The position numbers were made by a program, and so were the translations under genes. Of a stretch of 34,499 nucleotides of DNA, positions 1 to 34,499 are shown one piece after another; positions within the stretch are counted from its first letter, which is position 1; every line of letters begins with the position of its first letter. The DNA is from a virus. Taxonomy: Duplodnaviria; Heunggongvirae; Uroviricota; Caudoviricetes. The stretch spans positions 1 to 34,499 of the IMG/VR virus record IMGVR_UViG_648276647_000016; one strand, written 5' to 3'. The notes under the pieces are model-generated. The model was not told the origin of the DNA and ran no database searches. It was given only the letters and a program-made list of their open reading frames with translations.

Positions 1-300
1 TGCGCGCTTACTGACACTGGTGTAATCCGGGCAGCGCAACGGAACATTCATCAGTGTAAAAATGGAATCAATAAAACCCTGTGCAGCCCGCAGGGTCAGC
101 CTGAACACGCGTTTAATGACCAGAACGGTGGTGATGGCGAGATCAGAATAGCGCTGAGGTCTTCCCCGTGATGAAGGCGTTGCCGACTCATACCAGGCCT
201 GAATAGCTTCATCGTCCAGCCAGAAAGTTATGGAGCCACGGTTGATGAGGGCTTTGTTGTAGGTGGACCAGTTGGTGATTTTGAACTTTTGCTTTGCCAC
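1..300 (-). CDS. IS903-family transposase, N-terminal 100 codons (3' part outside window)
   Basis: Hand translation of the reverse complement from a GTG at 298-300; open to the window edge. Not in the ORF track because it is truncated. Confidence 0.8.
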   Translation of the reverse strand, partial: MAKQKFKITNWSTYNKALINRGSITFWLDDEAIQAWYESATPSSRGRPQRYSDLAITTVLVIKRVFRLTLRAAQGFIDSIFTLMNVPLRCPDYTSVSKRA

Positions 301-377
301 GGAATGGTCTGCGTTGTCGGGAAGATGCGTGATCTGATCCTTCAACTCAGCAAAAGTTCGATTTATTCAACAAAGCC
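1..377 (-). mobile_element. IS903-family (IS5 family) insertion sequence, partial; outer terminal inverted repeat at 359-377
   Basis: Minus strand of 359-377 reads GGCTTTGTTGAATAAATCG, which I recall as the IS903 terminal IR. Adjacent ORF translates to VAKQKFKITNWSTYNKALINRGSITFWLDDEAIQAWYESATPSSRGRPQRY, matching my memory of the IS903/IS102 transposase N-terminus. Element continues beyond the window start. Confidence 0.85.
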
Positions 378-816
378 CCTTCAAGTTTCTAATGTAGTTG
401 TTCAGCGCGTCATACCAGTCTGCGATATTCGAGGGCTTACGTAGCGCCAGCCTGAATAAACTACTTACCTGCTGTATGAGCATAGTCAGCTTATCAAACG
501 CATCCTCGTGCACCTCAGCAAAAAACTTACCCTGGTTTCTAAGATCTGTTTCCTGAGTAACCGGCAGTTCTCGCGATATGGAAATCTGATAACCATTAGC
601 CAGTGCTTTCGACAGAATTACATTGCCGCCGTTATACCCTCCCGCACCAGTGACTGTGTAATCAGTATCAAGAGCCAGCACAGTGATATTCTCGTCAGGG
701 TCAATCACCTGCACTACTAGATCAGATTTATTGAAAACCCTAAAGGTATAAGGGAATGATGTCGTAACGCCGTTACCGGTGTATTCGTTGTGGTCAACTT
801 CGGTTGAGACCGTCAT
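367..816 (-). pseudogene. Tail fibre / tailspike N-terminal virion-attachment domain, truncated by the IS903-family insertion
   Basis: 149-aa ORF starting MTVSTEVDHNEYTGNGVTTSFPYTF, resembling phage tail-fibre N-termini. Only codons 1-146 (378-816) are phage DNA; the last three codons and the TGA stop (367-369) lie inside the IS inverted repeat. Confidence 0.6.
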
Positions 817-920
817 GTTAAATCTCCAGATAGTCGCAGCACCCGTTGCGCCGCATATCCGGTCATTCTATTACCTGAAAAACCATATATGGATAGAAAA
901 CCCATAAATACGAACAGATA

Positions 921-935
921 TTACCTTTCAGGTGA
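921..935. promoter_or_regulatory. Operator-like palindrome TTACC-N5-GGTgA (one mismatch)
   Basis: TTACCTTTCAGGTGA; flanking sequence (cataaatacgaacagatattacc) resembles the -10/operator part of the PL-like promoter at 28395-28438. Confidence 0.4.
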
Positions 936-972
936 TTTGCAAAACGTACTGGATAGCAAACAAATTATTTGA

Positions 973-992
973 TACTGTATAAATATACAGTT
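973..992 (+). promoter_or_regulatory. LexA (SOS) box
   Basis: taCTGTATAAATATACAGtt: perfect CTGT-N8-ACAG palindrome with AT-rich centre, about 20 bp upstream of the ATG at 1012 and its GGAGAAG Shine-Dalgarno (999-1005). Confidence 0.8.
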
Positions 993-1011
993 ATTACATG
1001 GAGAAGATAAG

Positions 1012-1269
1012 ATGCAGCAGTATCACTATCCACTGGAAGACGGATTTACCGAAAGGATTCACACGCCGGGAGGCGTCAGGTCACTGGTGGAGGGATCGCA
1101 CTTGATGAAATTACTCCGGGATCTCGATAAGGATGGATTTAATGTCGATGGCCCACTTGCCGAACTGACTGCACTGATTAACTACGTCACCAGCTCGCAG
1201 ATGTCTATGCAGGATCTGCAAACACATCTCGACTATTGTGCCGAACAATTACTAAAACAAACCAGATAA
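1012..1269 (+). CDS. Small antirepressor-like protein (paralogue of the C-terminal domain of the Bro-N antirepressor), LexA-box controlled
   Basis: 85-aa ORF with good RBS. Aligns by eye to residues ~150-220 of the 1585-2280 product (IHTPGGVRSLVEGSHLMKLL..DGxxVxGxxAELT..QDLQTH vs IHSPSGVLGLTENSLLMNLL..DGHDVSGAAAELT..RDIQTH). Confidence 0.6.
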   Translation: MQQYHYPLEDGFTERIHTPGGVRSLVEGSHLMKLLRDLDKDGFNVDGPLAELTALINYVTSSQMSMQDLQTHLDYCAEQLLKQTR

Positions 1270-1272
1270 GGT

Positions 1273-1315
1273 TTGAAATTACCAAGTGGAGTGCTTATAT
1301 TTACCTTTGCGGTAA
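1273..1315 (+). promoter_or_regulatory. Sigma70-like promoter (TTGAAA-N17-TATATT) with operator palindrome TTACCTTTGCGGTAA (1301-1315) over the predicted start
   Basis: Read directly from sequence; operator matches the motif found in the immunity region. Confidence 0.5.
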
Positions 1316-1407
1316 ATTTACATCGCACTCCTCTTGTGCCATAGTAATCGGGCACTGGCAAAATCCAGTGCCGGGATTGGCGTCCCGGATTACTAAAAGG
1401 CGCATTC

Positions 1408-1427
1408 ACCGCGCAAGCGGTTTTTTT
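1408..1427 (+). terminator. Rho-independent terminator (ACCGC-GCAA-GCGGT + T7)
   Basis: 5-bp GC stem with GNRA loop followed by TTTTTTT, about 110 nt downstream of the promoter at 1273-1300. Confidence 0.55.
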
Positions 1428-1584
1428 ATGCGTATAGCACGGCCACATTCGTATTATGGTGGGCTGTGTGGGGGCACCGAAAGGTGCGCCGGGTCCTTTT
1501 AGCCGGTTACGCCAACCCTGCACAGTTCACCACCAACCGATTGGCGTCGGTAGTGGTGATTAACCAGACTAAAAGGTAACCACT

Positions 1585-2280
1585 ATGACAGCTACAAAAA
1601 GCACGTCCATTTTTTCTTTCGAATCCCAAGCCGATATACGAGTAATCGTCATTAATGGTGAGCCATGGTTTATCGCTTCAGATGTTTGTCGGGCTATAGG
1701 CATAGCAAACCATCGAGATGCTGTTCGAAAACTTGATGATGATGAGAAGGGCGTCGCTTCAACCGACACCCCTGGCGGTGAGCAAGAATCGATCATCATC
1801 TCCGAGTCAGGCCTCTACACACTGATCCTCCGCTGCCGCGATGCGGTGACACCAGGCACTATCCCCTACCGCTTTCGTAAATGGGTTACAGGTGAGGTTC
1901 TTCCTCAGATCCGCCGCACCGGAAGCTACATTAAAAACTCGCTCCCGCAGGAAGAACGCATAAAGATGGTTGCCGACCAGGTTGCCAACGCCACGGCGTC
2001 AGCAGTAATGCAGGCGATGAAGATAGAGAACAAAACCTACAGCGCCCCGCTGAAGCCAGGATACCGCAGTCTGATTCACTCGCCGTCTGGTGTTCTCGGC
2101 CTGACGGAGAACTCACTGCTGATGAATCTGCTGAACCAGTTACAGGACGACGGGCACGACGTATCGGGCGCGGCGGCGGAACTGACCACCATGTTCTGCT
2201 ACATTGTCGGTGTGAGCAAATGCCTGCGTGATATCCAGACGCACGCGGAGTACATCAACGACAAGGCAGGGTTCTTCTGA
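1585..2280 (+). CDS. Antirepressor, Bro-N domain family
   Basis: 231 aa; N-terminal region (EPWFIASDVCRAIGIAN ... ESGLYTLILRCR) matches my recollection of the Bro-N/antirepressor fold. RBS AAAAGG 8 bp upstream. Confidence 0.7.
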   Translation: MTATKSTSIFSFESQADIRVIVINGEPWFIASDVCRAIGIANHRDAVRKLDDDEKGVASTDTPGGEQESIIISESGLYTLILRCRDAVTPGTIPYRFRKWVTGEVLPQIRRTGSYIKNSLPQEERIKMVADQVANATASAVMQAMKIENKTYSAPLKPGYRSLIHSPSGVLGLTENSLLMNLLNQLQDDGHDVSGAAAELTTMFCYIVGVSKCLRDIQTHAEYINDKAGFF

Positions 2281-2295
2281 CGGGCGGCGGTGGCA

Positions 2296-2326
2296 TTCGT
2301 TAAAAACAAGGCCGCGAAAGCGGCCT
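2296..2326 (-). terminator. Rho-independent terminator for the minus-strand late operon (hairpin AGGCCGC-GAAA-GCGGCCT, then TGTTTTTAA on the minus strand)
   Basis: 7-bp GC stem at 2309-2326 followed by a U-rich tract on the minus strand, directly downstream of the lipoprotein gene; convergent with the antirepressor gene. Confidence 0.6.
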
Positions 2327-2341
2327 GTGACATGTCTCGAC

Positions 2342-2755
2342 TTATAAAGATGACTGATATTTTACAACTCTGTTCATGGCATCTTTTTTCACCGAGCTGA
2401 TATCAGTTCTTATTTTGGCTTCGTCATTACTGCTTATCATGCTATTAATTTTTTGCACTGACATGCCGTTTCTTTCAGCCATTGCACATACAGCAGCATC
2501 GTATGAAGAACTCGCTGCGATGGATATCACCTTGTTACACTCAAACACAGCACCTTCAGCAATATCAGATGCCGATGAGGCTGGCTTGGTATAAGTCTTG
2601 ACGTAGTGATCAATACAACTATCCTTCGCCGTCTTGGCAAGAGAAAAATCCATTTTAACTTTGTCGCAATATGCCTTATCAACACCGTCATAAACATCAT
2701 AGGATGTCGAGCAAGCGGATATCAAAAATACCGATAACAGCAATAATTCCTTCAT
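2342..2755 (-). CDS. Lipoprotein, AT-rich moron (candidate superinfection-exclusion protein)
   Basis: 137 aa; N-terminus MKELLLLSVFLISAC has a hydrophobic core and lipobox ending in Cys. Gene is visibly AT-richer than its neighbours. Confidence 0.6.
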   Translation of the reverse strand: MKELLLLSVFLISACSTSYDVYDGVDKAYCDKVKMDFSLAKTAKDSCIDHYVKTYTKPASSASDIAEGAVFECNKVISIAASSSYDAAVCAMAERNGMSVQKINSMISSNDEAKIRTDISSVKKDAMNRVVKYQSSL

Positions 2756-2764
2756 TGTTGTTCC

Positions 2765-5239
2765 TTATTGCGGAGTGACATCCTGAGGTCGCCACCAGTA
2801 TGTCTGGTTAAACTCTTTCTTTGAACGTTGCTCCATTTTACGCAAATAGCCTGGTGAAAAATACTCCTGCATCTGGTTAAAGATCATGTGATCGAGAGCC
2901 GCCTTCAAGTACCAGAGATTCGCACCAGGCATCAAACCTTTCCCCAGCTTAACCAGATCACCACCAGTCTGCTCATTCTTCCCTTCCACAGCATTTAACG
3001 GTATGCCCTGAGCAATCTTCACTACGTCATCAACCAGACCAACTACCGGGCCAAGCATCGACGCTAGTGCGCCGCTCCCGTACCTGGTGTGGTCAGAGAA
3101 AAGAAAATCACCGTACAACCCTGCCCCACCACCTTTTAAAAATGCATTTATCCAGAATTTAACCATGTTGTCACCGGTCATTTCTTTTGGATTTCTCCCA
3201 TTAATAAGATCAGTAATCTGCATGGAAAGAGCACCAAGCATGGTTGTGCTTGCTAAAAACGTTGCTATATATGCTGCACGCCCACCAGCAGACGGCATCC
3301 CCATAGCTCTATGCCAGTGACGCATAACTACCGAGATAGGGAACGATTTAAACAGGAAAACACTTCTCGTTAATTCACCTTTCCATGTTCCACGCTGAAT
3401 ACCAGAACCGGTTATCAGTTGCTCACGTGCTCCCGGTGTAATAACAGCCATATCAACTTCTTCAGTTACGGCACCGAGCAGTTTACGCATTGCCTCAAAT
3501 TTCACGCGTTCAGGCTCACCAAGATGTTTAACTGCTGAATCAGGGATACGCATAATGCTTTCCGGTGTCAGCATCGTATTATTACCGTTCCCCCAGTCCT
3601 CCTGTTGCGCCAGCTTCCATACGCTCCAGTCTGTGTCAGTAATCCCTTTGCTTTTCAGGATACGAAAATCAGAGTCATCGAGGCTACGAAGGTCTGGCGT
3701 CCGTGACACTACTTCTCCCAGGCTTCCCATCATGGTTACGCCATAGGCGCGCTTGTGCGCATCTGACCATGCTGTAAGCCCACTGGCACGCATTACGGCC
3801 GTTGCCGCCCAACGAGACACTGACGGCCCCATATTATCCATCGCCCAGCGGTTAACGCTGCCAAGTAGAGATTCCATCGCCAGACCAGCGCGGCGCGCCC
3901 GCACAAGTTCTGTACGGTTCGTTGGGTCCATAGCTTCAAGCTGGTTGCGGAATAACTGGTTCATTGGAAGGTTGGTAACCTTCGCCGACAGATACATGGT
4001 TCCAAGATCAGAGAACGATGACAGCAACGCGGATCCGAGTCTGCTGGCAACCAGCCAGTTGCGGATATTGTCAGACCATCGCGCGATGTGCGGATTCGCT
4101 ACAGGCTGTGTCTTTCCGGAAATAAAGTTGTACAGATTCTCTGTGTTGTTCGCCAGCCGCTCGACTTTACCGGTTTTACTCGGGTTAGCTGTTGCCGTTT
4201 CTGCCTTCACCTGATCAAGAAGAGAGCGGAAAACATGATCGGGGTTTGGGCCATATGTTTCCACCAGTGCAATATCTTTACTGATACCTTCCAGGTGACC
4301 GACCATGATTTCCCATAGAGAGCGATCGCCATAAAGTTGCTGATATTGCAGATAGGAATCTGCATCTTTGAAATGTATCTGTCGTGATGCATTACCACGG
4401 TTAGCACGTGCGCCGGAAATTCGCATTCCGGTATCAGTAAGCTTATTCAGCCCACCAGTAGCGATCGTGTTATAAGCCTCTCCAAGAAATGCAGACAACT
4501 CAGCATCGTTCATCAGTTGTCCATCGGCTCGGGTATAATATTTGCGATCCAGCTTACCTATAACATCGCTAACCCACTTATCCTTTGATACCGCCCCAAC
4601 CTTTTCCATAGAATGATGTTGAGGGATCCCCCAGTTTTCGAGATAGCCAATGTCCCCACCAGCATCATTAAACCGGCGGCGCAGTAGCTCTGTCACTTCT
4701 CTCCACGCCTTAGCACCTTTTCTTGCTTTAGCATTGCCAGTATTTTGCCCCCGCATTTCATATACCAGGTCACGTACGCCCGCTTCATCTTCAAACAGAC
4801 CAAAAAAGCGAGGATCAACTGCTTCGAATGCCCCCTGCAATTGACTCAATGCATAATCACGGGTGGCTTTTGTTCTGGATTCAACAGAGAGGAAATTCGA
4901 TTTACCGTCTGCATTAAAAGCAATAGTACGGTTAAGAGCACCGAGTTTCCCATCAGCCCCTTGATAGCTATTGATAAATTTATCCAATCTCTGACGTGCG
5001 GCTATAGTGAGGGCCACACGACGTTTATTTAATGCCGCTTCTCGCTGTAATTCTTCAGATGCCAATTGTGCTGCTCGATATAGCCGCTCTGATTCGGAAA
5101 GTTGTCGCCACGACATCGGGTCATCACGAGCAATGGAGCGCATATTTCGATAAATGCGGTCTTCAATGTTCTGTATTTCTCGCGCCGTTAACGTGCGCTG
5201 CGCCGCCTGCTGGACCGCTTGTATACATTCCTGTCTCAT
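2765..5239 (-). CDS. Internal virion / ejection protein, large (T7 gp16-like by position and size)
   Basis: 824-aa ORF, last large gene of the late operon after two other internal-protein genes; assignment is by synteny and size, not a recalled sequence match. Confidence 0.5.
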   Translation of the reverse strand: MRQECIQAVQQAAQRTLTAREIQNIEDRIYRNMRSIARDDPMSWRQLSESERLYRAAQLASEELQREAALNKRRVALTIAARQRLDKFINSYQGADGKLGALNRTIAFNADGKSNFLSVESRTKATRDYALSQLQGAFEAVDPRFFGLFEDEAGVRDLVYEMRGQNTGNAKARKGAKAWREVTELLRRRFNDAGGDIGYLENWGIPQHHSMEKVGAVSKDKWVSDVIGKLDRKYYTRADGQLMNDAELSAFLGEAYNTIATGGLNKLTDTGMRISGARANRGNASRQIHFKDADSYLQYQQLYGDRSLWEIMVGHLEGISKDIALVETYGPNPDHVFRSLLDQVKAETATANPSKTGKVERLANNTENLYNFISGKTQPVANPHIARWSDNIRNWLVASRLGSALLSSFSDLGTMYLSAKVTNLPMNQLFRNQLEAMDPTNRTELVRARRAGLAMESLLGSVNRWAMDNMGPSVSRWAATAVMRASGLTAWSDAHKRAYGVTMMGSLGEVVSRTPDLRSLDDSDFRILKSKGITDTDWSVWKLAQQEDWGNGNNTMLTPESIMRIPDSAVKHLGEPERVKFEAMRKLLGAVTEEVDMAVITPGAREQLITGSGIQRGTWKGELTRSVFLFKSFPISVVMRHWHRAMGMPSAGGRAAYIATFLASTTMLGALSMQITDLINGRNPKEMTGDNMVKFWINAFLKGGGAGLYGDFLFSDHTRYGSGALASMLGPVVGLVDDVVKIAQGIPLNAVEGKNEQTGGDLVKLGKGLMPGANLWYLKAALDHMIFNQMQEYFSPGYLRKMEQRSKKEFNQTYWWRPQDVTPQ

Positions 5240-5244
5240 TTAAT

Positions 5245-7047
5245 TTAACCTCTCAAGAAACACGCCACAGCGACATCAAACAGGCTGGAATCCTGTATTG
5301 CCTGCTCACTTTCCCTGTTCGCTTCATCCAGTACTTCACGCGCACTGCGCGATTGTGGATTACCATCATCATCCAGCACGGTGATTATCATGTCAGGTGA
5401 TTCAAGCAGCGAGTCTTCAGCTATGCGCAGATCAATATCTCCTGCCTGATCTGACATCATTTTTTGTTCTGCCTGTTGCAATATTTTATCAGGCTCAAAA
5501 GGAGCTACTTCGTCTGGCGTCCTGACCTCTGCTGTTTTATAGAATGAAACAGCCTGAGCATTAAGTTCACTTTCTGCCTGCTGTCTCCGAGCCAGTTCTG
5601 CTCGAGCTTCAAAAAACTGACCGCCAGGCTCGTGCGGTGCCAACGCGTTACGGGAAAATTCCAGGCGTTCTTGTGCCTGCCGGATTCGTTGATCAATATC
5701 GCGAAGTCTGGCCTGTTTATCTGATCGAGCACGAGACAAAGCTTTACCGCTACCGGTTGGCTCTTCTGCAAGAATTTGTGCACGCTGTTCAGTGAGATTT
5801 TCAATAATTCGTTGGCTATTAGCGATTTCAGACTGGTAAACCTGTCTATCTCCACGCGGCAAAAGCTGCGCGGCCTGTTCTTCAAGCAACCGATTTTCTA
5901 TAGCGCGCGCCGTTACTCCATCATCTACAGATGACAGAGCCTCATTAACTGCCTGAGACAGCAGACTCTTGCGCCCAGGAATTTCACTGAAAGATGCAGA
6001 CTCAACAATGCTCGCAACGTCTACAGGTCTCCCCTGGCTAACATCAGACATGGCTTTTCGCAGAGCCTGAATGTGCGAATTACGCGAAAGCACGTTGATC
6101 GGAACGCCGGGAGCAATATCAATTTCAGCATGATGAGCGGCATTCGCCGCCAGTGCAGCATCGATATCAACTGGTGAAAAATTTGGTGCGCTTGTAGGCT
6201 CGCCGCGAGAGTTAATAAATCTGCCGACACCACCAAACGCCACCCCAAGAACAGCATCAATAGCAATTGCCTGTCGATCCAACACATCATACTGGTTAGC
6301 CATTTCGCTATAGCCACCATCACGAAGCGTTTTTGCAGTAAGCACACGCTGTGCCATACCGAACGCAATATTTGTACCTGCGGCATAGGCAATATCTGGC
6401 GTTGCACGTACTGCTGTTGCTGCGGCGCGTCGCACTGAACTTTCACCCGTCCGCGCAAGCTGAGCCGCCACACCTTCCGCCAGCGCACCGCCAGCACGTA
6501 ACCCGAGGCTCATTGGGATCAGTGTTCCGGCACCAGCAGTAATACCCTGCACTAATCCCGCTTCCTGCGCCGTCCTGAAATCAACACCCTGTGCTGTCAG
6601 CCGTTCAAACTCAGAAAAACCCTGTAGAGAAGTTACTGCCGCAGCACCTCCGACCGGACCACCGAGCGTTGTACCGACAACAGCCTGCCCGCCCATATCG
6701 AACAACCCATAAAGGACCTGCCCGGCGCTTCCGGTTGTCGCGGCATCAGGCGTCAGCCGCTTAACCTGCTGCTCTGCTAGTTTTCTCTGCTCAGCAATGT
6801 ATGAAACTGAAGTGTCATTGAGCGAGGTGTTTTCGTTAACAAACTGAGCAATCGGGGATACGATTTTATCCATCCCTGCCCATAGCAACTGATCTGGCTT
6901 TGCCACCAGCCCGGAGTACAAACCAGACAATGCCGCGCCTACAGCATTGTCGAAAAAACCAACATCGCTGTTAAAGCCAGCTGGATTTGATGCTGCTTCG
7001 TCAAGCTGCTGATTCTGGTTTACTGGATTAAGGCCAAAGTAACTCAT
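5245..7047 (-). CDS. Internal virion / ejection protein (gp15-like by position)
   Basis: 600-aa ORF, Gly/Ala-rich N-terminal half and coiled-coil-like C-terminal half; 4-nt overlap with the upstream gene. Confidence 0.5.
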   Translation of the reverse strand: MSYFGLNPVNQNQQLDEAASNPAGFNSDVGFFDNAVGAALSGLYSGLVAKPDQLLWAGMDKIVSPIAQFVNENTSLNDTSVSYIAEQRKLAEQQVKRLTPDAATTGSAGQVLYGLFDMGGQAVVGTTLGGPVGGAAAVTSLQGFSEFERLTAQGVDFRTAQEAGLVQGITAGAGTLIPMSLGLRAGGALAEGVAAQLARTGESSVRRAAATAVRATPDIAYAAGTNIAFGMAQRVLTAKTLRDGGYSEMANQYDVLDRQAIAIDAVLGVAFGGVGRFINSRGEPTSAPNFSPVDIDAALAANAAHHAEIDIAPGVPINVLSRNSHIQALRKAMSDVSQGRPVDVASIVESASFSEIPGRKSLLSQAVNEALSSVDDGVTARAIENRLLEEQAAQLLPRGDRQVYQSEIANSQRIIENLTEQRAQILAEEPTGSGKALSRARSDKQARLRDIDQRIRQAQERLEFSRNALAPHEPGGQFFEARAELARRQQAESELNAQAVSFYKTAEVRTPDEVAPFEPDKILQQAEQKMMSDQAGDIDLRIAEDSLLESPDMIITVLDDDGNPQSRSAREVLDEANRESEQAIQDSSLFDVAVACFLRG

Positions 7048-9557
7048 TGCGGAATATCTCCGGAGAATCTCTGACGTTTCTGTGTCAGATTAAGAACAAC
7101 GGGAGAACCATCATCTTTCAGCAGATAACCAGTACCAAGTTTCACCAGGTACTGACTATCGCCGTAACTTTGCAAACCATACTGACCAGGCGGTGTTTTT
7201 ATCCCGGAGCCGACTACTTGTTCATTCCAAGCCTGATTAATCTGCTTATCGAATTGCTCTGCAGACATTCCCCACGGCAAAAGGACATTCCCCATTCCGT
7301 TATAGTCATGCACGCCACCTGTAGCTACGTTAACAGCCTGTTTCCAGACATCATTGTCAATTTCGCCTGATACCACGCCTTTTTTCGCCATCACACCAGC
7401 GTAATAATCCTTTGCGATCTCGTATGCCATTGATGCCCCCTGAGCGTCACCAGCAAATGCATCCTTCACCATGTCAGAAAACTCAAGGCGAAGATCAGCA
7501 TCTTTAGGCATCGGAATACCTTTCGCATCATCAGTACCTTTACGAGCCGCCGCGCCAGCAAGAATTGTCTGCGCAGCGGTTTCAGGAGACACGGAAACAT
7601 CCGGATTAAACCAGTTTTTTTCTGCCAAAATACCACCAGGCTTATCCATCAGTATCCCGGCAACGGCAGCAGATGGAGCGTTGGCACTGATCTGCTGTAG
7701 TGCTGACATATACACCTGCCCACCACCAGTGCTCTGCCTGATGGTATCGAGATATGCTGCCTGTTGGGAAACTGGAGCATCACGAAAGAAAACACCGATC
7801 TGATTGGCCTCGTCTTTGGAAAAGAACGTCAGTGGAGTGCCATATGACTTAGCAAGATCACTGACCTGAGCGGCACGCAAGGCAACGCTCTGTCCAAAGT
7901 TATCCTTATTGCTCATGTCGATAGGCTTTGCCTGTCCGGAGGCAAGAGAGAACTGCACAGGATCCGACTGCCGCTGCTTTATCACCTGATTTGCAGCCGA
8001 AACAACGTTGTCATAAAGAGCTGCGCGTGCCGCATACCCCTCCCCTGTCTCACCAGTATCCGGGCGTAATTGCTCAACATATGCTGTAATGCTGCTTGTC
8101 GGCATGTTGCGGAAAGAGCCTATATACTGTCCGGCGATCTGTGTATTTCTGAACTCGGTATATCGCAGGTTTCCTTCTCTGACGCCATAAGCTGCAATAA
8201 AATCATCCTCACCAGGTGGGTTAGGGAATTCAACGCCACGCATATACGCAGCCGTCGCATCGCGAACCTGGCTGTCAATCATCGTTTTATATTCAGCCTG
8301 CTGCTGCCGACGCAGTTGATCCGCCTGTCGCATAAAACTTGCCTGCGCCTCAGGAGATGCCGCATCGAATGCTGCATTACCGGTATAGCGTTTGGTGTTG
8401 GTTGGAATTGTTGATAAACCAAGTGCTGCACTGACACCAGCAGTTAACTGCTGATCACTGTATGGCTGGTTACCGTTCTCATGATGGATAATGGCTGCAC
8501 AAAGCGCCTTCAGGGTATCAGGATTAGATGCATCGAGAGGATCATCAGCAGAAACGCCAAGTTGTTCGCACACTGCTTTGATATACGACATAGTATCATT
8601 TTTATCAGTAGGCGGTGCCCAGCGATTAATTATCTCGCTGACGGTATCAATACCCTGCCTCTGATACGACATCAGGTTTCGCCCTAATGCACGAATCCCG
8701 TGTTCAGGTGTTTCGAATTTAGCAAATCGACCATCATCACCGGTCTGGCCTACCCACGGATTAGTTTTGCTGTATTCGAGATTTCCTGGGTTATTGTTGC
8801 GTATGCCACGGGCACGCTCGGAAGAGTCACTATCTGCTACAGCACGGCGAGCTCCAGCAGCAGTATCACTTAACTCGCCATTACTTTGGATGAATGCGGT
8901 CGCATTGTTTGCCGACCACTGGGACAATGCGGCATCAGCAACCTTCTCTTTAAACTCGATTTTCTTGGCCTGGATTTGCTCGTCGCTCCAGCCATGCGCA
9001 ATGCCGTAATCCTCAATTTGCTGGAAAGTTTGCTTATTAGCCAATACGTATGCGGCATTGTCGCCATACAATGCTGCGGCATTTTTACCATTATTCAGCA
9101 GCGTCGCCTGAAACTGACCTTCTTCGTAGGCATTAATTTGCCCTATCTCGTGCCGCCCGGCCTGCGTAGTGAACTGAATGCGCTGCTGCTGTGCCTGCTG
9201 CATGAAAGCATTACGGGCCTGTTCATCCGGCAGCGACATAGCCAGTTGCTCGATCTGGGCATCAAACTGCTGCGTATACTCCTGACCTTTTCCAATAGCA
9301 TTTTTCCCTTTCAGGTTAAGCAAACCTGTTTCAGGGTTATTCAGCAGATCGCTGCTTATCTGGCTTAAGCTAAGAGAAGCATCCTGAGCCATAGCAACAT
9401 TCGCACGCTGTTTTGCCTGCGCAATAATACCTGCATATTGCTCTGCAACATCGCCAAGTACATCACCGACATTTGGTGTCTGAAACGATGAGAATCCCTG
9501 CGTCGAAATCCCTCTGCTTTGAACCTGACGGCCCGATGTTGTTGGTACAACTGGCAT
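7044..9557 (-). CDS. Internal virion protein with a putative cell-wall-degrading domain
   Basis: 837-aa ORF; contains GIRNNNPGNLEYSKTNPWVGQ...FAKFETPEHGIRALGRNL, a motif I associate with virion-associated muralytic domains of podovirus internal proteins (from memory, unverified). Confidence 0.5.
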   Translation of the reverse strand: MPVVPTTSGRQVQSRGISTQGFSSFQTPNVGDVLGDVAEQYAGIIAQAKQRANVAMAQDASLSLSQISSDLLNNPETGLLNLKGKNAIGKGQEYTQQFDAQIEQLAMSLPDEQARNAFMQQAQQQRIQFTTQAGRHEIGQINAYEEGQFQATLLNNGKNAAALYGDNAAYVLANKQTFQQIEDYGIAHGWSDEQIQAKKIEFKEKVADAALSQWSANNATAFIQSNGELSDTAAGARRAVADSDSSERARGIRNNNPGNLEYSKTNPWVGQTGDDGRFAKFETPEHGIRALGRNLMSYQRQGIDTVSEIINRWAPPTDKNDTMSYIKAVCEQLGVSADDPLDASNPDTLKALCAAIIHHENGNQPYSDQQLTAGVSAALGLSTIPTNTKRYTGNAAFDAASPEAQASFMRQADQLRRQQQAEYKTMIDSQVRDATAAYMRGVEFPNPPGEDDFIAAYGVREGNLRYTEFRNTQIAGQYIGSFRNMPTSSITAYVEQLRPDTGETGEGYAARAALYDNVVSAANQVIKQRQSDPVQFSLASGQAKPIDMSNKDNFGQSVALRAAQVSDLAKSYGTPLTFFSKDEANQIGVFFRDAPVSQQAAYLDTIRQSTGGGQVYMSALQQISANAPSAAVAGILMDKPGGILAEKNWFNPDVSVSPETAAQTILAGAAARKGTDDAKGIPMPKDADLRLEFSDMVKDAFAGDAQGASMAYEIAKDYYAGVMAKKGVVSGEIDNDVWKQAVNVATGGVHDYNGMGNVLLPWGMSAEQFDKQINQAWNEQVVGSGIKTPPGQYGLQSYGDSQYLVKLGTGYLLKDDGSPVVLNLTQKRQRFSGDIPQ

Positions 9558-9569
9558 CTTATTATCCCC

Positions 9570-10109
9570 TTATCGACCGGTTGGAGTGCCAACAGCAGCA
9601 GAAATCGGCGCAGCCTTCTGAGAGAACGGGCTCCACGTTCCTCCGCCCATCTGGTATGCACCGTATGCTTTTAGTGGTGCCGTTAACAAAGTGCTGGTCA
9701 TCGATGATTTAGCAGCCGACTGAGCAGCAGCCCCCTGTGCCCGAGCATTCATTCCCTGAACCTGATACCCATATGCCTCACGCTGAGCGTTATTCACTGT
9801 CGTTAACGCATCAAGAGTGCCGAACTGAGCATTATCCGCAAAAACGTCAAGAGCTGTTCCGCTACTTAATTCCGCACCGGTAGCCCCCATAGTGGCCGCC
9901 GCAGTGCCTGAGCGTTGACGCATTTCACGACGACGCTGATCCGCTTCAATATTCCCACGATTGATTGAATCCTGTGCCTGAGCTTCAGCAATTTCAGCAT
10001 TCCGATCAGCTATGGCTGACTGGTATTTTGCCTGCTTGCTCTGGCTGTACATTGACGCGGCTGTGGATGCCACTGTGACGGCAACCAAAGCGATGGCTGG
10101 GTTACACAT
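9570..10109 (-). CDS. Putative internal virion protein (hydrophobic N-terminus, Ala/Gln-rich)
   Basis: 179-aa ORF; start overlaps the stop of the upstream gene; position between tail-tube and ejection genes. Confidence 0.4.
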   Translation of the reverse strand: MCNPAIALVAVTVASTAASMYSQSKQAKYQSAIADRNAEIAEAQAQDSINRGNIEADQRRREMRQRSGTAAATMGATGAELSSGTALDVFADNAQFGTLDALTTVNNAQREAYGYQVQGMNARAQGAAAQSAAKSSMTSTLLTAPLKAYGAYQMGGGTWSPFSQKAAPISAAVGTPTGR

Positions 10110-10573
10110 TATTTTCTCTCCATGTGAAATCTGTGGAAATTAAGACCAAGAGCACCATAAGGCGCGGCTTCTTCAAGCCTGAATCCAAGCCAGTGCAGCC
10201 ATGCTTTGGCAACATGGTTTCGCTCGTCGACGTAGTTTTCCAGGCGCGGATAAACTGCCAGCATCTGCTGCAATACAGGGCGGCAGTGGCGCAGAAATGT
10301 CTTCTGATATTTTTCAATACGGCTGGTTCCGACCAGCCAGGGCGTACCATTGCCACCGATCATTGACGCCGGAGATACGCCAAACATGGTTACCAGTTCT
10401 CCGTTCGCAAATCCTGACCAGGCCATAGTCGCAGTACGCAGACCAACACGCAGCGCATCTTCGGTAGTCATCAGTGATACCGCATACAGTTCGTCAATAT
10501 CAGCCTGACGAACATCCGGCAAAATCATCTGAAGATGCTCTTCGGTTGCGGGAATAATTCGAACATCGATCAT
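10109..10573 (-). CDS. Hypothetical virion-module protein
   Basis: 154-aa ORF, start/stop overlaps with both neighbours in the late operon. Confidence 0.4.
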   Translation of the reverse strand: MIDVRIIPATEEHLQMILPDVRQADIDELYAVSLMTTEDALRVGLRTATMAWSGFANGELVTMFGVSPASMIGGNGTPWLVGTSRIEKYQKTFLRHCRPVLQQMLAVYPRLENYVDERNHVAKAWLHWLGFRLEEAAPYGALGLNFHRFHMERK

Positions 10574-13044
10574 CAGAATCCCCCAACAGTAAGGCGAGGA
10601 ATAACGGCAAGAACAGACAGCGGCAACGGATCAAGCTGACGGATTTTTACACGTCCATTTTTGCCCCAGTTACTGTCCAGTTTCACTTCTACTTTTCCGG
10701 TAGCGTCATCAACAGGATCATCGTAGAACTCGAATTCACGCTGTGGATATTCGTACCATTTACCGCCTAGCGTAGTCGCCCAGATGCCGCGACTAGCATT
10801 CACAACCAGAGTAACGGAGGGGATCACCTGTTTTTTGTCCAGCAGCGTTTCCTGTCCGTTAATGTTGATATCCAGTGTTTCGAATTCAGCAGTTATTGGC
10901 AGGCCGATGTGCACTACAGCCCCCGGAGATTCCAGTGTAACGGCACCTCCGGAAACCACTTTCTGTGGTTCCACGTTCGCATCAGAGAGAATGTTTACGG
11001 TCTGGCCTTCAAGATGAGACAGGCCTCCAAATGTCCGGCGCGCCATCTGCCAGTTCGTGGTGGCCACATTCCTGAGTGATGGCGGGACGTTCCTGTTAGC
11101 ACGAACCACTACAGCGGTATTGCTGGTTACAGAAATAATGTCGCAACGTAATTCTTTTGACACTTCATCGCCAGTATCAGGATCAGTTCCGGTATAAGGG
11201 AACTGTAGTTGCGCACCGACATCACTACTGGTGAAGTACGCACCACCAGAAACACTGATTGTATATTCCGCGCGGTAATCCCATTCACCAGAACCACCAG
11301 TGATGGTCATCGTTCTGTCAGACGTATTTCTTCCATCATAGCTAAGGCCAGAATCAACAAAGAAAGCGTCTTCATCGCTGGTAAATAAACGGCTGGACAG
11401 CCGCTCGATGTATCTCACTGTTTGCCCGTTAACGGTTCGGTTAACGACGAAATACACCGCATCTTCATTGCCTTCGCTGATACTGCACGTGCTTTCATAT
11501 TTTCCGGTACTGGACTGTGGTGCCCATGCAAAAACCTGTTGATCACGCAAATAGGTCATCACCAGTAATTTACCGTCATCACGAATGCAGAAGGCGCTGG
11601 AGTAAGGGACAATCGAGAAGCACCAGTCAACAATGCTGTGCTTCTGAAAAAGATGATTGGCAAGGATGGTCAGGTCGTTCCCCTGATAGCCATCAACATC
11701 GAATGAGTAGGCCAGATCACGGACAACACTGCCTTTCTCCTGGACGAACAGAGCAATATTCGCCACAGCAATTGGTGGGACGTTGCTTGAGCCATTTGAT
11801 CCCTGAGAGCTGAATGCAAATGATGATGGGGTTAACACTTTGTTCTGGTCACCGGTGATGACGTACTCACCTCCGGAAGTCAGTGCCACCAGCGAACCGA
11901 CATCAATCAGGTGGCGGATCTCATTAACCTGACGCCCGGCATAGGTGTAGATAATTCTGTCGTCATCCTGCGTAGGATTGCTTTTGCCAAAATCCTTATA
12001 ATCCCCAGTACGGCTGGCCCAGATAGTCTGAGGGAACGCTGTCGATGCGGCGAAGTAAAGACGTTGTTGATAATAAACAACAGTGCCAGGATAACCATTA
12101 ACACTGTTCCAGGCATATTTAGCCCATTTATAGCTGGCATTATCCTCGCCAACGACCTGCGAAGGGATATAGGAAATCACCTCAGCAGTTGCAGTAGTGC
12201 CATTTGCAGCAGTGATACGGGCAATGCCAAAACCACTGTGCAGATATTCCCACTCAATGCCAGTATCATCATCACCGGATCCGCCCCAGCCATCCCATGA
12301 TGTGCCTTCTGTATGCGAAGGGCGCAAAGTACCTGTTTTGCCTGCTGTAACGGCGCGATAGTAGTTACTGTCTGCACGGCGAATATCGCCAATCGACGTA
12401 CTCTTACTGGTTTCCCATACCGGCACTGAATCCACTGCAGGCTGTTCCAGATAGAACAATTTGCCTACCTGCTCCGCGCCAAAAATAGAGGCGCTTGCCG
12501 TTAACGTAATTGTCCCGGTGCTGGCGCTGGCATAAACCGTCACTGACTCATCAATATTGATATCTTCAAATGGCCCGTTCTTCGTTACCACATCAACCAG
12601 TTGCCAGTTGTCATGAGCATATCGGCGCAACTCTTTCGGCGGGTATGCCGGGTGAACCAGCGTAAGCACGTCGGCGCTTTGCGTGAATTTAATTCGGAAC
12701 AGATCGGCTTCAGTATATGGCGTGGCAATTTCATAAATAACATTGCTGCTGTTCAGCACCAACGCACCATCTTTGATAACGCGCATGTACTGGTGTCCGA
12801 ACTCCAGAGCATAGGTCTGAACCGTCGAGAACTGGAACGGGATCAGGCGGCATTTCCGATTTGGGTATTTGGCGGCACCGACAAAACGCGTACCAGGTCG
12901 ATTCTCAACGCCGCCATACTGCCGCACGATAAAGTTATCGCACTTGCGCAATGCCACCTGGTACTTCGCCATGTCGATACGACCGTACAACGACGGTCCA
13001 ATCTCACCACCGGCAAAGCTGGGCTGTATCCAACTGATAGCCAT
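10573..13044 (-). CDS. Tail tubular protein B-like (T7 gp12-like nozzle protein)
   Basis: 823 aa, size and position downstream of a gp11-like gene; weak N-terminal resemblance to gp12. Confidence 0.5.
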   Translation of the reverse strand: MAISWIQPSFAGGEIGPSLYGRIDMAKYQVALRKCDNFIVRQYGGVENRPGTRFVGAAKYPNRKCRLIPFQFSTVQTYALEFGHQYMRVIKDGALVLNSSNVIYEIATPYTEADLFRIKFTQSADVLTLVHPAYPPKELRRYAHDNWQLVDVVTKNGPFEDINIDESVTVYASASTGTITLTASASIFGAEQVGKLFYLEQPAVDSVPVWETSKSTSIGDIRRADSNYYRAVTAGKTGTLRPSHTEGTSWDGWGGSGDDDTGIEWEYLHSGFGIARITAANGTTATAEVISYIPSQVVGEDNASYKWAKYAWNSVNGYPGTVVYYQQRLYFAASTAFPQTIWASRTGDYKDFGKSNPTQDDDRIIYTYAGRQVNEIRHLIDVGSLVALTSGGEYVITGDQNKVLTPSSFAFSSQGSNGSSNVPPIAVANIALFVQEKGSVVRDLAYSFDVDGYQGNDLTILANHLFQKHSIVDWCFSIVPYSSAFCIRDDGKLLVMTYLRDQQVFAWAPQSSTGKYESTCSISEGNEDAVYFVVNRTVNGQTVRYIERLSSRLFTSDEDAFFVDSGLSYDGRNTSDRTMTITGGSGEWDYRAEYTISVSGGAYFTSSDVGAQLQFPYTGTDPDTGDEVSKELRCDIISVTSNTAVVVRANRNVPPSLRNVATTNWQMARRTFGGLSHLEGQTVNILSDANVEPQKVVSGGAVTLESPGAVVHIGLPITAEFETLDININGQETLLDKKQVIPSVTLVVNASRGIWATTLGGKWYEYPQREFEFYDDPVDDATGKVEVKLDSNWGKNGRVKIRQLDPLPLSVLAVIPRLTVGGF

Positions 13045-13649
13045 CAGGACAACCTCGCAATGGTAAACTCGTCAACCGGTGGCTGTGGTTCCTGTGATTC
13101 ATTCTGGCTATGCGAGCCAGCACTAAGAATCACGCGATTGTACATATTGAGGGCAAACGTACCGAGGTCTGCATTCCCAGTCAGCGCCATGTTAATAGCT
13201 GCCGCAAGACGCCAGGCCAACGCCTCCATAAAAATGGCATCAAACATGTTCACATCTGTAACGCGAGAGACATACTTGAGCCATGCCTGAGGCTGGTCTG
13301 TGTAGATCAACTTTCCTGTTCCGTTGGTGTCTACACCTACTTCGTACTGAACGCGCATTGCTGCTGTTGGATTGCGTACACCAGGAAGCATAATTTCAGT
13401 AATGCGCAGACAATCTGACGGGTACTGATACGCATATTCCCAGTCAGGCGGTGGATTGCTCGTATCTGCAAGCGCCACGCGTTTGGTAGCAAAGTTCCAG
13501 TCAAAATCAGAAAGCACAGCATCACGGCAGGCCTCAAAGTGCAGCGAACATTCCCCCGCTTCCTTGCTGGCTTCCGTCAGGCTGTTAATGCTGCGGCTAT
13601 TGCCAATATTGGACAGCGCACGATTGCAGATCTCTACTACAGAGGCCAT
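13044..13649 (-). CDS. Tail tubular protein A-like (T7 gp11-like adaptor)
   Basis: 201 aa, size and position match gp11; N-terminal pattern loosely similar. Confidence 0.45.
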   Translation of the reverse strand: MASVVEICNRALSNIGNSRSINSLTEASKEAGECSLHFEACRDAVLSDFDWNFATKRVALADTSNPPPDWEYAYQYPSDCLRITEIMLPGVRNPTAAMRVQYEVGVDTNGTGKLIYTDQPQAWLKYVSRVTDVNMFDAIFMEALAWRLAAAINMALTGNADLGTFALNMYNRVILSAGSHSQNESQEPQPPVDEFTIARLS

Positions 13650-13978
13650 TACTCACCCCCATTGCCGTACAGGGTTTCAGCCGCTGATTTTTCTACATCC
13701 CCGGAAACAGGAGCGATCGCCATATCAGTGATCTGCAGATCGGCGCTGCGATTAACACCATCGTCAGTTTCTCTGGCAGACAGGCCTCGAATAACAGCCT
13801 TTGCAGTTATCATCACTTCTGTTCCGACGCCCTGAGGTTGCGCCTTCAGCTTATTCAATGTGTCGTTATTAAGAGTGATGCACAGCCCCCACGGGTATTC
13901 ATCGCGAGTTCTGGTTTCTCCGCTCTCATCCTGGTAGCTGTCAGTGCCGGTTTTGAGGTTTACGAGTTCCATATACAC
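13649..13978 (-). CDS. Hypothetical phage structural-module protein
   Basis: 109-aa ORF, stop overlaps the start of the downstream gene. Confidence 0.4.
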   Translation of the reverse strand: MYMELVNLKTGTDSYQDESGETRTRDEYPWGLCITLNNDTLNKLKAQPQGVGTEVMITAKAVIRGLSARETDDGVNRSADLQITDMAIAPVSGDVEKSAAETLYGNGGE

Positions 13979-13983
13979 TCCTG

Positions 13984-14004
13984 CAATAAAGGGGCCGAAG
14001 CCCC
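13984..14004 (-). terminator. Intra-operon rho-independent terminator (GGGGC-UUCG-GCCCC, then UUUAUU on the minus strand)
   Basis: Perfect 5-bp GC stem with UUCG tetraloop at 13991-14004, located after the capsid/decoration genes. Confidence 0.55.
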
Positions 14005-14022
14005 TTGTCTGATCCGCGAGGC

Positions 14023-14367
14023 TTACACGCCCAGTTCTTTACGCTTATCTGCGATCTTCTCGCGGAGCGTTTCGGCTTTGGCGTTATGGTGTGGCTTCTC
14101 GTTAAAGAGCAATTCGTACTCTTCACGGAGCTTATCCAGTTCACCATCATCTGACACATCGTTGATGATTTTGGTGCTGATTGCTGCCATTGACACCTTT
14201 CCTGCAACTTTTGCTTTTGCCTGTCTGGCTGCATCGTTAACAGGTTCCAGTGCGCTACCAGGCTCACCTTCGTATTCGATTTCTGCCCCCTCCGGCCACA
14301 GAGTGTTATGGATATGAGAGAGGCGCAGAACGCGGTATCTTGGTTTCTCACCTGACATCGATATCAC
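14023..14367 (-). CDS. Hypothetical phage protein
   Basis: 114-aa ORF in the late operon. Confidence 0.4.
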   Translation of the reverse strand: MISMSGEKPRYRVLRLSHIHNTLWPEGAEIEYEGEPGSALEPVNDAARQAKAKVAGKVSMAAISTKIINDVSDDGELDKLREEYELLFNEKPHHNAKAETLREKIADKRKELGV

Positions 14368-14368
14368 C

Positions 14369-14806
14369 TTAACCAGTTACTTTTGAGCGGATCGGATACG
14401 GCGTATTGGCATCAACATCAAGACTGATACCAGCAGTGAATTCGCCAGCCGTTAGTGGGCCAGTTGCGACGGAGTAGTTAACACGCAGATATCGCTGAAC
14501 ACCGGCAGGCACCTTTGCAGAAACAACTCGTTTACCTGCTGTCAGGGCGGTCTTTGCCAGTGCGCCACTATCATAAATAGTGGCCCATGAGCTGTTATTC
14601 TCACTCGTCTGCAACTGGATGTTTACAGTTGCATCACCGCTTGCCGCGGCGGCTGTGTTAACCAGCACCCAAAACTCAAGCGGGTAACCCACGCCGATAT
14701 CACGACGTTTTCCGTCAATTGGACCGAGATCGATTACGTCAGTAGAAGCCGCGGTATTCGTAACCGCCTGAGCTTCGGAGAACATCAACAGTTTGTCGGT
14801 GATCAT
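14369..14806 (-). CDS. Putative capsid decoration / minor head protein
   Basis: 145-aa ORF immediately downstream of the major capsid gene; assignment by position only. Confidence 0.4.
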   Translation of the reverse strand: MITDKLLMFSEAQAVTNTAASTDVIDLGPIDGKRRDIGVGYPLEFWVLVNTAAAASGDATVNIQLQTSENNSSWATIYDSGALAKTALTAGKRVVSAKVPAGVQRYLRVNYSVATGPLTAGEFTAGISLDVDANTPYPIRSKVTG

Positions 14807-14821
14807 CTTCTTTCTCCATTA

Positions 14822-14841
14822 GTGGGTCTGTTACGACCCAC
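14822..14841 (-). other. Intergenic stem-loop (GTGGGTC-TGTTAC-GACCCAC) between capsid and decoration genes
   Basis: Perfect 7-bp stem, no U-tract; likely an RNA stability or processing element. Confidence 0.35.
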
Positions 14842-14857
14842 AGGTTAATAACAGGCG

Positions 14858-15850
14858 TTACACCACGCGGGCTTCTGTTTCCAGAAGCGCATCAGTTTCA
14901 CGGATTGGTACACCACGGAATGAAGTCCACCACTCGCCTTCAGTCTCTTTTACGCTGATAGCCAGAGATGTTTTCTCCAGAGATTGCAGATCAAGAGCCT
15001 GGCCTACAGTGCGGTTCATGTAGAACACCGGGCGGCCCATGCCACGGTTTGGAATGCGATGCAGTGCTTTAACCATCAACTTCGCAATATTTGCGGCAGA
15101 GGAAGGTTCTGAAAGATTGCTGACATCGATGTTTGCAATGCGAACAACATAACGCCAGTCACGCAGAGCAAGTCCGTTATCCCATTTATAATGGGTGCGA
15201 TAGCCTTCGTACTTGCCGCCATTAACATCTTCCAGTGTCACCTGGCCTTTATCTTCCATCTGGATGCCAGCCTTCTGCCCTTTCGGGAAGATGCCATGCA
15301 CGGTGTTTTCGCCCCACACCACTAACCAGATTGAGGTGTTATCTGTACCCGTGCCACCAGCATCAATGATGTTCTGAGCATTACCCGCAGACAGGCTGGA
15401 ATAGCGGGAGGACAGTCCCATAAACTGCTGAGGGTTAACGCTGGAATCACCATAAAACAGTGTCTGCGCCATCTGCTGATTCATCGCTTCAATAAATGCA
15501 CGGTCTTCAGACAGGCGGAATTCGGCGGTATTACCGTTCAGATCAGCAAGTGACTTATCGACTTCAGCATAGGTTTCCAACATGCCAACGGAATCAGTCA
15601 CCTGCACTGTGGTTGATTTGCTTGGCTGTACGCCATAGTTCAGCAAACGCCAGGTAGCTGAAGGTAAACCAGAACGAATGGTGGTTCGGTGTCCGGTAGG
15701 AAGGTTCCCTTCGACAAAAGGCATATCCTGAAGGATCGGGTTAGTTTGACCGAGAAGCTCGATAATCTTATCGACTTTCCCGTTTTGATCGACGCGCTTA
15801 CCCCAGTCAGCCATCGTTAGCGCAGTTAAGCCTTTAACAGCCATTGTCAT
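14858..15850 (-). CDS. Major capsid protein (T7 gp10 / epsilon15-type)
   Basis: 330 aa, directly downstream of the scaffold gene; size and order typical of T7-supergroup capsid genes. Confidence 0.65.
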   Translation of the reverse strand: MTMAVKGLTALTMADWGKRVDQNGKVDKIIELLGQTNPILQDMPFVEGNLPTGHRTTIRSGLPSATWRLLNYGVQPSKSTTVQVTDSVGMLETYAEVDKSLADLNGNTAEFRLSEDRAFIEAMNQQMAQTLFYGDSSVNPQQFMGLSSRYSSLSAGNAQNIIDAGGTGTDNTSIWLVVWGENTVHGIFPKGQKAGIQMEDKGQVTLEDVNGGKYEGYRTHYKWDNGLALRDWRYVVRIANIDVSNLSEPSSAANIAKLMVKALHRIPNRGMGRPVFYMNRTVGQALDLQSLEKTSLAISVKETEGEWWTSFRGVPIRETDALLETEARVV

Positions 15851-15858
15851 TTCCTCTC

Positions 15859-16572
15859 TTATTTGCCATAGAGCACTTCGGCCGCACTACGCTGGCCTTC
15901 ATTACCACCGGTGACCATGCCATCTTCAGACATCGCCTTTCCGATTTTCACGAACGTTTTGACCAGATCAGGGTGATTACCCAGCCCGGTGGTGTTCAGA
16001 TATTCTTTGAGTTCAGGTGTCCCGAACTGGTCAAGCGCACGCTGTGCGGCGCTAAGGTTAGAAATCAACTTGTCGCCACCGATTTCTTTGTCAGCTTTTA
16101 CATCCGCAGCCCACTGCTCGGTTGTTTTCTGCCAGGCTTCTGCCTGGCGCTGCTGCACACCTGCCAGAATCTTCGGATAAGCATCAACCAGCTTTTGCGC
16201 TTGCTCGTTGGTCAGGTTTAGTTCACGCGCCACCGGCTCGAATTCCTTCAACGCTTCTGTATCCAGCTCTACGCCTTCGGCAGCATGAAATTCGTACTTC
16301 TCCGGCGCACCCTCTGGCTTCTTATCCTTTTCTGCTTCTTCGGTATTGGCTTTTTCAGCAGCAAGCTCTTCCTCAGTTTTCTGAGCTTCAGAACCTTTCT
16401 CAGAGTCAGTCCCCTGGGAGTTATCCTGCGACTGGGTTTGCTCCTGCATTTCACCCGAGCCCTGAGTGGTTTCAGTTGCTCCCGTTGAAGCTGTATCTGC
16501 CTGGCCACCTTCAGTGGATTGCTCATTGCAAAGACGGCGATACAGCAAACGCTCAAATAAATTCATGATCAC
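15859..16572 (-). CDS. Scaffolding protein
   Basis: 237 aa, very acidic with low-complexity Glu/Lys/Ala/Gln stretches, between portal and capsid genes. Confidence 0.6.
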   Translation of the reverse strand: MIMNLFERLLYRRLCNEQSTEGGQADTASTGATETTQGSGEMQEQTQSQDNSQGTDSEKGSEAQKTEEELAAEKANTEEAEKDKKPEGAPEKYEFHAAEGVELDTEALKEFEPVARELNLTNEQAQKLVDAYPKILAGVQQRQAEAWQKTTEQWAADVKADKEIGGDKLISNLSAAQRALDQFGTPELKEYLNTTGLGNHPDLVKTFVKIGKAMSEDGMVTGGNEGQRSAAEVLYGK

Positions 16573-16865
16573 TCCTGTTCACTGGCCTCTTTGGCCATCT
16601 TCAAATACTGTTCAGGGCAATGCGCCATAACGCGCTGAAACAGTTCCAGCGCCAGATTGCGTTGCCCCTCATTAAATGCCATTGCCATAGCGTCCATCGG
16701 TGAGATAGCGGAAAACACACGGCCTTTCTCCAGCACCGACCAGACAACGCGACGCCCCTGTTCACTGCTCATGACAAAGCGAATGTCATCAATTTCACGC
16801 TGCGCCATGTCACGTTGCTTACGGGCGTTTTCTTCTTTCAGTTGATCGTCTTCGTAATCTGTCAT
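16569..16865 (-). CDS. Hypothetical protein translationally coupled between portal and scaffold
   Basis: 98-aa ORF; start overlaps the portal stop and stop overlaps the scaffold start. Confidence 0.45.
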   Translation of the reverse strand: MTDYEDDQLKEENARKQRDMAQREIDDIRFVMSSEQGRRVVWSVLEKGRVFSAISPMDAMAMAFNEGQRNLALELFQRVMAHCPEQYLKMAKEASEQE

Positions 16866-18541
16866 TGTGATTGCCCACCCTGACTACTAACTGCATTTGC
16901 CATAGCTGACAAAACACTCGGATCCGAAGTTTTAGCTTCGCTTAGCGTCTTGGCGCCCTGTGCCGCCGCCATCCCCATCGCCATCATTTGTTGCTGCTGT
17001 TGTTGCTGTGCCCGTTGCTGGCGAGCCTGCTCAACCTGTTCCTGCGGAACAATGACGGTTGGAGACACTCCGGACATATCAGCGAATGCATCAATCGCCT
17101 GATCAACGTTGAGTTTGTCGAGAGCTTCTGGTTTCGCTTGCGCAAGTTGACCAATGAAGTTAACCGTGGACGCCAGACTGGACAGGCCGATAGACTTCTG
17201 CGCCTGAGCCATGACGGAAATGTATTCGACCTTCAGGGGCATGCCTTCCATCGCGTCAGGCGGTGGGGGCAGCATGTTTTTACGCACCATCATCGAGAAA
17301 GCGCGGTCAATAAGAGGATTAAGACATTCGTCGTTCAGACGCTCCAGAACCGGCCCCAACATCAGAAGTTTTTCTTCTTTCATTTCGATCACCGCTTCAA
17401 CAGGCATCGAGCGGGTATTGATGTTCTGCAACATCATGAACAGATCGACAAAGTAGGCGCTGTTAATGATTTGACGAGTGTCCTGAATGTCTGCCACCAA
17501 ATCTGCTGTACTGGGGTTAACCAGATAAGCAGGCCTGAAGCCATCCTGACCAGTAATCTGATCGATATACGTGATGTCGCCAGGAAGAAGGGAGGCGCGC
17601 TGATTCTTGAGGGAAGTCGGAGCAACCATCGGCGGATTGGTGGCTTTATCAATCAACTGCGACTTGCGCTTCTGGAGAAGCTGCAATGCCTTAACAGGTC
17701 CAAGCGCCAGCATACCCGGGCATGATGATCCATAAACATCTTCGCCGTTAACTTCCCAGCGCGGAGCCATAATTGGAAACTCATCGAATCCGGACTCACG
17801 CAACAACTTGTCGTTATCGCCACCAACCTCGTAATAAACCGATTTGAATGGCTTGTTCTTGCTATCCAGCTTCGATGTATCGCGGTCAATGTTCGGGTAA
17901 ACCGAATGCATCACTTCAATCCACTTCTCGTAGGTGCCGCTTTCCCACATGCTTTTTACGGATTCGCTGACGTTATTTAGCCCGAACTCCTGAACAAGCT
18001 GACGAACAGTCATAGAGAACTTGCGAAAACAGGTGTCCACACTGCCACGAGGTGAGTTAGCCAGGTAGTAACTGCCTATCGGGAATGGCATTGTGCGAAT
18101 GATGTCCTCGTCATCCTCCAGCACTGCCATTGCACCAGTGCTGTATGTGCCGAGGCTTCCGTATAACTGCGGCAGCGACTGATAGAGATTCGACTTATTG
18201 AACATATCGTTCATGCGGTTCTGCACCGCCTCAAGCCACAACTTAACAGGGCCATAATCCATCATTTCAGGATCTGGCGTAGCCAGGCGAAACCACGGAC
18301 GCGCGGGGCTTGTGATGCCTGACATCATGCCACTAGCGAGAGTGCGCGCCGCCATAGTCCCGGTCGAATCAATAATGCGTGTATTGCGTCGATCGTTACG
18401 GTTGACCTCAGAAGTCAGAAAGCGGGAACCACGCGGGTTGATGTAATCACTCAACTCGCGCCAGTGCGGCTCGAACGACTGACGCTCGCTTTCAAGTTGT
18501 GCGAACTGTTTGTTCAATCGCTCTTTAGTTGTTTCCGCCAT
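16862..18541 (-). CDS. Portal (head-to-tail connector) protein, T7 gp8-like
   Basis: 559 aa; overall architecture and Gln/Ala/Met-rich C-terminal tail (QQQQQQQMMAMGMAAAQG) as in T7-supergroup portals. Confidence 0.7.
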   Translation of the reverse strand: MAETTKERLNKQFAQLESERQSFEPHWRELSDYINPRGSRFLTSEVNRNDRRNTRIIDSTGTMAARTLASGMMSGITSPARPWFRLATPDPEMMDYGPVKLWLEAVQNRMNDMFNKSNLYQSLPQLYGSLGTYSTGAMAVLEDDEDIIRTMPFPIGSYYLANSPRGSVDTCFRKFSMTVRQLVQEFGLNNVSESVKSMWESGTYEKWIEVMHSVYPNIDRDTSKLDSKNKPFKSVYYEVGGDNDKLLRESGFDEFPIMAPRWEVNGEDVYGSSCPGMLALGPVKALQLLQKRKSQLIDKATNPPMVAPTSLKNQRASLLPGDITYIDQITGQDGFRPAYLVNPSTADLVADIQDTRQIINSAYFVDLFMMLQNINTRSMPVEAVIEMKEEKLLMLGPVLERLNDECLNPLIDRAFSMMVRKNMLPPPPDAMEGMPLKVEYISVMAQAQKSIGLSSLASTVNFIGQLAQAKPEALDKLNVDQAIDAFADMSGVSPTVIVPQEQVEQARQQRAQQQQQQQMMAMGMAAAQGAKTLSEAKTSDPSVLSAMANAVSSQGGQSQ

Positions 18542-18555
18542 TTCAATGACTCCGG

Positions 18556-18762
18556 TTACTGACCAAGTAGCGTTTTACCGCTGGTATTAGCGGTTGATGT
18601 GTCGCCCTGAGAACCGGTAAGCAGCGTAGAACTACGACCAGCAGCAGCGCGACGGCGACGTGTTTCTTCGTCGCGGGCATCAACAACGGCGGCATCCTGC
18701 TCCTGTGGTGCTGCCTGAACTTCTGGTGTTGCAGGCACTGATGGTGAGCTACCCATGCACAT
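18556..18762 (-). CDS. Hypothetical small Ala/Pro-rich protein upstream of portal
   Basis: 68-aa ORF ending 14 bp before the portal start; low-complexity, could be non-coding. Confidence 0.25.
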   Translation of the reverse strand: MCMGSSPSVPATPEVQAAPQEQDAAVVDARDEETRRRRAAAGRSSTLLTGSQGDTSTANTSGKTLLGQ

Positions 18763-18830
18763 ATCAATGACTCCGTACGCAATTAAATTATTACCAATTT
18801 AACCACATATGATTTATTTGTCGTAGATAG

Positions 18831-18867
18831 TTGACATTTAACGCACAAATTATTACCTTTAGGGTAA
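18831..18867 (+). promoter_or_regulatory. Promoter-like element (TTGACA at 18831-18836) with operator palindrome TTACCTTTAGGGTAA (18853-18867)
   Basis: Resembles the PL-like promoter/operator at 28395-28438; oriented toward the tRNA module. Confidence 0.45.
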
Positions 18868-19189
18868 CAAAAGAGTTCATTCCGTTTACTAACCTGACTG
18901 GCTTGTCGTTAAATTGAACAGGTGGAGTGAGCTTTTATTTTGAGCAGTACGGCGTATGGCACATGCGCCGATAGCGGTCTGGATACGTTTAAGGGGCACC
19001 CTCCCTTGCTCGGGCAAACGAACCAGGTAGCCGGAATGTGCAAGTCGAGCGGTTTTATTCCGCGCACGGGGATTCACCATCCCGGCGATTCGGTGTGACA
19101 CCTCGGAAGAGACGAGGGTACAACGATGAGAGCATTTATGGAGCCGCGACAAAGTGTGGCGCCTTAACAGGCTAAGTGCTCTCAGCGTT

Positions 19190-19266
19190 GTGGCATTAGC
19201 TCAGCTGGACAGAGCAACCGCCTTCTAAGCGGTTGGTCGCAGGTTCGAATCCTGCATGCCACGCCA
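19190..19266 (+). tRNA. tRNA-Arg (anticodon UCU)
   Basis: Hand-folded cloverleaf: acceptor GTGGCAT/ATGCCAC, D-stem GCTC/GAGC, anticodon stem ACCGC/GCGGT with loop CUUCUAA, T-arm GCAGG-TTCGAAT-CCTGC, discriminator G and encoded CCA. Confidence 0.85.
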
Positions 19267-19464
19267 GAATCACGCCTAAGGACCGTGATGCCAGAAGTTC
19301 CAGGGGCTTGGCGGTGATGGTTTCCCTTGAAGGACTATCACCGCCCTTTTTACAGCAGGACGCCATTGCGATGACTTCATGCTGTAAACCAGTACAGCCA
19401 CGGAAGGCATAACTCATTGCTTCCAGTTCGCCCGGTTCGCCGGGCATTTTTTTAAGGTGAGATT

Positions 19465-19821
19465 ATGAACGACCAGCAAATCGAAAAAGAAATCGTTGAG
19501 AAAGGCAAAACGGCACCGCGAGTTACGCCCCAATATATCGAAAGCATCATTCTTGAAGAGCATTTCTTTACTGCTTATGACGGTATTCGTGCCGCCAATA
19601 TGGGCGTTGGCGCTGCGTGGACAGCGCATAAATCTACAGACCTCCTTACTTTCTGCGTACTGGTGCTGAAGAATGGCTTCACCGTCACCGGAGAGAGCGC
19701 CTGTGCAAGTCCGGAAAATTTTGATGCAGAAATTGGTCGGAAGATTGCCCGGCAGAATGCTGTAAACAAAATCTGGATGCTCGAAGGTTACTTGCTGAAG
19801 CAGAAGCTAAGCGAGCAATAA
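19465..19821 (+). CDS. Conserved small phage protein (possibly N4 Gp49 / Sf6 Gp66-like)
   Basis: 118-aa ORF downstream of the tRNA; family assignment is a tentative recollection. Confidence 0.45.
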   Translation: MNDQQIEKEIVEKGKTAPRVTPQYIESIILEEHFFTAYDGIRAANMGVGAAWTAHKSTDLLTFCVLVLKNGFTVTGESACASPENFDAEIGRKIARQNAVNKIWMLEGYLLKQKLSEQ

Positions 19822-19825
19822 CACC

Positions 19826-19837
19826 GTGACATGTCAC
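19826..19837. repeat. Palindrome GTGACATGTCAC (copy 1, flanks cCGTGACATGTCACAa)
   Basis: Exact 12-bp palindrome between the Gp49-like gene stop and the terminator. Confidence 0.6.
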
Positions 19838-19842
19838 AAACA

Positions 19843-19870
19843 GCCAGCCGATGAGCTGGCTTTGTTTTAT
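19843..19870 (+). terminator. Rho-independent terminator (AGCCAGC-CGATGA-GCTGGCT + TTTGTTTTAT)
   Basis: Perfect 7-bp stem followed by a T-rich tract; sits between the convergent plus-strand module and the terminase large-subunit gene. Confidence 0.6.
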
Positions 19871-19911
19871 CCTCACCAGAGGATATCAGCAGCATTATCC
19901 CCTCCAGCGGA

Positions 19912-21387
19912 TTAAGCATAGGGATCGTAATCAGTGATGGCCTTGCCTTGCTGGTTCTGCTGCCCGGGAATTCGCAGGCGCTTCGACACAGGGAACGCAA
20001 ACGTCAGCAGTAGCGCATCGCCTTTACCCGGCGAACGCCCAAGCCGCTCCTTGATATCTTCCTTCGGTTCGATAACGATTTTACCGTCCACTCGAACTTT
20101 GTACTCTGCCGCCGACAGGTCGTCCGCTGTTTCCTGGTCATCCAGCATCCCGCCGAGCCTCAGCCATATCTTGCATGCATTGAACATCTCCCCACGCTTG
20201 TTGAGCATCTGAGGGTCAGTAGACGCGCCACCGAACGGAACAAGTTGCCATGTACGACCCCACCCGTCACCGATTGACTTCAGACCAGTTCCGTAACCGA
20301 AGTCGATGAACACTGCGTCAGCCTGGTACTGGTCTTCAAAGTCAGCGATACGCTTCGCCATAATCAGATCGTCAGTGGTCTTGTTGCCAGTCCACAGCAC
20401 CTTACTGTGCAGACCCTGCCGCAGGTATATCACAGCGTCATCAACGCCGGAGTATGCCGGGTCAACGCCGATTATCACCGGAGCATGTGCAACCTGCGCA
20501 GCGGTTACCACCCGTTTCATTGCCTCGTCAGTAAGGCCGGTAGGGATAAACTGCAATTCAGATGCATCCGGGAATATGCCGCGCACACGGATTTTAACGA
20601 AATCGCTGTCTTCCCCGTAGTCATCAACCCATTTCTGCAACTGCTGTTTGTTAGTGCCTTCCACCGTCCGGCTGTCAATCTGCGCAGTTTTCCAGCGGTG
20701 TTTATATTTGCGGAAACATTCGCGGAAACGCCCGGTGTTACGTGTCGGGTTTCCGAACGCCACCCAGATAATCTCAGTGTCTTCGTCCGTAAGCGCGCCC
20801 TCAGCAACTTCCCACACCAGATCCGCAATGTTCGACGCTTCATCGAATACCACGATGATGCGTTTGCGCTCGTTGTGTAGTCCGGCGAATGCCTCAGTAT
20901 TGTGCTCAGACCAGGGGATTGCGTCAGCTCGCCACCGCTTGTCGTGCCCAGGATCATTGCTGTACATCGCGGTAGCGGTACAGGTAAACCAGTCTTTCGT
21001 GATAGCAAGGTTCGACCACTTGATAATTTCCGGCCAGGTCTTCGTTCGTAGCTGGTTGTCGGTGTTGGCGGTCACCACGACCTTACAATCCTCGCAAGTG
21101 GACATGCCCCAGTTGATCAGCATTGAGATGAATGCGGATTTACCAATACCGTGACCAGAAGCGCGTGCCAGCATAAGCGGCTGATAGCGCGTCTCTGGAT
21201 TCTGCAGGTGATCACGTATCTCTCTGAACGCATCAGCCTGCCACTGACGTGGACCGGTGGCATGTGCTAATTCAGTCCCCTCTTCCCCCCACGGGAACGC
21301 ATAGAGGGCATAGCCAAGCGGATCGTGAGTGAACCCTGCAATATCCTCGATCAACTGCTCTTCAGGAGATAACGCTGTATCTGTCAC
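19912..21387 (-). CDS. Terminase large subunit
   Basis: 491 aa with an N-terminal ATPase-like region (GHGIGKSAF Walker-A-like) and C-terminal nuclease-like region; 4-nt overlap with the upstream small-subunit gene. Confidence 0.75.
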   Translation of the reverse strand: MTDTALSPEEQLIEDIAGFTHDPLGYALYAFPWGEEGTELAHATGPRQWQADAFREIRDHLQNPETRYQPLMLARASGHGIGKSAFISMLINWGMSTCEDCKVVVTANTDNQLRTKTWPEIIKWSNLAITKDWFTCTATAMYSNDPGHDKRWRADAIPWSEHNTEAFAGLHNERKRIIVVFDEASNIADLVWEVAEGALTDEDTEIIWVAFGNPTRNTGRFRECFRKYKHRWKTAQIDSRTVEGTNKQQLQKWVDDYGEDSDFVKIRVRGIFPDASELQFIPTGLTDEAMKRVVTAAQVAHAPVIIGVDPAYSGVDDAVIYLRQGLHSKVLWTGNKTTDDLIMAKRIADFEDQYQADAVFIDFGYGTGLKSIGDGWGRTWQLVPFGGASTDPQMLNKRGEMFNACKIWLRLGGMLDDQETADDLSAAEYKVRVDGKIVIEPKEDIKERLGRSPGKGDALLLTFAFPVSKRLRIPGQQNQQGKAITDYDPYA

Positions 21388-21980
21388 TGATTACCATCCT
21401 GACGTTCTTTGAGTCGCTTCCTGGCTGCTGCTATGCGATCAGCAATTGTCACATTCACATTAACATCCAGACGTTCTTTGAACGCGTTGACATCAACATG
21501 CTTACCAATCAGCTCAAGATTCTTCACCTTGTCAGGCCATTTAATTTTTTTGAGGATTGTCTCTATCGAATCCTCGTTCATGTTCATGATGGTCGATGAC
21601 AGATCAAAGCCGCTAAGCGTAGTGCGCCAGATTTTCGGCCACTCGCGGATTGGCTTAAGGCTCCCATCGTCGTTGAGGATATCAATCACGTCCATCTGGT
21701 CGATCTCCACCAGGCGCATGAGAACGTAATCAGCACTGACACGCATTCGTTTGTTGCGCTCTTCCATCAGCTCGGCAATCCGTTTTTGAATGCGTTCATC
21801 GCGCATCATGACACTGGCTTTAACTGCCGCTGTATTTGGGGAGAATCCTGCGTTAATCGCTGCCTGAGTCTGGTTTTCAGGCGTTTTGATGTATGACTGG
21901 CAATAAGCCTCCTGCATTGCTGTTAGTGGCTTAAATTGCGTTGATTTGCGTTTATAGGTTTTAGGTTCAGCAGGCATCAT
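21384..21980 (-). CDS. Terminase small subunit
   Basis: Position immediately upstream of the large subunit with overlap. Start placed at the ATG at 21978-21980; the track start at 22058 is a TTG preceding a low-complexity Thr/Val stretch. Confidence 0.55.
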   Translation of the reverse strand: MMPAEPKTYKRKSTQFKPLTAMQEAYCQSYIKTPENQTQAAINAGFSPNTAAVKASVMMRDERIQKRIAELMEERNKRMRVSADYVLMRLVEIDQMDVIDILNDDGSLKPIREWPKIWRTTLSGFDLSSTIMNMNEDSIETILKKIKWPDKVKNLELIGKHVDVNAFKERLDVNVNVTIADRIAAARKRLKERQDGNQ

Positions 21981-22054
21981 AACCACCGTGGTAATAGTTA
22001 CCGTTGTGGTAATAGTACCATGCAAAATAAAGCCGCCATAGTTGGCGGCAGTAT

Positions 22055-22288
22055 TCAAAGTCCATCAAATTCATCGTAAAAACTCTCGTCAAGATACCCT
22101 TCCCATTTACCGCGAATGAAAATTACATCCTCGCCGCAAGGGTGCTGACTGTCGATAACTATATCCCTCCTGGCGCAACCATACTTATGCATGAGAAATT
22201 TAACCTCTTTCGGAAAATTTGCTGAGTTATCTCTCATATCTTCAAGGTCGTAGCGTATTTTTGGCATAACACCTTCGTGACATGTCAC
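22055..22288 (-). CDS. Hypothetical protein
   Basis: 77-aa ORF; its ATG lies inside the palindrome GTGACATGTCAC (22277-22288). Confidence 0.4.
   Translation of the reverse strand: MTCHEGVMPKIRYDLEDMRDNSANFPKEVKFLMHKYGCARRDIVIDSQHPCGEDVIFIRGKWEGYLDESFYDEFDGL
22277..22288. repeat. Palindrome GTGACATGTCAC (copy 2, flanks tCGTGACATGTCACAc)
   Basis: Exact copy overlapping the start codon of the 22055-22288 gene. Confidence 0.6.
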
Positions 22289-22626
22289 ACTATTAATTTC
22301 GTTTCATGCCAGCCTTTGGTCACCCAGCATTGCGAGTCACCATTACACGGGCATGAATTCACAGGAACTCTCTCGCCGCACTTACCGCAACGTTTTCTGC
22401 TGATCGATTTTATACGCCCGTGCACGCGTGCATCATCCTGGCGGATCAGTAACGCTATATACTCACCAAATTCGTAAGGCGCACGCCCGGGGCGACGCGT
22501 GGCACAGTTACGCTCCAGCATTTCAATTTCCTGAGCATCAAGCACAATCTCCAGCTTACGTACACCGGATTCAGCTTGTCTGGCTCTCTGAGCGGCTTTG
22601 CGCTCTGCTGCTGATTTAGCCATCAA
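22285..22626 (-). CDS. Hypothetical zinc-ribbon protein (C-x2-C-x9-C-x-C)
   Basis: 113-aa ORF with basic N-terminus and CGKCGERVPVNSCPC motif; possible regulator (speculative). Confidence 0.4.
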   Translation of the reverse strand: MMAKSAAERKAAQRARQAESGVRKLEIVLDAQEIEMLERNCATRRPGRAPYEFGEYIALLIRQDDARVHGRIKSISRKRCGKCGERVPVNSCPCNGDSQCWVTKGWHETKLIV

Positions 22627-22858
22627 TATTCACCTTTATCGCGAACACCTTTACCGGTTTATCACCGAAGTGCGGATGTGTGATTGTCTTGATTTCATAT
22701 CCGTCATACGGAACATCAATTCTGCGACTGAAATCGTCGCGCTTCGGATATCCCTTTGTGATAATCAGGCGGCCATTATGAGACGACAATAACTCAGTCC
22801 GCCTAGCGCCGATTATTCTGGCCGGTTTTGTAACCTGAGTGTCATTTACATGATCCAA
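22616..22858 (-). CDS. Hypothetical protein, possibly a 5'-truncated remnant at the IS21-family junction
   Basis: 80-aa ORF whose start lies within about 12 bp of the IstA start, so its N-terminal codons probably fall in the IS left end. Confidence 0.3.
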   Translation of the reverse strand: MDHVNDTQVTKPARIIGARRTELLSSHNGRLIITKGYPKRDDFSRRIDVPYDGYEIKTITHPHFGDKPVKVFAIKVNIDG

Positions 22859-22869
22859 CAGGAAATGGC

Positions 22870-24369
22870 GTGACGCTCAATACTTCTCAGGTCAGTTACT
22901 ATATGACTCAGCGTAAGAAAGGTATAACTCAGCATATCTCGGCCATGAAGGCTGGTATCTCAGTCCGTTCTGGTCGTCGGATCGAAAAAGGAGAGTGGGC
23001 AAAAAACAGTGTTCGGCACTGGCGCACACGCAAAGATCCTCTGGAAGCTGTGTGGGACAGCATGCTTGTTCCTCTGTTGAAAGAGAGGCCGGCTCTGACA
23101 CCAACAACTCTGCTGGAGATGCTACAGGATAAATATCCCGGCCAGTATCCCAACAGCCTTCGAAGAACAATGCAACGGCGAGTTCGCGAATGGAAGCTAC
23201 AGTATGGTGCAGAGCAGGAGGTCATGTTCCGCCAGCGACATCAGCCCGGTCTGCGAGGTCTGTCGGACTTTACTGAACTGAAAGGTGTAGTTGTCACCAT
23301 CGCCGGTAAGTTGTTGGCGCATAAGTTGTATCACTTCCGTCTGGAATGGAGCCACTGGAGCTGGATGCGGGTTGTGCTGGGTGGTGAGAGCTTCTCTGCT
23401 CTGGCTGAAGGTCTGCAGGAAGCCCTCGGACAACTGGGCGGAGTGCCGGTAGAACATAAAACGGACAGCCTGAGGGCAGCATGGAAACAACAGGGCGAAG
23501 ATGGACGCCGCGAGCTGACTGAGCGTTATGCTGCTCTCTGTCAGCACTACGGAATGCAGGGCGTACACAATAATGCTGGTCGGGGCCACGAAAATGGCTC
23601 GGTTGAAAGTGCCCACGGACATCTGAAAAGGCGTATCTGTCAGGCGTTGATACTGCGGGGCAGTAACGACTTCAGCACCATAGAAGAATATCAGGCCTTC
23701 ATCACTCAGCAGGTTATGCGGCACAACCGTAACAATCAGGATCTGGTCAAGGAAGAACGTCTTCATCTGAAACCGCTGCCGCTTCGTCGCAGTGCTGACT
23801 ATGATGAGCTGACTGTGAGGGTTAGCCGCAGCAGTACCATCAATGTGAAGCACGTCGTCTACAGCGTACCTTCCCGGCTTGTAGGTCAACTGTTACGGGT
23901 CCGGTTATGGGACGATCGTCTGAGCTGTTATGTTGGCAGCAGCGAGGTCATGAGCTGCCCTCGTGTCAGACCAGAAAAAGGGAAGACGCGGGCCCGTCGT
24001 ATCGACTTCCGACATGTGATCGACAGTCTGGCAAAAAAGCCCGGTGCGTTCTGCCATGCAACGCTGAGAAATGACATCCTGCCAGACGATGAATGGCGGA
24101 GACTGTGGCGTCGCTTATGTAATCATCTGGAACCCGACATGGCAGGAAGGCTGATGGTACATGCCCTGAAACTGGCTGCAGGATACGACGATATCTCAGT
24201 CGTGGCAAAAGGTATGGAGCAGATGCTGAATACCCCGGGAAACGTGGATCTGCACCGGCTGATGCGCTTCCTGGGTATAAAGGAAAAGGCGTTGCCGGTA
24301 GTCAATGTGAAACAGCATAACCTGAGCAGTTATGAGCAACTACTGCGTGGCAAGGGAGGTTCGCAGTGA
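22870..24369 (+). CDS. istA: IS21-family transposase IstA
   Basis: 499 aa with N-terminal HTH-like region and central DDE-type domain; GTG start with AGGAAA Shine-Dalgarno (alternative ATG at 22903); stop overlaps the istB start. Confidence 0.7.
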   Translation: MTLNTSQVSYYMTQRKKGITQHISAMKAGISVRSGRRIEKGEWAKNSVRHWRTRKDPLEAVWDSMLVPLLKERPALTPTTLLEMLQDKYPGQYPNSLRRTMQRRVREWKLQYGAEQEVMFRQRHQPGLRGLSDFTELKGVVVTIAGKLLAHKLYHFRLEWSHWSWMRVVLGGESFSALAEGLQEALGQLGGVPVEHKTDSLRAAWKQQGEDGRRELTERYAALCQHYGMQGVHNNAGRGHENGSVESAHGHLKRRICQALILRGSNDFSTIEEYQAFITQQVMRHNRNNQDLVKEERLHLKPLPLRRSADYDELTVRVSRSSTINVKHVVYSVPSRLVGQLLRVRLWDDRLSCYVGSSEVMSCPRVRPEKGKTRARRIDFRHVIDSLAKKPGAFCHATLRNDILPDDEWRRLWRRLCNHLEPDMAGRLMVHALKLAAGYDDISVVAKGMEQMLNTPGNVDLHRLMRFLGIKEKALPVVNVKQHNLSSYEQLLRGKGGSQ

Positions 24370-24689
24370 GCAATATCCATCACCTTGAACGCAGCCTGCG
24401 TAAACTACGCCTGACACGAGTTGGAGCTGAATGGCACGCTCTGGAAAAACGAGCGCTGGCAGAAGGCTGGACACCATCGCGCTATCTTCTGACGCTATGC
24501 AATGAAGAACTCCTGTGGCGCGAGAGTGAAAAACTGCGTCGTTATAAAAAGGAGGCCCGGTTGCCAGTTGCCAAAACGCTAAGCGAATACGACTTCAGTC
24601 AGGTGCCGGAACTGAATGGAGCTCAGTTCCGGCAACTCTGTGAAACGACAGACTGGGTTGATGCTGGAGAAAACGTTCTGCTGTTCGGG
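24366..24689 (+). pseudogene. istB: IS21-family helper ATPase IstB, N-terminal fragment
   Basis: MSNIHHLERSLRKLRL...DWVDAGENVLLFG matches the IstB N-terminus up to the Walker A position, where the expected GPSGVGKTH is replaced by unrelated sequence. Confidence 0.65.
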
Positions 24690-24847
24690 GCCAGCGCATT
24701 AGCACGCACCAGTTGCACTTCCAGTTGCGTTGCCAAATCGCTGATCAGCTTTGCCACACTGCGCATATCAACGGCACCACATTCAGCTTTCAGTTCCGAA
24801 GCCATCTCATGCCCGGCGGCAACTAACCCTTTGATATTACTTTCCAT
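24690..24847 (-). pseudogene. N-terminal fragment (~52 codons) of a phage early-right gene, truncated at the IS21-family junction
   Basis: MESNIKGLVAAGHEMASELKAECGAVDMRSVAKLISDLATQLEVQLVRANA reads as protein-like; beyond ~24690 the frame is antisense to istB. Confidence 0.4.
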
Positions 24848-24908
24848 CTTTACCCTCGCTTATCCACATAACTTATTGATTACATTGATAACTAAAAAGA
24901 TCGTCGAT

Positions 24909-25253
24909 TCAGAACTCTTCGATATTCCAGCCACCATCTGCTTTCTTTGGTTTAACCGTTACCCCGATAATTCGGAACGGATACTGATCTGCGGCGACTT
25001 TGGTTTTCACCCTAGCGTCGTCGGTCCAGAAACCTTTCACTTCGTGCAGTTCCATCTCTCCTGTGGCGAGCATCACAGCGAAATCTGGCGTATAGAACGT
25101 GTTGTCAGCTAACCGCAGCTTGATACCCTCGAATCGATACCAGGCTATTTCCCCTGCGCGTTTACGCTGCTCAAGGTGCTGGCAATACGCAGATTCTGTT
25201 TTGTTCATCTGGCCTGTTTTGAGTCGACCAAGAGCCTGTATCTGTTTTCTCAT
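24909..25253 (-). CDS. DUF1064-like phage protein (putative PD-(D/E)XK-fold)
   Basis: 114 aa; pattern YRFEGIKLRLA...YTPDF...ELHEVKG recalled from DUF1064 proteins of lambdoid replication regions. Confidence 0.5.
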   Translation of the reverse strand: MRKQIQALGRLKTGQMNKTESAYCQHLEQRKRAGEIAWYRFEGIKLRLADNTFYTPDFAVMLATGEMELHEVKGFWTDDARVKTKVAADQYPFRIIGVTVKPKKADGGWNIEEF

Positions 25254-25256
25254 GAT

Positions 25257-25332
25257 TTACCCCTTAGGTAATTAAAAACCACATAAGACATGAAATCAAT
25301 AGATATTAGAACATTTTATTACCTATAAGGTA
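25257..25332 (-). promoter_or_regulatory. Promoter flanked by two operator palindromes (TTACCCCTTAGGTAA 25257-25271; TTACCTATAAGGTAA 25318-25332)
   Basis: Minus-strand reading (tctaatatctattgatttcatgtcttatgtggtttttaattacc) parallels the PL-like region (ctcatatctattgacatcaaaccaaatacgcataattattacc). Confidence 0.5.
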
Positions 25333-25370
25333 ATTATATAGGCGTAAAAAAATGCGCTATCGCGCTGGTA

Positions 25371-26156
25371 TTACTTGATAAATCCTGCCGCCTTTCCCCG
25401 CCTGTATTCCTCCATCAGCCACTGCGCCGGTGTTATTCCCCCCAGGGTGGCTGCGTTAGGCATGCACCCGAAACTTCGCCCTAGTGGATGGTAAACGTCT
25501 CTCCCTGTGTCCGGAGGTGTACTCATGGGTTCTGGCTTTGCCTGTATGCTGATCACTGGATCGGGTATCTGCTGTCCGGAAGCCACCTTTTTCGCCCAAT
25601 CATCGAGCAGCCTGCGCGCGTGTTTCTCAACCTCAATCTCGCTAAGCTGGCGCTGATACATTGCACGGCGGGTATCACATACGACCCAGTACATAACCGG
25701 ATGCCGCCACGGGAATCTTTCGGGACCGCCAGGATATAAACTTTTTTCCTTGCTGTACCGGTGAAACTCCGCCATCACATCGTCAATGGTGACACCAAGA
25801 ACCATCTTGCTGTCTTTGCACCACTTGATAAATTGCCCAGGCGACGGCCAGAACGGAGATTCACTGGCGCGGGCGTGGCGCATACCAGCAGAAACCTGTT
25901 CACGGGTTCGGATCCCACCTTCGGCAAACGCAGCAATCCACTGCTGTTTTGCAGCGACTTCCTGCTCTGGCGTCTTCAGGTTGGTTACCACTGCCGCCGG
26001 AAACAGTTGTTTCAGCTGTTTGAAAAGGGCATCAACAAGCCTCTCTGCTGACATGTTCACCACATTGTCATTGTTGACGTACTGATGCTCATAACCTGAC
26101 ATGCGAGAAAGGGCTTCTCCGTCACGGTTTTGTATCGCGGTAAAAACGTTGTTCAC
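25371..26156 (-). CDS. Replication protein P-like (DnaB helicase loader)
   Basis: GGIRTREQVSAGMRHARASESPFWPSPGQFIKWCKD matches my recollection of lambda P (NGITTMEQVNAGMRVARRQNRPFLPSPGQFVAWCRE). Start placed at the GTG at 26154-26156 after a GGAGGA Shine-Dalgarno, giving a GTGA overlap with the O stop. Confidence 0.75.
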   Translation of the reverse strand: MNNVFTAIQNRDGEALSRMSGYEHQYVNNDNVVNMSAERLVDALFKQLKQLFPAAVVTNLKTPEQEVAAKQQWIAAFAEGGIRTREQVSAGMRHARASESPFWPSPGQFIKWCKDSKMVLGVTIDDVMAEFHRYSKEKSLYPGGPERFPWRHPVMYWVVCDTRRAMYQRQLSEIEVEKHARRLLDDWAKKVASGQQIPDPVISIQAKPEPMSTPPDTGRDVYHPLGRSFGCMPNAATLGGITPAQWLMEEYRRGKAAGFIK

Positions 26157-26968
26157 AAGAAATCCTCCCACGCTTCAGGGCTGTTCCAGTGCGGAACGTT
26201 GTTATCAGGTAATGTTGATTGCTTCTGTCTGCTAATCTGCAGCCGCCTTGCCAGCTTCTGCTCCCACTGTGCCTGATGGTATGCCTTACCCTCAGCCATC
26301 CAGTAAATTCTGAATTCTGCAAGTTCCTGTGCCGTTGGCAGACTGTCCAGGTAGATTCCCTGCAATGAGCTTTTCCGAAGAAAGTCATCTGATGGTTGCC
26401 ATTGTTCATGCATGACAAATTTGCCTAATTGCCCTAGCCCACCAGGAGGAACAAAGTTATTCATCACGGCGTTGTTTGCGCCGGGGTCATGAGGCACAGA
26501 ATCCCCGGTTTTTGTCCTGCTCTCCCTCTCTTGGTTAAATGACTGGTTATATGACTGGTTCTGGATCCCGTTTTTGGGATCATTCAACATCCCGTTTTTG
26601 GGATCATTCAACATCCCGTTTTTGGGTATATTCCCGTTTTCGGGAACATTACCGTTTTCGGGTTTATTACACCCTTCTAGGTTGCCTTTAATGTTCCCTT
26701 TTTTGGTTATATTAAGAGAGAAAACCCGCACTCTTTTCGTCGCTCCCTTTCTCTCTCCGGTATCTGAAATAAGCCCCATTTTCATGAGCGATATAAGCCC
26801 GGCCTGTACGGTTTTTTTATTCAGGCAAGTGTCTTTAACGAGGCGTTCTATGCTGGGGTAGCAGAGGTTATATTCATCGGCTCTGTCAGCCATCGAGAGC
26901 AGTATGAGCTTTAATGATGAGCTACCTGGATCTGTCTCCCAGGCCCAATCTGTTGCATGTCTGCTCAT
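26153..26968 (-). CDS. Replication initiator O-like protein (N-terminal winged-helix, central repeat region holding the origin)
   Basis: 271 aa; strong RBS (GGAGATT); internal peptide repeats NDPKNGML are encoded by the DNA iterons; immediately upstream of P. Confidence 0.65.
   Translation of the reverse strand: MSRHATDWAWETDPGSSSLKLILLSMADRADEYNLCYPSIERLVKDTCLNKKTVQAGLISLMKMGLISDTGERKGATKRVRVFSLNITKKGNIKGNLEGCNKPENGNVPENGNIPKNGMLNDPKNGMLNDPKNGIQNQSYNQSFNQERESRTKTGDSVPHDPGANNAVMNNFVPPGGLGQLGKFVMHEQWQPSDDFLRKSSLQGIYLDSLPTAQELAEFRIYWMAEGKAYHQAQWEQKLARRLQISRQKQSTLPDNNVPHWNSPEAWEDFL
26564..26668. repeat. Origin iterons: two perfect 24-bp direct repeats (ATCCCGTTTTTGGGATCATTCAAC) plus three degenerate copies, each containing TCCCG-N-CGGGA-type dyad symmetry
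   Basis: Directly visible tandem repeats inside the O-like gene, followed by an AT-rich stretch (26669-26720), as in lambda ori. Confidence 0.7.
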
Positions 26969-26983
26969 GATTAATCTCCGCTA

Positions 26984-27250
26984 TCAGCTTGAGTGTTGTG
27001 GGGAGGAATTAATCATGATCTGCTTAATCTCTGCCCTGATGCGACGGTTTGATTCCATGGTGCACTCAACACAGTGTCCGTTGTAAACCCAGCGTTCACT
27101 GTCATGTCCGTGCTTACATGGTTTTCCGGTGTAGTAGCGTTTAAGTCCGCGCTTTGCGGCATCAATACGTGTAATGATTTCCATGGTAAGCCCTGTTATT
27201 AGTATTGGGATTACGGTTATTTTGTGCTGACACAAAAAAAGATCAACCAT
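26984..27250 (-). CDS. Hypothetical zinc-finger protein (early-right operon)
   Basis: C-x4-H ... C-x2-C motif (KPCKHGH...HCVEC); true start may be the internal ATG at 27182-27184. Confidence 0.4.
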   Translation of the reverse strand: MVDLFLCQHKITVIPILITGLTMEIITRIDAAKRGLKRYYTGKPCKHGHDSERWVYNGHCVECTMESNRRIRAEIKQIMINSSPQHSS

Positions 27251-27283
27251 ATTTGGTTTTTCATTACCTTTGAGGTACGAATA

Positions 27284-27312
27284 GATATGAAAAGACCGCC
27301 GGGTGGCGGTCT
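27284..27312 (-). terminator. Rho-independent terminator downstream of the cro-like gene (AGACCGCC-ACCC-GGCGGUCU + UUUUCAU)
   Basis: Perfect 8-bp GC stem at 27293-27312 followed on the minus strand by a U-tract; tR1-like position. Confidence 0.55.
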
Positions 27313-27333
27313 ACAGAGGATTGTGGCTGGATA

Positions 27334-27564
27334 TCATGAGTAGAAGAAGTATGCCAGTTCTGCTTTTGAGCGCAGCCATTGTCTTGTTTTACAGGCTTTA
27401 AAAAGCCCATTCATCAATACCTTACCTGGCATTTTGCGCTTACCTGTTAAGTGAGTCTGGATATAGTGACTCGTCGTTCCGGCTTCCTGTGCGAAGGCTT
27501 CACGCTCATCCGGAGTAAGTGCAAGCCAGTGCTTTTTGAAATCGAAATGTCCGTTATCGCTCAT
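27334..27564 (-). CDS. Cro-like HTH regulator (YdaS/Cro-type)
   Basis: 76 aa with an HTH-like segment (EAFAQEAGTTSHYIQTHLTGKRKMP); divergent from the repressor gene. Confidence 0.6.
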   Translation of the reverse strand: MSDNGHFDFKKHWLALTPDEREAFAQEAGTTSHYIQTHLTGKRKMPGKVLMNGLFKACKTRQWLRSKAELAYFFYS

Positions 27565-27600
27565 AGCTATTGCCTGATATTTATTTCAGATAATAAATAT

Positions 27601-27663
27601 TCACCCATAAGGTAACAAAAATCAAGGATAGTTACCTATGGGGTGCATTTACCTGTTGGGTAA
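27601..27663. promoter_or_regulatory. OR-like operator cluster: TCACCCATAAGGTAA (27601-27615), TTACCTATGGGGTGC (27632-27646), TTACCTGTTGGGTAA (27649-27663)
   Basis: Three copies of the TTACC-N5-GGTAA palindrome in the 154-bp divergent intergenic region between the cro-like and repressor genes. Confidence 0.6.
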
Positions 27664-27718
27664 TATTGCTTTAAATTGAATCACCTACTGATTCATATAT
27701 GAGGCGATTTTCCAGAAA

Positions 27719-28303
27719 ATGAAAAGTATCCAGGACGTCCGCAGGCAAAATCTCAACGACTTGATCGACCGTGAATTCAATGGTGTTCAGACGCGGATGG
27801 CAGAAAAACTTGGAACTCAGGCAAATCTGGTAAACCGCTGGGCTCTTGGCAAGAAGGTTATCGGCGACCAGGTTGCTCGAAAAATTGAAGCTGCCGCCAA
27901 TAAACCCCGTAACTGGCTTGATATCGATCGCTCGCTTTCTCATGAAGGTTTTCAGCCTGTCGGCCCAAGCGACATTGGTCAGCTGGCGGCTCACAACCTG
28001 GAACGCTGGATGAGCGAAAGCCGCGACCTTTCAACGCAGGGAAAACTTCACCGCGCATCCGGCGTCGCCCAGGTGACAATCAGCCGCCTGTTAAACAATG
28101 AGGTCAGCGTTTCCATTTCCACCCTGGAGAATGTTGCATCCGCATTCGGGCGTCACGGATATGAACTACTGATTCACCCGCACGACCCTGCGACTATCAA
28201 CTATGACCGCTCGCGCTACGCATTGTTACCCGAAACCGAGAAAGCAAAGATTGAAAGTTACATTGAATTTGTCATCAACCAGAACGAAAAAAGCAAACAA
28301 TAA
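27719..28303 (+). CDS. Prophage immunity repressor, tandem HTH domains, no S24 peptidase domain
   Basis: 194 aa with two XRE-like HTH segments (QTRMAEKLGTQANLVNRW and LHRASGVAQVTISRLLN); no Ala-Gly/Ser-Lys autocleavage module; divergent from cro and followed by a terminator. Confidence 0.65.
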   Translation: MKSIQDVRRQNLNDLIDREFNGVQTRMAEKLGTQANLVNRWALGKKVIGDQVARKIEAAANKPRNWLDIDRSLSHEGFQPVGPSDIGQLAAHNLERWMSESRDLSTQGKLHRASGVAQVTISRLLNNEVSVSISTLENVASAFGRHGYELLIHPHDPATINYDRSRYALLPETEKAKIESYIEFVINQNEKSKQ

Positions 28304-28322
28304 AACTATAGTTTTCAGCAAG

Positions 28323-28350
28323 TAAGCCGCCTCATGGCGGCTTTTTTATT
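28323..28350 (+). terminator. Rho-independent terminator (AAGCCGCC-TCAT-GGCGGCTT + TTTTTATT)
   Basis: Perfect 8-bp stem plus T-tract 20 bp after the repressor stop. Confidence 0.7.
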
Positions 28351-28360
28351 GCCCATGCTA

Positions 28361-28438
28361 TTACCTAATGGGTAATTTTTTTAACTCATATCTATTGACA
28401 TCAAACCAAATACGCATAATTATTACCTCAACGGTAAC
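28361..28438 (+). promoter_or_regulatory. PL-like promoter (TTGACA 28395-28400, -10 near 28417-28423) bracketed by operators TTACCTAATGGGTAA (28361-28375) and TTACCTCAACGGTAA (28424-28438)
   Basis: Consensus -35 hexamer, AT-rich -10, and the downstream operator lies over the predicted transcription start. Confidence 0.6.
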
Positions 28439-28456
28439 AGACCGAGGTAACAAGTT

Positions 28457-28609
28457 ATGCAGTGGAAAATCATCAACGGTTGGTACTGCGTTACTGCATG
28501 CGGATTCATGAGCTGGAAGTTCCGCACCTTACAGGAAGGCATTAAGTGGGCTTTCGTCAGCAAAGAAGCTCGCGATGTGGCCAATGATAACGAGATATGG
28601 GAGGGCTGA
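28457..28609 (+). CDS. Small hypothetical protein, first gene of the early-left operon (50 aa, Trp/Cys-rich, hydrophobic N-terminus)
   Basis: Hand-called (below the ORF-track size cut-off): ATG 28457 preceded by GAGG; stop overlaps the next start. Confidence 0.35.
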   Translation: MQWKIINGWYCVTACGFMSWKFRTLQEGIKWAFVSKEARDVANDNEIWEG

Positions 28610-28611
28610 TA

Positions 28612-28911
28612 ATGAACGTTAATCAGCAGAAAAATCTTCAAAAAATCATGCTGGCATTCGACAAGGACTACCGCCTGTCAGAACAGCTATATGACCGACA
28701 AGTTGAACTGATCGAGAGCATCCGGCTTCATCAACTGGCCTCAACTTTTGACGCTGTAACAGGCAAAGGAGTTCGCCAGGAAGTGCTGGAGGCAGCTAAA
28801 GACAGCCCTGAGTTCGAAGAACTTATGGATGCCTACCGGCGCGAGGCAATGGCTATTATCGCCCGCTGGGATCTGGCGGATCGGATTGATGGGCAGAGGG
28901 AAGCGGCATGA
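28612..28911 (+). CDS. Hypothetical early protein
   Basis: ORF from the ATG at 28612 (track start 28597 is further upstream in frame); stop overlaps the exonuclease start (ATGA). Confidence 0.45.
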   Translation: MNVNQQKNLQKIMLAFDKDYRLSEQLYDRQVELIESIRLHQLASTFDAVTGKGVRQEVLEAAKDSPEFEELMDAYRREAMAIIARWDLADRIDGQREAA

Positions 28912-29729
28912 AACCGGGAATTTATTTCGACATCAGCAACGAAGACTACCACGCCGGGGACGGCGTGAGTAAGTCGCAACTGGACATGGTTGCCAAGAAT
29001 CCGGCGCTTCTTAAATGGGTTCAGGCAGCACCAGAAGACGAAGAGAAAAAGTCTGCACTGGATATGGGAACCGCATTGCACTGTCTGCTTCTGGAGCCTG
29101 GAGAATTCAACAAACGCTTCATTGTTTCACCGAAATTCGATCGTCGGGCGAAACAAGGTAAAGCTGACGAAGAAGCATTTCTTCGTGATGTAGCGGATAT
29201 GGGGATTACGGTACTTGATGCCGAGCAGTGGCGGAAACTGGAGCTTATGCGTGATAGCGCAATGGCTCACCCGGCGGCACGCTGGATGCTGGAAGCACCT
29301 GGTTACTGCGAAGCATCAATGTACTGGAATGATGAAGAGACTGGTGAGTTGTGCCGCATTCGTCCAGACAAATGGCTGAACGAGCACAACGTGATCGTCG
29401 ACGTGAAAAAGGTTGCAGATATGGACCGTTTTGCACGCCACATCGAGGAGTTCCGCTACCACGTGCAGGACGCAATGTACCGCGAAGGAGCAATGAGGGT
29501 TACTGGTCAGCCACATGGTTTTTTCTTTCTTGCCGTGAGCGAAAGCATTGATTGTGGTCGGTATCCGGTACGCGTGTTCGAGCTGGATGCGCCGGATGTC
29601 GATGCCGGGCACGCTCTGTTCCGCCGGGATCTGAATACCTATCACGAATGCCGCATCAACGATGAATGGGGCGGAGTGGAAATTATTAAACGCCCTGACT
29701 GGGCACGTAAACAGGATATGTACGTATGA
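28908..29729 (+). CDS. PD-(D/E)XK-family exonuclease (RecE C-terminal domain / Cas4-like fold)
   Basis: 273 aa; N-terminal GIYFDISNEDYH and later IRPD...VDVKK motifs; translationally coupled to the annealing-protein gene. Confidence 0.65.
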   Translation: MKPGIYFDISNEDYHAGDGVSKSQLDMVAKNPALLKWVQAAPEDEEKKSALDMGTALHCLLLEPGEFNKRFIVSPKFDRRAKQGKADEEAFLRDVADMGITVLDAEQWRKLELMRDSAMAHPAARWMLEAPGYCEASMYWNDEETGELCRIRPDKWLNEHNVIVDVKKVADMDRFARHIEEFRYHVQDAMYREGAMRVTGQPHGFFFLAVSESIDCGRYPVRVFELDAPDVDAGHALFRRDLNTYHECRINDEWGGVEIIKRPDWARKQDMYV

Positions 29730-30607
29730 GCAATGATATCGCAATCACATCACAACCAGGCGCAACTGTAGGCACTGCTGCGGCAATATTCAGCCCCGAG
29801 GGCATGAATCAACTGGTGCGTTTCGCGGAGTTGATGTCACAAAGCAAAGCGACTGTACCGAAACATCTTGAAGGCAAACCTGCCGATTGTCTGGCGGTGA
29901 CCATGCAGGCGGCACAGTGGGGAATGAACCCTTTCGCCGTGGCGCAGAAAACGCATGTGGTAAACGGAACGTTAGGCTACGAAGCACAGTTGGTAAACGC
30001 GGTCGTATCCTCTTCCAGCCTGCTGGCGACACGCCTGAATTATCGCTGGAGCGGTGACTGGTCGAATGTTAACGGCAAAACAGATAAATCACCGAATCTG
30101 ACGGTAACTGTGTCAGCAGTTCTTAAAGGAGAAGCAGAACCCCGTGAGCTTACCATCAGTATGGCGCAAGCCGGAGTGCGTAACTCTCCATTGTGGGAAC
30201 AGGATCCGCGCCAGCAACTTGCCTATCTTTGCACGAAACGATGGGCTCGCCTGCACGCTCCTGATGTACTTCTCGGTGTTTACACCCCAGACGAATTACA
30301 GGAAACGGCACCGCGCGTTGAGCGAGACATTACTCCGCAAACGACCACTGCTGCGGGAATGAACAGTCTGATCAACGCTAAACCAGCGAAAAAGCCTGAT
30401 GAGCAAACGCGTAAAGAGGATAGCCGTGATCCAGAAGAAATGCTGATGGCCTTTACCAGCGCAGCGATGAATTACAGCACTGTCTCCGAACTGGATAAGG
30501 CTTACAAATACATTGCACAAAAACTTTCAGATGATGACGAACTGCTGGCAAAAGCCACCGACGTTTACAGCGTTCGTCGGGAAGAATTAAACGAAACATC
30601 TATATAA
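29726..30607 (+). CDS. Single-strand annealing protein, RecT/Redbeta family
   Basis: 293 aa; segments GMNPFAVAQKTHVVNGTLGYEAQL and ERDITP resemble my recollection of lambda Bet; paired with an exonuclease. Confidence 0.6.
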   Translation: MSNDIAITSQPGATVGTAAAIFSPEGMNQLVRFAELMSQSKATVPKHLEGKPADCLAVTMQAAQWGMNPFAVAQKTHVVNGTLGYEAQLVNAVVSSSSLLATRLNYRWSGDWSNVNGKTDKSPNLTVTVSAVLKGEAEPRELTISMAQAGVRNSPLWEQDPRQQLAYLCTKRWARLHAPDVLLGVYTPDELQETAPRVERDITPQTTTAAGMNSLINAKPAKKPDEQTRKEDSRDPEEMLMAFTSAAMNYSTVSELDKAYKYIAQKLSDDDELLAKATDVYSVRREELNETSI

Positions 30608-30656
30608 CCACCACCGCGGCGCCACGCGCGCCGCACTGCAACCAAGAGAGGTATTT

Positions 30657-30905
30657 ATGAAAGGTGCATTAGGTAAGAAGGAACTCCTGGCGGTGGTGCC
30701 ACTGTCATGGAGCACTATCGACCGTATGGAGCGCGCAGGGGAATTTCCTAAACGCTGGTATATCACTGACAAACGCTGCGCATGGAACCGTGACGAAGTT
30801 GAGCGTTGGCTTGATGAACGTCAGGCAGCAAGCCCGGCAGAGTTCCAGGGTAAAAAGCCTCCTGTTCAGCAACGTGTATATCGTCCTGTGAGCAACGCTG
30901 CATGA
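30657..30905 (+). CDS. AlpA-family DNA-binding protein (putative excisionase / transcriptional regulator)
   Basis: 82 aa; LLAVVPLSWSTIDRMERAGEFPKRWYITDKRCAWNRDEVERWL fits the AlpA/Xis pattern; strong RBS AGAGAGG. Confidence 0.65.
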   Translation: MKGALGKKELLAVVPLSWSTIDRMERAGEFPKRWYITDKRCAWNRDEVERWLDERQAASPAEFQGKKPPVQQRVYRPVSNAA

Positions 30906-31014
30906 GTGCGCTGCTAAGGCACTGGAGCAAATGGTCAGGATGGTACTTATTCCTGGCCTCTGTTTCAGCATGGCTTTATCTGCTGGCATTAATTTTCAGA
31001 GAGGGTTGGATTAA

Positions 31015-31314
31015 GTGAGAAAGTTAAGCCGACTTGAAAAATATCACATGAACAAGGTTTCAATGCGCCGTCCTTCAAAGGTTATCGCCGTTACTCCTGC
31101 GGCGATAGAGATCGAAAAACGCGCGATTGAAAGAGAGAAAAAAGGGCAATTCCGCATTGCCGCTCACCTTTGGCTTCAGTGTATGGATGTTGCTTCTGGT
31201 GATGTTGAACGTGCAAGGATCGCGGTTCGCAGGGACCAATGTATCACAAAAGGTAACGGCCTTCGCCGTGGCGACTATAGCGGTATAGGATGTTGCGGGG
31301 TGGTTTATGAATAA
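31015..31314 (+). CDS. PerC-like transcriptional regulator (tentative)
   Basis: 99 aa; GQFRIAAHLWLQCMD...ERARIAVRRDQC resembles the PerC/Pch G-W-R-AA-WL core as I remember it; start uncertain (GTG 31015 or internal ATG). Confidence 0.4.
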   Translation: MRKLSRLEKYHMNKVSMRRPSKVIAVTPAAIEIEKRAIEREKKGQFRIAAHLWLQCMDVASGDVERARIAVRRDQCITKGNGLRRGDYSGIGCCGVVYE

Positions 31315-32410
31315 ACAAAACAATAATATAAAAGGTAATATCATGAGCAAGGTAGGCGATTATTTCTTTGAATTTCCCGCATCACGAGGAACGCAGGGAA
31401 GCACTGTAATACTTATGATGACAGTACCAGCAAGAGCACTATCGAGAGTATTGGCAACCGACAATACGGGAAGTACCCTTGAACGTTCTCAACGTGAAAT
31501 TAATCCAACTAGGGTAAAAAAGTTTTATCAATATTTAGTCAACGCTTACGAGAAAAAGGAACCATTTATTGTTCCACCATTGGTCGGAAATTGTAACTCA
31601 GAAATAGAGTTCCATGAGATTGGAAATACTAATGTCGGTTTAGCTAGATTTCCTATGGATGCAGAAATAAAATTATTTGATGGACAGCATCGTGCTGCAG
31701 GATTAGCTGAGTTCTGCCGTAATTATGGTGAAACAATTATGATTCCTCTTATGCTTACGCATAACCTTCCTTTGAAGGCGCGTCAGCAGTTCTTTTCTGA
31801 CATTAATAATAATGTTTCAAAACCATCTGCAGCAATTAATATGGCGTATGACGGACGAAACGATGTTGCCCAAGAAATGGTGTCTTTCCTGTCGCAACAT
31901 GACACTTTTGCAGAAGTCACTGACTTCGAGCACAACGTTGTTCCGTCAAAGTCAAACATGTGGGTGAGTTTCAAAGCATTAAGTGATTCAACATCAAAAT
32001 TTTGTATTCATAATGGAAAAAAACTAGAAATTGGTAACATCGAGTCAGTATGGGAATCATGGTTATGTCTTACACAACTAGAAGCAATTCGCCATGGTAC
32101 AAAGCAATCAGAATACAAAAGAGAATATATCCAGTTTCATGCAGTGATGATTAACGCTTTTGGTTATGCTGTTCAGCAAATGATGGTTAATCACTCAATA
32201 AAAGAAATAATTTCAATGATTGAAACATTATGTGCAAATACTGACTTCGCAGAAAGAGAGAATTTTTTCCTAATGGATAATTGGGTTGGGATCTGCACGA
32301 AAGCAAGCCAGGAAAAACTATCAGTTATTGCCAATGTAGCAGCACAGAAAGCGGCAGCAAACAGGCTGATACAAGCCTTTACCAAAGGAAGTCTGGGAGC
32401 AGAGCAATGA
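31307..32410 (+). CDS. DGQHR-domain protein (DndB-like, ParB/Srx-fold)
   Basis: Contains the exact DGQHR signature (KLFDGQHRAAGLAEF); ~355-367 aa like DndB; gene is strongly AT-rich; alternative start at the ATG at 31343. Confidence 0.6.
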   Translation: MNKQNNNIKGNIMSKVGDYFFEFPASRGTQGSTVILMMTVPARALSRVLATDNTGSTLERSQREINPTRVKKFYQYLVNAYEKKEPFIVPPLVGNCNSEIEFHEIGNTNVGLARFPMDAEIKLFDGQHRAAGLAEFCRNYGETIMIPLMLTHNLPLKARQQFFSDINNNVSKPSAAINMAYDGRNDVAQEMVSFLSQHDTFAEVTDFEHNVVPSKSNMWVSFKALSDSTSKFCIHNGKKLEIGNIESVWESWLCLTQLEAIRHGTKQSEYKREYIQFHAVMINAFGYAVQQMMVNHSIKEIISMIETLCANTDFAERENFFLMDNWVGICTKASQEKLSVIANVAAQKAAANRLIQAFTKGSLGAEQ

Positions 32411-33054
32411 AAAAATACACGCTAATATATGCAGATCCACCCTGGGTATACCGGGACAAAGCCGCAGATGGTAATCGCGGCGCTGGTTTTAAATATCCGG
32501 TTATGAGTGTGCTGGATATCTGCCGCCTTCCTGTGTGGGATTTGTCCGATGAAAACTGTCTGTTGGCCATGTGGTGGGTGCCAACACAACCACTCGAAGC
32601 ACTAAAAGTTGTTGAAGCCTGGGGATTCCGTCTGATGACCATGAAGGGCTTCACGTGGATAAAATGTGGTAGTCGACAACCAGATAAACTAGTTATGGGT
32701 ATGGGACACATGACTCGCGCCAATAGTGAAGATTGCCTGTTTGCGGTAAAGGGAAAACTACCTCCGCGCATTAATGCAGGTATCGTTCAGTCATTTACCG
32801 CACCGCGGCTTGAGCATTCAAGAAAACCAGATGTCGTTCGTGAAAAACTTGTGCAATTGTTAGGCGATGTTTCTCGCATTGAACTGTTCGCCCGCCAGTC
32901 GTCTCATGGCTTCGATGTTTGGGGTAATCAGTGCGAAGACCCGGCAGTGCAACTACACCCTGGATACGCGTTGGATATTGGCGGATTAACAAATGCATTC
33001 AGCAATGCTCCGCTGTCACCAACAGACAACCAGGGGCGGGAGCGTGCAGCATGA
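32407..33054 (+). CDS. MT-A70-family DNA N6-adenine methyltransferase
   Basis: Starts MKKYTLIYADPPW (DPPW catalytic motif) with further conserved stretch HSRKP; start overlaps the DGQHR stop (ATGA). Track start 32281 is an upstream extension. Confidence 0.7.
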   Translation: MKKYTLIYADPPWVYRDKAADGNRGAGFKYPVMSVLDICRLPVWDLSDENCLLAMWWVPTQPLEALKVVEAWGFRLMTMKGFTWIKCGSRQPDKLVMGMGHMTRANSEDCLFAVKGKLPPRINAGIVQSFTAPRLEHSRKPDVVREKLVQLLGDVSRIELFARQSSHGFDVWGNQCEDPAVQLHPGYALDIGGLTNAFSNAPLSPTDNQGRERAA

Positions 33055-33245
33055 ACAGGGCATCACCAGCAGATTTAAGGAAATGCCTTGAAACTGCAAA
33101 CATGCTTGCACACAGCGGGATCAGGTTTGTTCCAATTCCCGCTGTCACTGATGCTGAATTTGCAACACTGTCAGCAATATTCGCAGATAAAATTGAATCA
33201 CTGGCAGCAGAAGCCGAGATGGAAGAAAATCAGCAGAATAATTAA
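33051..33245 (+). CDS. Small conserved hypothetical protein (64 aa)
   Basis: ATG overlapping the methyltransferase stop (ATGA); last gene before the convergent integrase. Confidence 0.4.
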   Translation: MNRASPADLRKCLETANMLAHSGIRFVPIPAVTDAEFATLSAIFADKIESLAAEAEMEENQQNN

Positions 33246-33251
33246 ACGTTA

Positions 33252-34499
33252 TTACCCCGCCATCCATTTCTCAAACTTCGACGGGGAGAACGGAATCAGA
33301 TCCGTATGCTCCCCGTCAATCCAGGAATCAATCATATCGGCCCACTGCTGCAACATCCAGGCGCGCTGTCTGGCGTATTCCGCTTTGTTATATACGGCGC
33401 GCACACCTTTCTGCTCATGTGCCAGAGCCTTTTCAATCCAGTCTGAAGGATAACCAGCCTCATGCAATAACGTACTGGCTGTACGGCGCATATCGTGTAC
33501 GGTGAAGTCCTGAATATGCTCACCATTTTCATTTATTATTTTCACCGTTCTGTCGATCAGAGAGTTCAGCGCGGCATTAGATAATGGCTTCCGGAAGTTG
33601 TAACGACCAGGAACCAGATATTCACTTCCACCAGCGCACATCTGCAGCCCGACCAATATATCCTGTGCCTGTTTAGGCAGGTAAATAACGTGCGCCCGGC
33701 TTCCCTTCATGCGGTCTGAAGGAATTGTCCATGTCCATTTTTTAAAATCTATTTCATCCCACGTTGCGTTGGTGAATTCGCCTTTACGAACCATAGTGAT
33801 AAGCACCAGCTTTAAAGCCATTTTCATAGTGCCCATAGCACCAATGGCATCCAGCGTGCGGAAAAACAGGCCAATTTCTTCTGGTGTCAGTGTTCGCTCT
33901 CTTGGTTTAAATATGGCGATAGACGAAGGTTTAATGTCAGCCGCAGGATTAAACAAACCATGACCACGGTCATTGGCGTGACGGTATACGCTGCTGATGA
34001 TCTCCCTTGCCTGTACTGCTGTTGCCCGACCACCGCGTTCGACAATCCGGTCACACAAATCACGAACCATCGATGTGGTAATTTCAGTCATCATTTTGTT
34101 GCCAAGAACCGGAAGTATGTCACGGTCGATCACCGCCTGCTTCATTGCGCGGGTACTGTCAGCCAGGATGACATGTTTCATATAACTGTCGGTATGTACC
34201 GCAAACGTCTCGGCACCACGAATCTTTTTGATACCGTCACGTTTAGCCGCAGCCGGTGACTGGCCTGCCTTAAGCAGCTTCTTTGCAGCAATCAGTTCTT
34301 CTCGCGCTTCTGCCAGGCTGATACCGTCACGCCCATACTGCCCGATTACCAGTGTTTCGCGGCGACCGTTGATACGGTAGTCATAGCGAAACGAGACCGT
34401 GCCTGACGTAAGCACAGCTACATACAGCCCGTCACGATCGGAGACCTTGTACAGTTTGTCCTGCGGCTTGAGGTTTTTTAATTTTGTATCGGTAAGCAC
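33252..34499 (-). CDS. int: Tyrosine recombinase / phage integrase (P4-like), 5' end at or just beyond the window edge
   Basis: 415 aa; N-terminus LTDTKLKNLKPQDKLYKVSDRDGLYV is typical of P4-type integrases; C-terminal catalytic region (HDMRRTASTLLHEAG...YNKAEY). First codon in window is GTG at the very edge. Confidence 0.8.
   Translation of the reverse strand: MLTDTKLKNLKPQDKLYKVSDRDGLYVAVLTSGTVSFRYDYRINGRRETLVIGQYGRDGISLAEAREELIAAKKLLKAGQSPAAAKRDGIKKIRGAETFAVHTDSYMKHVILADSTRAMKQAVIDRDILPVLGNKMMTEITTSMVRDLCDRIVERGGRATAVQAREIISSVYRHANDRGHGLFNPAADIKPSSIAIFKPRERTLTPEEIGLFFRTLDAIGAMGTMKMALKLVLITMVRKGEFTNATWDEIDFKKWTWTIPSDRMKGSRAHVIYLPKQAQDILVGLQMCAGGSEYLVPGRYNFRKPLSNAALNSLIDRTVKIINENGEHIQDFTVHDMRRTASTLLHEAGYPSDWIEKALAHEQKGVRAVYNKAEYARQRAWMLQQWADMIDSWIDGEHTDLIPFSPSKFEKWMAG

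What the first reader, a model, noticed from the sequence alone, without database searches (positions are those of the whole stretch)
25257..25332. Near-duplicate of the PL-like promoter/operator cassette inside the early-right operon
Read on the minus strand, 25332-25257 has operator, then atatctattga, then a spacer, then taattacc and a second operator, closely paralleling the plus-strand PL-like region 28361-28438. A repressor-controlled internal promoter would place the DUF1064 gene and everything downstream (now IS21-disrupted) under direct immunity control, independent of PR read-through. A shorter rearranged copy of the same cassette lies at ~27240-27295.
Basis: seen in the sequence. Interest (0 to 1): 0.4.

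Follow-up and report, generated by a model that had tools for sequence, protein, structure and literature searches.

The report
Repressor-gated internal promoter of phiV10-like prophage
A prophage of the phiV10/epsilon15 family carries, between its replication genes and the next gene block, a second copy of the "two repressor sites bracketing a promoter" layout that it uses at its main leftward promoter; the layout is real and conserved, but it is ordinary phage regulation and one of its two sites is already marked in the epsilon15 database record.

Summary
Read on the minus strand, 25334-25256 holds two exact TTACC-N5-GGTAA palindromes 62 bp apart centre to centre. They bracket ATATCTATTGAtt (-35 TTGATT), a 17-nt spacer and TTTAAT, and end 2 nt before the ATG of the DUF1064 gene. 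PL (28361-28437, plus strand) has the same layout in the same register.

Eight exact copies of the palindrome occur in the window against 0.02 expected. The window is a phiV10/epsilon15-like (Uetakevirus) prophage, and its repressor is a full-length homologue of the tetrameric Rep of Salmonella phage SPC32H.

The cassette keeps both operators, the 62-bp spacing, CTATTGA and an AT-rich -10 in relatives from at least ten enterobacterial genera. It sits in front of either a DUF1064 or a RuvC gene.

"Near-duplicate" is too strong. Outside the operators and one shared 11-mer, identity to PL is about 32%.

Promoter activity is inferred, not shown, and the -10 in this lineage lacks the consensus A at -11. 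The epsilon15 GenBank record already marks the upstream operator, and sites elsewhere in that genome, as repressor-binding.

Verdict: a real, conserved, probably Rep-repressed internal promoter. It is a new member of a known kind and of modest interest.

The parts
25346..25365 (-). Small terminator-like hairpin GCGC-GATA-GCGC (25365-25354) followed by a T7 run (25352-25346), just after the stop codon of the lambda-P-like gene.
   Evidence: The fold gives -7.4 kcal/mol, z -1.8. phiV10 annotates the orthologue as a putative rho-independent terminator. The stem and T-run are at least 90% conserved and the loop varies across 71 distinct variants.
25318..25334 (.). O1, the promoter-distal Rep operator ATTACCTATAAGGTAAT, centred about -62 from the predicted start.
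   Evidence: It is an exact TTACC-N5-GGTAA match. The orthologous site in epsilon15 is annotated protein_bind 'repressor; lysogeny' (L003 3751-3767). The half-sites are exact in all 7 relatives found by BLAST, which was not a motif search.
25294..25306 (-). ATATCTATTGATT block holding the -35 candidate TTGATT (25299-25294); the 11-mer is shared exactly with PL.
   Evidence: CTATTGA is at least 90% conserved in both the internal and the PL cassette sets.
25271..25276 (-). -10 candidate TTTAAT, 17 nt after the -35, in the same register relative to O2 as AATTAT at PL. It has T rather than A at -11.
   Evidence: Read from the sequence. It was not listed by the consensus scan. The orthologues TTGAAA-18-TAAATT (epsilon15) and TTGATA-18-TAAATT (Klebsiella phage) were listed.
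25256..25272 (.). O2, the promoter-proximal Rep operator TTTACCCCTTAGGTAAT. It overlaps the last base of the -10, the predicted start (about 25264) and the Shine-Dalgarno AAGGGG (25265-25260).
   Evidence: It is an exact match, is conserved in all relatives, and is not annotated in any record seen.
24909..25253 (-). DUF1064 gene, the first gene served by the cassette; its ATG lies 3 nt after O2.
   Evidence: Pfam PF06356, E 3e-7. In relatives the same slot holds either DUF1064 or a RuvC-type resolvase.
22870..24689 (+). IS21-family remnant (IstA-like 499 aa, truncated IstB). It replaces the genes after codon ~52 of the eae-like gene, of which a remnant survives at 24690-24847 on the minus strand.
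   Evidence: Pfam and the BLAST boundary against phiV10.
28360..28438 (+). PL cassette: O1 28361-28375, TTGACA 28395-28400, AATTAT 28418-28423, O2 28423-28437, preceded by the rep terminator at 28324-28343.
   Evidence: 10 of 12 promoter match; -18 kcal/mol hairpin.
27250..27312 (-). tR1-like terminator (27312-27293), then the PL-related blocks TCATATCTATT and AAACCAAATA split by a single near-operator (27264-27278, GGTAC).
   Evidence: The near-operator, with the same single mismatch, recurs in phiV10, Tyrion and IMG/VR relatives.
27719..28303 (+). rep, the prophage repressor that should bind the operators.
   Evidence: It matches PDB 5D50 (SPC32H Rep) at E 5e-42 over residues 1-190 and has an HTH_3 domain.
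27601..27663 (.). OR region with three operators (27601, one mismatch; 27632, two mismatches; 27649, exact) between rep and the cro-like gene.
   Evidence: the PR-like promoter at 27618-27590 was found.

Best explanation
The region is an internal early-right promoter, here called Pint. It is bracketed by two operators for the prophage's tetrameric Rep repressor.

In a lysogen, Rep binds O2, which covers the -10 edge and the transcription start, and O1, which lies 62 bp upstream (about six helical turns, so on the same face of the DNA). Most likely one tetramer bridges both sites and closes a small loop around the promoter, as at PL. When the LexA-controlled antirepressor Ant takes Rep apart, PL, PR and Pint open together. 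Pint then transcribes DUF1064 and the following nin-like genes without depending on read-through of the two terminators between PR and this point.

Shown here: both operators, their spacing, their register relative to the -35/-10 candidates, their conservation, and the homology of Rep.

Inferred: Rep binding at these two sites, looping, promoter activity and its strength.
For: (1) The operators are exact and far beyond chance: 8 in the window against 0.02 expected.

(2) The geometry matches PL: 62 bp centre to centre, the -35 at the same offset, a 17-nt spacer, and O2 starting at the last base of the -10.

(3) Seven relatives found by BLAST, not by motif, from Escherichia, Enterobacter, Salmonella and Klebsiella all keep both exact operators 62 bp apart, although the intergenic DNA is only 76-83% identical.

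(4) Seventy-one distinct internal-cassette variants from IMG/VR concentrate their conservation on the hairpin stem, the T-run, AAAATAT, CTATTGA, T.TGG.T.T.AAT and the operators. Species-representative genomes of Citrobacter, Klebsiella, Kluyvera, Scandinavium, Superficieibacter, Pseudocitrobacter and Ca. Erwinia carry it too.

(5) Most contigs that have room for both carry a PL-type and an internal pair 3.0-3.4 kb apart.

(6) The cassette precedes non-homologous genes, DUF1064 or RuvC, with the junction at the ATG. It therefore behaves as a self-contained regulatory module.

(7) The orthologous positions in epsilon15 and in a Klebsiella phage pass the sigma-70 consensus scan.

(8) The epsilon15 GenBank record marks the O1 orthologue as a repressor-binding site.

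(9) Rep is homologous along its whole length to SPC32H Rep. That protein is described as a tetramer with two separated pairs of DNA-binding domains and a loop-type tetramerisation domain, and it is inactivated by Ant (PMC9638917, PMC9986798). An ant-like ORF with a perfect LexA box lies at 1012-1269.
Against: There are no transcript or binding data for this site in any paper I could read.

In this lineage the -10 candidate (TTTAAT, or TTAATT at 18 nt) lacks the consensus A at -11, so the scan did not list it. The promoter may be weak or may need an activator.

The upstream hairpin is only 4 bp (-7.4 kcal/mol, z -1.8), so read-through from PR probably also reaches DUF1064.

Four of five relatives that have a PL pair and enough DNA on the relevant side lack the cassette altogether, so it is dispensable.

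A conserved T.TGG motif in the spacer is unexplained.
Confidence: 0.62

Rival explanations
1. The two operators are functional Rep sites, but there is no promoter. Rep bound here acts as a roadblock that reinforces the weak terminator so that PR read-through cannot reach the nin-like and late genes in a lysogen. It could also act as an anchor for long-range Rep bridging with OR (2.3 kb away), as lambda CI bridges OL and OR.
For: The -10 in this lineage is poor and was not listed by the scan. Every terminator in the rightward array is followed by Rep operators, including two sites without a credible promoter: 27264 after the tR1-like terminator, and the 21980/21998 tandem between a terminator and the terS ATG. 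Rep is a tetramer with a loop-type tetramerisation domain, and crystal contacts suggest octamers (PMC9986798).
Against: A roadblock or anchor would not need CTATTGA at a fixed offset, a 17-18-nt spacing to an AT-rich hexamer, or O2 in the exact PL register. Yet these are the best-conserved inter-operator positions across genera, and the orthologues pass the promoter scan.
Confidence: 0.25
2. The cassette is mainly a conserved junction sequence between exchangeable gene modules (replication module | nin-like module). It would be kept because recombination between related phages occurs there, with the operators riding along.
For: Different genes follow it (DUF1064 or RuvC), and different replication genes precede it: lambda-P type here, and a DnaT-like gene plus a cytosine methylase in epsilon15. 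The few nucleotides between the conserved elements are hypervariable.
Against: This does not explain the exact 62-bp spacing, the invariant half-sites or the promoter register. It is compatible with the main explanation rather than an alternative to it.
Confidence: 0.08
3. It is a decaying, non-functional duplicate of PL, or a chance resemblance.
For: Identity to PL outside the operators and the 11-mer is about 32%.
Against: Eight exact operators against 0.02 expected. All 20 half-site positions have zero diversity, while neighbouring bases reach pi 0.5. The cassette is conserved across at least ten enterobacterial genera.
Confidence: 0.02

Closest known systems
Repressor-binding sites annotated in Salmonella phage epsilon15 (GenBank AY150271.2; Kropinski et al. 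2007, Virology 369:234; paper not readable here)
   Same: The site between the replication gene and the next gene (record 35906-35922) is the orthologue of O1. The record also marks three sites at PL and single sites before terS, before gp3 and before the tailspike gene. These correspond to the scattered exact sites in this window.
   Different: Only O1 is marked there. O2, the -35/-10 pair and the 62-bp pairing shared with PL are not annotated. The phiV10 record marks only a terminator at this position.
SPC32H Rep/Ant switch (Kim & Ryu 2013 J Virol; Kim et al. 2016 PNAS; PDB 5D50, 5D4Z)
   Same: The repressor here is a full-length homologue (E 5e-42). SPC32H has the same internal cassette (L004 2642/2704) and the same PL pair. 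An ant-like ORF with a LexA box is present in the window.
   Different: According to a later structural paper, the structural mechanism of repression 'has not been extensively characterized' (PMC9986798). I could not read the primary papers, so I do not know which operators were tested.
Lambda OL/PL and OR/PR operators, and cooperative CI binding to operators 5-6 helical turns apart (Hochschild & Ptashne 1986; from my own knowledge)
   Same: Palindromic operators overlap the promoter, the gene order is the same (repressor, then its terminator, then PL), and in-phase spacing allows one oligomer to hold two sites.
   Different: Lambda has adjacent operators and no repressor-controlled promoter inside the PR operon; it uses N and Q antitermination instead. 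Here the operators flank the promoter at -62 and +1, and a second such unit sits after the replication genes.
N15 / phiKO2 CB repressor with OL operators at the repA promoter (PMC4997575)
   Same: The prophage repressor directly controls a further promoter besides the cB/cro switch, through a pair of operators overlapping that promoter.
   Different: That protein family, the operator sequence and the target (plasmid-prophage replication) are unrelated. Those sites are the OL equivalent, not an extra unit inside the rightward operon.
Mycobacteriophage L5 gp71 'stoperators' (Brown et al. 1997; from my own knowledge)
   Same: Many repressor sites are scattered through the genome, at operon junctions and beyond the main switch.
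   Different: Stoperators are asymmetric and orientation-dependent, number about thirty, and block elongation. The sites here are palindromic, few, and mostly sit on -10/+1 positions.

Membership tests
epsilon15/SPC32H-type Rep operator | 15-17-bp palindrome (A)TTACC-N5-GGTAA(T) | tested here: met
   Exact at 25257-25271 and 25319-25333.
epsilon15/SPC32H-type Rep operator | A cognate repressor of that family is encoded in the same element | tested here: met
   The product of 27719-28303 matches PDB 5D50 at E 5e-42 over its full length.
epsilon15/SPC32H-type Rep operator | Orthology to a site recorded as repressor-binding in the type phage | tested here: met
   O1 aligns to the epsilon15 protein_bind feature 'repressor'. 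O2 has no recorded counterpart.
epsilon15/SPC32H-type Rep operator | Demonstrated binding of Rep (EMSA or footprint) | not testable with these tools
   No accessible paper reports it for this site.
sigma-70 promoter | -35 and -10 hexamers 16-18 nt apart with A at -11 and T at -7 | tested here: inconclusive
   The window has TTGATT-17-TTTAAT, 9 of 12 but with T at -11, and the scan did not list it. The orthologues TTGAAA-18-TAAATT and TTGATA-18-TAAATT were listed. The BUCT554 orthologue was not.
sigma-70 promoter | A mapped transcription start | not testable with these tools
   No data are available.
Duplicate of the PL/OL cassette | Same order and spacing of the elements | tested here: met
   The alignment from O1 to O2 is ungapped; both have 62-bp operator spacing, a 17-nt promoter spacer and a shared 11-mer.
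Duplicate of the PL/OL cassette | Sequence homology beyond the functional elements | tested here: not met
   Only 11 of 34 inter-operator positions outside the 11-mer are identical. In epsilon15 and SPC32H only CTATTGA is shared.
Intrinsic terminator (upstream element) | A G+C-rich hairpin followed by a T-run | tested here: inconclusive
   A 4-bp GCGC stem with a tetraloop and T7: -7.4 kcal/mol, z -1.8. It falls below the scan's 5-pair rule. It is annotated in phiV10, and the Klebsiella orthologue, with 6 pairs, passes the scan.
L5-type stoperator | An asymmetric site whose effect depends on its orientation relative to transcription | tested here: not met
   The sites are perfect palindromes.

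The most novel reading that the evidence does not exclude
epsilon15-like phages may not use a lambda-style antitermination cascade at all. Instead, every terminator-bounded unit would be gated directly by one looping, tetrameric repressor: PL, PR, the internal promoter, the isrK/C4 unit, a tRNA moron and the terS junction. At PL and at the internal promoter, the repressor would clamp operator pairs exactly six helical turns apart into a micro-loop around the promoter. In addition, the centre and upstream flank of the auxiliary operator O1 are about 20-fold more variable than the surrounding DNA. That would make them a fast-evolving tuning knob for loop strength, or a protein- or palindrome-associated mutation hot spot.
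Probability: 0.15. Interest if true: 0.6.

Novelty: new member of a known kind. Interest (0 to 1): 0.3.

Why it matters
If Pint is active, induction of this widespread prophage family would switch on the recombination/nin-like block directly, rather than through read-through. The region around the cassette (window 24800-28700) matches in 564 of 5,426 complete E. coli genomes, and the family also occurs in Salmonella, Klebsiella and Enterobacter.

The paired operators 62 bp apart give a concrete natural substrate for testing how the structurally unusual SPC32H-type Rep tetramer represses and how Ant releases it. A later structural paper says this is not yet characterised.

In practical terms, the cassette is a compact, Rep-controlled expression module. 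That is relevant to phiV10-based reporter phages.

Beyond that, it is conventional phage regulation.

Tried and rejected
Literature. The epsilon15 genome paper (DOI, PMC2698709, PMID) and both SPC32H papers (PMC3807360, PMC4983836) are not held. The ZX5 paper predicts four promoters but maps no operators.

Rfam. Nothing lies at or near the cassette. The only hits in the window are isrK, C4 and a tRNA, all elsewhere.

Promoter scan of the window. It lists PL and PR but not the internal site, so I relied on register and conservation and checked the orthologues.

A possible hairpin between the O1 upstream flank and the O1 centre. It is perfect in this window (CCTATA...TATAGG) and in some relatives. 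Across 60 variants only 95 of 240 pairs are complementary, against 74 expected. The z of about 4 is inflated by relatedness, so I do not accept it as a structure.

The third site as a promoter. I found no acceptable -35/-10 in any register (reading).

The genome-wide pattern scan. Hits outside Enterobacterales are mostly AT-rich chance matches or unrelated Firmicutes operator clusters, not this cassette.

Full report
What the window is. The region 24800-28700 is 97-98% identical to Escherichia phage phiV10 and its relatives (genus Uetakevirus, epsilon15-like). It matches in 564 of 5,426 complete E. coli genomes.

The local gene order on the minus strand is as follows:
- a cro-like gene (27564-27334) and a strong terminator (27312-27293);
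- a small ORF;
- a DnaT/HTH replication gene (26968-26153);
- a lambda-P-like gene (26171-25371);
- the intergenic region in question;
- DUF1064 (25253-24909);
- the first ~52 codons of an eae-like gene.

On the plus strand lie rep (27719-28303), its terminator, and then PL and the early-left genes. An IS21-family remnant (22870-24689, with IstB truncated) replaces the rest of the nin-like block.

The observation. On the minus strand the intergenic region reads: stop codon of P, hairpin GCGC-GATA-GCGC plus T7, 11 nt, O1 ATTACCTTATAGGTAAT, aaaatgttcta, ATATCTATTGAtt, 17 nt, TTTAAT, O2 TTACCTAAGGGGTAA, atc, ATG. PL reads: terminator, O1 ATTACCTAATGGGTAAT, tttttttaactc, ATATCTATTGAca, 17 nt, AATTAT, O2 TTACCTCAACGGTAA.

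The two align without gaps from O1 to O2. Both operator pairs are 62 bp apart centre to centre. Exact TTACC-N5-GGTAA occurs eight times in the window against 0.02 expected. ATATCTATTGA occurs exactly only at these two places.

Outside the operators and that 11-mer, only 11 of 34 positions agree. The resemblance is therefore one of layout and functional elements, not of a recent duplication.

The third site. The minus strand at 27312-27250 holds a -15 kcal/mol terminator. After it come TCATATCTATT and AAACCAAATA, two blocks found elsewhere in the window only in PL. In PL they are 6 nt apart, the gap being the -35 GACATC. Here they are 20 nt apart, and the insert contains one near-operator, GTACC-TCAAA-GGTAA. 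I found no usable -35/-10. The same near-operator, with the same single mismatch, recurs in phiV10, Tyrion and several IMG/VR relatives. It is PL-related DNA, but it is an operator-only site.

Conservation. BLAST with the 221-bp intergenic region, with no motif imposed, found relatives down to 76% identity. In phiV10, Tyrion, epsilon15, SPC32H, BUCT554 and Klebsiella phage ST512-KPC3phi13.3, both operators are exact and 62 bp apart. The same holds for their PL pairs, with 63 bp in one case.

Most were ~40-kb contigs, many with two pairs 3.0-3.4 kb apart. Seventy-one distinct internal-type and 58 PL-type sequences give these consensus lines:
- internal: GCGC....GCGC-TTTTTTTAC...-TTACC-N5-GGTAA-tAAAATAT...CTATTGA...T.TGG.T.T.AAT-TACC-N5-GGTAA-A..ATG
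- PL: ...TTACC-N5-GGTAATTTTTT...TCATA.CTATTGAC...-TTACC-N5-GGTAA

In that set the half-sites are fixed by the search pattern. The conservation of the hairpin stem, the T-run, CTATTGA and the AT-rich -10 is not.

The gene after the internal cassette is DUF1064 in most variants and a RuvC-type resolvase in others, with the switch at the ATG. Species-representative genomes of Citrobacter, Klebsiella, Kluyvera, Scandinavium, Superficieibacter, Pseudocitrobacter and Ca. Erwinia carry it.

The cassette is not universal. Of five relatives with a PL pair and enough DNA on the relevant side, four lack it and one has two operators 18 bp apart instead.

The repressor. The 194-aa product of 27719-28303 aligns over its full length to SPC32H Rep (PDB 5D50, E 5e-42). 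Secondary sources describe that protein as follows (PMC9638917, PMC9986798):
- it is a tetramer;
- its DNA-binding domain pairs come from different dimers;
- two domain pairs lie about 100 Å apart;
- it has a p53-like, loop-type tetramerisation domain;
- it is not cleaved in the SOS response but is disassembled by a LexA-controlled antirepressor, Ant.

The window has an 85-aa ORF at 1012-1269 behind a perfect LexA box. A tetramer with two DNA-binding units fits operators that come in pairs: 17-18 bp apart at OR and before terS, and 62 bp apart (about six turns, in phase) at PL and at the internal site.

Mechanism proposed. If TTTAAT is the -10, O2 spans about -7 to +8 and is centred on the start, and O1 is centred near -62. 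Rep at O2 would exclude RNA polymerase. O1 would add cooperativity through a small loop.

On induction, Ant releases Rep from all units at once. Pint then transcribes DUF1064 and the nin-like genes. The resulting leader would be only ~13 nt long and would begin at the Shine-Dalgarno AAGGGG inside O2.

Every step from Rep binding onward is inference.

Weak points:
- The -10 of the E. coli lineage has T at -11 and was not listed by the scan. The epsilon15 and Klebsiella orthologues, which differ by one base, were listed as TTGAAA/TTGATA-18-TAAATT, and BUCT554 was not.
- The upstream hairpin is weak, so read-through from PR probably contributes as well.

The main rival is that these are operator-only sites, acting as a roadblock or a looping anchor. 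In its favour, every terminator in the rightward array is followed by Rep operators, including two places with no credible promoter: 27264, and the 21980/21998 tandem just before terS.

Comparison with what is known. The epsilon15 GenBank record already marks the O1 orthologue as a repressor-binding site. It also marks three PL sites and single sites before terS, gp3 and the tailspike gene. The scattered operator network is therefore known at annotation level. O2, the promoter and the shared 62-bp geometry are not annotated there, and phiV10 marks only a terminator here.

No paper I could read maps operators in this family. Functionally it resembles lambda OL/PL. It also resembles the N15/phiKO2 case, where the prophage repressor controls a further promoter through two operators (PMC4997575).

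Side observation. Among 26-29 distinct E. coli-type copies, nucleotide diversity is about 0.016 in the end of gene P. It is zero in the hairpin and in all half-site positions. It reaches 0.5 in the five central bases of O1 and 0.24 in the ten bases between the T-run and O1. The same pattern holds at O1 of PL and in the loop of the rep terminator. By contrast, the OR operators, including their centres, are invariant. Pairs of sequences that differ at 6-10 of 591 flanking positions differ at 4.4 of these 16 positions on average. I have no tested explanation for this.

Verdict. The feature is real, conserved, and most likely a Rep-repressed internal promoter built on the PL plan. It is a new member of a known kind, partly anticipated by the epsilon15 annotation, and of modest interest.

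Noticed in passing
window 25324-25328, 25335-25344; 28353-28359, 28367-28370; 28332-28335: Hypervariable islands. The centre of the promoter-distal operator O1, the few bases between the terminator T-run and O1, and the loop of the rep terminator have nucleotide diversity of 0.24-0.6 among E. coli-type copies whose flanking DNA differs by only 1-3%. The OR operators, including their centres, are invariant. In this window the flank and centre form a perfect inverted repeat, CCTATA-taattacct-TATAGG.
   Followed up: partly
window 21980-22012 (minus strand), with a terminator at ~22049-22029: Two tandem Rep operators 18 bp apart (one exact, one with a single mismatch) sit between a -13.8 kcal/mol terminator and the ATG of the small terminase gene. 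The same tandem precedes terS in BUCT554 and in a Klebsiella phage, and epsilon15 annotates a repressor site there. The late operon junction therefore appears to be directly gated by Rep.
   Followed up: partly
window 1274-2280 (+): An exact Rep operator (1301-1315) overlaps the -10 of a TTGAAA-17-TATATT promoter. That promoter reads into isrK (1352-1427) and a C4 antisense RNA (1452-1537), both above the Rfam gathering score, and then into a 231-aa ORF. This is a P1 immI-like unit placed under the primary repressor.
   Followed up: partly
window 860-1269 (+): An 85-aa ORF in the expected position of the antirepressor Ant (1012-1269) lies behind a perfect LexA box, CTGTATAAATATACAG (~975-990). 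A one-mismatch Rep operator sits at 921-935 upstream.
   Followed up: no
window 18831-19870 (+): A plus-strand unit lies inside the minus-strand late operon. It consists of TTGACA, an exact Rep operator (18853-18867), about 300 nt of unassigned and possibly structured sequence, a tRNA (19190-19263), a 118-aa ORF (19465-19821) and a terminator-like hairpin. epsilon15 annotates a repressor site and an RNase III site at the matching place.
   Followed up: no
window 22870-24689: An IS21-family remnant: an IstA-like ORF of 499 aa, and an IstB that matches only the first 107 of 238 profile positions. The element is itself truncated, and the prophage genes between the eae-like gene and the terS-proximal ORFs are missing.
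   Followed up: partly
relatives: L003 3222-3686 versus window 24909-25253: DUF1064 and a RuvC-type Holliday-junction resolvase occupy the same slot, directly after the cassette, in different relatives. This hints that DUF1064 is a functional analogue, that is, a structure-specific nuclease.
   Followed up: no
L137, L148, L161, L164, L172, L174, L181 (Bacillales genomes); L128, L166, L168, L184 (Acholeplasma-like): Clusters of three TTACC-N5-GGTAA palindromes surround and lie inside TTGACA promoters in Firmicutes and Mollicutes genomes. This fits the published remark that the DNA-binding domains of SPC32H Rep and pLS20 Rco are homologous.
   Followed up: no

Follow-up and report, generated by a model that had tools for sequence, protein, structure and literature searches.

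The immunity region of the DNA stretch analyzed here (34,499 nt in all, hereafter the window) comprises two divergent genes and the spacer between them, and an intrinsic terminator was predicted downstream of each gene.

27719..28303, + strand: rep, encoding a 194-aa immunity repressor, ortholog of phiV10 p40, ZX5 ORF21, epsilon15 gp38, and SPC32H Rep
27334..27564, − strand: 76-aa gene, ortholog of epsilon15 gp39 and phiV10 p41, heading the leftward early transcript
28324..28343, + strand: intrinsic terminator after rep (terminator prediction)
27293..27312, − strand: intrinsic terminator after the 76-aa, Cro-like gene (terminator prediction)

The coordinates and divergent orientation that the first-pass annotation had given for the two open reading frames were reproduced exactly. 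Since the limits of these frames on the spacer side are 27564 and 27719, the spacer spans 27565-27718 and measures 154 bp, as had been claimed.

The window as a whole is a Uetakevirus (phiV10/epsilon15-like) prophage of E. coli. Rep shares 99% identity with phiV10 p40 and ZX5 ORF21, and the DNA flanking rep is 97-98% identical to the phiV10 and ZX5 records over 1.2 kb; this is essentially the same gene in a different lysogen. Identity to epsilon15 Rep (gp38) is 43%, and SPC32H Rep (PDB 5D50_A) was matched over aa 1-190 at ~43% identity (phmmer, E = 5e-42). Of 5426 complete E. coli genomes, 540 have the same immunity region, and the Uetakevirus records with Rep and those with the small antirepressor Ant (described below), 35-37 in number, are nearly the same set. 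When the nearly identical ZX5 ORF21 was overexpressed, free phage disappeared and lysis-gene transcripts fell by >99.9%, the phenotype of a lysogeny repressor (PMC9782041).

Domain organization of Rep

Pfam HTH_3 matched Rep in two stretches (E = 1.3e-9), with the best match at aa 106-147, and the N-terminal segment at aa 21-61 gave a below-threshold Pfam match to YdaS_toxin (E = 3e-4). The two HTH-like segments noticed initially are therefore real, and the phiV10 database record for p40 already mentions "two helix-turn-helix motifs." The description of Rep as a tandem HTH protein stands as far as the number of segments goes; it probably does not hold for the second segment as a DNA reader, whose SPC32H counterpart is described as a dimerization domain. 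Three domains were delimited.

27719..27898, + strand: N-terminal HTH DNA-binding domain, aa 1-60 (profile match, homolog alignment, and model)
27965..28171, + strand: middle domain, aa 83-151, a second HTH_3-like domain of five helices (Pfam, model, and fold match)
28172..28300, + strand: C-terminal tail, aa 152-194, ~43 aa (homology and model)

A recognition helix is predicted at aa 35-42 (NLVNRW); N36, R40, and W41 are invariant across the family, and NLVNRW is identical in epsilon15 Rep. By homology, the middle domain would correspond to the dimerization domain (MDD) of SPC32H Rep and the tail to its tetramerization/Ant-binding domain (CAD). The tail shares 52% identity with epsilon15 Rep, in contrast to 32% for the middle domain. 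An AF2 model of Rep was all-helical, with a low-confidence linker at aa 75-82 that is likely flexible, and the best Foldseek matches to the model were 5D50 and 5D4Z (TM 0.70-0.75 on the C-terminal half).

Rep had also been said to have no S24 cleavage module, and this was upheld. Pfam returned no Peptidase_S24 match even at an E value of ≤10, there were no S24 structures among the fold matches of the model, and direct reading of the sequence revealed no Ala-Gly or Cys-Gly dipeptide. The features of lambda CI/LexA-type repressors, a C-terminal S24 domain with a Ser/Lys dyad and an Ala-Gly site, are not those of Rep. A cryptic S24 domain was rejected on the basis of the domain search, the fold search, and the all-helical model.

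The divergent 76-aa gene

The first-pass description of this gene as YdaS/Cro-like proved accurate at the level of fold but not at that of sequence-profile membership. The 76-aa protein has the five-helix Cro/C1-type HTH fold and is Cro/YdaS-like by fold search. Neither PF15943 (YdaS_toxin) nor any other HTH family matched it at E ≤ 1 in Pfam or E ≤ 0.1 in NCBIfam, and its only profile match was PHROG 35, "transcriptional repressor" (E = 5.6e-13). It had no match among PDB sequences at E ≤ 10, and hhalign gave no significant alignment between it and the Rep family (E = 0.3).

Operators in the spacer and across the window

Three copies of a 15-bp palindrome with the consensus TTACC-N5-GGTAA lie in the 154-bp spacer, so that the three operators proposed there were recovered by motif search. 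The closest two, O2 and O3, are separated by 2 bp (17 bp center to center), not by the 3 bp first given.

27601..27615, no strand: operator O1, TCACCcataaGGTAA, one mismatch, inside the core of the leftward promoter-like site
27632..27646, no strand: operator O2, TTACCtatggGGTGC, two mismatches (motif search)
27649..27663, no strand: operator O3, TTACCtgttgGGTAA, perfect, overlapping the conserved candidate rep promoter TTTACC-18-TAAATT
27590..27618, − strand: predicted sigma-70-like leftward promoter for the Cro-like gene, TTGTTA-17-TATTAT (promoter scan)

Across six phages of E. coli, Enterobacter, Klebsiella, and Salmonella, the O1-O3 half-sites keep exactly the same positions, whereas their spacers and flanking DNA vary; at the O2 position, epsilon15 and BUCT711 carry a perfect site. 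No rightward rep promoter passed the scan at the 9-of-12 threshold. The best conserved candidate is TTTACC-18-TAAATT, which was assigned by inspection of the alignment and with which O3, the strongest operator, overlaps.

In the entire window the operator set amounts to 13 sites, all of them intergenic. Twelve sites have at most one mismatch, against 0.59 expected, and none of 100 shuffles reached 12. The consensus equals that of the sites which the epsilon15 record labels as bound by "repressor," and the operators overlap promoter-like hexamers found by the promoter scan. Two sites belong to the antirepressor region treated below; those elsewhere outside the spacer are as follows.

28361..28437, + strand: operator pair 28361-28375 and 28423-28437, 62-bp spacing, bracketing the promoter of the rightward early (recombination) operon
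27264..27278, no strand: single operator, one mismatch, with the Cro-like gene terminator on one side and the replication genes on the other
25257..25333, no strand: operator pair 25257-25271 and 25319-25333, 62-bp spacing, 3' of the replication genes and before the next leftward operon
21980..22012, no strand: tandem operators 21980-21994 and 21998-22012, 18 bp center to center, immediately upstream of the first late gene
18853..18867, no strand: single perfect operator beside a TTGACA hexamer, upstream of tRNA-Arg(UCU)

The rightward early promoter between the 28361 pair reads TTGACA(28395)-17-AATTAT(28423), and an operator pair spaced by 62-63 bp at this promoter also occurs in five other phages. 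The 25257/25319 pair is likewise found in phiV10 and epsilon15. The first late gene is on the − strand, with its ATG at 21978. The tRNA-Arg(UCU) at 19190-19266 is the sole tRNA in the window (ARAGORN); a tRNA near the repressor has been reported for ZX5 (PMC9782041). No second conserved DNA motif was found to accompany the operators. The complete operator map, with its 13 sites and conserved spacing grammar, is absent from the public records examined.

Two antirepressor genes

The gene that had been proposed as a LexA-controlled antirepressor lies elsewhere in the window.

1012..1269, + strand: ant, 85-aa antirepressor, ortholog of SPC32H Ant (5D50_E match)
975..990, no strand: LexA box, CTGTATAAATATACAG, 22 bp upstream of the ant ATG
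921..935, no strand: Rep operator of the ant control region, followed directly by a conserved TTTGCA hexamer

This proposal was well founded: both the open reading frame and a LexA box are present, and the product is 87% identical to SPC32H Ant (5D50_E; E = 4e-46), which was crystallized together with SPC32H Rep. In its context, TACTGTATAAATATACAGTT, the box is near-consensus, fitting 18 of the 20 positions of the LexA consensus. The region upstream of ant, LexA box included, can be aligned to the ant promoter region of SPC32H, where the counterpart of the 921-935 operator is a perfect palindrome. A Rep operator beside the ant promoter could complicate a simple "LexA only" picture of its control.

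Downstream of ant lies a further module.

1273..1315, + strand: promoter-like site TTGAAA-17-TATATT, abutting a perfect Rep operator at 1301-1315 (promoter scan and motif)
1352..1427, + strand: isrK-like sRNA (RNA family search)
1452..1537, + strand: C4 antisense RNA (RF01695, 77.7 bits against a gathering score of 45)
1585..2280, + strand: second antirepressor candidate, 231 aa, Bro-N plus SPC32H Ant-like C-terminal domain, homolog of ZX5 ORF4

The 231-aa protein has a Bro-N domain (Pfam, E = 2e-21), and its C-terminal 77 aa match SPC32H Ant (E = 2e-13). As in P1 immI, the C4 RNA is encoded upstream of an antirepressor gene and is complementary to the translation-initiation region of that gene. 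Two of its segments are exactly complementary to the downstream leader: 1495-1502 is the complement of 1569-1576, which lies over the SD, and 1509-1515 is that of 1541-1547. When whole sequences were folded as duplexes with the downstream leader, C4 fell within the best 2% of shuffles, while the isrK-like RNA did no better than shuffles. P1 immI (c4-icd-ant) and Gifsy-1 isrK-anrP have the same components, namely, a repressor-operator promoter, a C4 antisense RNA, an isrK-like RNA, and an antirepressor gene. The present module differs from P1 immI in encoding a Bro-N domain with an SPC32H-Ant-like domain instead of P1 Ant1/2, and from both P1 immI and Gifsy-1 in adjoining a separate LexA-controlled ant. 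It is missing in SPC32H, and PAS61 and YDC107_2 apparently do not carry it either.

DISCUSSION

Full-length Rep homology, the absence of S24, a cognate Ant, a LexA box, and palindromes at the early promoters were all found, and we consider it very probable that this immunity region is an SPC32H-type Rep/Ant lysogeny switch of a Uetakevirus prophage. The window and Salmonella phage SPC32H (PDB 5D50 and 5D4Z) share the genus, a Rep that aligns over its full length, and the order of modules, and the LexA box and Rep operator occupy corresponding places upstream of ant. Epsilon15, of the SPC32H species cluster, has TTACC-N5-GGTAA operators in an equal three-site layout in its divergent spacer. SPC32H differs in that its Rep is ~43% identical overall and 32% identical in the dimerization domain, in its host (E. 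coli here), and in being without the extra isrK/C4/Bro-N-Ant module. PMC9638917 and PMC9986798 describe SPC32H Rep as a tetrameric repressor that is disassembled by tetrameric Ant, and PMC9986798 assigns it an N-terminal DNA-binding domain, a middle dimerization domain, and a C-terminal tetramerization/Ant-binding domain. In PMC7380047, which cites Kim and Ryu 2013, SPC32H induction is attributed to a LexA-controlled antirepressor and not to repressor cleavage.

In the proposed mechanism, the N-terminal HTH of Rep would read DNA, the second HTH-like domain would be reused for dimerization, and the C-terminal tail would form tetramers and dock the antirepressor. Rep would bind the 15-bp palindromes on and around phage promoters, with O1 in the core of the leftward Cro-like promoter, O2 and O3 on the rep side of the spacer, 62-bp pairs bracketing the rightward early promoter and a third early promoter, the tandem pair at the start of the late genes, and single sites flanking the antirepressor genes. 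Because Rep is without a self-cleaving peptidase module, DNA damage would act indirectly: LexA cleavage would free the ant promoter, and the 85-aa Ant would bind the Rep tail and bring the tetramer off the DNA, so that the early promoters fire. From homology we infer that Rep is inactivated in trans; by analogy with SPC32H, it would also tetramerize, dock Ant, and resist RecA-dependent cleavage, and its operators would act on the promoters to which they are assigned here. The finding is correct but ordinary, in that this type of switch is already known and has been solved structurally in the sister phage SPC32H.

Comparison with other systems places the Rep/Ant switch among several with related logic. 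Divergent repressor and Cro-like genes, three spacer operators, and an N-terminal HTH of the same superfamily (by fold matches) are shared with lambda CI, P22 C2, and LexA; however, those proteins have an S24 domain, which is absent from Rep, and a different oligomerization domain, and they are inactivated by cleavage, whereas sequestration is proposed here. The switch would depart from the textbook lambda model, with a repressor that does not cut itself being pulled off DNA by a partner made in the SOS response. A noncleavable repressor is paired with a small LexA-controlled antirepressor in coliphage 186 (CI/Tum) and in Salmonella Gifsy/Fels-2 (PMC7380047). The logic of these pairs is common to Rep and Ant. 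The proteins themselves are not known to be related: 186 CI is not known to be of the tandem-HTH/CAD type, nor Tum to be homologous to the Ant described here. Like Rco of Bacillus plasmid pLS20 (TetDloop), Rep has an N-terminal HTH and, by homology, a small C-terminal tetramerization domain and would be inactivated by a partner protein; Rco has no middle dimerization domain. SPC32H Rep has been proposed as an analog of pLS20 Rco (PMC9986798).

Several other readings of Rep were weighed. Both HTH segments might contact DNA, as the stronger Pfam HTH_3 match of the second segment would suggest, together with the invariance of Q118 and R123 of its would-be recognition helix among close homologs. 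However, Q118 is not conserved in epsilon15 Rep despite identical operator half-sites, it is the N-terminal NLVNRW helix that stays constant together with the TTACC half-site, and no second conserved motif lies beside the operators. Moreover, PMC9986798 gives this segment of SPC32H Rep as the dimerization domain and places DNA binding at the N terminus. On the SPC32H domain roles, the Q118 variation, and the missing second motif, we rejected a second DNA-reading HTH, a reading that we consider very unlikely. Cryptic self-cleavage, as in lambda CI, or destruction by a dedicated protease, as in ImmR/ImmA, is highly improbable. Beyond the general prevalence of cleavable repressors we found nothing in its favor, while against it stand the lack of an S24 match at E ≤ 10 and of Ala-Gly or Cys-Gly, an all-helical model in which the ~43 aa after the second helical domain are too short for an S24 fold, and neighboring genes that are small unknowns and recombination genes, none of which matched a protease family. 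An antitoxin-like regulator of the HigA/VapI type, suggested by the "VapI antidote" name in the phage BP9 record and by weak NCBIfam matches to HigA and HipB far under their cutoffs, is scarcely credible. There is no adjacent toxin partner gene, and this identity was rejected given the full-length match to a crystallized phage repressor, the operators on early promoters, and the repressor phenotype of ZX5 (PMC9782041).

A different question is which antirepressor acts on Rep. The main inducer in vivo might be the 231-aa Bro-N/Ant protein, or Ant might serve as trigger and the Rep-repressed, C4-gated Bro-N protein as latch; either seems rather unlikely. What speaks for the larger protein is its Ant-like C terminus, the promoter with an abutting perfect Rep operator that precedes its gene, the complementarity between the ribosome-binding site of that gene and a loop of the preceding C4 RNA, and the behavior of its ZX5 homolog, overexpression of which reduced the number of lysogens 1000-fold and the level of rep mRNA by 75% (PMC9782041). 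The antirepressor overexpressed in that study was this Bro-N homolog, not the small Ant, and the paper mentions neither SPC32H nor LexA (PMC9782041). Yet the LexA box precedes small ant only, and a gene under Rep repression would be unable to start induction. The module is also lacking in SPC32H, which PMC7380047 nonetheless reports to be SOS inducible via Ant, and apparently in PAS61 and YDC107_2.

Building on the Rep/Ant switch, and only as a tentative and doubtful proposal, we consider a two-stage induction in the E. coli branch in which Ant is the trigger and Bro-N/Ant the latch, combined with a 62-bp Rep clamp and Rep-dependent ant expression. Release of Rep from 1301-1315 may allow the isrK-like RNA, the C4 RNA, and the Bro-N/Ant protein to be made, and this protein may then hold Rep off DNA once the SOS signal fades. 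The fixed 62-bp (six-turn) spacing of the operator pairs may let a single Rep tetramer clamp the promoters between them, and expression of ant may rely on Rep being present, through the Rep site next to its −35 hexamer. Such a two-stage circuit may be previously undescribed for the E. coli branch of Uetakevirus.

The analysis is also of value for annotation, as the true Ant ortholog is labeled "hypothetical protein" in the records of phiV10, ZX5, and most relatives. With about one-tenth of complete E. coli genomes carrying this immunity region, its induction logic bears on the behavior of prophages under DNA-damaging antibiotics.

Rep is a two-HTH repressor without an S24 module

The genome in the window is phiV10-like and circularly permuted, its end falling within the integrase gene. 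The 1.2-kb immunity region is 97-98% identical to that of phiV10 and ~15 other E. coli Uetakevirus podophages and 77% identical to that of Enterobacter phage Tyrion; 540 of 5426 complete E. coli genomes carry the same region (at least 95% identity). Its two divergent genes and their 154-bp spacer lie exactly where the first-pass annotation had placed them, with an intrinsic terminator 3' of each gene.

27719..28303, +, rep ORF (194-aa immunity repressor, Rep)
28324-28343, +, intrinsic terminator 3' of rep
27334..27564, -, divergent 76-aa ORF (Cro-like gene)
27312-27293, -, intrinsic terminator 3' of the 76-aa gene

Rep had been described as containing two HTH-like segments and no S24 module. 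Two stretches were indeed matched by Pfam HTH_3 (E 1.3e-9), aa 106-147 being the stronger, and the N-terminal segment (aa 21-61) also gave a sub-threshold YdaS_toxin match. A domain search for a cryptic Peptidase_S24, set beforehand as a possible refutation, returned no match in Rep even at E<=10, and neither an Ala-Gly nor a Cys-Gly dipeptide occurs in the Rep sequence. The AlphaFold2 model (alignment of 36 homologues; pLDDT 80.8) consists of helices only: four at aa 4-59, five at aa 83-151 after a low-confidence linker (aa 75-82), and, in the tail, one long helix that ends the protein (aa 172-193). Beyond the second helical domain ~43 residues remain, too few for an S24 fold. By homology with the SPC32H repressor, Rep would not be cleavable.

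The repressor of Salmonella phage SPC32H (5D50_A) aligned with Rep over its whole length (E 5e-42), and 5D50 and 5D4Z were the best structural matches of the Rep model. In SPC32H Rep, the N-terminal HTH binds DNA, the second HTH-like segment mediates dimerization, and the tail is both the tetramerization domain and the antirepressor binder (PMC9986798, PMC9638917). Rep shares 99% identity with phiV10 p40, in whose record "two helix-turn-helix motifs" are already noted, and with ORF21 of phage ZX5, overexpression of which abolished free phage and lowered lysis-gene transcripts by >99.9% (PMC9782041). With the gene present in annotated, partly tested phages and the mechanism solved in a congener, the system is already known; the added value here is modest and lies in mapping all of the operators, in their spacing grammar, and in an accessory, putatively RNA-gated second antirepressor. 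In the phage BP9 record, Rep is labeled "VapI antidote."

Rep operators form a conserved, spaced set

Three operator palindromes had been reported in the divergent spacer, the closest pair 3 bp apart. All three are present, and the gap between the O2 and O3 cores is 2 bp (17 bp centre to centre).

27601-27615, O1, TCACCcataaGGTAA, 1 mismatch
27632-27646, O2, TTACCtatggGGTGC, 2 mismatches
27649-27663, O3, TTACCtgttgGGTAA, 0 mismatches

In a spacer alignment of six phages from four host genera, the O1-O3 half-sites are invariant, unlike the flanks and the 5 bp between half-sites. O1 sits inside a leftward promoter-like site (TTGTTA-17-TATTAT, 27618-27590); an alternative -35 hexamer, TTGATT, lies within the invariant block AAAAATCAA of the alignment. 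No rightward rep promoter passed the promoter scan, and the best candidate by conservation is TTTACC-18-TAAATT, which O3 overlaps.

Across the window, 12 sites fit TTACC-N5-GGTAA with no more than one mismatch (0.59 expected), and 0 of 100 shuffles reached that count. All sites lie outside real coding sequence; those at 21980 and 21998 fall only inside an artificial TTG-extended ORF, the true ATG being downstream at 21978. The epsilon15 GenBank record annotates 17-bp "repressor" binding sites with this same consensus (ATTACC-N5-GGTAAT). Rep and epsilon15 Rep share 43% identity overall (N-terminal module, 54%; middle, 32%; tail, 52%), yet their predicted N-terminal recognition helix, NLVNRW, is the same, which fits the shared half-site.

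Two perfect operators 62 bp apart (28361 and 28423) lie downstream of the rep terminator and bracket a predicted promoter, TTGACA-17-AATTAT, that points toward the recombination genes. The corresponding pair is kept in all five comparison phages at 62 to 63 bp, and a second 62-bp pair (25257/25319), after the replication genes, is common to the window, phiV10, and epsilon15. Pairs occur at 3959/4021 and 7076/7138 in L001, at 2304/2366 and 5656/5718 in L002, and also in L003-L005 (comparison-phage loci). The centre-to-centre spacing of promoter-bracketing pairs is fixed in six phages at 62 bp (once 63 bp), and the spacings of 31 (30) and 17 bp in the divergent spacer are equally conserved. Since 62 bp is about six helical turns, the spacing fits a Rep tetramer that could hold two sites on one DNA face. 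The remaining operators are as follows.

921 and 1301, operators flanking ant, the antirepressor gene
18853-18867, single perfect operator adjacent to a TTGACA hexamer and 5' of tRNA-Arg(UCU) (19190-19266)
21980-22012, tandem operators (21980/21998; 18 bp centre to centre) immediately 5' of the first late gene
27264, single operator after the Cro-like gene terminator

Given the sites at 21980-22012 and 18853-18867, the immunity repressor may act directly on late genes and tRNA-Arg(UCU).

Two side observations concern the neighboring genes. In the window, the exonuclease (28908..29729) and RecT (29726..30607) have an ORF each, and the two overlap; the phiV10 annotation has a single fused "recET" gene (p37). 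The replication-initiator gene (26153..26968; HTH_36 and DnaT domains) contains iteron-like tandem repeats at 26532-26670 (24 bp by 2.6 copies, 100% identical; 18 bp by 3.1 copies; 12 bp by 2.4 copies). The peptide NG(M)LNDPKNG recurs in their translation, and, like those in lambda O, the repeats are probably the phage origin.

A LexA-controlled antirepressor would inactivate Rep in trans

The first-pass annotation had proposed that Rep is inactivated in trans by a LexA-controlled antirepressor at 1012. The 85-aa product of ORF 1012..1269 (+) shares 87% identity (E 4e-46) with SPC32H Ant, which is the repressor's partner in the 5D50 structure. Upstream of ant lies TACTGTATAAATATACAGTT, a LexA box with a CTGT-N8-ACAG core at 975-990 (18 of 20 positions fit the LexA consensus). 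The upstream region can be aligned with that of SPC32H; among the elements kept are the LexA box and, directly 5' of a conserved TTTGCA hexamer, a Rep operator (921-942 region). In SPC32H this operator is a perfect palindrome (L007, the SPC32H locus, 803-823), and from it Rep may repress, activate, or loop the ant promoter. Homology of both partners to the SPC32H pair supports the proposed reading, and the description of genes, HTH segments, and operators holds as a whole.

In such Salmonella prophages, LexA cleavage allows production of an antirepressor that binds and inactivates the repressor, with no repressor cleavage (PMC7380047, citing SPC32H work). By analogy, Rep tetramers on the operators would keep early, late-proximal, and accessory promoters silent; DNA damage would remove LexA from the ant promoter, and Ant would then be made and bind the Rep tail, whereupon Rep would leave the DNA. 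Rep was found in 37 and Ant in 35 phage records, essentially one and the same set. Conservation is much higher in Ant (87% identity to SPC32H Ant) than in its target, Rep (43% to epsilon15 Rep). With the half-site TTACC/GGTAA and helix NLVNRW common to the genus, one may ask whether cross-immunity and cross-induction occur. Most E. coli Uetakevirus records, including phiV10, TL-2011b, and ZX5, list the Ant orthologue as "hypothetical protein."

An accessory module downstream of ant encodes a second Ant-like protein

The window phage differs from SPC32H in carrying a module at 1273-2280.

1273-1301, promoter-like site TTGAAA-17-TATATT, bordered by a perfect Rep operator at 1301-1315
1352-1427, isrK-like sRNA (full-length match, 77.9 bits)
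1452-1537, C4 antisense RNA (full-length match, 77.7 bits)
1585..2280, 231-aa gene, Bro-N domain plus C-terminal Ant-homologous domain (E 2e-13)

The C4 loop CCUUUUAG (1495-1502) is the exact complement of CUAAAAGG (1569-1576) in the Shine-Dalgarno region of the 1585..2280 gene, and a second complement to the leader, of 7 nt, lies upstream of the Shine-Dalgarno match. The immI region of phage P1 works by the same logic. A trigger-plus-latch circuit, in which Ant would act first and the putatively RNA-gated Bro-N/Ant protein afterward, is a reasonable hypothesis. The isrK/C4 stretch (1358-1560) is ~80% identical to many Stx1/Stx2-converting phages, in which the flanking protein genes are unmatched, and we infer that the cassette moves among otherwise unrelated phages. 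The ZX5 "anti-repressor" ORF4 is the Bro-N gene, the counterpart of 1585..2280, and not the Ant orthologue. Annotation problems also affect the ZX5 locus (L006; 513-770 and 967-1080); in ZX5, an "ash family protein" ORF covers the region matching the C4 RNA of the window.

Follow-up and report, generated by a model that had tools for sequence, protein, structure and literature searches.

The known proteins with which the locus described here is best compared are the Gam protein of phage lambda (GamS, PF06064; PDB 2UUZ and 5MBV), an inhibitor of the host DNA-end nuclease RecBCD, and the GamL protein of phage phi80. GamS serves as a tool for recombineering, for cell-free expression with linear DNA templates and for quinolone potentiation, and RecBCD inhibitors trigger several abortive-infection systems. 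GamL, which is described together with Mog (agt; 'modifier of Gam'), is a gam-like host nuclease inhibitor that is toxic without Mog, and only part of it, the N-terminal helix (86%), can be recognised as Gam-like. In Gam, the N-terminal helix plugs the single-stranded DNA channel of RecB (PMC5218532). Phage surveys found Chi sites to be depleted in phages with anti-RecBCD functions and enriched in Rec+ phages without them (PMC3784561; PMC12315714, Table 1 therein), where the depletion in inhibitor phages is a correlation and not a definition.

The stretch of DNA analysed here (the window, 34,499 nucleotides) is a phiV10/epsilon15-like (Uetakevirus) prophage of E. coli, of the temperate podophage type. 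The region under study, which is 95-98% identical to that of phiV10-like phages, carries two small ORFs, ORF1 and ORF2, that are genes one and two of a repressor-controlled early-left operon (Table 1). The predicted promoter consists of TTGACA (28395-28400), a 17-nt spacer and AATTAT (28418-28423), and is conserved in phiV10, phiv142-3, BUCT554 and L103. A copy of the putative operator motif ATTACC-N5-GGTAAY lies at each end of it; a motif search found 11 such sites in the window against 0.98 expected. A first-pass annotation of this DNA had placed two small genes directly behind a PL-like promoter, and a sigma-70 promoter with two flanking operators indeed precedes ORF1.

Table 1. Features of the early-left region (positions in the window).
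Feature	Position	Strand	Evidence
Prophage repressor, two HTH domains (phiV10 gp40, epsilon15 gp38, SPC32H Rep type)	27719..28303	+	Pfam HTH_3, E 1.3e-9; named repressor in phiV10 and epsilon15
Intrinsic terminator closing the repressor gene	28324..28343	+	GC-rich 8-bp stem followed by a T run; terminator annotated in the phiV10 record
Putative repressor operator ATTACCTAATGGGTAAT, perfect palindrome arms, 5' of the -35 element	28360..28376	.	Motif search; epsilon15 annotates repressor sites at the equivalent position
Early-left promoter, predicted sigma-70	28395..28423	+	Promoter scan, 10/12 matches
Putative repressor operator ATTACCTCAACGGTAAC, overlapping the -10 element and transcription start	28422..28438	.	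Motif search; kept 5' of ORF1 in all lineages examined
ORF1, 50 aa; phiV10 gp39 (PhiV10p39), epsilon15 gp37, PHROG 898	28457..28609	+	ATG 28457, TGA 28607-28609
ORF2, 99 aa; phiV10 gp38 (PhiV10p38), epsilon15 gp36, PHROG 856	28612..28911	+	Conserved start MNVNQ...; TGA 28909-28911
RecE-like PD-(D/E)XK exonuclease (DUF3799)	28908..29729	+	Pfam PF12684, E 4.8e-22; NCBIfam exonuclease VIII, C-terminal 606-873
RecT single-strand annealing protein	29726..30607	+	Pfam PF03837, E 1.3e-31

Both ORFs are ordinary genes that are already catalogued as hypothetical; they are genuine, conserved and early. They had been called unannotated, which is incorrect: both are annotated in phiV10, epsilon15 and RefSeq (E. 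coli entries WP_001198620.1 for ORF1 and WP_088251334.1 for ORF2), always under the name 'hypothetical protein', and 559 of the 5426 complete E. coli genomes (~10%) carry the locus. ORF1 matches the PHROG 898 profile over its full length (E 1.9e-38, 1-50 of 50) and ORF2 that of PHROG 856 (E 1e-54, 1-99 of 99); these are the ORFs' own families, with no difference from them, and neither carries a function. In some records ORF1 is overlooked or swapped for an antisense ORF, for example in Tyrion. The ORF2 family is narrow, with 32 representatives among 1.84 billion proteins. A literature search for either protein found nothing.

The ORF1 stop codon and the ORF2 start are separated by 2 nt, with GGAGGG at 28600-28605. 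The conserved start of ORF2 is at 28612 and not at the upstream ATG at 28597, which gives a product of 99 aa instead of the 100 aa first proposed; the tight coupling to the exonuclease/annealing pair stands. The TGA of ORF2 overlaps the exonuclease ATG at 28908 (ATGA), and the start codon of recT overlaps the end of the exonuclease gene in the same manner (ATGA, 29726-29729). ORF2 has a pN/pS of 0.14-0.5 with saturated pS, and its 29 homologues show a mean column identity of 88%. It is protein-coding, conserved, and co-transcribed and coupled with the recombination genes. The protein has a pI of 4.86 and a net charge of -5, and the entire family is acidic. Structure prediction, which had been suggested as a check, yielded models for both proteins that are uninformative. 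The AlphaFold model of ORF2 comprises helices 3-50, 56-62 and 66-98 at low confidence (pLDDT 67.6) and had no Foldseek match at E < 1 in PDB and BFVD, Gam included; that of ORF1 (pLDDT 53.8) is too poor for a structure search.

The 50-aa ORF exists as it was first described, with 5 Trp and 2 Cys, and its pN/pS indicates more than a chance reading frame. It is preceded by a Shine-Dalgarno sequence, GAGG, at 28444-28447, has the conserved core MQWK..G(W/F)Y.VT.CGLMSWKF..L.E(G/A)I.WAF, and adjoins ORF2 in 36/36 phage records and 80/80 IMG/VR loci. Its length of just 50 aa and its poor structure model could nevertheless fit an ORF that has no function as a protein, being either a ribosome-loading leader for ORF2 or the complement of the real gene, the antisense ORF annotated in Tyrion. 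The C-terminal tail switches frame between lineages on nearly identical DNA (...IWG-stop versus ...GVSK-stop), and the antisense frame, wobble-aligned to ORF1, is open in all lineages. We consider such a reading very improbable, however, since the first 38 codons have a pN/pS of about 0.19 in the sense frame (pS 0.61, pN 0.115), against 0.39 in the wobble-aligned antisense frame and 1.59 in the +1 frame, and amino-acid identity over these codons is 79% in sense versus 71% in antisense, with the more conservative replacements in sense. Moreover, ATG and Shine-Dalgarno sequence are invariant in 11 lineages despite free synonymous change (pS 0.6-0.7), and ORF1 exceeds both the repressor and ORF2 in identity with epsilon15 and Tyrion (79-85% vs 46-51%). 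The ends of the antisense ORF vary between lineages, and it would extend into the early promoter. Judged by these substitution patterns, ORF1 is a genuine protein-coding gene that evolves as a protein.

For ORF1, the earlier statement that the product resembles nothing that can be named holds: it has no match in Pfam, NCBIfam, PDB or PADLOC, and 16 homologues searched against Pfam gave no match except DUF2985 at E 0.03. The region had also been described as the slot where lambdoid phages keep N, Kil, Gam or host-takeover genes. For the 50-aa protein, no kinship to N, Kil or cIII is detectable in sequence comparison. Lambda Kil (PF06301; hhalign 0.3%) and lambda cIII (PF02061; 0.5%) were rejected; a cIII-like motif seen by eye, MQ(Y/W)xI...GW...RxL(R/Q)(D/E)G, is unsupported (shuffle test p 0.17-0.41). 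The Rac proteins KilR, YdaE, YdaF, YdaG and RacC scored likewise (<=3.9%), and Ral, phi80 Kil, phi80 gp43, HK544 Kil, HK544 cIII and the GZ7 division inhibitor were all negative. Shuffle-calibrated Smith-Waterman comparison with small early proteins gave p values no lower than ~0.03, without correction for the 20 comparisons made. The N-terminus had been called hydrophobic; it is aromatic-rich, yet forms no membrane segment: over 19-aa windows the Kyte-Doolittle mean peaks at 0.57, and the GRAVY is -0.29, so that a small membrane peptide of the holin or toxin type, which would have a hydrophobic segment of ~19 residues, is rejected. A zinc or disulfide site (CxxxC) was dropped because Cys11 is replaced by Leu in the L103 orthologue. 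Our best guess, held with low confidence, is that ORF1 could act on the host as an early effector or could modulate ORF2. It is in any case a widespread, strongly conserved 50-aa early protein without known relatives.

For ORF2, the Gam-type slot described above fits, as this protein lies inside the recombination module and shows a remote, in-register similarity to Gam; the statement that it resembles nothing nameable is not fully borne out, the resemblance to Gam being weak. Like ORF1, ORF2 of the window found no match in Pfam, NCBIfam or PADLOC scans; it has none to Pfam Gam at E <= 1, and none in PDB by phmmer. A profile of 20 family members, searched with hmmsearch against 177,635 PDB sequences, gave GamS as the best two matches (5mbv and 2uuz, E 0.11), colinear over residues 30-87 versus 32-90. 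The best Pfam family of the orthologue P0086, whose gene context (Rep-ORF1-(Mog)-ORF2-exo-RecT) is as in the window family, is Gam PF06064 (E 0.0042, residues 31-94 vs profile positions 33-96 of 98), with 17.7 bits, which falls short of the gathering score of 25 bits; no other orthologue gave such a Pfam match. Alignment of the ORF2 family with 97 Gam sequences by hhalign gave a probability of 81.2% (P 1.2e-5, score 33.6, residues 33-86 vs 35-90), where the diversity of the Gam alignment is limited as Gam sequences in the phage collection are nearly all >90% identical. Omitting P0086 lowered the probability to 72%. The reversed control scored 18.1, 60 column shuffles <=18.3 and 60 block shuffles <=23.3, with shuffle probabilities of <=18%; 11 other small early or recombination-module proteins compared with Gam gave <=1.4%. 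When 3054 six-frame ORFs from 27 loci were ranked with a Gam HMM, the L103 orthologue came first (E 2.6e-5), phi80 GamL second, and ORF2 orthologues took nearly all remaining top places; within the window, ORF2 is the sole ORF with E < 1. Canonical Gam was found neither in the window nor in the flanks of its relatives.

The alignment is restricted in extent. In global mode the hhalign probability is 22%, and the N-terminal helix has no significant alignment. The clade of the window ORF2 taken alone matches Gam out of register (9-14%), and the Gam HMM matches ORF2 in two separate segments, a sign that its helical pattern may be repetitive. Other candidates were rejected: P22 Abc2 (PF11043), Mu Gam and T7 gp5.9, as the 20 family members had no Pfam match at E <= 1 and no PDB match besides Gam, and likewise RacC and the idea of a gene split from the N-terminal 600 aa of RecE.

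In these comparisons, ORF2 resembles GamS in register over the C-terminal two thirds of the latter; the resemblance, while weak, is specific, and ORF2 is probably a distant, divergent relative of lambda Gam. A different view is that the similarity arose by chance and that the two ORFs encode early proteins peculiar to this lineage, serving host takeover or anti-defence, and stand first in the operon for immediate synthesis after derepression. The narrowness of both families, the poor models of both proteins, the uniformly hypothetical public names and the lack of a match that attains a curated threshold would agree with this. We nevertheless regard chance as unlikely, as three independent searches arrive at Gam among 177,635 PDB sequences and 24,736 Pfam models, all with one register and for a positional analogue of gam, with shuffle and decoy controls clearly lower.

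The window contains 6 Chi (GCTGGTGG) sites, all in one orientation, against 1.0 expected from dinucleotide shuffles and 1.5 from synonymous-codon shuffles (P about 0.002), and epsilon15 likewise has 6, all co-oriented. Neither Chi survey lists these phages in its supplements. The enrichment and common orientation count against a full block of RecBCD by ORF2, and are typical of phages in which RecBCD stays active (PMC3784561, PMC12315714). They would suit an ORF2 that is an accessory of the recombination module without RecBCD inhibition, a helper of exonuclease and RecT or a partner to proteins of the Mog type, in the manner of P22 Arf/Abc1, its Gam likeness then reflecting a common acidic helical-hairpin scaffold or a very ancient shared ancestry without conserved function. 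The constant coupling to recombination genes points the same way, as do the out-of-register matches of the close clade and the two segments hit by the Gam HMM. On the other hand, ORF2 occurs directly 5' of exonuclease genes of two families, the DUF3799/RecE-like and the YqaJ/lambda-Exo-like, and overlaps both by the same ATGA, and the exonuclease family is swapped even at ~95% ORF2 identity; ORF2 is therefore not dependent on one nuclease partner, and its indifference to the exonuclease/RecT type downstream argues against a specific partner there. Given also that PDB and Pfam alike yield Gam as the single best match, with one and the same register, and that the 11 other small proteins score so low, the accessory role seems possible yet doubtful to us.

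A full-length homologue of phi80 Mog is encoded immediately 5' of ORF2 in four lineages (L008, L013, L014 and L103). The order mog, a 93-99-aa acidic protein, annealase/exonuclease is found in phiv142-3, a C. werkmanii prophage, a Kluyvera prophage and L103, and the Mog homologues of these relatives align with phi80 Mog from end to end at 45-64% identity. No mog gene is present in the window. Adjacency of mog is a less specific mark of the Gam slot than it seems at first: Mog homologues occur in 163 phage records and are also found beside other genes, directly 5' of erf in D3 and 5' of cIII in HK544. It is weak evidence because Mog homologues are general recombination-module proteins. ORF2 might be a Gam-fold protein that modulates RecBCD instead of simply switching it off, or that acts on another end-processing nuclease, with the always linked and more conserved ORF1 as its partner or modifier in analogy to the Mog/GamL pair of phi80, a version that we hold to be quite unlikely. 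It would combine a Gam relative with an unusually high number of fully co-oriented Chi sites in epsilon15/phiV10-type phages, two features that current surveys regard as almost incompatible.

The explanation that we favour, with about even confidence, is that the early-left ORF pair consists of a divergent member of the Gam lineage (ORF2), probably an inhibitor of RecBCD or of a related nuclease, and a strongly conserved companion (ORF1). ORF2 would be a small acidic helical protein that is made alongside the exonuclease and RecT of the phage. If it works as Gam does, it probably forms a dimer that fills the DNA-end-binding site of host RecBCD or of a related end-processing nuclease. Phage DNA in linear or rolling-circle form would thereby be shielded, and its ends would stay available to the phage's own recombinase. 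Fold, dimerisation, target and inhibition are what we infer for ORF2. ORF1, which always accompanies it, occupies the slot of the small host-directed proteins of the kil/cIII type in lambda, phi80 and Rac. Several counterpoints to a Gam-like ORF2 are also apparent: all sequence signals are sub-threshold, the functional N-terminal helix is unaligned, the structure model is poor and the genome is Chi-rich.

If ORF2 works as a relative of Gam, common temperate podophages carry a RecBCD-type inhibitor that Pfam-based surveys score as absent. The group concerned comprises phiV10, epsilon15, SPN1S and the prophages of about one tenth of the complete E. coli genomes. These phages would then be reclassified in anti-RecBCD/Chi analyses as clear exceptions, Chi-rich yet inhibitor-bearing, and the Gam family would gain a second, very divergent sequence type. 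Inhibition of RecBCD by ORF2 would also affect which defences these prophages set off.

Compared with the known systems, ORF1 takes the same position as lambda Kil and cIII and as KilR, YdaE and RacC of Rac, a small ORF just 5' of the Gam slot, and its 50 aa are close to the size of Kil (47 aa) and cIII (54 aa), whereas the sequences are unrelated. In phi80, mog precedes gamL. The same order is found in relatives but not in the window, which lacks mog, and some Mog homologues stand beside no gene of the Gam type. GamL and ORF2 share no sequence similarity (hhalign 0.5%; no BLASTP match). From lambda Gam, ORF2 differs in that every score is under the curated thresholds, that the RecB-entering N-terminal helix is not recognisably conserved, and that genomes carrying ORF2 are Chi-rich whereas phages with Gam are Chi-poor (PMC12315714). 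The two proteins are nevertheless alike in size (98 aa for Gam and 99 aa for ORF2) and pI (4.99 and 4.86), both being acidic and helical, and both belong to narrow, fast-evolving enterobacterial families. Their genes are also alike in position, directly 5' of the exonuclease and annealase genes, which in lambda follow in the order gam-bet-exo.

The two small genes at the head of the early-left operon are both present, as the first-pass annotation had it: ORF1 encodes a polypeptide of 50 amino acids with 5 Trp and 2 Cys, and ORF2 ends at position 28911. The product of ORF2 was described as a 100-aa protein; the gene stands, and its product is 99 amino acids long with the start ATG at 28612, since the homologues of ORF2 do not use the upstream in-frame ATG at 28597. 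The genes are not unannotated, as had been stated, and correspond to PhiV10p39/p38, epsilon15 gp37/gp36, RefSeq WP_001198620.1/WP_088251334.1 and PHROGs 898/856; both PHROGs are labelled 'unknown function' and all public names of both proteins are 'hypothetical'. The observation is real but ordinary, in that both genes are already known as hypothetical and belong to a common type of prophage. What is new is the placement of the 99-aa ORF2 product as a putative divergent Gam-family member, in conflict with a Chi-rich genome.

The 700 bases around ORF1 and ORF2 share 95-97% identity with Escherichia phage phiV10 and relatives (genus Uetakevirus, epsilon15 group) and 97-98% with prophages of E. 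coli chromosomes, and the region is found in 559 of 5426 complete E. coli genomes. The gene order is that of phiV10 (table). The phiV10 record (L001:4609-6369, PhiV10p37) annotates exonuclease and RecT as a single 586-aa 'RecE-RecT fusion'; in the window (28908-30607), E. coli RefSeq and further relatives these are two genes with an ATGA overlap, and the fusion is probably a frameshift or annotation difference in phiV10. At the distal end of the early-left operon (31307-33054) the window carries a DndB-like (DGQHR) gene and an MT-A70 adenine methylase, whereas phiV10 has only the methylase at this site. An IS21-family element is inserted at 22870-25112, between the terminase genes and replication gene P, so the prophage may be defective.

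Coordinates of features in the window and in related phage records
Feature	Position	Remarks
cro-like gene		minus strand; gene order as phiV10
Two-HTH repressor	27719-28303	gene order as phiV10
Terminator, then promoter		downstream of two-HTH repressor; gene order as phiV10
Repressor operators	28360-28376 and 28422-28438	ATTACC-N5-GGTAAY; promoter between the two copies
Early promoter	28395-28423	TTGACA, 17 nt, AATTAT
ORF1	28457-28609	first after promoter, followed by ORF2, RecE-like exonuclease (DUF3799), RecT, AlpA, PerC, in this order
ORF2	28612-28911	
Antisense shadow ORF	28423-28641	minus strand
Operator motif sites	920, 1300, 18852, 21979, 21997, 25256, 25318, 27263, 27648, 28360, 28422	
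IstA-like transposase	22870-24369	part of IS21-family element
IstB ATPase	24366-25112	part of IS21-family element
DndB-like (DGQHR) gene	31307-32410	Pfam DndB E 3.5e-46; PADLOC DndB
MT-A70 adenine methylase	32407-33054	directly after DndB-like gene
Chi sites, window	3282, 4656, 6903, 11886, 15354, 33628	all minus strand
Chi sites, epsilon15 (L018, 1-28500)	6443, 15391, 19262, 21457, 27803, 27911	all plus strand
Inserted coiled-coil gene in relatives	L008:2459-3493, L013:4001-4993, L014 about 4004-5000, L103:2980-3993	

ORF1 and ORF2 come directly after the early promoter, as proposed. This promoter is under repressor control and lies between two operators; in the RefSeq record of epsilon15, repressor-binding sites are marked at the corresponding location. 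A search for the motif ATTACC-N5-GGTAAT allowing 2 mismatches gave 11 operator sites in the window against 0.98 expected. Several are paired, distant from the immunity region and close to terminase and replication genes, which suggests that the repressor may control several promoters across the genome. The proposed translational coupling to the exonuclease/annealing pair was likewise borne out. ORF1 has a GAGG Shine-Dalgarno sequence 9 nt upstream, the ATG of ORF2 stands two bases past the ORF1 stop with GGAGGG within the ORF1 end, the exonuclease start overlaps the ORF2 stop (ATGA, 28908-28911), and the recT start overlaps the exonuclease stop.

ORF1 is better conserved than its neighbours, with 79-85% identity to the epsilon15 and Tyrion proteins as compared to 46-51% for ORF2, which is clearly coding and evolves faster. 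Synonymous sites of ORF1 are near saturation (pS 0.6-0.7, pN 0.05-0.12), and its ATG and Shine-Dalgarno sequence are kept in 11 of 11 lineages examined. The antisense frame shares its wobble positions with ORF1 and is therefore also open in every lineage; the phage Tyrion record annotates this shadow ORF (L004:3251-3463, gp39, minus strand) and leaves out ORF1. The substitution patterns favour the sense frame, with pN/pS of 0.19 vs 0.39, amino-acid identity of 79% vs 71% and milder replacements. Constraint at the protein level is limited to about residues 1-38 of ORF1: in the final ca. 12 codons, the DNA of which doubles as the ribosome-binding site of ORF2, the frame differs between lineages on nearly identical DNA. 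The described hydrophobic N-terminus contains no membrane-type segment, and Cys11 is not invariant. Comparison with Kil, cIII, Ral, KilR, YdaE and the other small early proteins tested revealed no relation to ORF1.

The two genes occur in the same 36 phage records, and ORF1 precedes ORF2 in 80 of 80 IMG/VR loci. Directly downstream of ORF2 lies either a DUF3799/RecE-like or a YqaJ/lambda-Exo-like exonuclease; RecT differs and the ATGA junction is the same. Since the exonuclease type differs even among loci with identical ORF1 and ca. 95% identical ORF2, this argues for an ORF2 function tied to no single nuclease partner, as for a host-directed protein. In phiv142-3, in C. werkmanii and Kluyvera prophages and in L103, a locus with another ORF2 orthologue, a gene of 330-344 amino acids is inserted precisely at the ORF1/ORF2 junction. 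Over its full length it is homologous to phi80 Mog/agt (45-64% identity, E 1e-51 to 1e-67), which the phi80 record describes as 'modifier of Gam / anti-toxin for Gam'; the phi80 order is mog, gamL ('toxic without Mog'), rec and exo, with mog directly before gamL. A Mog homologue is present in 163 phage records (Pseudomonas, Vibrio, E. coli lambdoids); most of these homologues are annotated as 'TolA' or hypothetical, and they usually head recombination modules. Because they are widespread and also precede erf (D3) or cIII (HK544), the adjacency places ORF2 inside a recombination module and does not prove a Gam slot.

The first-pass annotation found that neither product resembles anything nameable. 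For ORF1 this holds, with no match among families, structures and the defence library; for ORF2 a remote likeness to lambda Gam emerged. The window protein itself gave no match in direct family and PDB sequence searches, and its family is small, counting 32 representatives among 1.84 billion proteins. With an alignment of 20 members (32-94% identity), the two best matches of the family profile among all PDB sequences were lambda GamS (5MBV, 2UUZ; E 0.11), colinear from family positions 30-87 to GamS 32-90. For P0086, an orthologue with the same surroundings (Rep-ORF1-Mog-ORF2-exo-RecT-AlpA), the best Pfam family is Gam, in the same register (E 0.0042, with 17.7 bits against a threshold of 25). 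Comparison by hhalign with 97 Gam sequences gave a probability of 81% and a score of 33.6; reversed, column-shuffled and block-shuffled Gam scored at most 18.1, 18.3 and 23.3, and 11 other small early-left proteins (RacC, YdaE, KilR, YdaF, YdaG, HK544 Kil and cIII, three GZ7 ORFs, RecE N-terminus) reached at most 1.4%. Among 3054 six-frame ORFs from 27 loci, the best match of a Gam HMM was the L103 orthologue (E 2.6e-5), followed by phi80 GamL, with ORF2 orthologues taking nearly all following places; no ORF of the window other than ORF2 had E < 1. The signal comes mostly from distant family members, and the window's own clade alone gave out-of-register matches only (9-14%). Positions 58-93 of the HMM match two ORF2 segments (residues about 8-43 and about 55-88), which hints at an internal pseudo-repeat of the two long helices (DY.L.EQLYDR vs EFEELMDAYRR). 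[quoted passage not shown] Judged from these profile comparisons, a divergent Gam-family membership of ORF2 is moderately supported, and we consider homology to Gam rather probable.

The Chi content bears on what such a protein would do. The window contains six Chi octamers (GCTGGTGG), on one strand only, where 1.04 are expected from dinucleotide shuffles and 1.5 from shuffles in which all proteins and the codon usage stay unchanged (P about 0.002); the 28.5 kb of epsilon15 contain six as well. In both, Chi is about 4-6 times over-represented and every site has the orientation of the structural genes. According to two surveys, Chi is scarce in phages with Gam, GamL, Abc2 or MuGam and abundant in Rec+ phages lacking an inhibitor (PMC3784561; PMC12315714, Table 1); in PMC12315714, some 12% of the phages that carry an inhibitor deviate from this. 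The pattern is typical of phages relying on RecBCD and at odds with a genome that also carries a Gam-like gene, and this enrichment and co-orientation lower the chance of a full block of RecBCD by ORF2. That ORF2 is Gam-like and acts as a nuclease inhibitor is, in our estimate, an evenly balanced proposition.

In comparison with known systems, ORF1 lies where lambda, phi80 and Rac have their kil/cIII-type genes, a likeness of position only. ORF2 resembles GamS in length (99 vs 98 amino acids) and pI (4.86 vs 4.99), and agrees with lambda Gam in predicted helicity and gene position.

Follow-up and report, generated by a model that had tools for sequence, protein, structure and literature searches.

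A DndB-like DGQHR gene inserted at the start of an orphan MT-A70 methyltransferase gene in a phiV10-like prophage: probably independent neighbours

The stretch of DNA analysed here, 34,499 nucleotides in its whole length and referred to below as the window, is an E. coli prophage of the phiV10/epsilon15-like type (Uetakevirus), located at guaA. It adjoins that gene in the closest genome, NZ_OX030728, whose related prophage is 96–99% identical to the window across aligned blocks. We examined a run of genes in the order perC, DGQHR, MT-A70 methyltransferase, DUF1382 and int. The first of these (31015–31314, plus strand) is a phage backbone gene for a PerC-family transcriptional activator (Pfam PerC E=5.7e-07; phrog_868 E=4.7e-61), 96% identical to phiV10 gp34. 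It is followed on the same strand by the gene for a 355-aa DGQHR-domain protein (31343–32410), by that for a 215-aa orphan MT-A70 family N6-adenine DNA methyltransferase (32407–33054), which is predicted and belongs to the phiV10-like backbone, and by that for a small 64-aa DUF1382 protein (33051–33245; PF07131 E=1.3e-30; phrog_292), a further backbone gene that directly follows the methyltransferase in phiV10 too. A P4-type tyrosine integrase with Arm-DNA-bind_3, Phage_int_M and Phage_integrase domains is encoded on the minus strand at 33252–34499, convergent with the putative early-left operon to which the preceding genes belong. Coordinates bear out the two overlaps, both ATGA, that an initial, sequence-only reading of this DNA had described: the DGQHR stop codon TGA (32408–32410) overlaps the methyltransferase ATG at 32407 in a different frame, and the ATG of the 64-aa DUF1382 frame (33051) overlaps the methyltransferase stop codon TGA (33052–33054).

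The longest open reading frame of the DGQHR gene, 31307–32410, encodes 367 aa. The native start is most likely the ATG at 31343 (MSKVG..., 355 aa), which corrects the earlier choice of 31307; PGAP chose this start in a relative, and the PHROG 7901 profile and most aligned homologues begin there too. The product had been proposed to be DGQHR/DndB-like, and profile searches agree: it scores 192.4 bits against TIGR03187 'DGQHR domain' (cutoff 58.85), which places it in the DGQHR family, and 158.3 bits against Pfam DndB PF14072 (E=3.5e-46, cutoff 29.1), covering profile positions 1–312 of 338. The PADLOC DndB model also matches it. The protein consists of an N-terminal ParB/Srx-fold domain, structurally similar to ParB-like or sulfiredoxin structures, and a variable helical C-terminal domain for which we found no confident structural match; conservation is 85–98% in the former versus 38–62% in the latter. 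Numbered along the 367-aa frame, the motifs RSQRE, FDGQHR and FFSDINNN lie at 60, 125 and 162. The DGQHR signature itself (31679–31693, plus strand), equivalent to the phosphate-binding Box II of the ParB/Srx fold, is invariant in 16 of 16 aligned homologues, as are the QR pair and the FxxxN motif, and it is kept in distant Vibrio and Pseudoalteromonas relatives. Domain and structure comparison detected no nuclease or other effector domain in the protein, and no HTH was detected in it. Literature searches on DGQHR, on DndB-like proteins and on pOXA-48 with DndB yielded no paper on this clade, and searches on the phiV10 methyltransferase and on MT-A70 in prophage methylomes gave nothing on it either.

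Next to genuine DndB, the window protein stands apart. With the DndB equivalog model TIGR03233 its score is 110 bits (cutoff 328), and dndBCD-linked DndB proteins reach 405–411 bits on Pfam DndB, compared with its 158. With the DndB of dndBCDE (Salmonella enterica Cerro 87, Streptomyces lividans) it shares a DGQHR/ParB-like N-terminal domain, a helical C-terminal region and the QR, DGQHR and FxxxN motifs, but it is only 24% identical to a DndB from a dndBCD operon, is not accompanied by dndC, dndD or dndE and lies in what is plausibly a phage early operon. That the ParB-fold protein has no dnd, dpd or ssp partners, as the sequence-only reading had held, is borne out by tblastn, in which the Dnd queries gave no DndC, DndD or PAPS-reductase homologue in the window (all E>0.2), and by the annotation of the related NZ_OX030728 prophage, which includes no dnd, dpd, ssp or restriction gene. 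Nor does the protein qualify as DpdB, as dpd genes are missing from that annotation and an NCBIfam scan returned DGQHR and DndB-type models only. A further likeness is to the GmrS/DUF262 (DGQQR) domains of type IV restriction enzymes, BrxU and SspE, which share the ParB/Srx fold, QR and FxxxN and have DGQQR as the sister motif of DGQHR (PMC4619093), but those domains come with a fused or adjacent nuclease (HNH/DUF1524) and the window protein has none.

Relative to phiV10, the DGQHR gene lies in a 1,095-bp AT-rich insertion (31315–32409) with ATGA at both edges. In blastn, window positions 30200–31314 correspond to 2100–3215 of the phiV10 locus and 32410–34499 to 3214–5303, with exact junctions; in the alignment homology continues through TTTATGA and then stops. 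The insertion is clean, and the suggestion that the AT-rich gene had been acquired separately is upheld by it. GC content is 38.7% in the DGQHR gene (GC3 31%) and about 50% in its flanks: PerC, methyltransferase, RecT, int and the whole window range from 48 to 51%, and the short DUF1382 frame has 43%. We rejected AT-richness as a trait of the DGQHR family, as other enterobacterial alleles have 47–56% GC, and among those compared only the window allele and the P0020-type (43%) are clearly AT-rich. Transposon-like ends were likewise rejected: the cassette ends carry no direct or inverted terminal repeats and no target duplication, nothing besides ATGA.

In phiV10, perC, the methyltransferase, DUF1382 and int follow one another without intervening genes, and perC (gp34) overlaps the methyltransferase start with its stop codon. 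The window perC stop likewise lies 8 nt beyond the ATG at 31307. This ATG, the ancestral methyltransferase start coupled to perC in translation, and the 12-codon in-frame leader (MNKQNNNIKGNI) together occupy 31307–31342 on the plus strand; neither the PHROG profile nor the PGAP models include the leader, and most homologues lack it too. The sequence comparison places the cassette exactly at the methyltransferase start codon. The old methyltransferase ATG now opens the frame of DGQHR, and the otherwise intact methyltransferase gains a new, ATGA-coupled start from the 3' end of the cassette. We also noted that 31311–31342, within the leader, weakly resembles the 3' end of DUF1317; the idea of a DUF1317 remnant is kept as a remark only.

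The methyltransferase is assigned to the MT-A70 family by its match to PF05063 (E=1.3e-21) over the full profile, 1–172 of 172, and carries the predicted catalytic motif DPPW (32434–32445) within IYADPPW. It also matches phrog_359 and PADLOC MTase_II (E=4.6e-76), the latter a model for the methyltransferase only, and its closest solved structures are Tetrahymena MTA1-type MT-A70 proteins. Among orphan MT-A70 methyltransferases of the phiV10 gp33 / epsilon15 gp29 type, gp33 is 98% identical to it, is likewise encoded just ahead of DUF1382 and int, and differs in the first codons only (MKKYT versus MTKKYT), because the insertion rebuilt the start. Epsilon15 and Tyrion have a methyltransferase in the same pre-int slot with other cargo or none and without DGQHR, and SPN1S has DUF1317 and DGQHR in that slot. 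No restriction endonuclease gene was found among the window neighbours (PerC, DGQHR, DUF1382, int) or annotated in relatives; the gene thus lacks the cognate adjacent endonuclease of a Type II restriction-modification system, and its earlier description as an orphan rather than a fragment of such a system stands. It is the resident, putative orphan adenine methyltransferase of phiV10/epsilon15-like prophages, always found between perC and int and ancestrally coupled to perC in translation. By analogy with known phage and plasmid orphan methyltransferases, the enzyme would methylate phage DNA and blunt host restriction.

Consensus scans found a candidate terminator after a repressor-like HTH gene (28324–28343, plus strand) and a candidate sigma-70 promoter (28395–28423, plus strand), the probable start of an early-left operon that includes both genes. 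Between 28613 and 33245 the scan found no promoter-like site, and the cassette has no promoter of its own by this measure. The epsilon15 annotation has repressor operators upstream of the equivalent operon. The description of the locus as a prophage early operon beside the integrase is therefore sound as regards the integrase and plausible, on these scans and the epsilon15 annotation, as regards the operon. The DGQHR gene and the methyltransferase would be co-transcribed with the recombination genes from this repressor-controlled operon, so that both would be made on infection or induction and not in the quiet lysogen.

Homologues of the DGQHR gene also occur on plasmids: 1,056 records have one, and 879 of these are conjugative. 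The IncL/M plasmid homologue is 43% identical to the window protein (E=1e-84) and is found in the order RadC/JAB, HTH, DGQHR, DUF4942, Hha, DUF1380, Antirestrict, ssb, mobC and then mobA-traI; it is the DGQHR side that we interpret as the leading region. Such regions show an enrichment of anti-defence genes and of orphan methyltransferases (PMC11541004), and the supplement to that paper has a DGQHR family of just 7 members. The IncL/M homologue, the pECL_B context and the phage early-left operon contexts are all early-entry locations.

We then considered whether DGQHR and the methyltransferase form a pair. In 43 of 80 viral loci a methyltransferase lies directly 3' of DGQHR or is separated from it by a single small HTH gene, and it varies by lineage among five families (MT-A70, PF05869 Dam, N6_N4, D12 and C5). 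The control set consisted of 80 related lambdoid loci anchored on the exo gene, 74 of which could be scored for a methyltransferase. About 70 of these 74 had one 0.1–2.2 kb downstream of exo, and DGQHR was present in just 4 of the 80. Methyltransferases are thus near-universal at this slot with or without DGQHR, which explains the frequent adjacency to five families. Based on this control and on within-genus comparison, we rejected the idea that an excess of methyltransferases speaks for a module in enterobacterial phages. The commonest E. coli context of DGQHR is bet, exo, DUF1317, DGQHR and zf-dskA_traR, with no methyltransferase in about 4 kb on each side, and the same holds for the Klebsiella and Salmonella types; in lambdoid phages it is a small HTH protein, not a methyltransferase, that regularly accompanies DGQHR. 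Among 539 complete E. coli genomes with the methyltransferase DNA, the DGQHR gene is present in 21 and absent from 518 (96%), and 17 phage records have the methyltransferase DNA without it. An ATGA overlap with whichever gene comes next is generic in the DGQHR family and is therefore not a sign of partnership. The device of sensor plus methyltransferase imagined in the sequence-only reading is not supported, given the methyltransferases that do without DGQHR in phiV10, epsilon15, Tyrion and the great majority of carrier genomes, and the neighbourhood survey, in which the pair was to have been conserved, went against it on both the methyltransferase-free DGQHR loci and the exo-anchored control. 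On balance, we consider it probable that DGQHR and MT-A70 are two independent early genes, neighbours by chance, with DGQHR an uncharacterised 'early-entry' cargo.

Two observations count against independence: Vibrio-type lineages lie near methyltransferases and the control set covers lambdoid backbones, and ParB-fold domains have repeatedly been fused to phage DNA methyltransferases, which would suit a partnership. In such a partnership the DGQHR protein would be the separate counterpart of the ParB domain in these fusions and, through NTP-dependent loading, would recruit or stimulate the downstream methyltransferase, leading to rapid methylation of phage DNA after entry. The adjacency to five families fits this idea, as does the position of the distant-lineage homologues (31–42% identity, Vibrio and other hosts), which are one to four genes from methyltransferases. 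So do the plasmid homologue followed by a DUF4942 protein, the N6_Mtase about 3 kb downstream in pECL_B and the methyltransferases carried by ParB-Tls loci (PMC4738411). The ParB-fold/methyltransferase fusions (with N6_N4 or Methyltransf_23, and archaeal MT-A70 fusions) are common in prophages, where they too co-encode a ParB-fold NTP-binding module and a methyltransferase, with suspected anti-defence function (bioRxiv 10.1101/2025.10.10.680097). They are single polypeptides, whereas the window has two frames joined by an insertion, each widespread alone, and its ParB-fold protein belongs to the DGQHR/DndB clade rather than the canonical GERR-type. Near-universal methyltransferases at control loci without DGQHR, and the many DGQHR genes with no methyltransferase inside about 4 kb, argue against the partnership. 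It is also unlikely that one specific protein–protein interface could accommodate five unrelated methyltransferase folds, and lambdoid DGQHR pairs consistently with the small HTH protein instead. We regard the partnership as rather unlikely.

It is improbable that the DGQHR protein acts alone in prophage defence or superinfection exclusion, as a DUF262/GmrS-type ParB/Srx-fold NTPase that senses invading DNA. The AT-rich, horizontally acquired window allele, the PADLOC DndB match, a rapidly evolving C-terminal domain that suits an arms race, and the relationship to DUF262/DGQQR domains of type IV restriction and BREX-associated proteins (PMC4619093, PMC3632139) are all compatible with this role. 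However, no nuclease or effector domain was detected, the consensus scan gave it no promoter of its own, in an operon that the annotation of relatives describes as repressor-controlled, and the plasmid leading-region site beside antirestriction genes suggests service to the incoming element and not to the host. Still less probable, and speculative, is mimicry of DndB, in which the protein would disarm host Dnd/Ssp defence by repressing dndBCDE or by binding phosphorothioate consensus sites. Homology along the whole Pfam DndB model and the 24% identity to DndB of a dndBCD operon would allow it, and DndB is reported to repress the dnd operon in an ATP-dependent manner (PMC4507180), but the equivalog score is far below its cutoff, the window has no dnd genes and no evidence ties the hosts of the family to dnd carriage. 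The least probable reading, an RM-like pair or minimal modification-dependent defence in which DGQHR is a sensor/effector acting on unmethylated DNA and MT-A70 gives self-protection, draws on the tight overlap and shared orientation of the genes, on an orphan methyltransferase without a classical restriction enzyme and on ParB-like nuclease domains known in some RM contexts, but it is already largely refuted by the distribution data, since an effector that needed a protective methyltransferase could not survive alone as it does in the commonest DGQHR context, the methyltransferase lacks DGQHR in nearly all carrier E. coli genomes, its family and hence specificity swaps freely beside a conserved DGQHR, and a nuclease domain is absent.

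As an independent cargo gene, DGQHR would belong to a clade of optional cargo in first-expressed regions, namely the exo/recT-to-int segment in temperate phages and, in conjugative plasmids, the leading region, where its neighbours would include orphan methyltransferase, antirestriction and ssb genes. Binding of both ATP and GTP has been described for a DndB-like protein (bioRxiv 10.1101/2025.10.10.680097), and the DGQHR protein would most likely be an NTP-gated ParB/Srx-fold DNA-binding factor; this role and the clade-wide location are the least certain steps of our proposal. It would aid establishment of the incoming element through counter-defence or control of DNA transactions, with no need for the methyltransferase, and the fast-evolving C-terminal domain would hold target specificity. 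Tentatively, and as a possibility that we think worth stating, phrog_7901 and its IncL/M relatives may constitute a new class of mobile-element establishment factor, DndB-derived and NTP-gated, made in the first minutes after entry, with a diversifying C-terminal domain and often a small HTH partner, which would neutralise a host defence or reprogram the DNA transactions of host or element, in parallel to, and mechanistically independent of, orphan methyltransferases.

HerB (YfjB) of the F plasmid offers a parallel. It too is an orphan ParB-like NTP-binding protein in the first-entering region, among ssb, antirestriction, methylase and psiB genes, and homologues of the window protein hold the equivalent region of IncL/M plasmids. 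The window protein falls outside the HerB family (BLASTP against F-plasmid YfjB, E=0.55); HerB differs in its HTH and its dedicated dimerisation module, and host reprogramming has been demonstrated for HerB only.

The evidence at this locus describes an ordinary mosaic boundary, at which optional cargo meets an orphan methyltransferase of the backbone, and not a new system. Adjacency to five methyltransferase families had seemed strong until the backbone-anchored control, a warning about guilt by association. The cargo gene represents a well-conserved, uncharacterised DndB-derived family found both in the early operons of temperate phages and in IncL/M (pOXA-48-type) plasmids of clinical importance, where it occupies the leading region, and this occurrence makes it a concrete candidate early-entry/anti-defence factor. 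In canonical pOXA-48 the DGQHR homologue is split by IS1; the gene is therefore dispensable there, and any benefit to establishment would be conditional.

Beside the P4-type integrase gene int (33252-34499, minus strand), three plus-strand genes overlap in series, convergent with the integrase (ORF listing of the window). The first, an ORF at 31307-32410 (+), carries FDGQHR at residue 125 (nt 31679-31693), and its product matched the curated DGQHR-domain model TIGR03187 with 192 bits (cutoff 58.85) and Pfam DndB with E=3.5e-46. The next (32407-33054, +) encodes a full-length MT-A70 methyltransferase (PF05063 positions 1-172 of 172, with IYADPPW), and the third (33051-33245, +) a 64-aa DUF1382 protein; ATGA overlaps are found at both junctions. 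The DGQHR gene has 38.7% GC (GC3 31%), versus 48-51% GC in the PerC, methyltransferase, RecT and int genes and in the whole window. The ORFs, protein signatures, overlapping junctions and low GC that the sequence-only reading had described were thus all verified, with one correction: the 31307-32410 ORF and its signature are real, but translation of the native protein almost certainly starts at ATG 31343 (MSKVG...), judging from the PHROG 7901 profile, PGAP models and the majority of aligned homologues. The same reading saw no dnd, dpd or ssp partners, and we likewise found no DndC, DndD or PAPS-reductase homologues in the window and no dnd, dpd, ssp or restriction genes annotated in a related prophage (96-99% identical over aligned blocks). 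The genes themselves were already known, being annotated in public genomes as "DGQHR domain-containing protein" and "MT-A70 family methyltransferase"; the novelty lies in how the two relate and in how wide a range of mobile-element settings the DGQHR clade occupies.

Prophages beside guaA in complete E. coli genomes share 98-99.7% identity with the region, which, minus the DGQHR gene, matches Escherichia phage phiV10 and its relatives (genus Uetakevirus, epsilon15-like podoviruses) at 98%. The phiV10 gene order is perC, methyltransferase, DUF1382, int, with the perC stop 8 nt past the methyltransferase ATG. By base-level alignment and blastn, phiV10 locus 2100-3215 corresponds to window 30200-31314, and 3214-5303 to 32410-34499. 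Because these flanking blocks match phiV10 up to 31314 and from 32410, the DGQHR gene is a 1,095-bp insertion (31315-32409) precisely at the methyltransferase start codon, and such a clean insertion bears out the proposal that the AT-rich gene was acquired separately. The ancestral methyltransferase ATG (31307) now begins the DGQHR frame, preceding the native start by 12 codons, while the right end of the cassette supplies a new methyltransferase ATG, giving the N-terminus MKKYT in place of MTKKYT. No terminal repeats were found around the cassette. The 12-codon leader ahead of the native DGQHR start (window 31311-31342, …AATAAACAAAACAATAATATAAAAGG…) bears a weak resemblance to the DUF1317 3' end (…ATAAATAATAAACAGGAGG…) at 3940-4000 of two viral loci, L007 and L008. 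In other phages DUF1317 precedes DGQHR, and excision from such an arrangement may have given rise to the cassette. Other mosaic joints are apparent at window 1-2760 (the left end, where the relative has an Ant and YafO-toxin region), 22075-24749 (near the terminase) and 30000-30200 (about 200 bp within the 3' part of recT); in these stretches alignment to the closest complete-genome prophage or phiV10 is poor or lacking. A tRNA-Arg gene (anticodon TCT, 19190-19266) lies inside the prophage between portal-side structural and terminase-side genes, and the annotation of the closest E. coli genome includes it too.

The cargo ahead of the methyltransferase varies across Uetakevirus, whereas the methyltransferase itself is constant: between perC (31015-31314, plus strand, in the window) and the methyltransferase, phiV10 has nothing, epsilon15 a 35-aa ORF, Tyrion DUF1317 and a winged-HTH gene, SPN1S DUF1317 and a DGQHR gene 76% identical to the window's, and the window DGQHR alone. 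DNA of this methyltransferase was present in 539 of 5,426 complete E. coli genomes, only 21 of which (21/539) had the DGQHR gene too, and 17 phage records have the methyltransferase without DGQHR. DGQHR proteins form a large family (at least 229 Enterobacterales clusters at 90% identity; 78 clusters at 50% identity, E<=1e-30). Its commonest E. coli member lies in a lambda-like prophage with the order bet, exo, DUF1317, DGQHR, zf-dskA_traR and no methyltransferase within ~4 kb on either side; neither the Klebsiella type (HTH_ParB, DGQHR, dATP/dGTP pyrophosphohydrolase) nor the Salmonella types (DGQHR, then Ead/Ea22-like genes) has an adjoining methyltransferase.

A methyltransferase did lie immediately downstream of DGQHR, or beyond one small HTH gene, in 43 of 80 DGQHR-carrying IMG/VR loci, its family differing by locus (three MT-A70 lineages, PF05869 Dam, PF01555 N6_N4, PF02086 D12). 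This adjacency looked like good evidence of a functional pair, and was explained away by a control set of 80 IMG/VR loci (L178-L257) built around the lambdoid exo gene nearby. Methyltransferases of these families were found 0.1-2.2 kb downstream of exo-DUF1317/c34 (c34 being a protein cluster) in ~70 of the 74 scorable loci, directly after DUF1317/c34 in 45 and with unrelated other cargo between in 25, versus DGQHR in only 4/80. The methyltransferase slot is therefore near-constant in these phages, and the site immediately before it is a hotspot for cargo, with DGQHR an occasional occupant. A search of E. coli genomes agreed, finding the Dam-type methyltransferase alone in ten genomes and alongside DGQHR in one. 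The ATGA overlap is generic to the DGQHR gene, since its stop overlaps the start of whichever gene comes next, be it MT-A70, D12, N6_N4 or Dam. Neither gene depends on the other, and the dedicated DGQHR and MT-A70 device suggested earlier does not survive these comparisons. In the lambdoid slot, downstream of exo, cluster c19 and DUF1317/c34, the PF05869 Dam, MT-A70, N6_N4 and D12 enzymes interchange, often with a C5 methylase behind.

We lean towards a backbone orphan MT-A70 methyltransferase joined by independently acquired DGQHR cargo, from an uncharacterised, DndB-derived clade whose members occupy early-entry regions in temperate phages as well as conjugative plasmids. The main rival, a genuine DGQHR-methyltransferase partnership resembling ParB-methyltransferase fusions, is weakened by the controls and seems to us rather improbable, although distant DGQHR lineages (31-42% identity), beyond the reach of the enterobacterial controls, have C5, Dam, MT-A70 or D12 enzymes 1-4 genes away. 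Defence by DGQHR alone, or interference by DGQHR with Dnd, is less likely than this partnership. A restriction-modification-like or toxin-protection relationship is effectively excluded because DGQHR, which would be the effector, often occurs with no methyltransferase beside it.

Small HTH proteins consistently follow DGQHR in lambdoid prophages (L028-L052, L083; L185, L190, L210, L232). They belong to cluster 10 (154 aa) or cluster 33 (173 aa; weak sigma-70 r4 and GcrA-like matches), which are distantly related (pairwise BLASTP E=9e-06). They occur in 26/80 DGQHR loci and, within the control set, in the 4 DGQHR loci only (0 of ~76 without DGQHR), so that DGQHR and HTH, in contrast to DGQHR and methyltransferase, look like a real two-gene cassette. 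The window has no DGQHR-associated HTH gene.

A consensus scan found no sigma-70-like site inside or just upstream of the DGQHR cassette. The nearest candidate signals, a terminator (28324-28343, +) and a promoter (28395-28423, +), follow the repressor-like HTH gene, and in the epsilon15 record repressor operators are annotated at the corresponding position; transcription of DGQHR and the methyltransferase together with the recombination genes, upon infection or induction, is therefore likely. Under the backbone-and-cargo reading, the methyltransferase would presumably shield phage DNA from restriction, as known phage and plasmid orphan methyltransferases suggest, and the DGQHR protein would most probably be an NTP-gated DNA-binding factor aiding establishment or counter-defence.

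The DGQHR product is a homologue of DndB, yet not DndB: it scored 110 bits on the DndB equivalog (cutoff 328) and 158 on Pfam DndB, versus 405-411 for DndB proteins of real dndBCD operons, to which it is 24% identical. Its RSQRE, DGQHR and FFSDINNN motifs are invariant in the homologue alignment, so that selection acts on the nucleotide-binding pocket of the ParB/Srx fold; ATP and GTP binding was recently shown for a bacterial DndB-like protein (bioRxiv 10.1101/2025.10.10.680097). The C-terminal helical domain, which diverges much faster across the family than the ParB/Srx N-domain, gave no confident match and no HEPN signature. The window allele (31343-32410) is recombinant, its N-terminal ~210 residues being 80-98% identical to Salmonella, Cronobacter and Hafnia-type alleles (P0003/P0009/P0028) and its last ~90 closest (78-88%) to an AT-rich E. 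coli lambda-like allele (P0020-type). AT-richness is a feature of this allele rather than a family trait, and fits recent acquisition from an AT-richer source.

Plasmids also carry the family, with homologues in 1,056 records, 879 of them conjugative (tblastn, PLSDB). The IncL/M homologue (427 aa, 43% identity, E=1e-84) lies in the order RadC/JAB, HTH_3, DGQHR, DUF4942, Hha, DUF1380, antirestriction (PF03230), ssb, mobC, then mobA-traI. If oriT is taken to lie between mobC and mobA, by analogy with the F plasmid layout, this homologue would be in the leading region, first to enter the recipient. A comparable island, with RadC and an N6 methyltransferase, is present on an Enterobacter MOBF plasmid. 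Anti-defence genes, orphan methyltransferases and SSBs concentrate in leading regions (PMC11541004), and that of the F plasmid encodes HerB/YfjB, an orphan ParB-like protein that binds CTP and reprograms the host once the plasmid is inside (bioRxiv 10.64898/2026.07.07.736705). Sequence similarity between HerB and the window protein is not detectable (E=0.55), which limits the parallel to fold and location. In canonical pOXA-48 (63,589 bp, IncL), IS1B splits the homologue into two gene fragments (H158-H174, e.g. NZ_CP077782.1 30197-31929), and it is therefore dispensable for that plasmid's spread; in other IncL/M plasmids it is intact (427 aa).

Vibrio phage homologues (L005, L097, L098, L101-L103; 31-37% identity) extend a further 130-185 aa at the C-terminus, to a total of 490-539 aa. 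In virulent 83-kb Vibrio crassostreae siphophages the homologue lies between a PadR-like gene and that of a 325-aa protein without a Pfam match, upstream of rdgC; the family is therefore not confined to temperate elements. On two human faecal 'Bacteriophage sp.' contigs, L099 (MT838014) and L100 (MT836308), a genuine DndB is encoded just ahead of a PAPS-reductase (DndC-like) gene, with an SMC-like (DndD-like) gene next in L099; unlike in the window, parts of the phosphorothioation module thus do occur on putative phage contigs.

What the first reader, a model, noticed from the sequence alone, without database searches (positions are those of the whole stretch)
31015..31314. Possible PerC/Pch-type regulator encoded in the integrase-proximal moron block
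The 99-aa product shows the G-(W/F)R-AA-x-WL-x-MD...ER-R-A-RR pattern I associate with PerC-family activators, which in pathogenic E. coli are prophage-borne regulators of host virulence loci. If correct, this prophage carries a host-directed transcription factor alongside the DGQHR/methyltransferase pair.
Basis: inference. Interest (0 to 1): 0.35.

Follow-up and report, generated by a model that had tools for sequence, protein, structure and literature searches.

The report
Phage PerC-family small regulator gene
This is a real, already annotated gene for a small PerC-family protein that belongs to the conserved early operon of phiV10/epsilon15-type prophages, and nothing here shows that it controls host virulence genes.

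Summary
The ORF at 31015..31314 (+) is real. RefSeq and phage phiV10 (gp34) already annotate it as PerC family, and 535 of 5426 complete E. coli genomes carry it.

Only the first half of PerC is shared. This is a three-helix core that also resembles ANR anti-activators. The C-terminal module of PerC and PchA-C is missing. In its place are a subfamily-specific N-extension and a conserved C-tail.

The gene is not a moron. It sits at a fixed position (AlpA, 38-aa ORF, PerC-like) in the tightly packed early-left operon of Uetakevirus prophages in several genera. dN/dS is about 0.2. The true moron is the AT-rich DGQHR cassette inserted at its stop codon.

Carriage is independent of LEE: 13.1% of carriers have ler, against a 12.7% base rate, and this host has none. 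Other PerC-family members activate, ignore or repress LEE1, so family membership does not predict the effect.

The GTG start at 31015 (99 aa) is better supported than the shorter database starts.

Verdict: ordinary and already known. The virulence-regulator reading is not supported, and the function is untested.

The parts
31015..31314 (+). PerC-family CDS: 99 aa, pI about 10, 11.3 kDa, GTG start, TAA stop
   Evidence: ORF and sequence. Pfam PerC 30.2 bits, above the gathering score of 22.6. PHROG 868 over the full length. dN/dS about 0.2. pI.
31001..31005 (+). Shine-Dalgarno-like GAGGG, 9 nt upstream of the GTG start
   Evidence: Read from the sequence. GAAGG sits at the same offset upstream of the ATG starts in the Kosakonia and Klebsiella orthologs.
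31015..31113 (+). Subfamily-specific N-terminal extension (aa 1-33) with a predicted short helix at residues 6-14. It has no counterpart in PerC or Pch.
   Evidence: Y10, H11, R18, A25, T27, P28 and A30 are at least 90% conserved in alignment A1. AF2 helix at 6-14. The PerC alignment begins only at residue 34.
31114..31254 (+). PerC/ANR-type three-helix core (aa 34-80): helices 28-42, 46-59 and 63-80, ending at the family-invariant Cys76
   Evidence: Pfam match of aa 35-80 to profile positions 5-50. ANR model match at aa 35-77. hhalign pairs residues 32-83 with PerC 3-54. AF2 pLDDT 80-89. Foldseek against small phage ANR-like proteins gives TM 0.85-0.87.
31255..31311 (+). Subfamily-specific conserved C-terminal tail (aa 81-99, NGLRRGDYSGIGCCGVVYE), predicted disordered. 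It takes the place of the PerC/Pch C-terminal module.
   Evidence: Y88, G90, G95, V96 and Y98 are invariant in 30 homologs. pLDDT is below 50 for residues 86-99. There is no counterpart of the PerC/Pch 'IKQxV..MG..FRxYK' module.
30902..31018 (+). Upstream 38-aa membrane-protein ORF. Its TGA stop overlaps the GTG start (GTGA), which suggests translational coupling.
   Evidence: ORF. PHROG 17484 at E 2.6e-27. Same arrangement in phiV10p35, L007 and PAS61.
30657..30905 (+). AlpA-family regulator/excisionase gene, a fixed neighbour of the PerC-like gene
   Evidence: Pfam Phage_AlpA 24.2 bits, above the cut-off of 21. PHROG 66. Same order in L006-L009, phiV10 and PAS61.
28395..28423 (+). Only sigma-70-like promoter match upstream on this strand (TTGACA-17-AATTAT). 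It is the candidate promoter of the nuclease-RecT-AlpA-PerC-like-methylase operon and follows a terminator-like hairpin at 28324-28343.
   Evidence: Consensus scan only. This is inferred and is not evidence of function.
31343..32410 (+). DGQHR/DndB-like cargo gene. It is context rather than part of the PerC-like gene. The cassette is inserted at the PerC-like stop / methylase start junction.
   Evidence: Pfam, TIGR and PADLOC DndB/DGQHR matches. Absent from phiV10-type phages. Junction sequence and GC of 38.7%. Present in 21 of 5426 genomes.
32407..33054 (+). MT-A70 adenine methyltransferase gene. In phiV10-type phages it overlaps the PerC-like stop codon directly.
   Evidence: Pfam MT-A70 77 bits. 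RefSeq start. phiV10p33. PADLOC MTase_II.
33252..34499 (-). P4-type tyrosine integrase (it runs to the window end). The prophage is integrated next to guaA.

Best explanation
The ORF is a genuine gene for a 99-aa basic protein of the PerC (PF06069) family. More precisely, it belongs to a distinct phiV10/epsilon15 (Uetakevirus) subfamily, PHROG 868.

This subfamily keeps only the three-helix core that PerC/Pch share with ANR anti-activators. It adds its own N-terminal helix and a conserved, probably disordered C-terminal tail.

The gene is a backbone member of the phage's early-left operon: nuclease, RecT, AlpA, a 38-aa ORF, the PerC-like gene, variable cargo and methylase, with int on the opposite strand. 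It is probably translated by coupling from a GTG that overlaps the upstream stop codon.

Most likely mechanism (inferred): the protein is made together with the recombination and excision functions when the operon is on. It then acts as a small transcription or nucleoid modulator. One possibility is that, like PchA, it loosens H-NS-type silencing complexes on particular DNA regions. Another is that, like ANR proteins, it binds a regulator directly, with the conserved tail as a partner-binding motif. On this view it serves phage development or cargo expression rather than a specific host virulence locus.

Shown here: the gene is real, the core is homologous to PerC, the architecture differs from PerC/Pch, its position is conserved, it is under purifying selection, and its carriage is independent of LEE.

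Inferred: when it is expressed, what it binds, and the direction of its effect.
For: Gene and family:
- Pfam PerC above the gathering score.
- Full-length match to PHROG 868.
- BLASTP to authentic PerC at E 2e-10.
- hhalign probability 98.4%.
- 7 of the 9 invariant core positions of the PerC/Pch-type alignment are retained: E41, G44, A49, A50, W53, R73 and C76.

Architecture:
- Only profile positions 5-50 of 90 are matched.
- The AF2 model has a three-helix core at pLDDT 80-89 and a disordered tail.
- The best fold matches are 60-aa phage proteins, including one named as ANR family, at TM 0.85-0.87. Among solved structures, the MIT and TPR folds come closest.
- The ANR model scores 23.6 bits on the window protein. 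It also hits authentic PerC (18.2 bits) and relatives (up to 36.5 bits), so the core is shared between the two families.
- About 145-aa relatives fuse this core to an N-terminal winged-helix domain. This suggests that the core itself is a partner-binding or oligomerisation module.

Backbone gene:
- The same gene order occurs in phiV10, PAS61, and Kosakonia and Klebsiella prophages at guaA.
- Neighbouring genes overlap by 4 nt, and no promoter- or terminator-like site lies on the + strand after 28423.
- dN/dS is 0.17-0.22 with saturated dS in the core.

Precedents:
- PchA reduces H-NS occupancy at LEE1 (PMC4764244).
- ANR proteins bind AraC-type regulators and H-NS (PMC4983702 and PMC10148876).
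- The protein has a pI of about 10, like PerC and Pch.
Against: No experiment on this subfamily was found in the held literature.

The phage as a whole is about 50% GC, so it is not an obvious H-NS target. Only the immunity region (44.7% GC) and the cargo region (42-44% GC) are AT-rich.

Two positions that are invariant in PerC/Pch-type proteins differ here (L11 becomes R40, and R19 becomes I48), so the binding specificity may differ.

The promoter assignment rests on a consensus scan that found fewer sites than shuffled sequence does. Expression in the lysogen therefore cannot be excluded.

Fold matches are not statistically significant (best E 0.12-0.35).
Confidence: 0.6

Rival explanations
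1. One reading: a prophage-borne, host-directed activator of virulence loci that works like PerC/PchABC on the LEE1 (ler) promoter.
For: The protein is a Pfam PerC family member. Group-1 Pch genes are prophage-borne and activate ler (PMC6265319 and PMC5293775). phiV10 and the O157 typing phages infect LEE-positive O157:H7. 70 carrier genomes also have ler.
Against: The protein lacks the C-terminal half that PerC and Pch share. No ler 43-mer is found in this host, 87% of carriers lack it, and there is no enrichment (13.1% against 12.7%). Group 2 and 3 Pch and the PICI PerC-likes do not activate LEE1, and EcCIMP1_025, which has the full PerC architecture, represses it. ZX5 lysogeny leaves adherence and virulence unchanged. 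The gene lies in the early-left operon, not in the late-region moron slot where pch sits.
Confidence: 0.08
2. An ANR-type anti-activator. The protein binds an AraC/XylS-family activator or H-NS directly, through protein-protein contact, and blocks its DNA binding. It would then act as a negative regulator.
For: The ANR_neg_reg model matches at E 3.4e-5 over aa 35-77. A phage protein named as ANR family superposes on the core at TM 0.85 and rmsd 0.7 A. The PerC-family protein EcCIMP1_025 represses LEE1, and its authors suspected ANR function. The MIT/TPR-like three-helix fold and the conserved disordered tail both suit protein binding.
Against: The score of 23.6 bits is below the NCBIfam cut-off of 32, whereas the PerC model is above its own cut-off. 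No AraC-family gene lies in the neighbourhood. At 99 aa with extra termini, the protein differs from the roughly 55-70-aa ANRs. Its high pI resembles the chromatin-associated Pch.
Confidence: 0.2
3. A phage-internal regulator that works with the neighbouring AlpA-type protein or on the downstream genes. Possible roles are control of excision and integration, or of the orphan methyltransferase and cargo genes.
For: The AlpA, 38-aa ORF, PerC-like order is invariant across genera. AlpA plus PerC-family genes also travel together in Gram-negative PICIs. PerC-core genes recur upstream of adenine methyltransferases from unrelated families: MT-A70, Dam PF05869, and SfV orf40-dam.
Against: The evidence is adjacency only. 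These regions collect accessory genes anyway. In EcCIMP1, the PerC-family gene is not next to the functional alpA. There is no direct evidence for any such interaction.
Confidence: 0.2

Closest known systems
phiV10 gp34 (PhiV10p34, YP_512289) and its orthologs in Uetakevirus phages (PHROG 868)
   Same: It is essentially the same protein, with about 96% amino-acid identity. It has the same position after AlpA and the 38-aa ORF and the same GTGA start context. It has been annotated by similarity to PF06069 since the phiV10 genome paper.
   Different: In the window, a DGQHR cassette separates it from the methylase, and the last residue is E instead of D. Database start codons differ, giving 83, 88 or 99 aa. 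No function has been tested for any member.
PerC of EPEC (pEAF/pMAR2) and group-1 Pch (PchA/B/C) of EHEC
   Same: They share a homologous three-helix N-terminal core with the E-x-x-G-x-(Y/F)-R-x-A-A-x-x-W ... R-x-x-C signature. All are small, basic proteins encoded on mobile elements.
   Different: The window protein has an extra 33-aa N-extension. It lacks the PerC/Pch C-terminal module (IKQxV..MG..FRxYK) and has its own tail. Two core positions that are invariant in PerC/Pch are changed. pch lies between the lysis genes and the terminase in lambdoid prophages, and perC lies in the perABC operon on a plasmid. The window gene lies in a phage early-left operon. Its carriage is not associated with LEE.
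PerC-family proteins of Gram-negative phage-inducible chromosomal islands (EcCIMP1_025; the PerC-likes of EcCIEDL933 and EcCICFT073)
   Same: All are PerC-family genes carried together with an AlpA-type regulator and a P4-type integrase on a mobile element. Their effect on LEE1 is not activation.
   Different: EcCIMP1_025 has the full PerC architecture, including the C-terminal MG module, and is 37% identical to PerC. It aligns with the window protein over only 44 residues, at 36% identity.
ANR family (Aar, Rnr; NCBIfam NF033650)
   Same: They share the same predicted three-helix core. The window protein matches the ANR model at E 3.4e-5, and the core superposes on a phage ANR-annotated model.
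   Different: The score is below the curated cut-off. The window protein is longer and has extra termini. There is no partner AraC-family gene nearby. ANRs act as negative regulators by protein-protein binding, which has not been shown here.

Membership tests
Pfam PF06069 PerC | HMM score at or above the curated gathering score (22.6 bits) | tested here: met
   30.2 bits, E 5.7e-7. hhalign against a PerC/Pch-type alignment gives probability 98.4% and E 4.3e-15.
Pfam PF06069 PerC | Conserved core residues of PerC/Pch-type proteins (L11, E12, G15, R19, A20, A21, W24, R44 and C47 of PerC) | tested here: inconclusive
   7 of 9 are retained (E41, G44, A49, A50, W53, R73, C76). L11 becomes R40 and R19 becomes I48, and both changes are fixed in the whole subfamily.
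Pfam PF06069 PerC | Full-length architecture, that is, a match to the C-terminal half of the 90-position profile (IKQxV..MG..FRxYK module) | tested here: not met
   The match covers profile positions 5-50 only. PerC, Pch and EcCIMP1_025 share the C-terminal module, and the window protein has a different conserved tail.
LEE1-activating PerC/PchABC group (functional class) | Activates the LEE1 (ler) promoter | not testable with these tools
   This needs a reporter assay. Family members outside PerC/PchABC are neutral or repressive.
LEE1-activating PerC/PchABC group (functional class) | Co-occurrence with the LEE island in the host genome | tested here: not met
   The ler 43-mer is absent from NZ_OX030728.1. 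70 of 535 carriers have it (13.1%), against 690 of 5426 genomes overall (12.7%).
LEE1-activating PerC/PchABC group (functional class) | Genomic setting of pch: a late-region slot between the lysis genes and the terminase of lambdoid prophages | tested here: not met
   pch context. The window gene lies in the early-left operon between alpA and int.
ANR family (NCBIfam NF033650) | HMM score at or above the curated cut-off (32 bits) | tested here: not met
   23.6 bits, E 3.4e-5.
ANR family (NCBIfam NF033650) | Small all-helical protein with three helices | tested here: met
   The AF2 core has helices at 28-42, 46-59 and 63-80, and Foldseek gives TM 0.85 to a phage protein named as ANR family. However, the protein is 99 aa (11.3 kDa) with extra termini.
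ANR family (NCBIfam NF033650) | Accompanies an AraC/XylS-family activator and binds it or H-NS | not tested
   No AraC-family gene is annotated in the 10-kb neighbourhood. The rest of the host genome was not examined, and binding needs an experiment.
PHROG 868 (Uetakevirus 'transcriptional activator') | Full-length profile match | tested here: met
   E 4.7e-61, residues 1-99 matched to profile positions 1-99.

The most novel reading that the evidence does not exclude
The PerC/ANR three-helix core may primarily be a phage and satellite early-operon module rather than a virulence-regulator fold. In Uetakeviruses, this backbone protein would use its invariant C-terminal tail (Y88, G90, G95-V96, Y98) to bind a host nucleoid or transcription factor, or the phage's own AlpA or methylase machinery, during induction. 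The virulence regulators PerC, Pch and ANR would then be exapted descendants of such phage proteins.
Probability: 0.25. Interest if true: 0.45.

Novelty: already known. Interest (0 to 1): 0.2.

Why it matters
The practical message is a caution about annotation. A PerC-family label on a prophage gene should not be read as 'virulence regulator'.

This subfamily is present in about 10% of complete E. coli genomes, whatever the pathotype. It lacks half of the PerC architecture. It also belongs to a family whose tested members activate, ignore or repress LEE1.

If its real role were established, it would explain why temperate phages and PICIs so often carry a PerC/ANR-core gene next to alpA. It could also show where the PerC/Pch and ANR virulence regulators came from.

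The work also points to a likely systematic start-codon error in RefSeq (83 aa) and in the phiV10 record (88 aa), where 99 aa is better supported.

Tried and rejected
- tblastn of the protein against 72,556 plasmids at E <= 10 did not reach perC on EAF plasmids. I therefore took authentic PerC from pMAR2 by annotation and compared it directly.
- A profile search of PDB sequences found nothing (best E 0.55).
- Foldseek against PDB and BFVD gave no significant match (best E 0.35 and 0.12). The MIT, TPR and ANR-like resemblances are used only as descriptions of fold type.
- I tested whether the gene is PchD or PchE under another name and rejected the idea. A distant blastn search adds only 25 genomes at 60-80% identity, all in the same prophage context, and finds no hits in the O157 pch loci.
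- PADLOC has no model matching the protein.
- Porter et al. 2005 (PMC543544) is not held, so its results are cited only as reported by later papers.
- Literature searches combining PerC with phiV10, Uetakevirus, epsilon15, SPN1S or TL-2011b found no functional study.
- The antisense ORF at 31075..31350 was considered. The codon-aligned antisense frame is fairly open in all lineages (79-106 codons). This is expected opposite a gene that uses few TTA, CTA and TCA codons. It has no independent support, whereas the sense frame has HMM support and shows purifying selection.
- The 'counter-silencing of the phage's own genome' idea is weakened because the phage is about 50% GC overall.

Full report
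**Observation**

The window has an ORF at exactly 31015..31314 on the + strand, with a GTG start and 99 codons. Its product is MRKLSRLEKYHMNKVSMRRPSKVIAVTPAAIEIEKRAIEREKKGQFRIAAHLWLQCMDVASGDVERARIAVRRDQCITKGNGLRRGDYSGIGCCGVVYE. E65-R66..R68..A70..R72-R73).

Pfam PF06069 (PerC) scores 30.2 bits against a gathering score of 22.6, at E 5.7e-7. Residues 35-80 match profile positions 5-50 of 90.

Independent support:
- PHROG 868 'transcriptional activator': E 4.7e-61 over the full 99 residues.
- BLASTP to authentic EPEC PerC, taken from pMAR2: 40% identity over 60 aa, E 2e-10.
- Profile-profile comparison with a PerC/Pch-type alignment: probability 98.4%, E 4.3e-15, 52 columns.

The gene is under purifying selection. 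dN/dS is 0.17-0.22 against the Klebsiella and Kosakonia orthologs, with synonymous sites saturated in the core.

**What the window is**

The region is 100% identical to a prophage at guaA in E. coli isolate 68 (NZ_OX030728.1). It is 95-98% identical to phiV10, O157 typing phages 9 and 10, vB_EcoP_ZX5, TL-2011b and other members of the genus Uetakevirus (epsilon15-like).

The gene is already annotated. RefSeq calls it 'PerC family transcriptional regulator' (WP_001311999.1). phiV10p34 is called 'transcriptional activator', identified through PF06069. 535 of 5426 complete E. coli genomes carry it at 95% nucleotide identity or more, and 25 more carry a diverged copy.

**Start codon**

RefSeq starts the gene at 31063 (83 aa) and phiV10 at 31048 (88 aa). 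The 99-aa form is better supported, for three reasons.

1. In an alignment of 30 homologs reaching down to 57% identity, residues upstream of those methionines are conserved (Y10 and H11 in at least 90%). Positions 12 and 17 are not methionine in most sequences.

2. The Kosakonia and Klebsiella orthologs have an ATG at the position of the E. coli GTG, with GAAGG or GAGGG 9 nt upstream.

3. The GTG overlaps the TGA of the upstream 38-aa ORF (GTGA), a typical coupling arrangement. PAS61 is annotated with the 99-aa form.

The first 16 codons are less constrained than the rest, and a shorter isoform cannot be excluded.

**Architecture**

AlphaFold2 on the alignment gives a short N-terminal helix (6-14) and a three-helix core (28-42, 46-59, 63-80) at pLDDT 80-89. 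Residues 86-99 have low confidence.

No solved structure matches by sequence, and no fold match is significant. The nearest folds are MIT and TPR three-helix units. In the viral library, the nearest are 60-aa phage proteins, including one named as ANR family (TM 0.85, rmsd 0.7 A).

Consistent with this, the NCBIfam ANR model matches residues 35-77 at 23.6 bits, below its cut-off of 32. The same model also touches authentic PerC (18.2 bits) and passes its cut-off on a relative that also passes Pfam PerC (P0146: 36.5 and 23.7 bits). PerC and ANR therefore share one core, an overlap that the authors of PMC11773190 also noticed.

PerC and group-1 Pch are 47% identical over their whole length, including a C-terminal 'IKQxV..MG..FRxYK' module. 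The window protein aligns with them only through the core. Its tail is different but strongly conserved (invariant Y88, G90, G95, V96, Y98), and it has a 33-residue N-extension.

Of nine positions that are invariant in the PerC/Pch-type alignment, seven are kept. Two are changed throughout the subfamily (L11 to R40, R19 to I48).

An exhaustive HMM search of 1.84 billion cluster representatives found only 63 clusters at E <= 1e-3. These include forms of about 145 aa in which the core follows a winged-helix domain. This suggests that the core is a partner-binding or oligomerisation module rather than the DNA-reading part. The protein is basic (pI about 10), like PerC and Pch.

**Genomic setting**

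The gene is not a moron. From about 28.4 kb the + strand carries small ORFs, a PD-(D/E)XK nuclease, RecT, AlpA, a 38-aa membrane ORF, the PerC-like gene, DGQHR, MT-A70 and DUF1382. Most junctions overlap by 4 nt. The consensus scan finds no promoter- or terminator-like site on this strand after 28423.

The order AlpA, 38-aa ORF, PerC-like gene is the same in phiV10, PAS61, and in Kosakonia and Klebsiella prophages at guaA. What follows is variable: DUF1317, DUF1382, a NinI phosphatase, and Dam or MT-A70.

The PerC-like gene has 48% GC, like the phage at 49.6%. The real insertion is the 1.1-kb DGQHR cassette at 38.7% GC. It sits exactly between the PerC-like stop and the methylase start and changes the last codon from D to E. 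It is present in only 21 of 5426 genomes.

By contrast, the authentic pch gene lies between the lysis genes and the terminase of a lambdoid prophage, and perC lies in the plasmid perABC operon.

**Is it a regulator of host virulence loci?**

The canonical target of PerC/PchABC is the LEE1 (ler) promoter (PMC4764244, PMC5293775, PMC6265319).

A 43-nt ler probe finds 690 of 5426 genomes. A chimeric query made of the PerC-like gene plus the ler probe finds 1155 genomes. With 535 carriers, 70 genomes have both. That is 13.1% of carriers against a base rate of 12.7%, so there is no association. The host of this window has no ler match.

Published data show that family membership does not predict the effect:
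- Group 2 and 3 Pch have little effect on LEE.
- PICI PerC-likes of EDL933 and CFT073 had no effect, and EcCIMP1_025 represses LEE1-lux. EcCIMP1_025 has the full PerC architecture and is 37% identical to PerC.
- Lysogeny by ZX5, whose region is 97.8% identical, did not change growth, biofilm, adherence to HeLa cells or virulence.

**Mechanism**

What is shown: a conserved, selected, basic, three-helix PerC/ANR-core protein, encoded inside the phage early-left operon next to alpA.

What is inferred: it is produced with the recombination and excision genes and acts as a small modulator of transcription or nucleoid proteins. It could work in the manner of PchA, which lowers H-NS occupancy at its binding sites. 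It could instead work in the manner of ANR proteins, which bind AraC-type regulators and H-NS. The conserved tail is a plausible partner-binding motif.

I rate the composite statement (PerC-family, backbone early gene, not a LEE-specific activator) at about 0.6. Any specific mechanism is at 0.2-0.35.

Arguments against counter-silencing of the phage itself are its roughly 50% GC content and the lack of any experiment on this subfamily.

**Comparison and novelty**

The protein is formally a member of Pfam PerC and of PHROG 868. It is not a member of the PerC/PchABC functional group, because the architecture, genomic slot and LEE co-occurrence tests all fail. It also does not reach the ANR cut-off.

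The gene and its family label are already in the public databases, so this is already known. The additions here are:
- the architecture difference from PerC/Pch;
- the backbone (non-moron) status;
- the independence from LEE;
- the probable start-codon correction.

Interest is low (0.2).

Noticed in passing
window 31312-32412 (DGQHR gene 31343..32410): A 1.1-kb cassette at 38.7% GC, encoding a DGQHR/DndB-like protein, is inserted precisely between the PerC-like stop codon and the MT-A70 start codon. The ATGA-type overlaps are preserved, and the last PerC-like codon changes from D to E. phiV10-type phages lack the cassette. Only 21 of 5426 complete E. coli genomes carry it, and in those checked it lies next to the PerC-like gene.
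   Followed up: partly
window 31015-31063; L001:5049; L002:3449: The RefSeq start (83 aa) and the phiV10 start (88 aa) for this gene both look too short. Residues upstream of both methionines are conserved, and the Klebsiella and Kosakonia orthologs have an ATG at the GTG position. This supports the 99-aa form.
   Followed up: yes
window 31314/32407; L006:6001-8373; L008/L009:6001-7277; L011:5001-7142; SfV orf40-dam (H77/H78): PerC-core genes repeatedly lie just upstream of orphan adenine methyltransferases from unrelated families (MT-A70, Dam PF05869) in different phage types. This could be coincidence within accessory regions, or it could reflect a functional link.
   Followed up: partly
P0139, P0145, P0146, P0148, P0151, P0161, P0172, P0175 (L011:5001-5432 for P0146): About 140-150-aa relatives fuse an N-terminal MarR/winged-helix-like domain to the PerC/ANR core. 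P0146 passes both the Pfam PerC and the NCBIfam ANR cut-offs. It lies in the early-right region of a lambdoid prophage, after cro and a cII-like gene.
   Followed up: partly
window 31255-31311 (codons 81-99): Synonymous divergence in the tail codons (dS 0.54-0.64) is much lower than in the rest of the gene, where it is saturated. This region is at the boundary between the conserved backbone and the variable cargo. It could be a recombination junction or a nucleotide-level constraint such as the ribosome-binding site of the downstream gene.
   Followed up: no
window 26575-26618: Two tandem copies of a 20-nt hairpin-forming unit (TGGGATCATTCAACATCCCG, each followed by TTTTTGGG) turned up in the terminator scan, in the region of the replication genes (P-like and DnaT-like).
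   Followed up: no
window 33051-33245 versus L012:2855-3514: The gene slot next to the integrase is variable among Uetakeviruses. It holds DUF1382 here and in phiV10, but a NinI-type Ser/Thr phosphatase in PAS61 and BP9.
   Followed up: no
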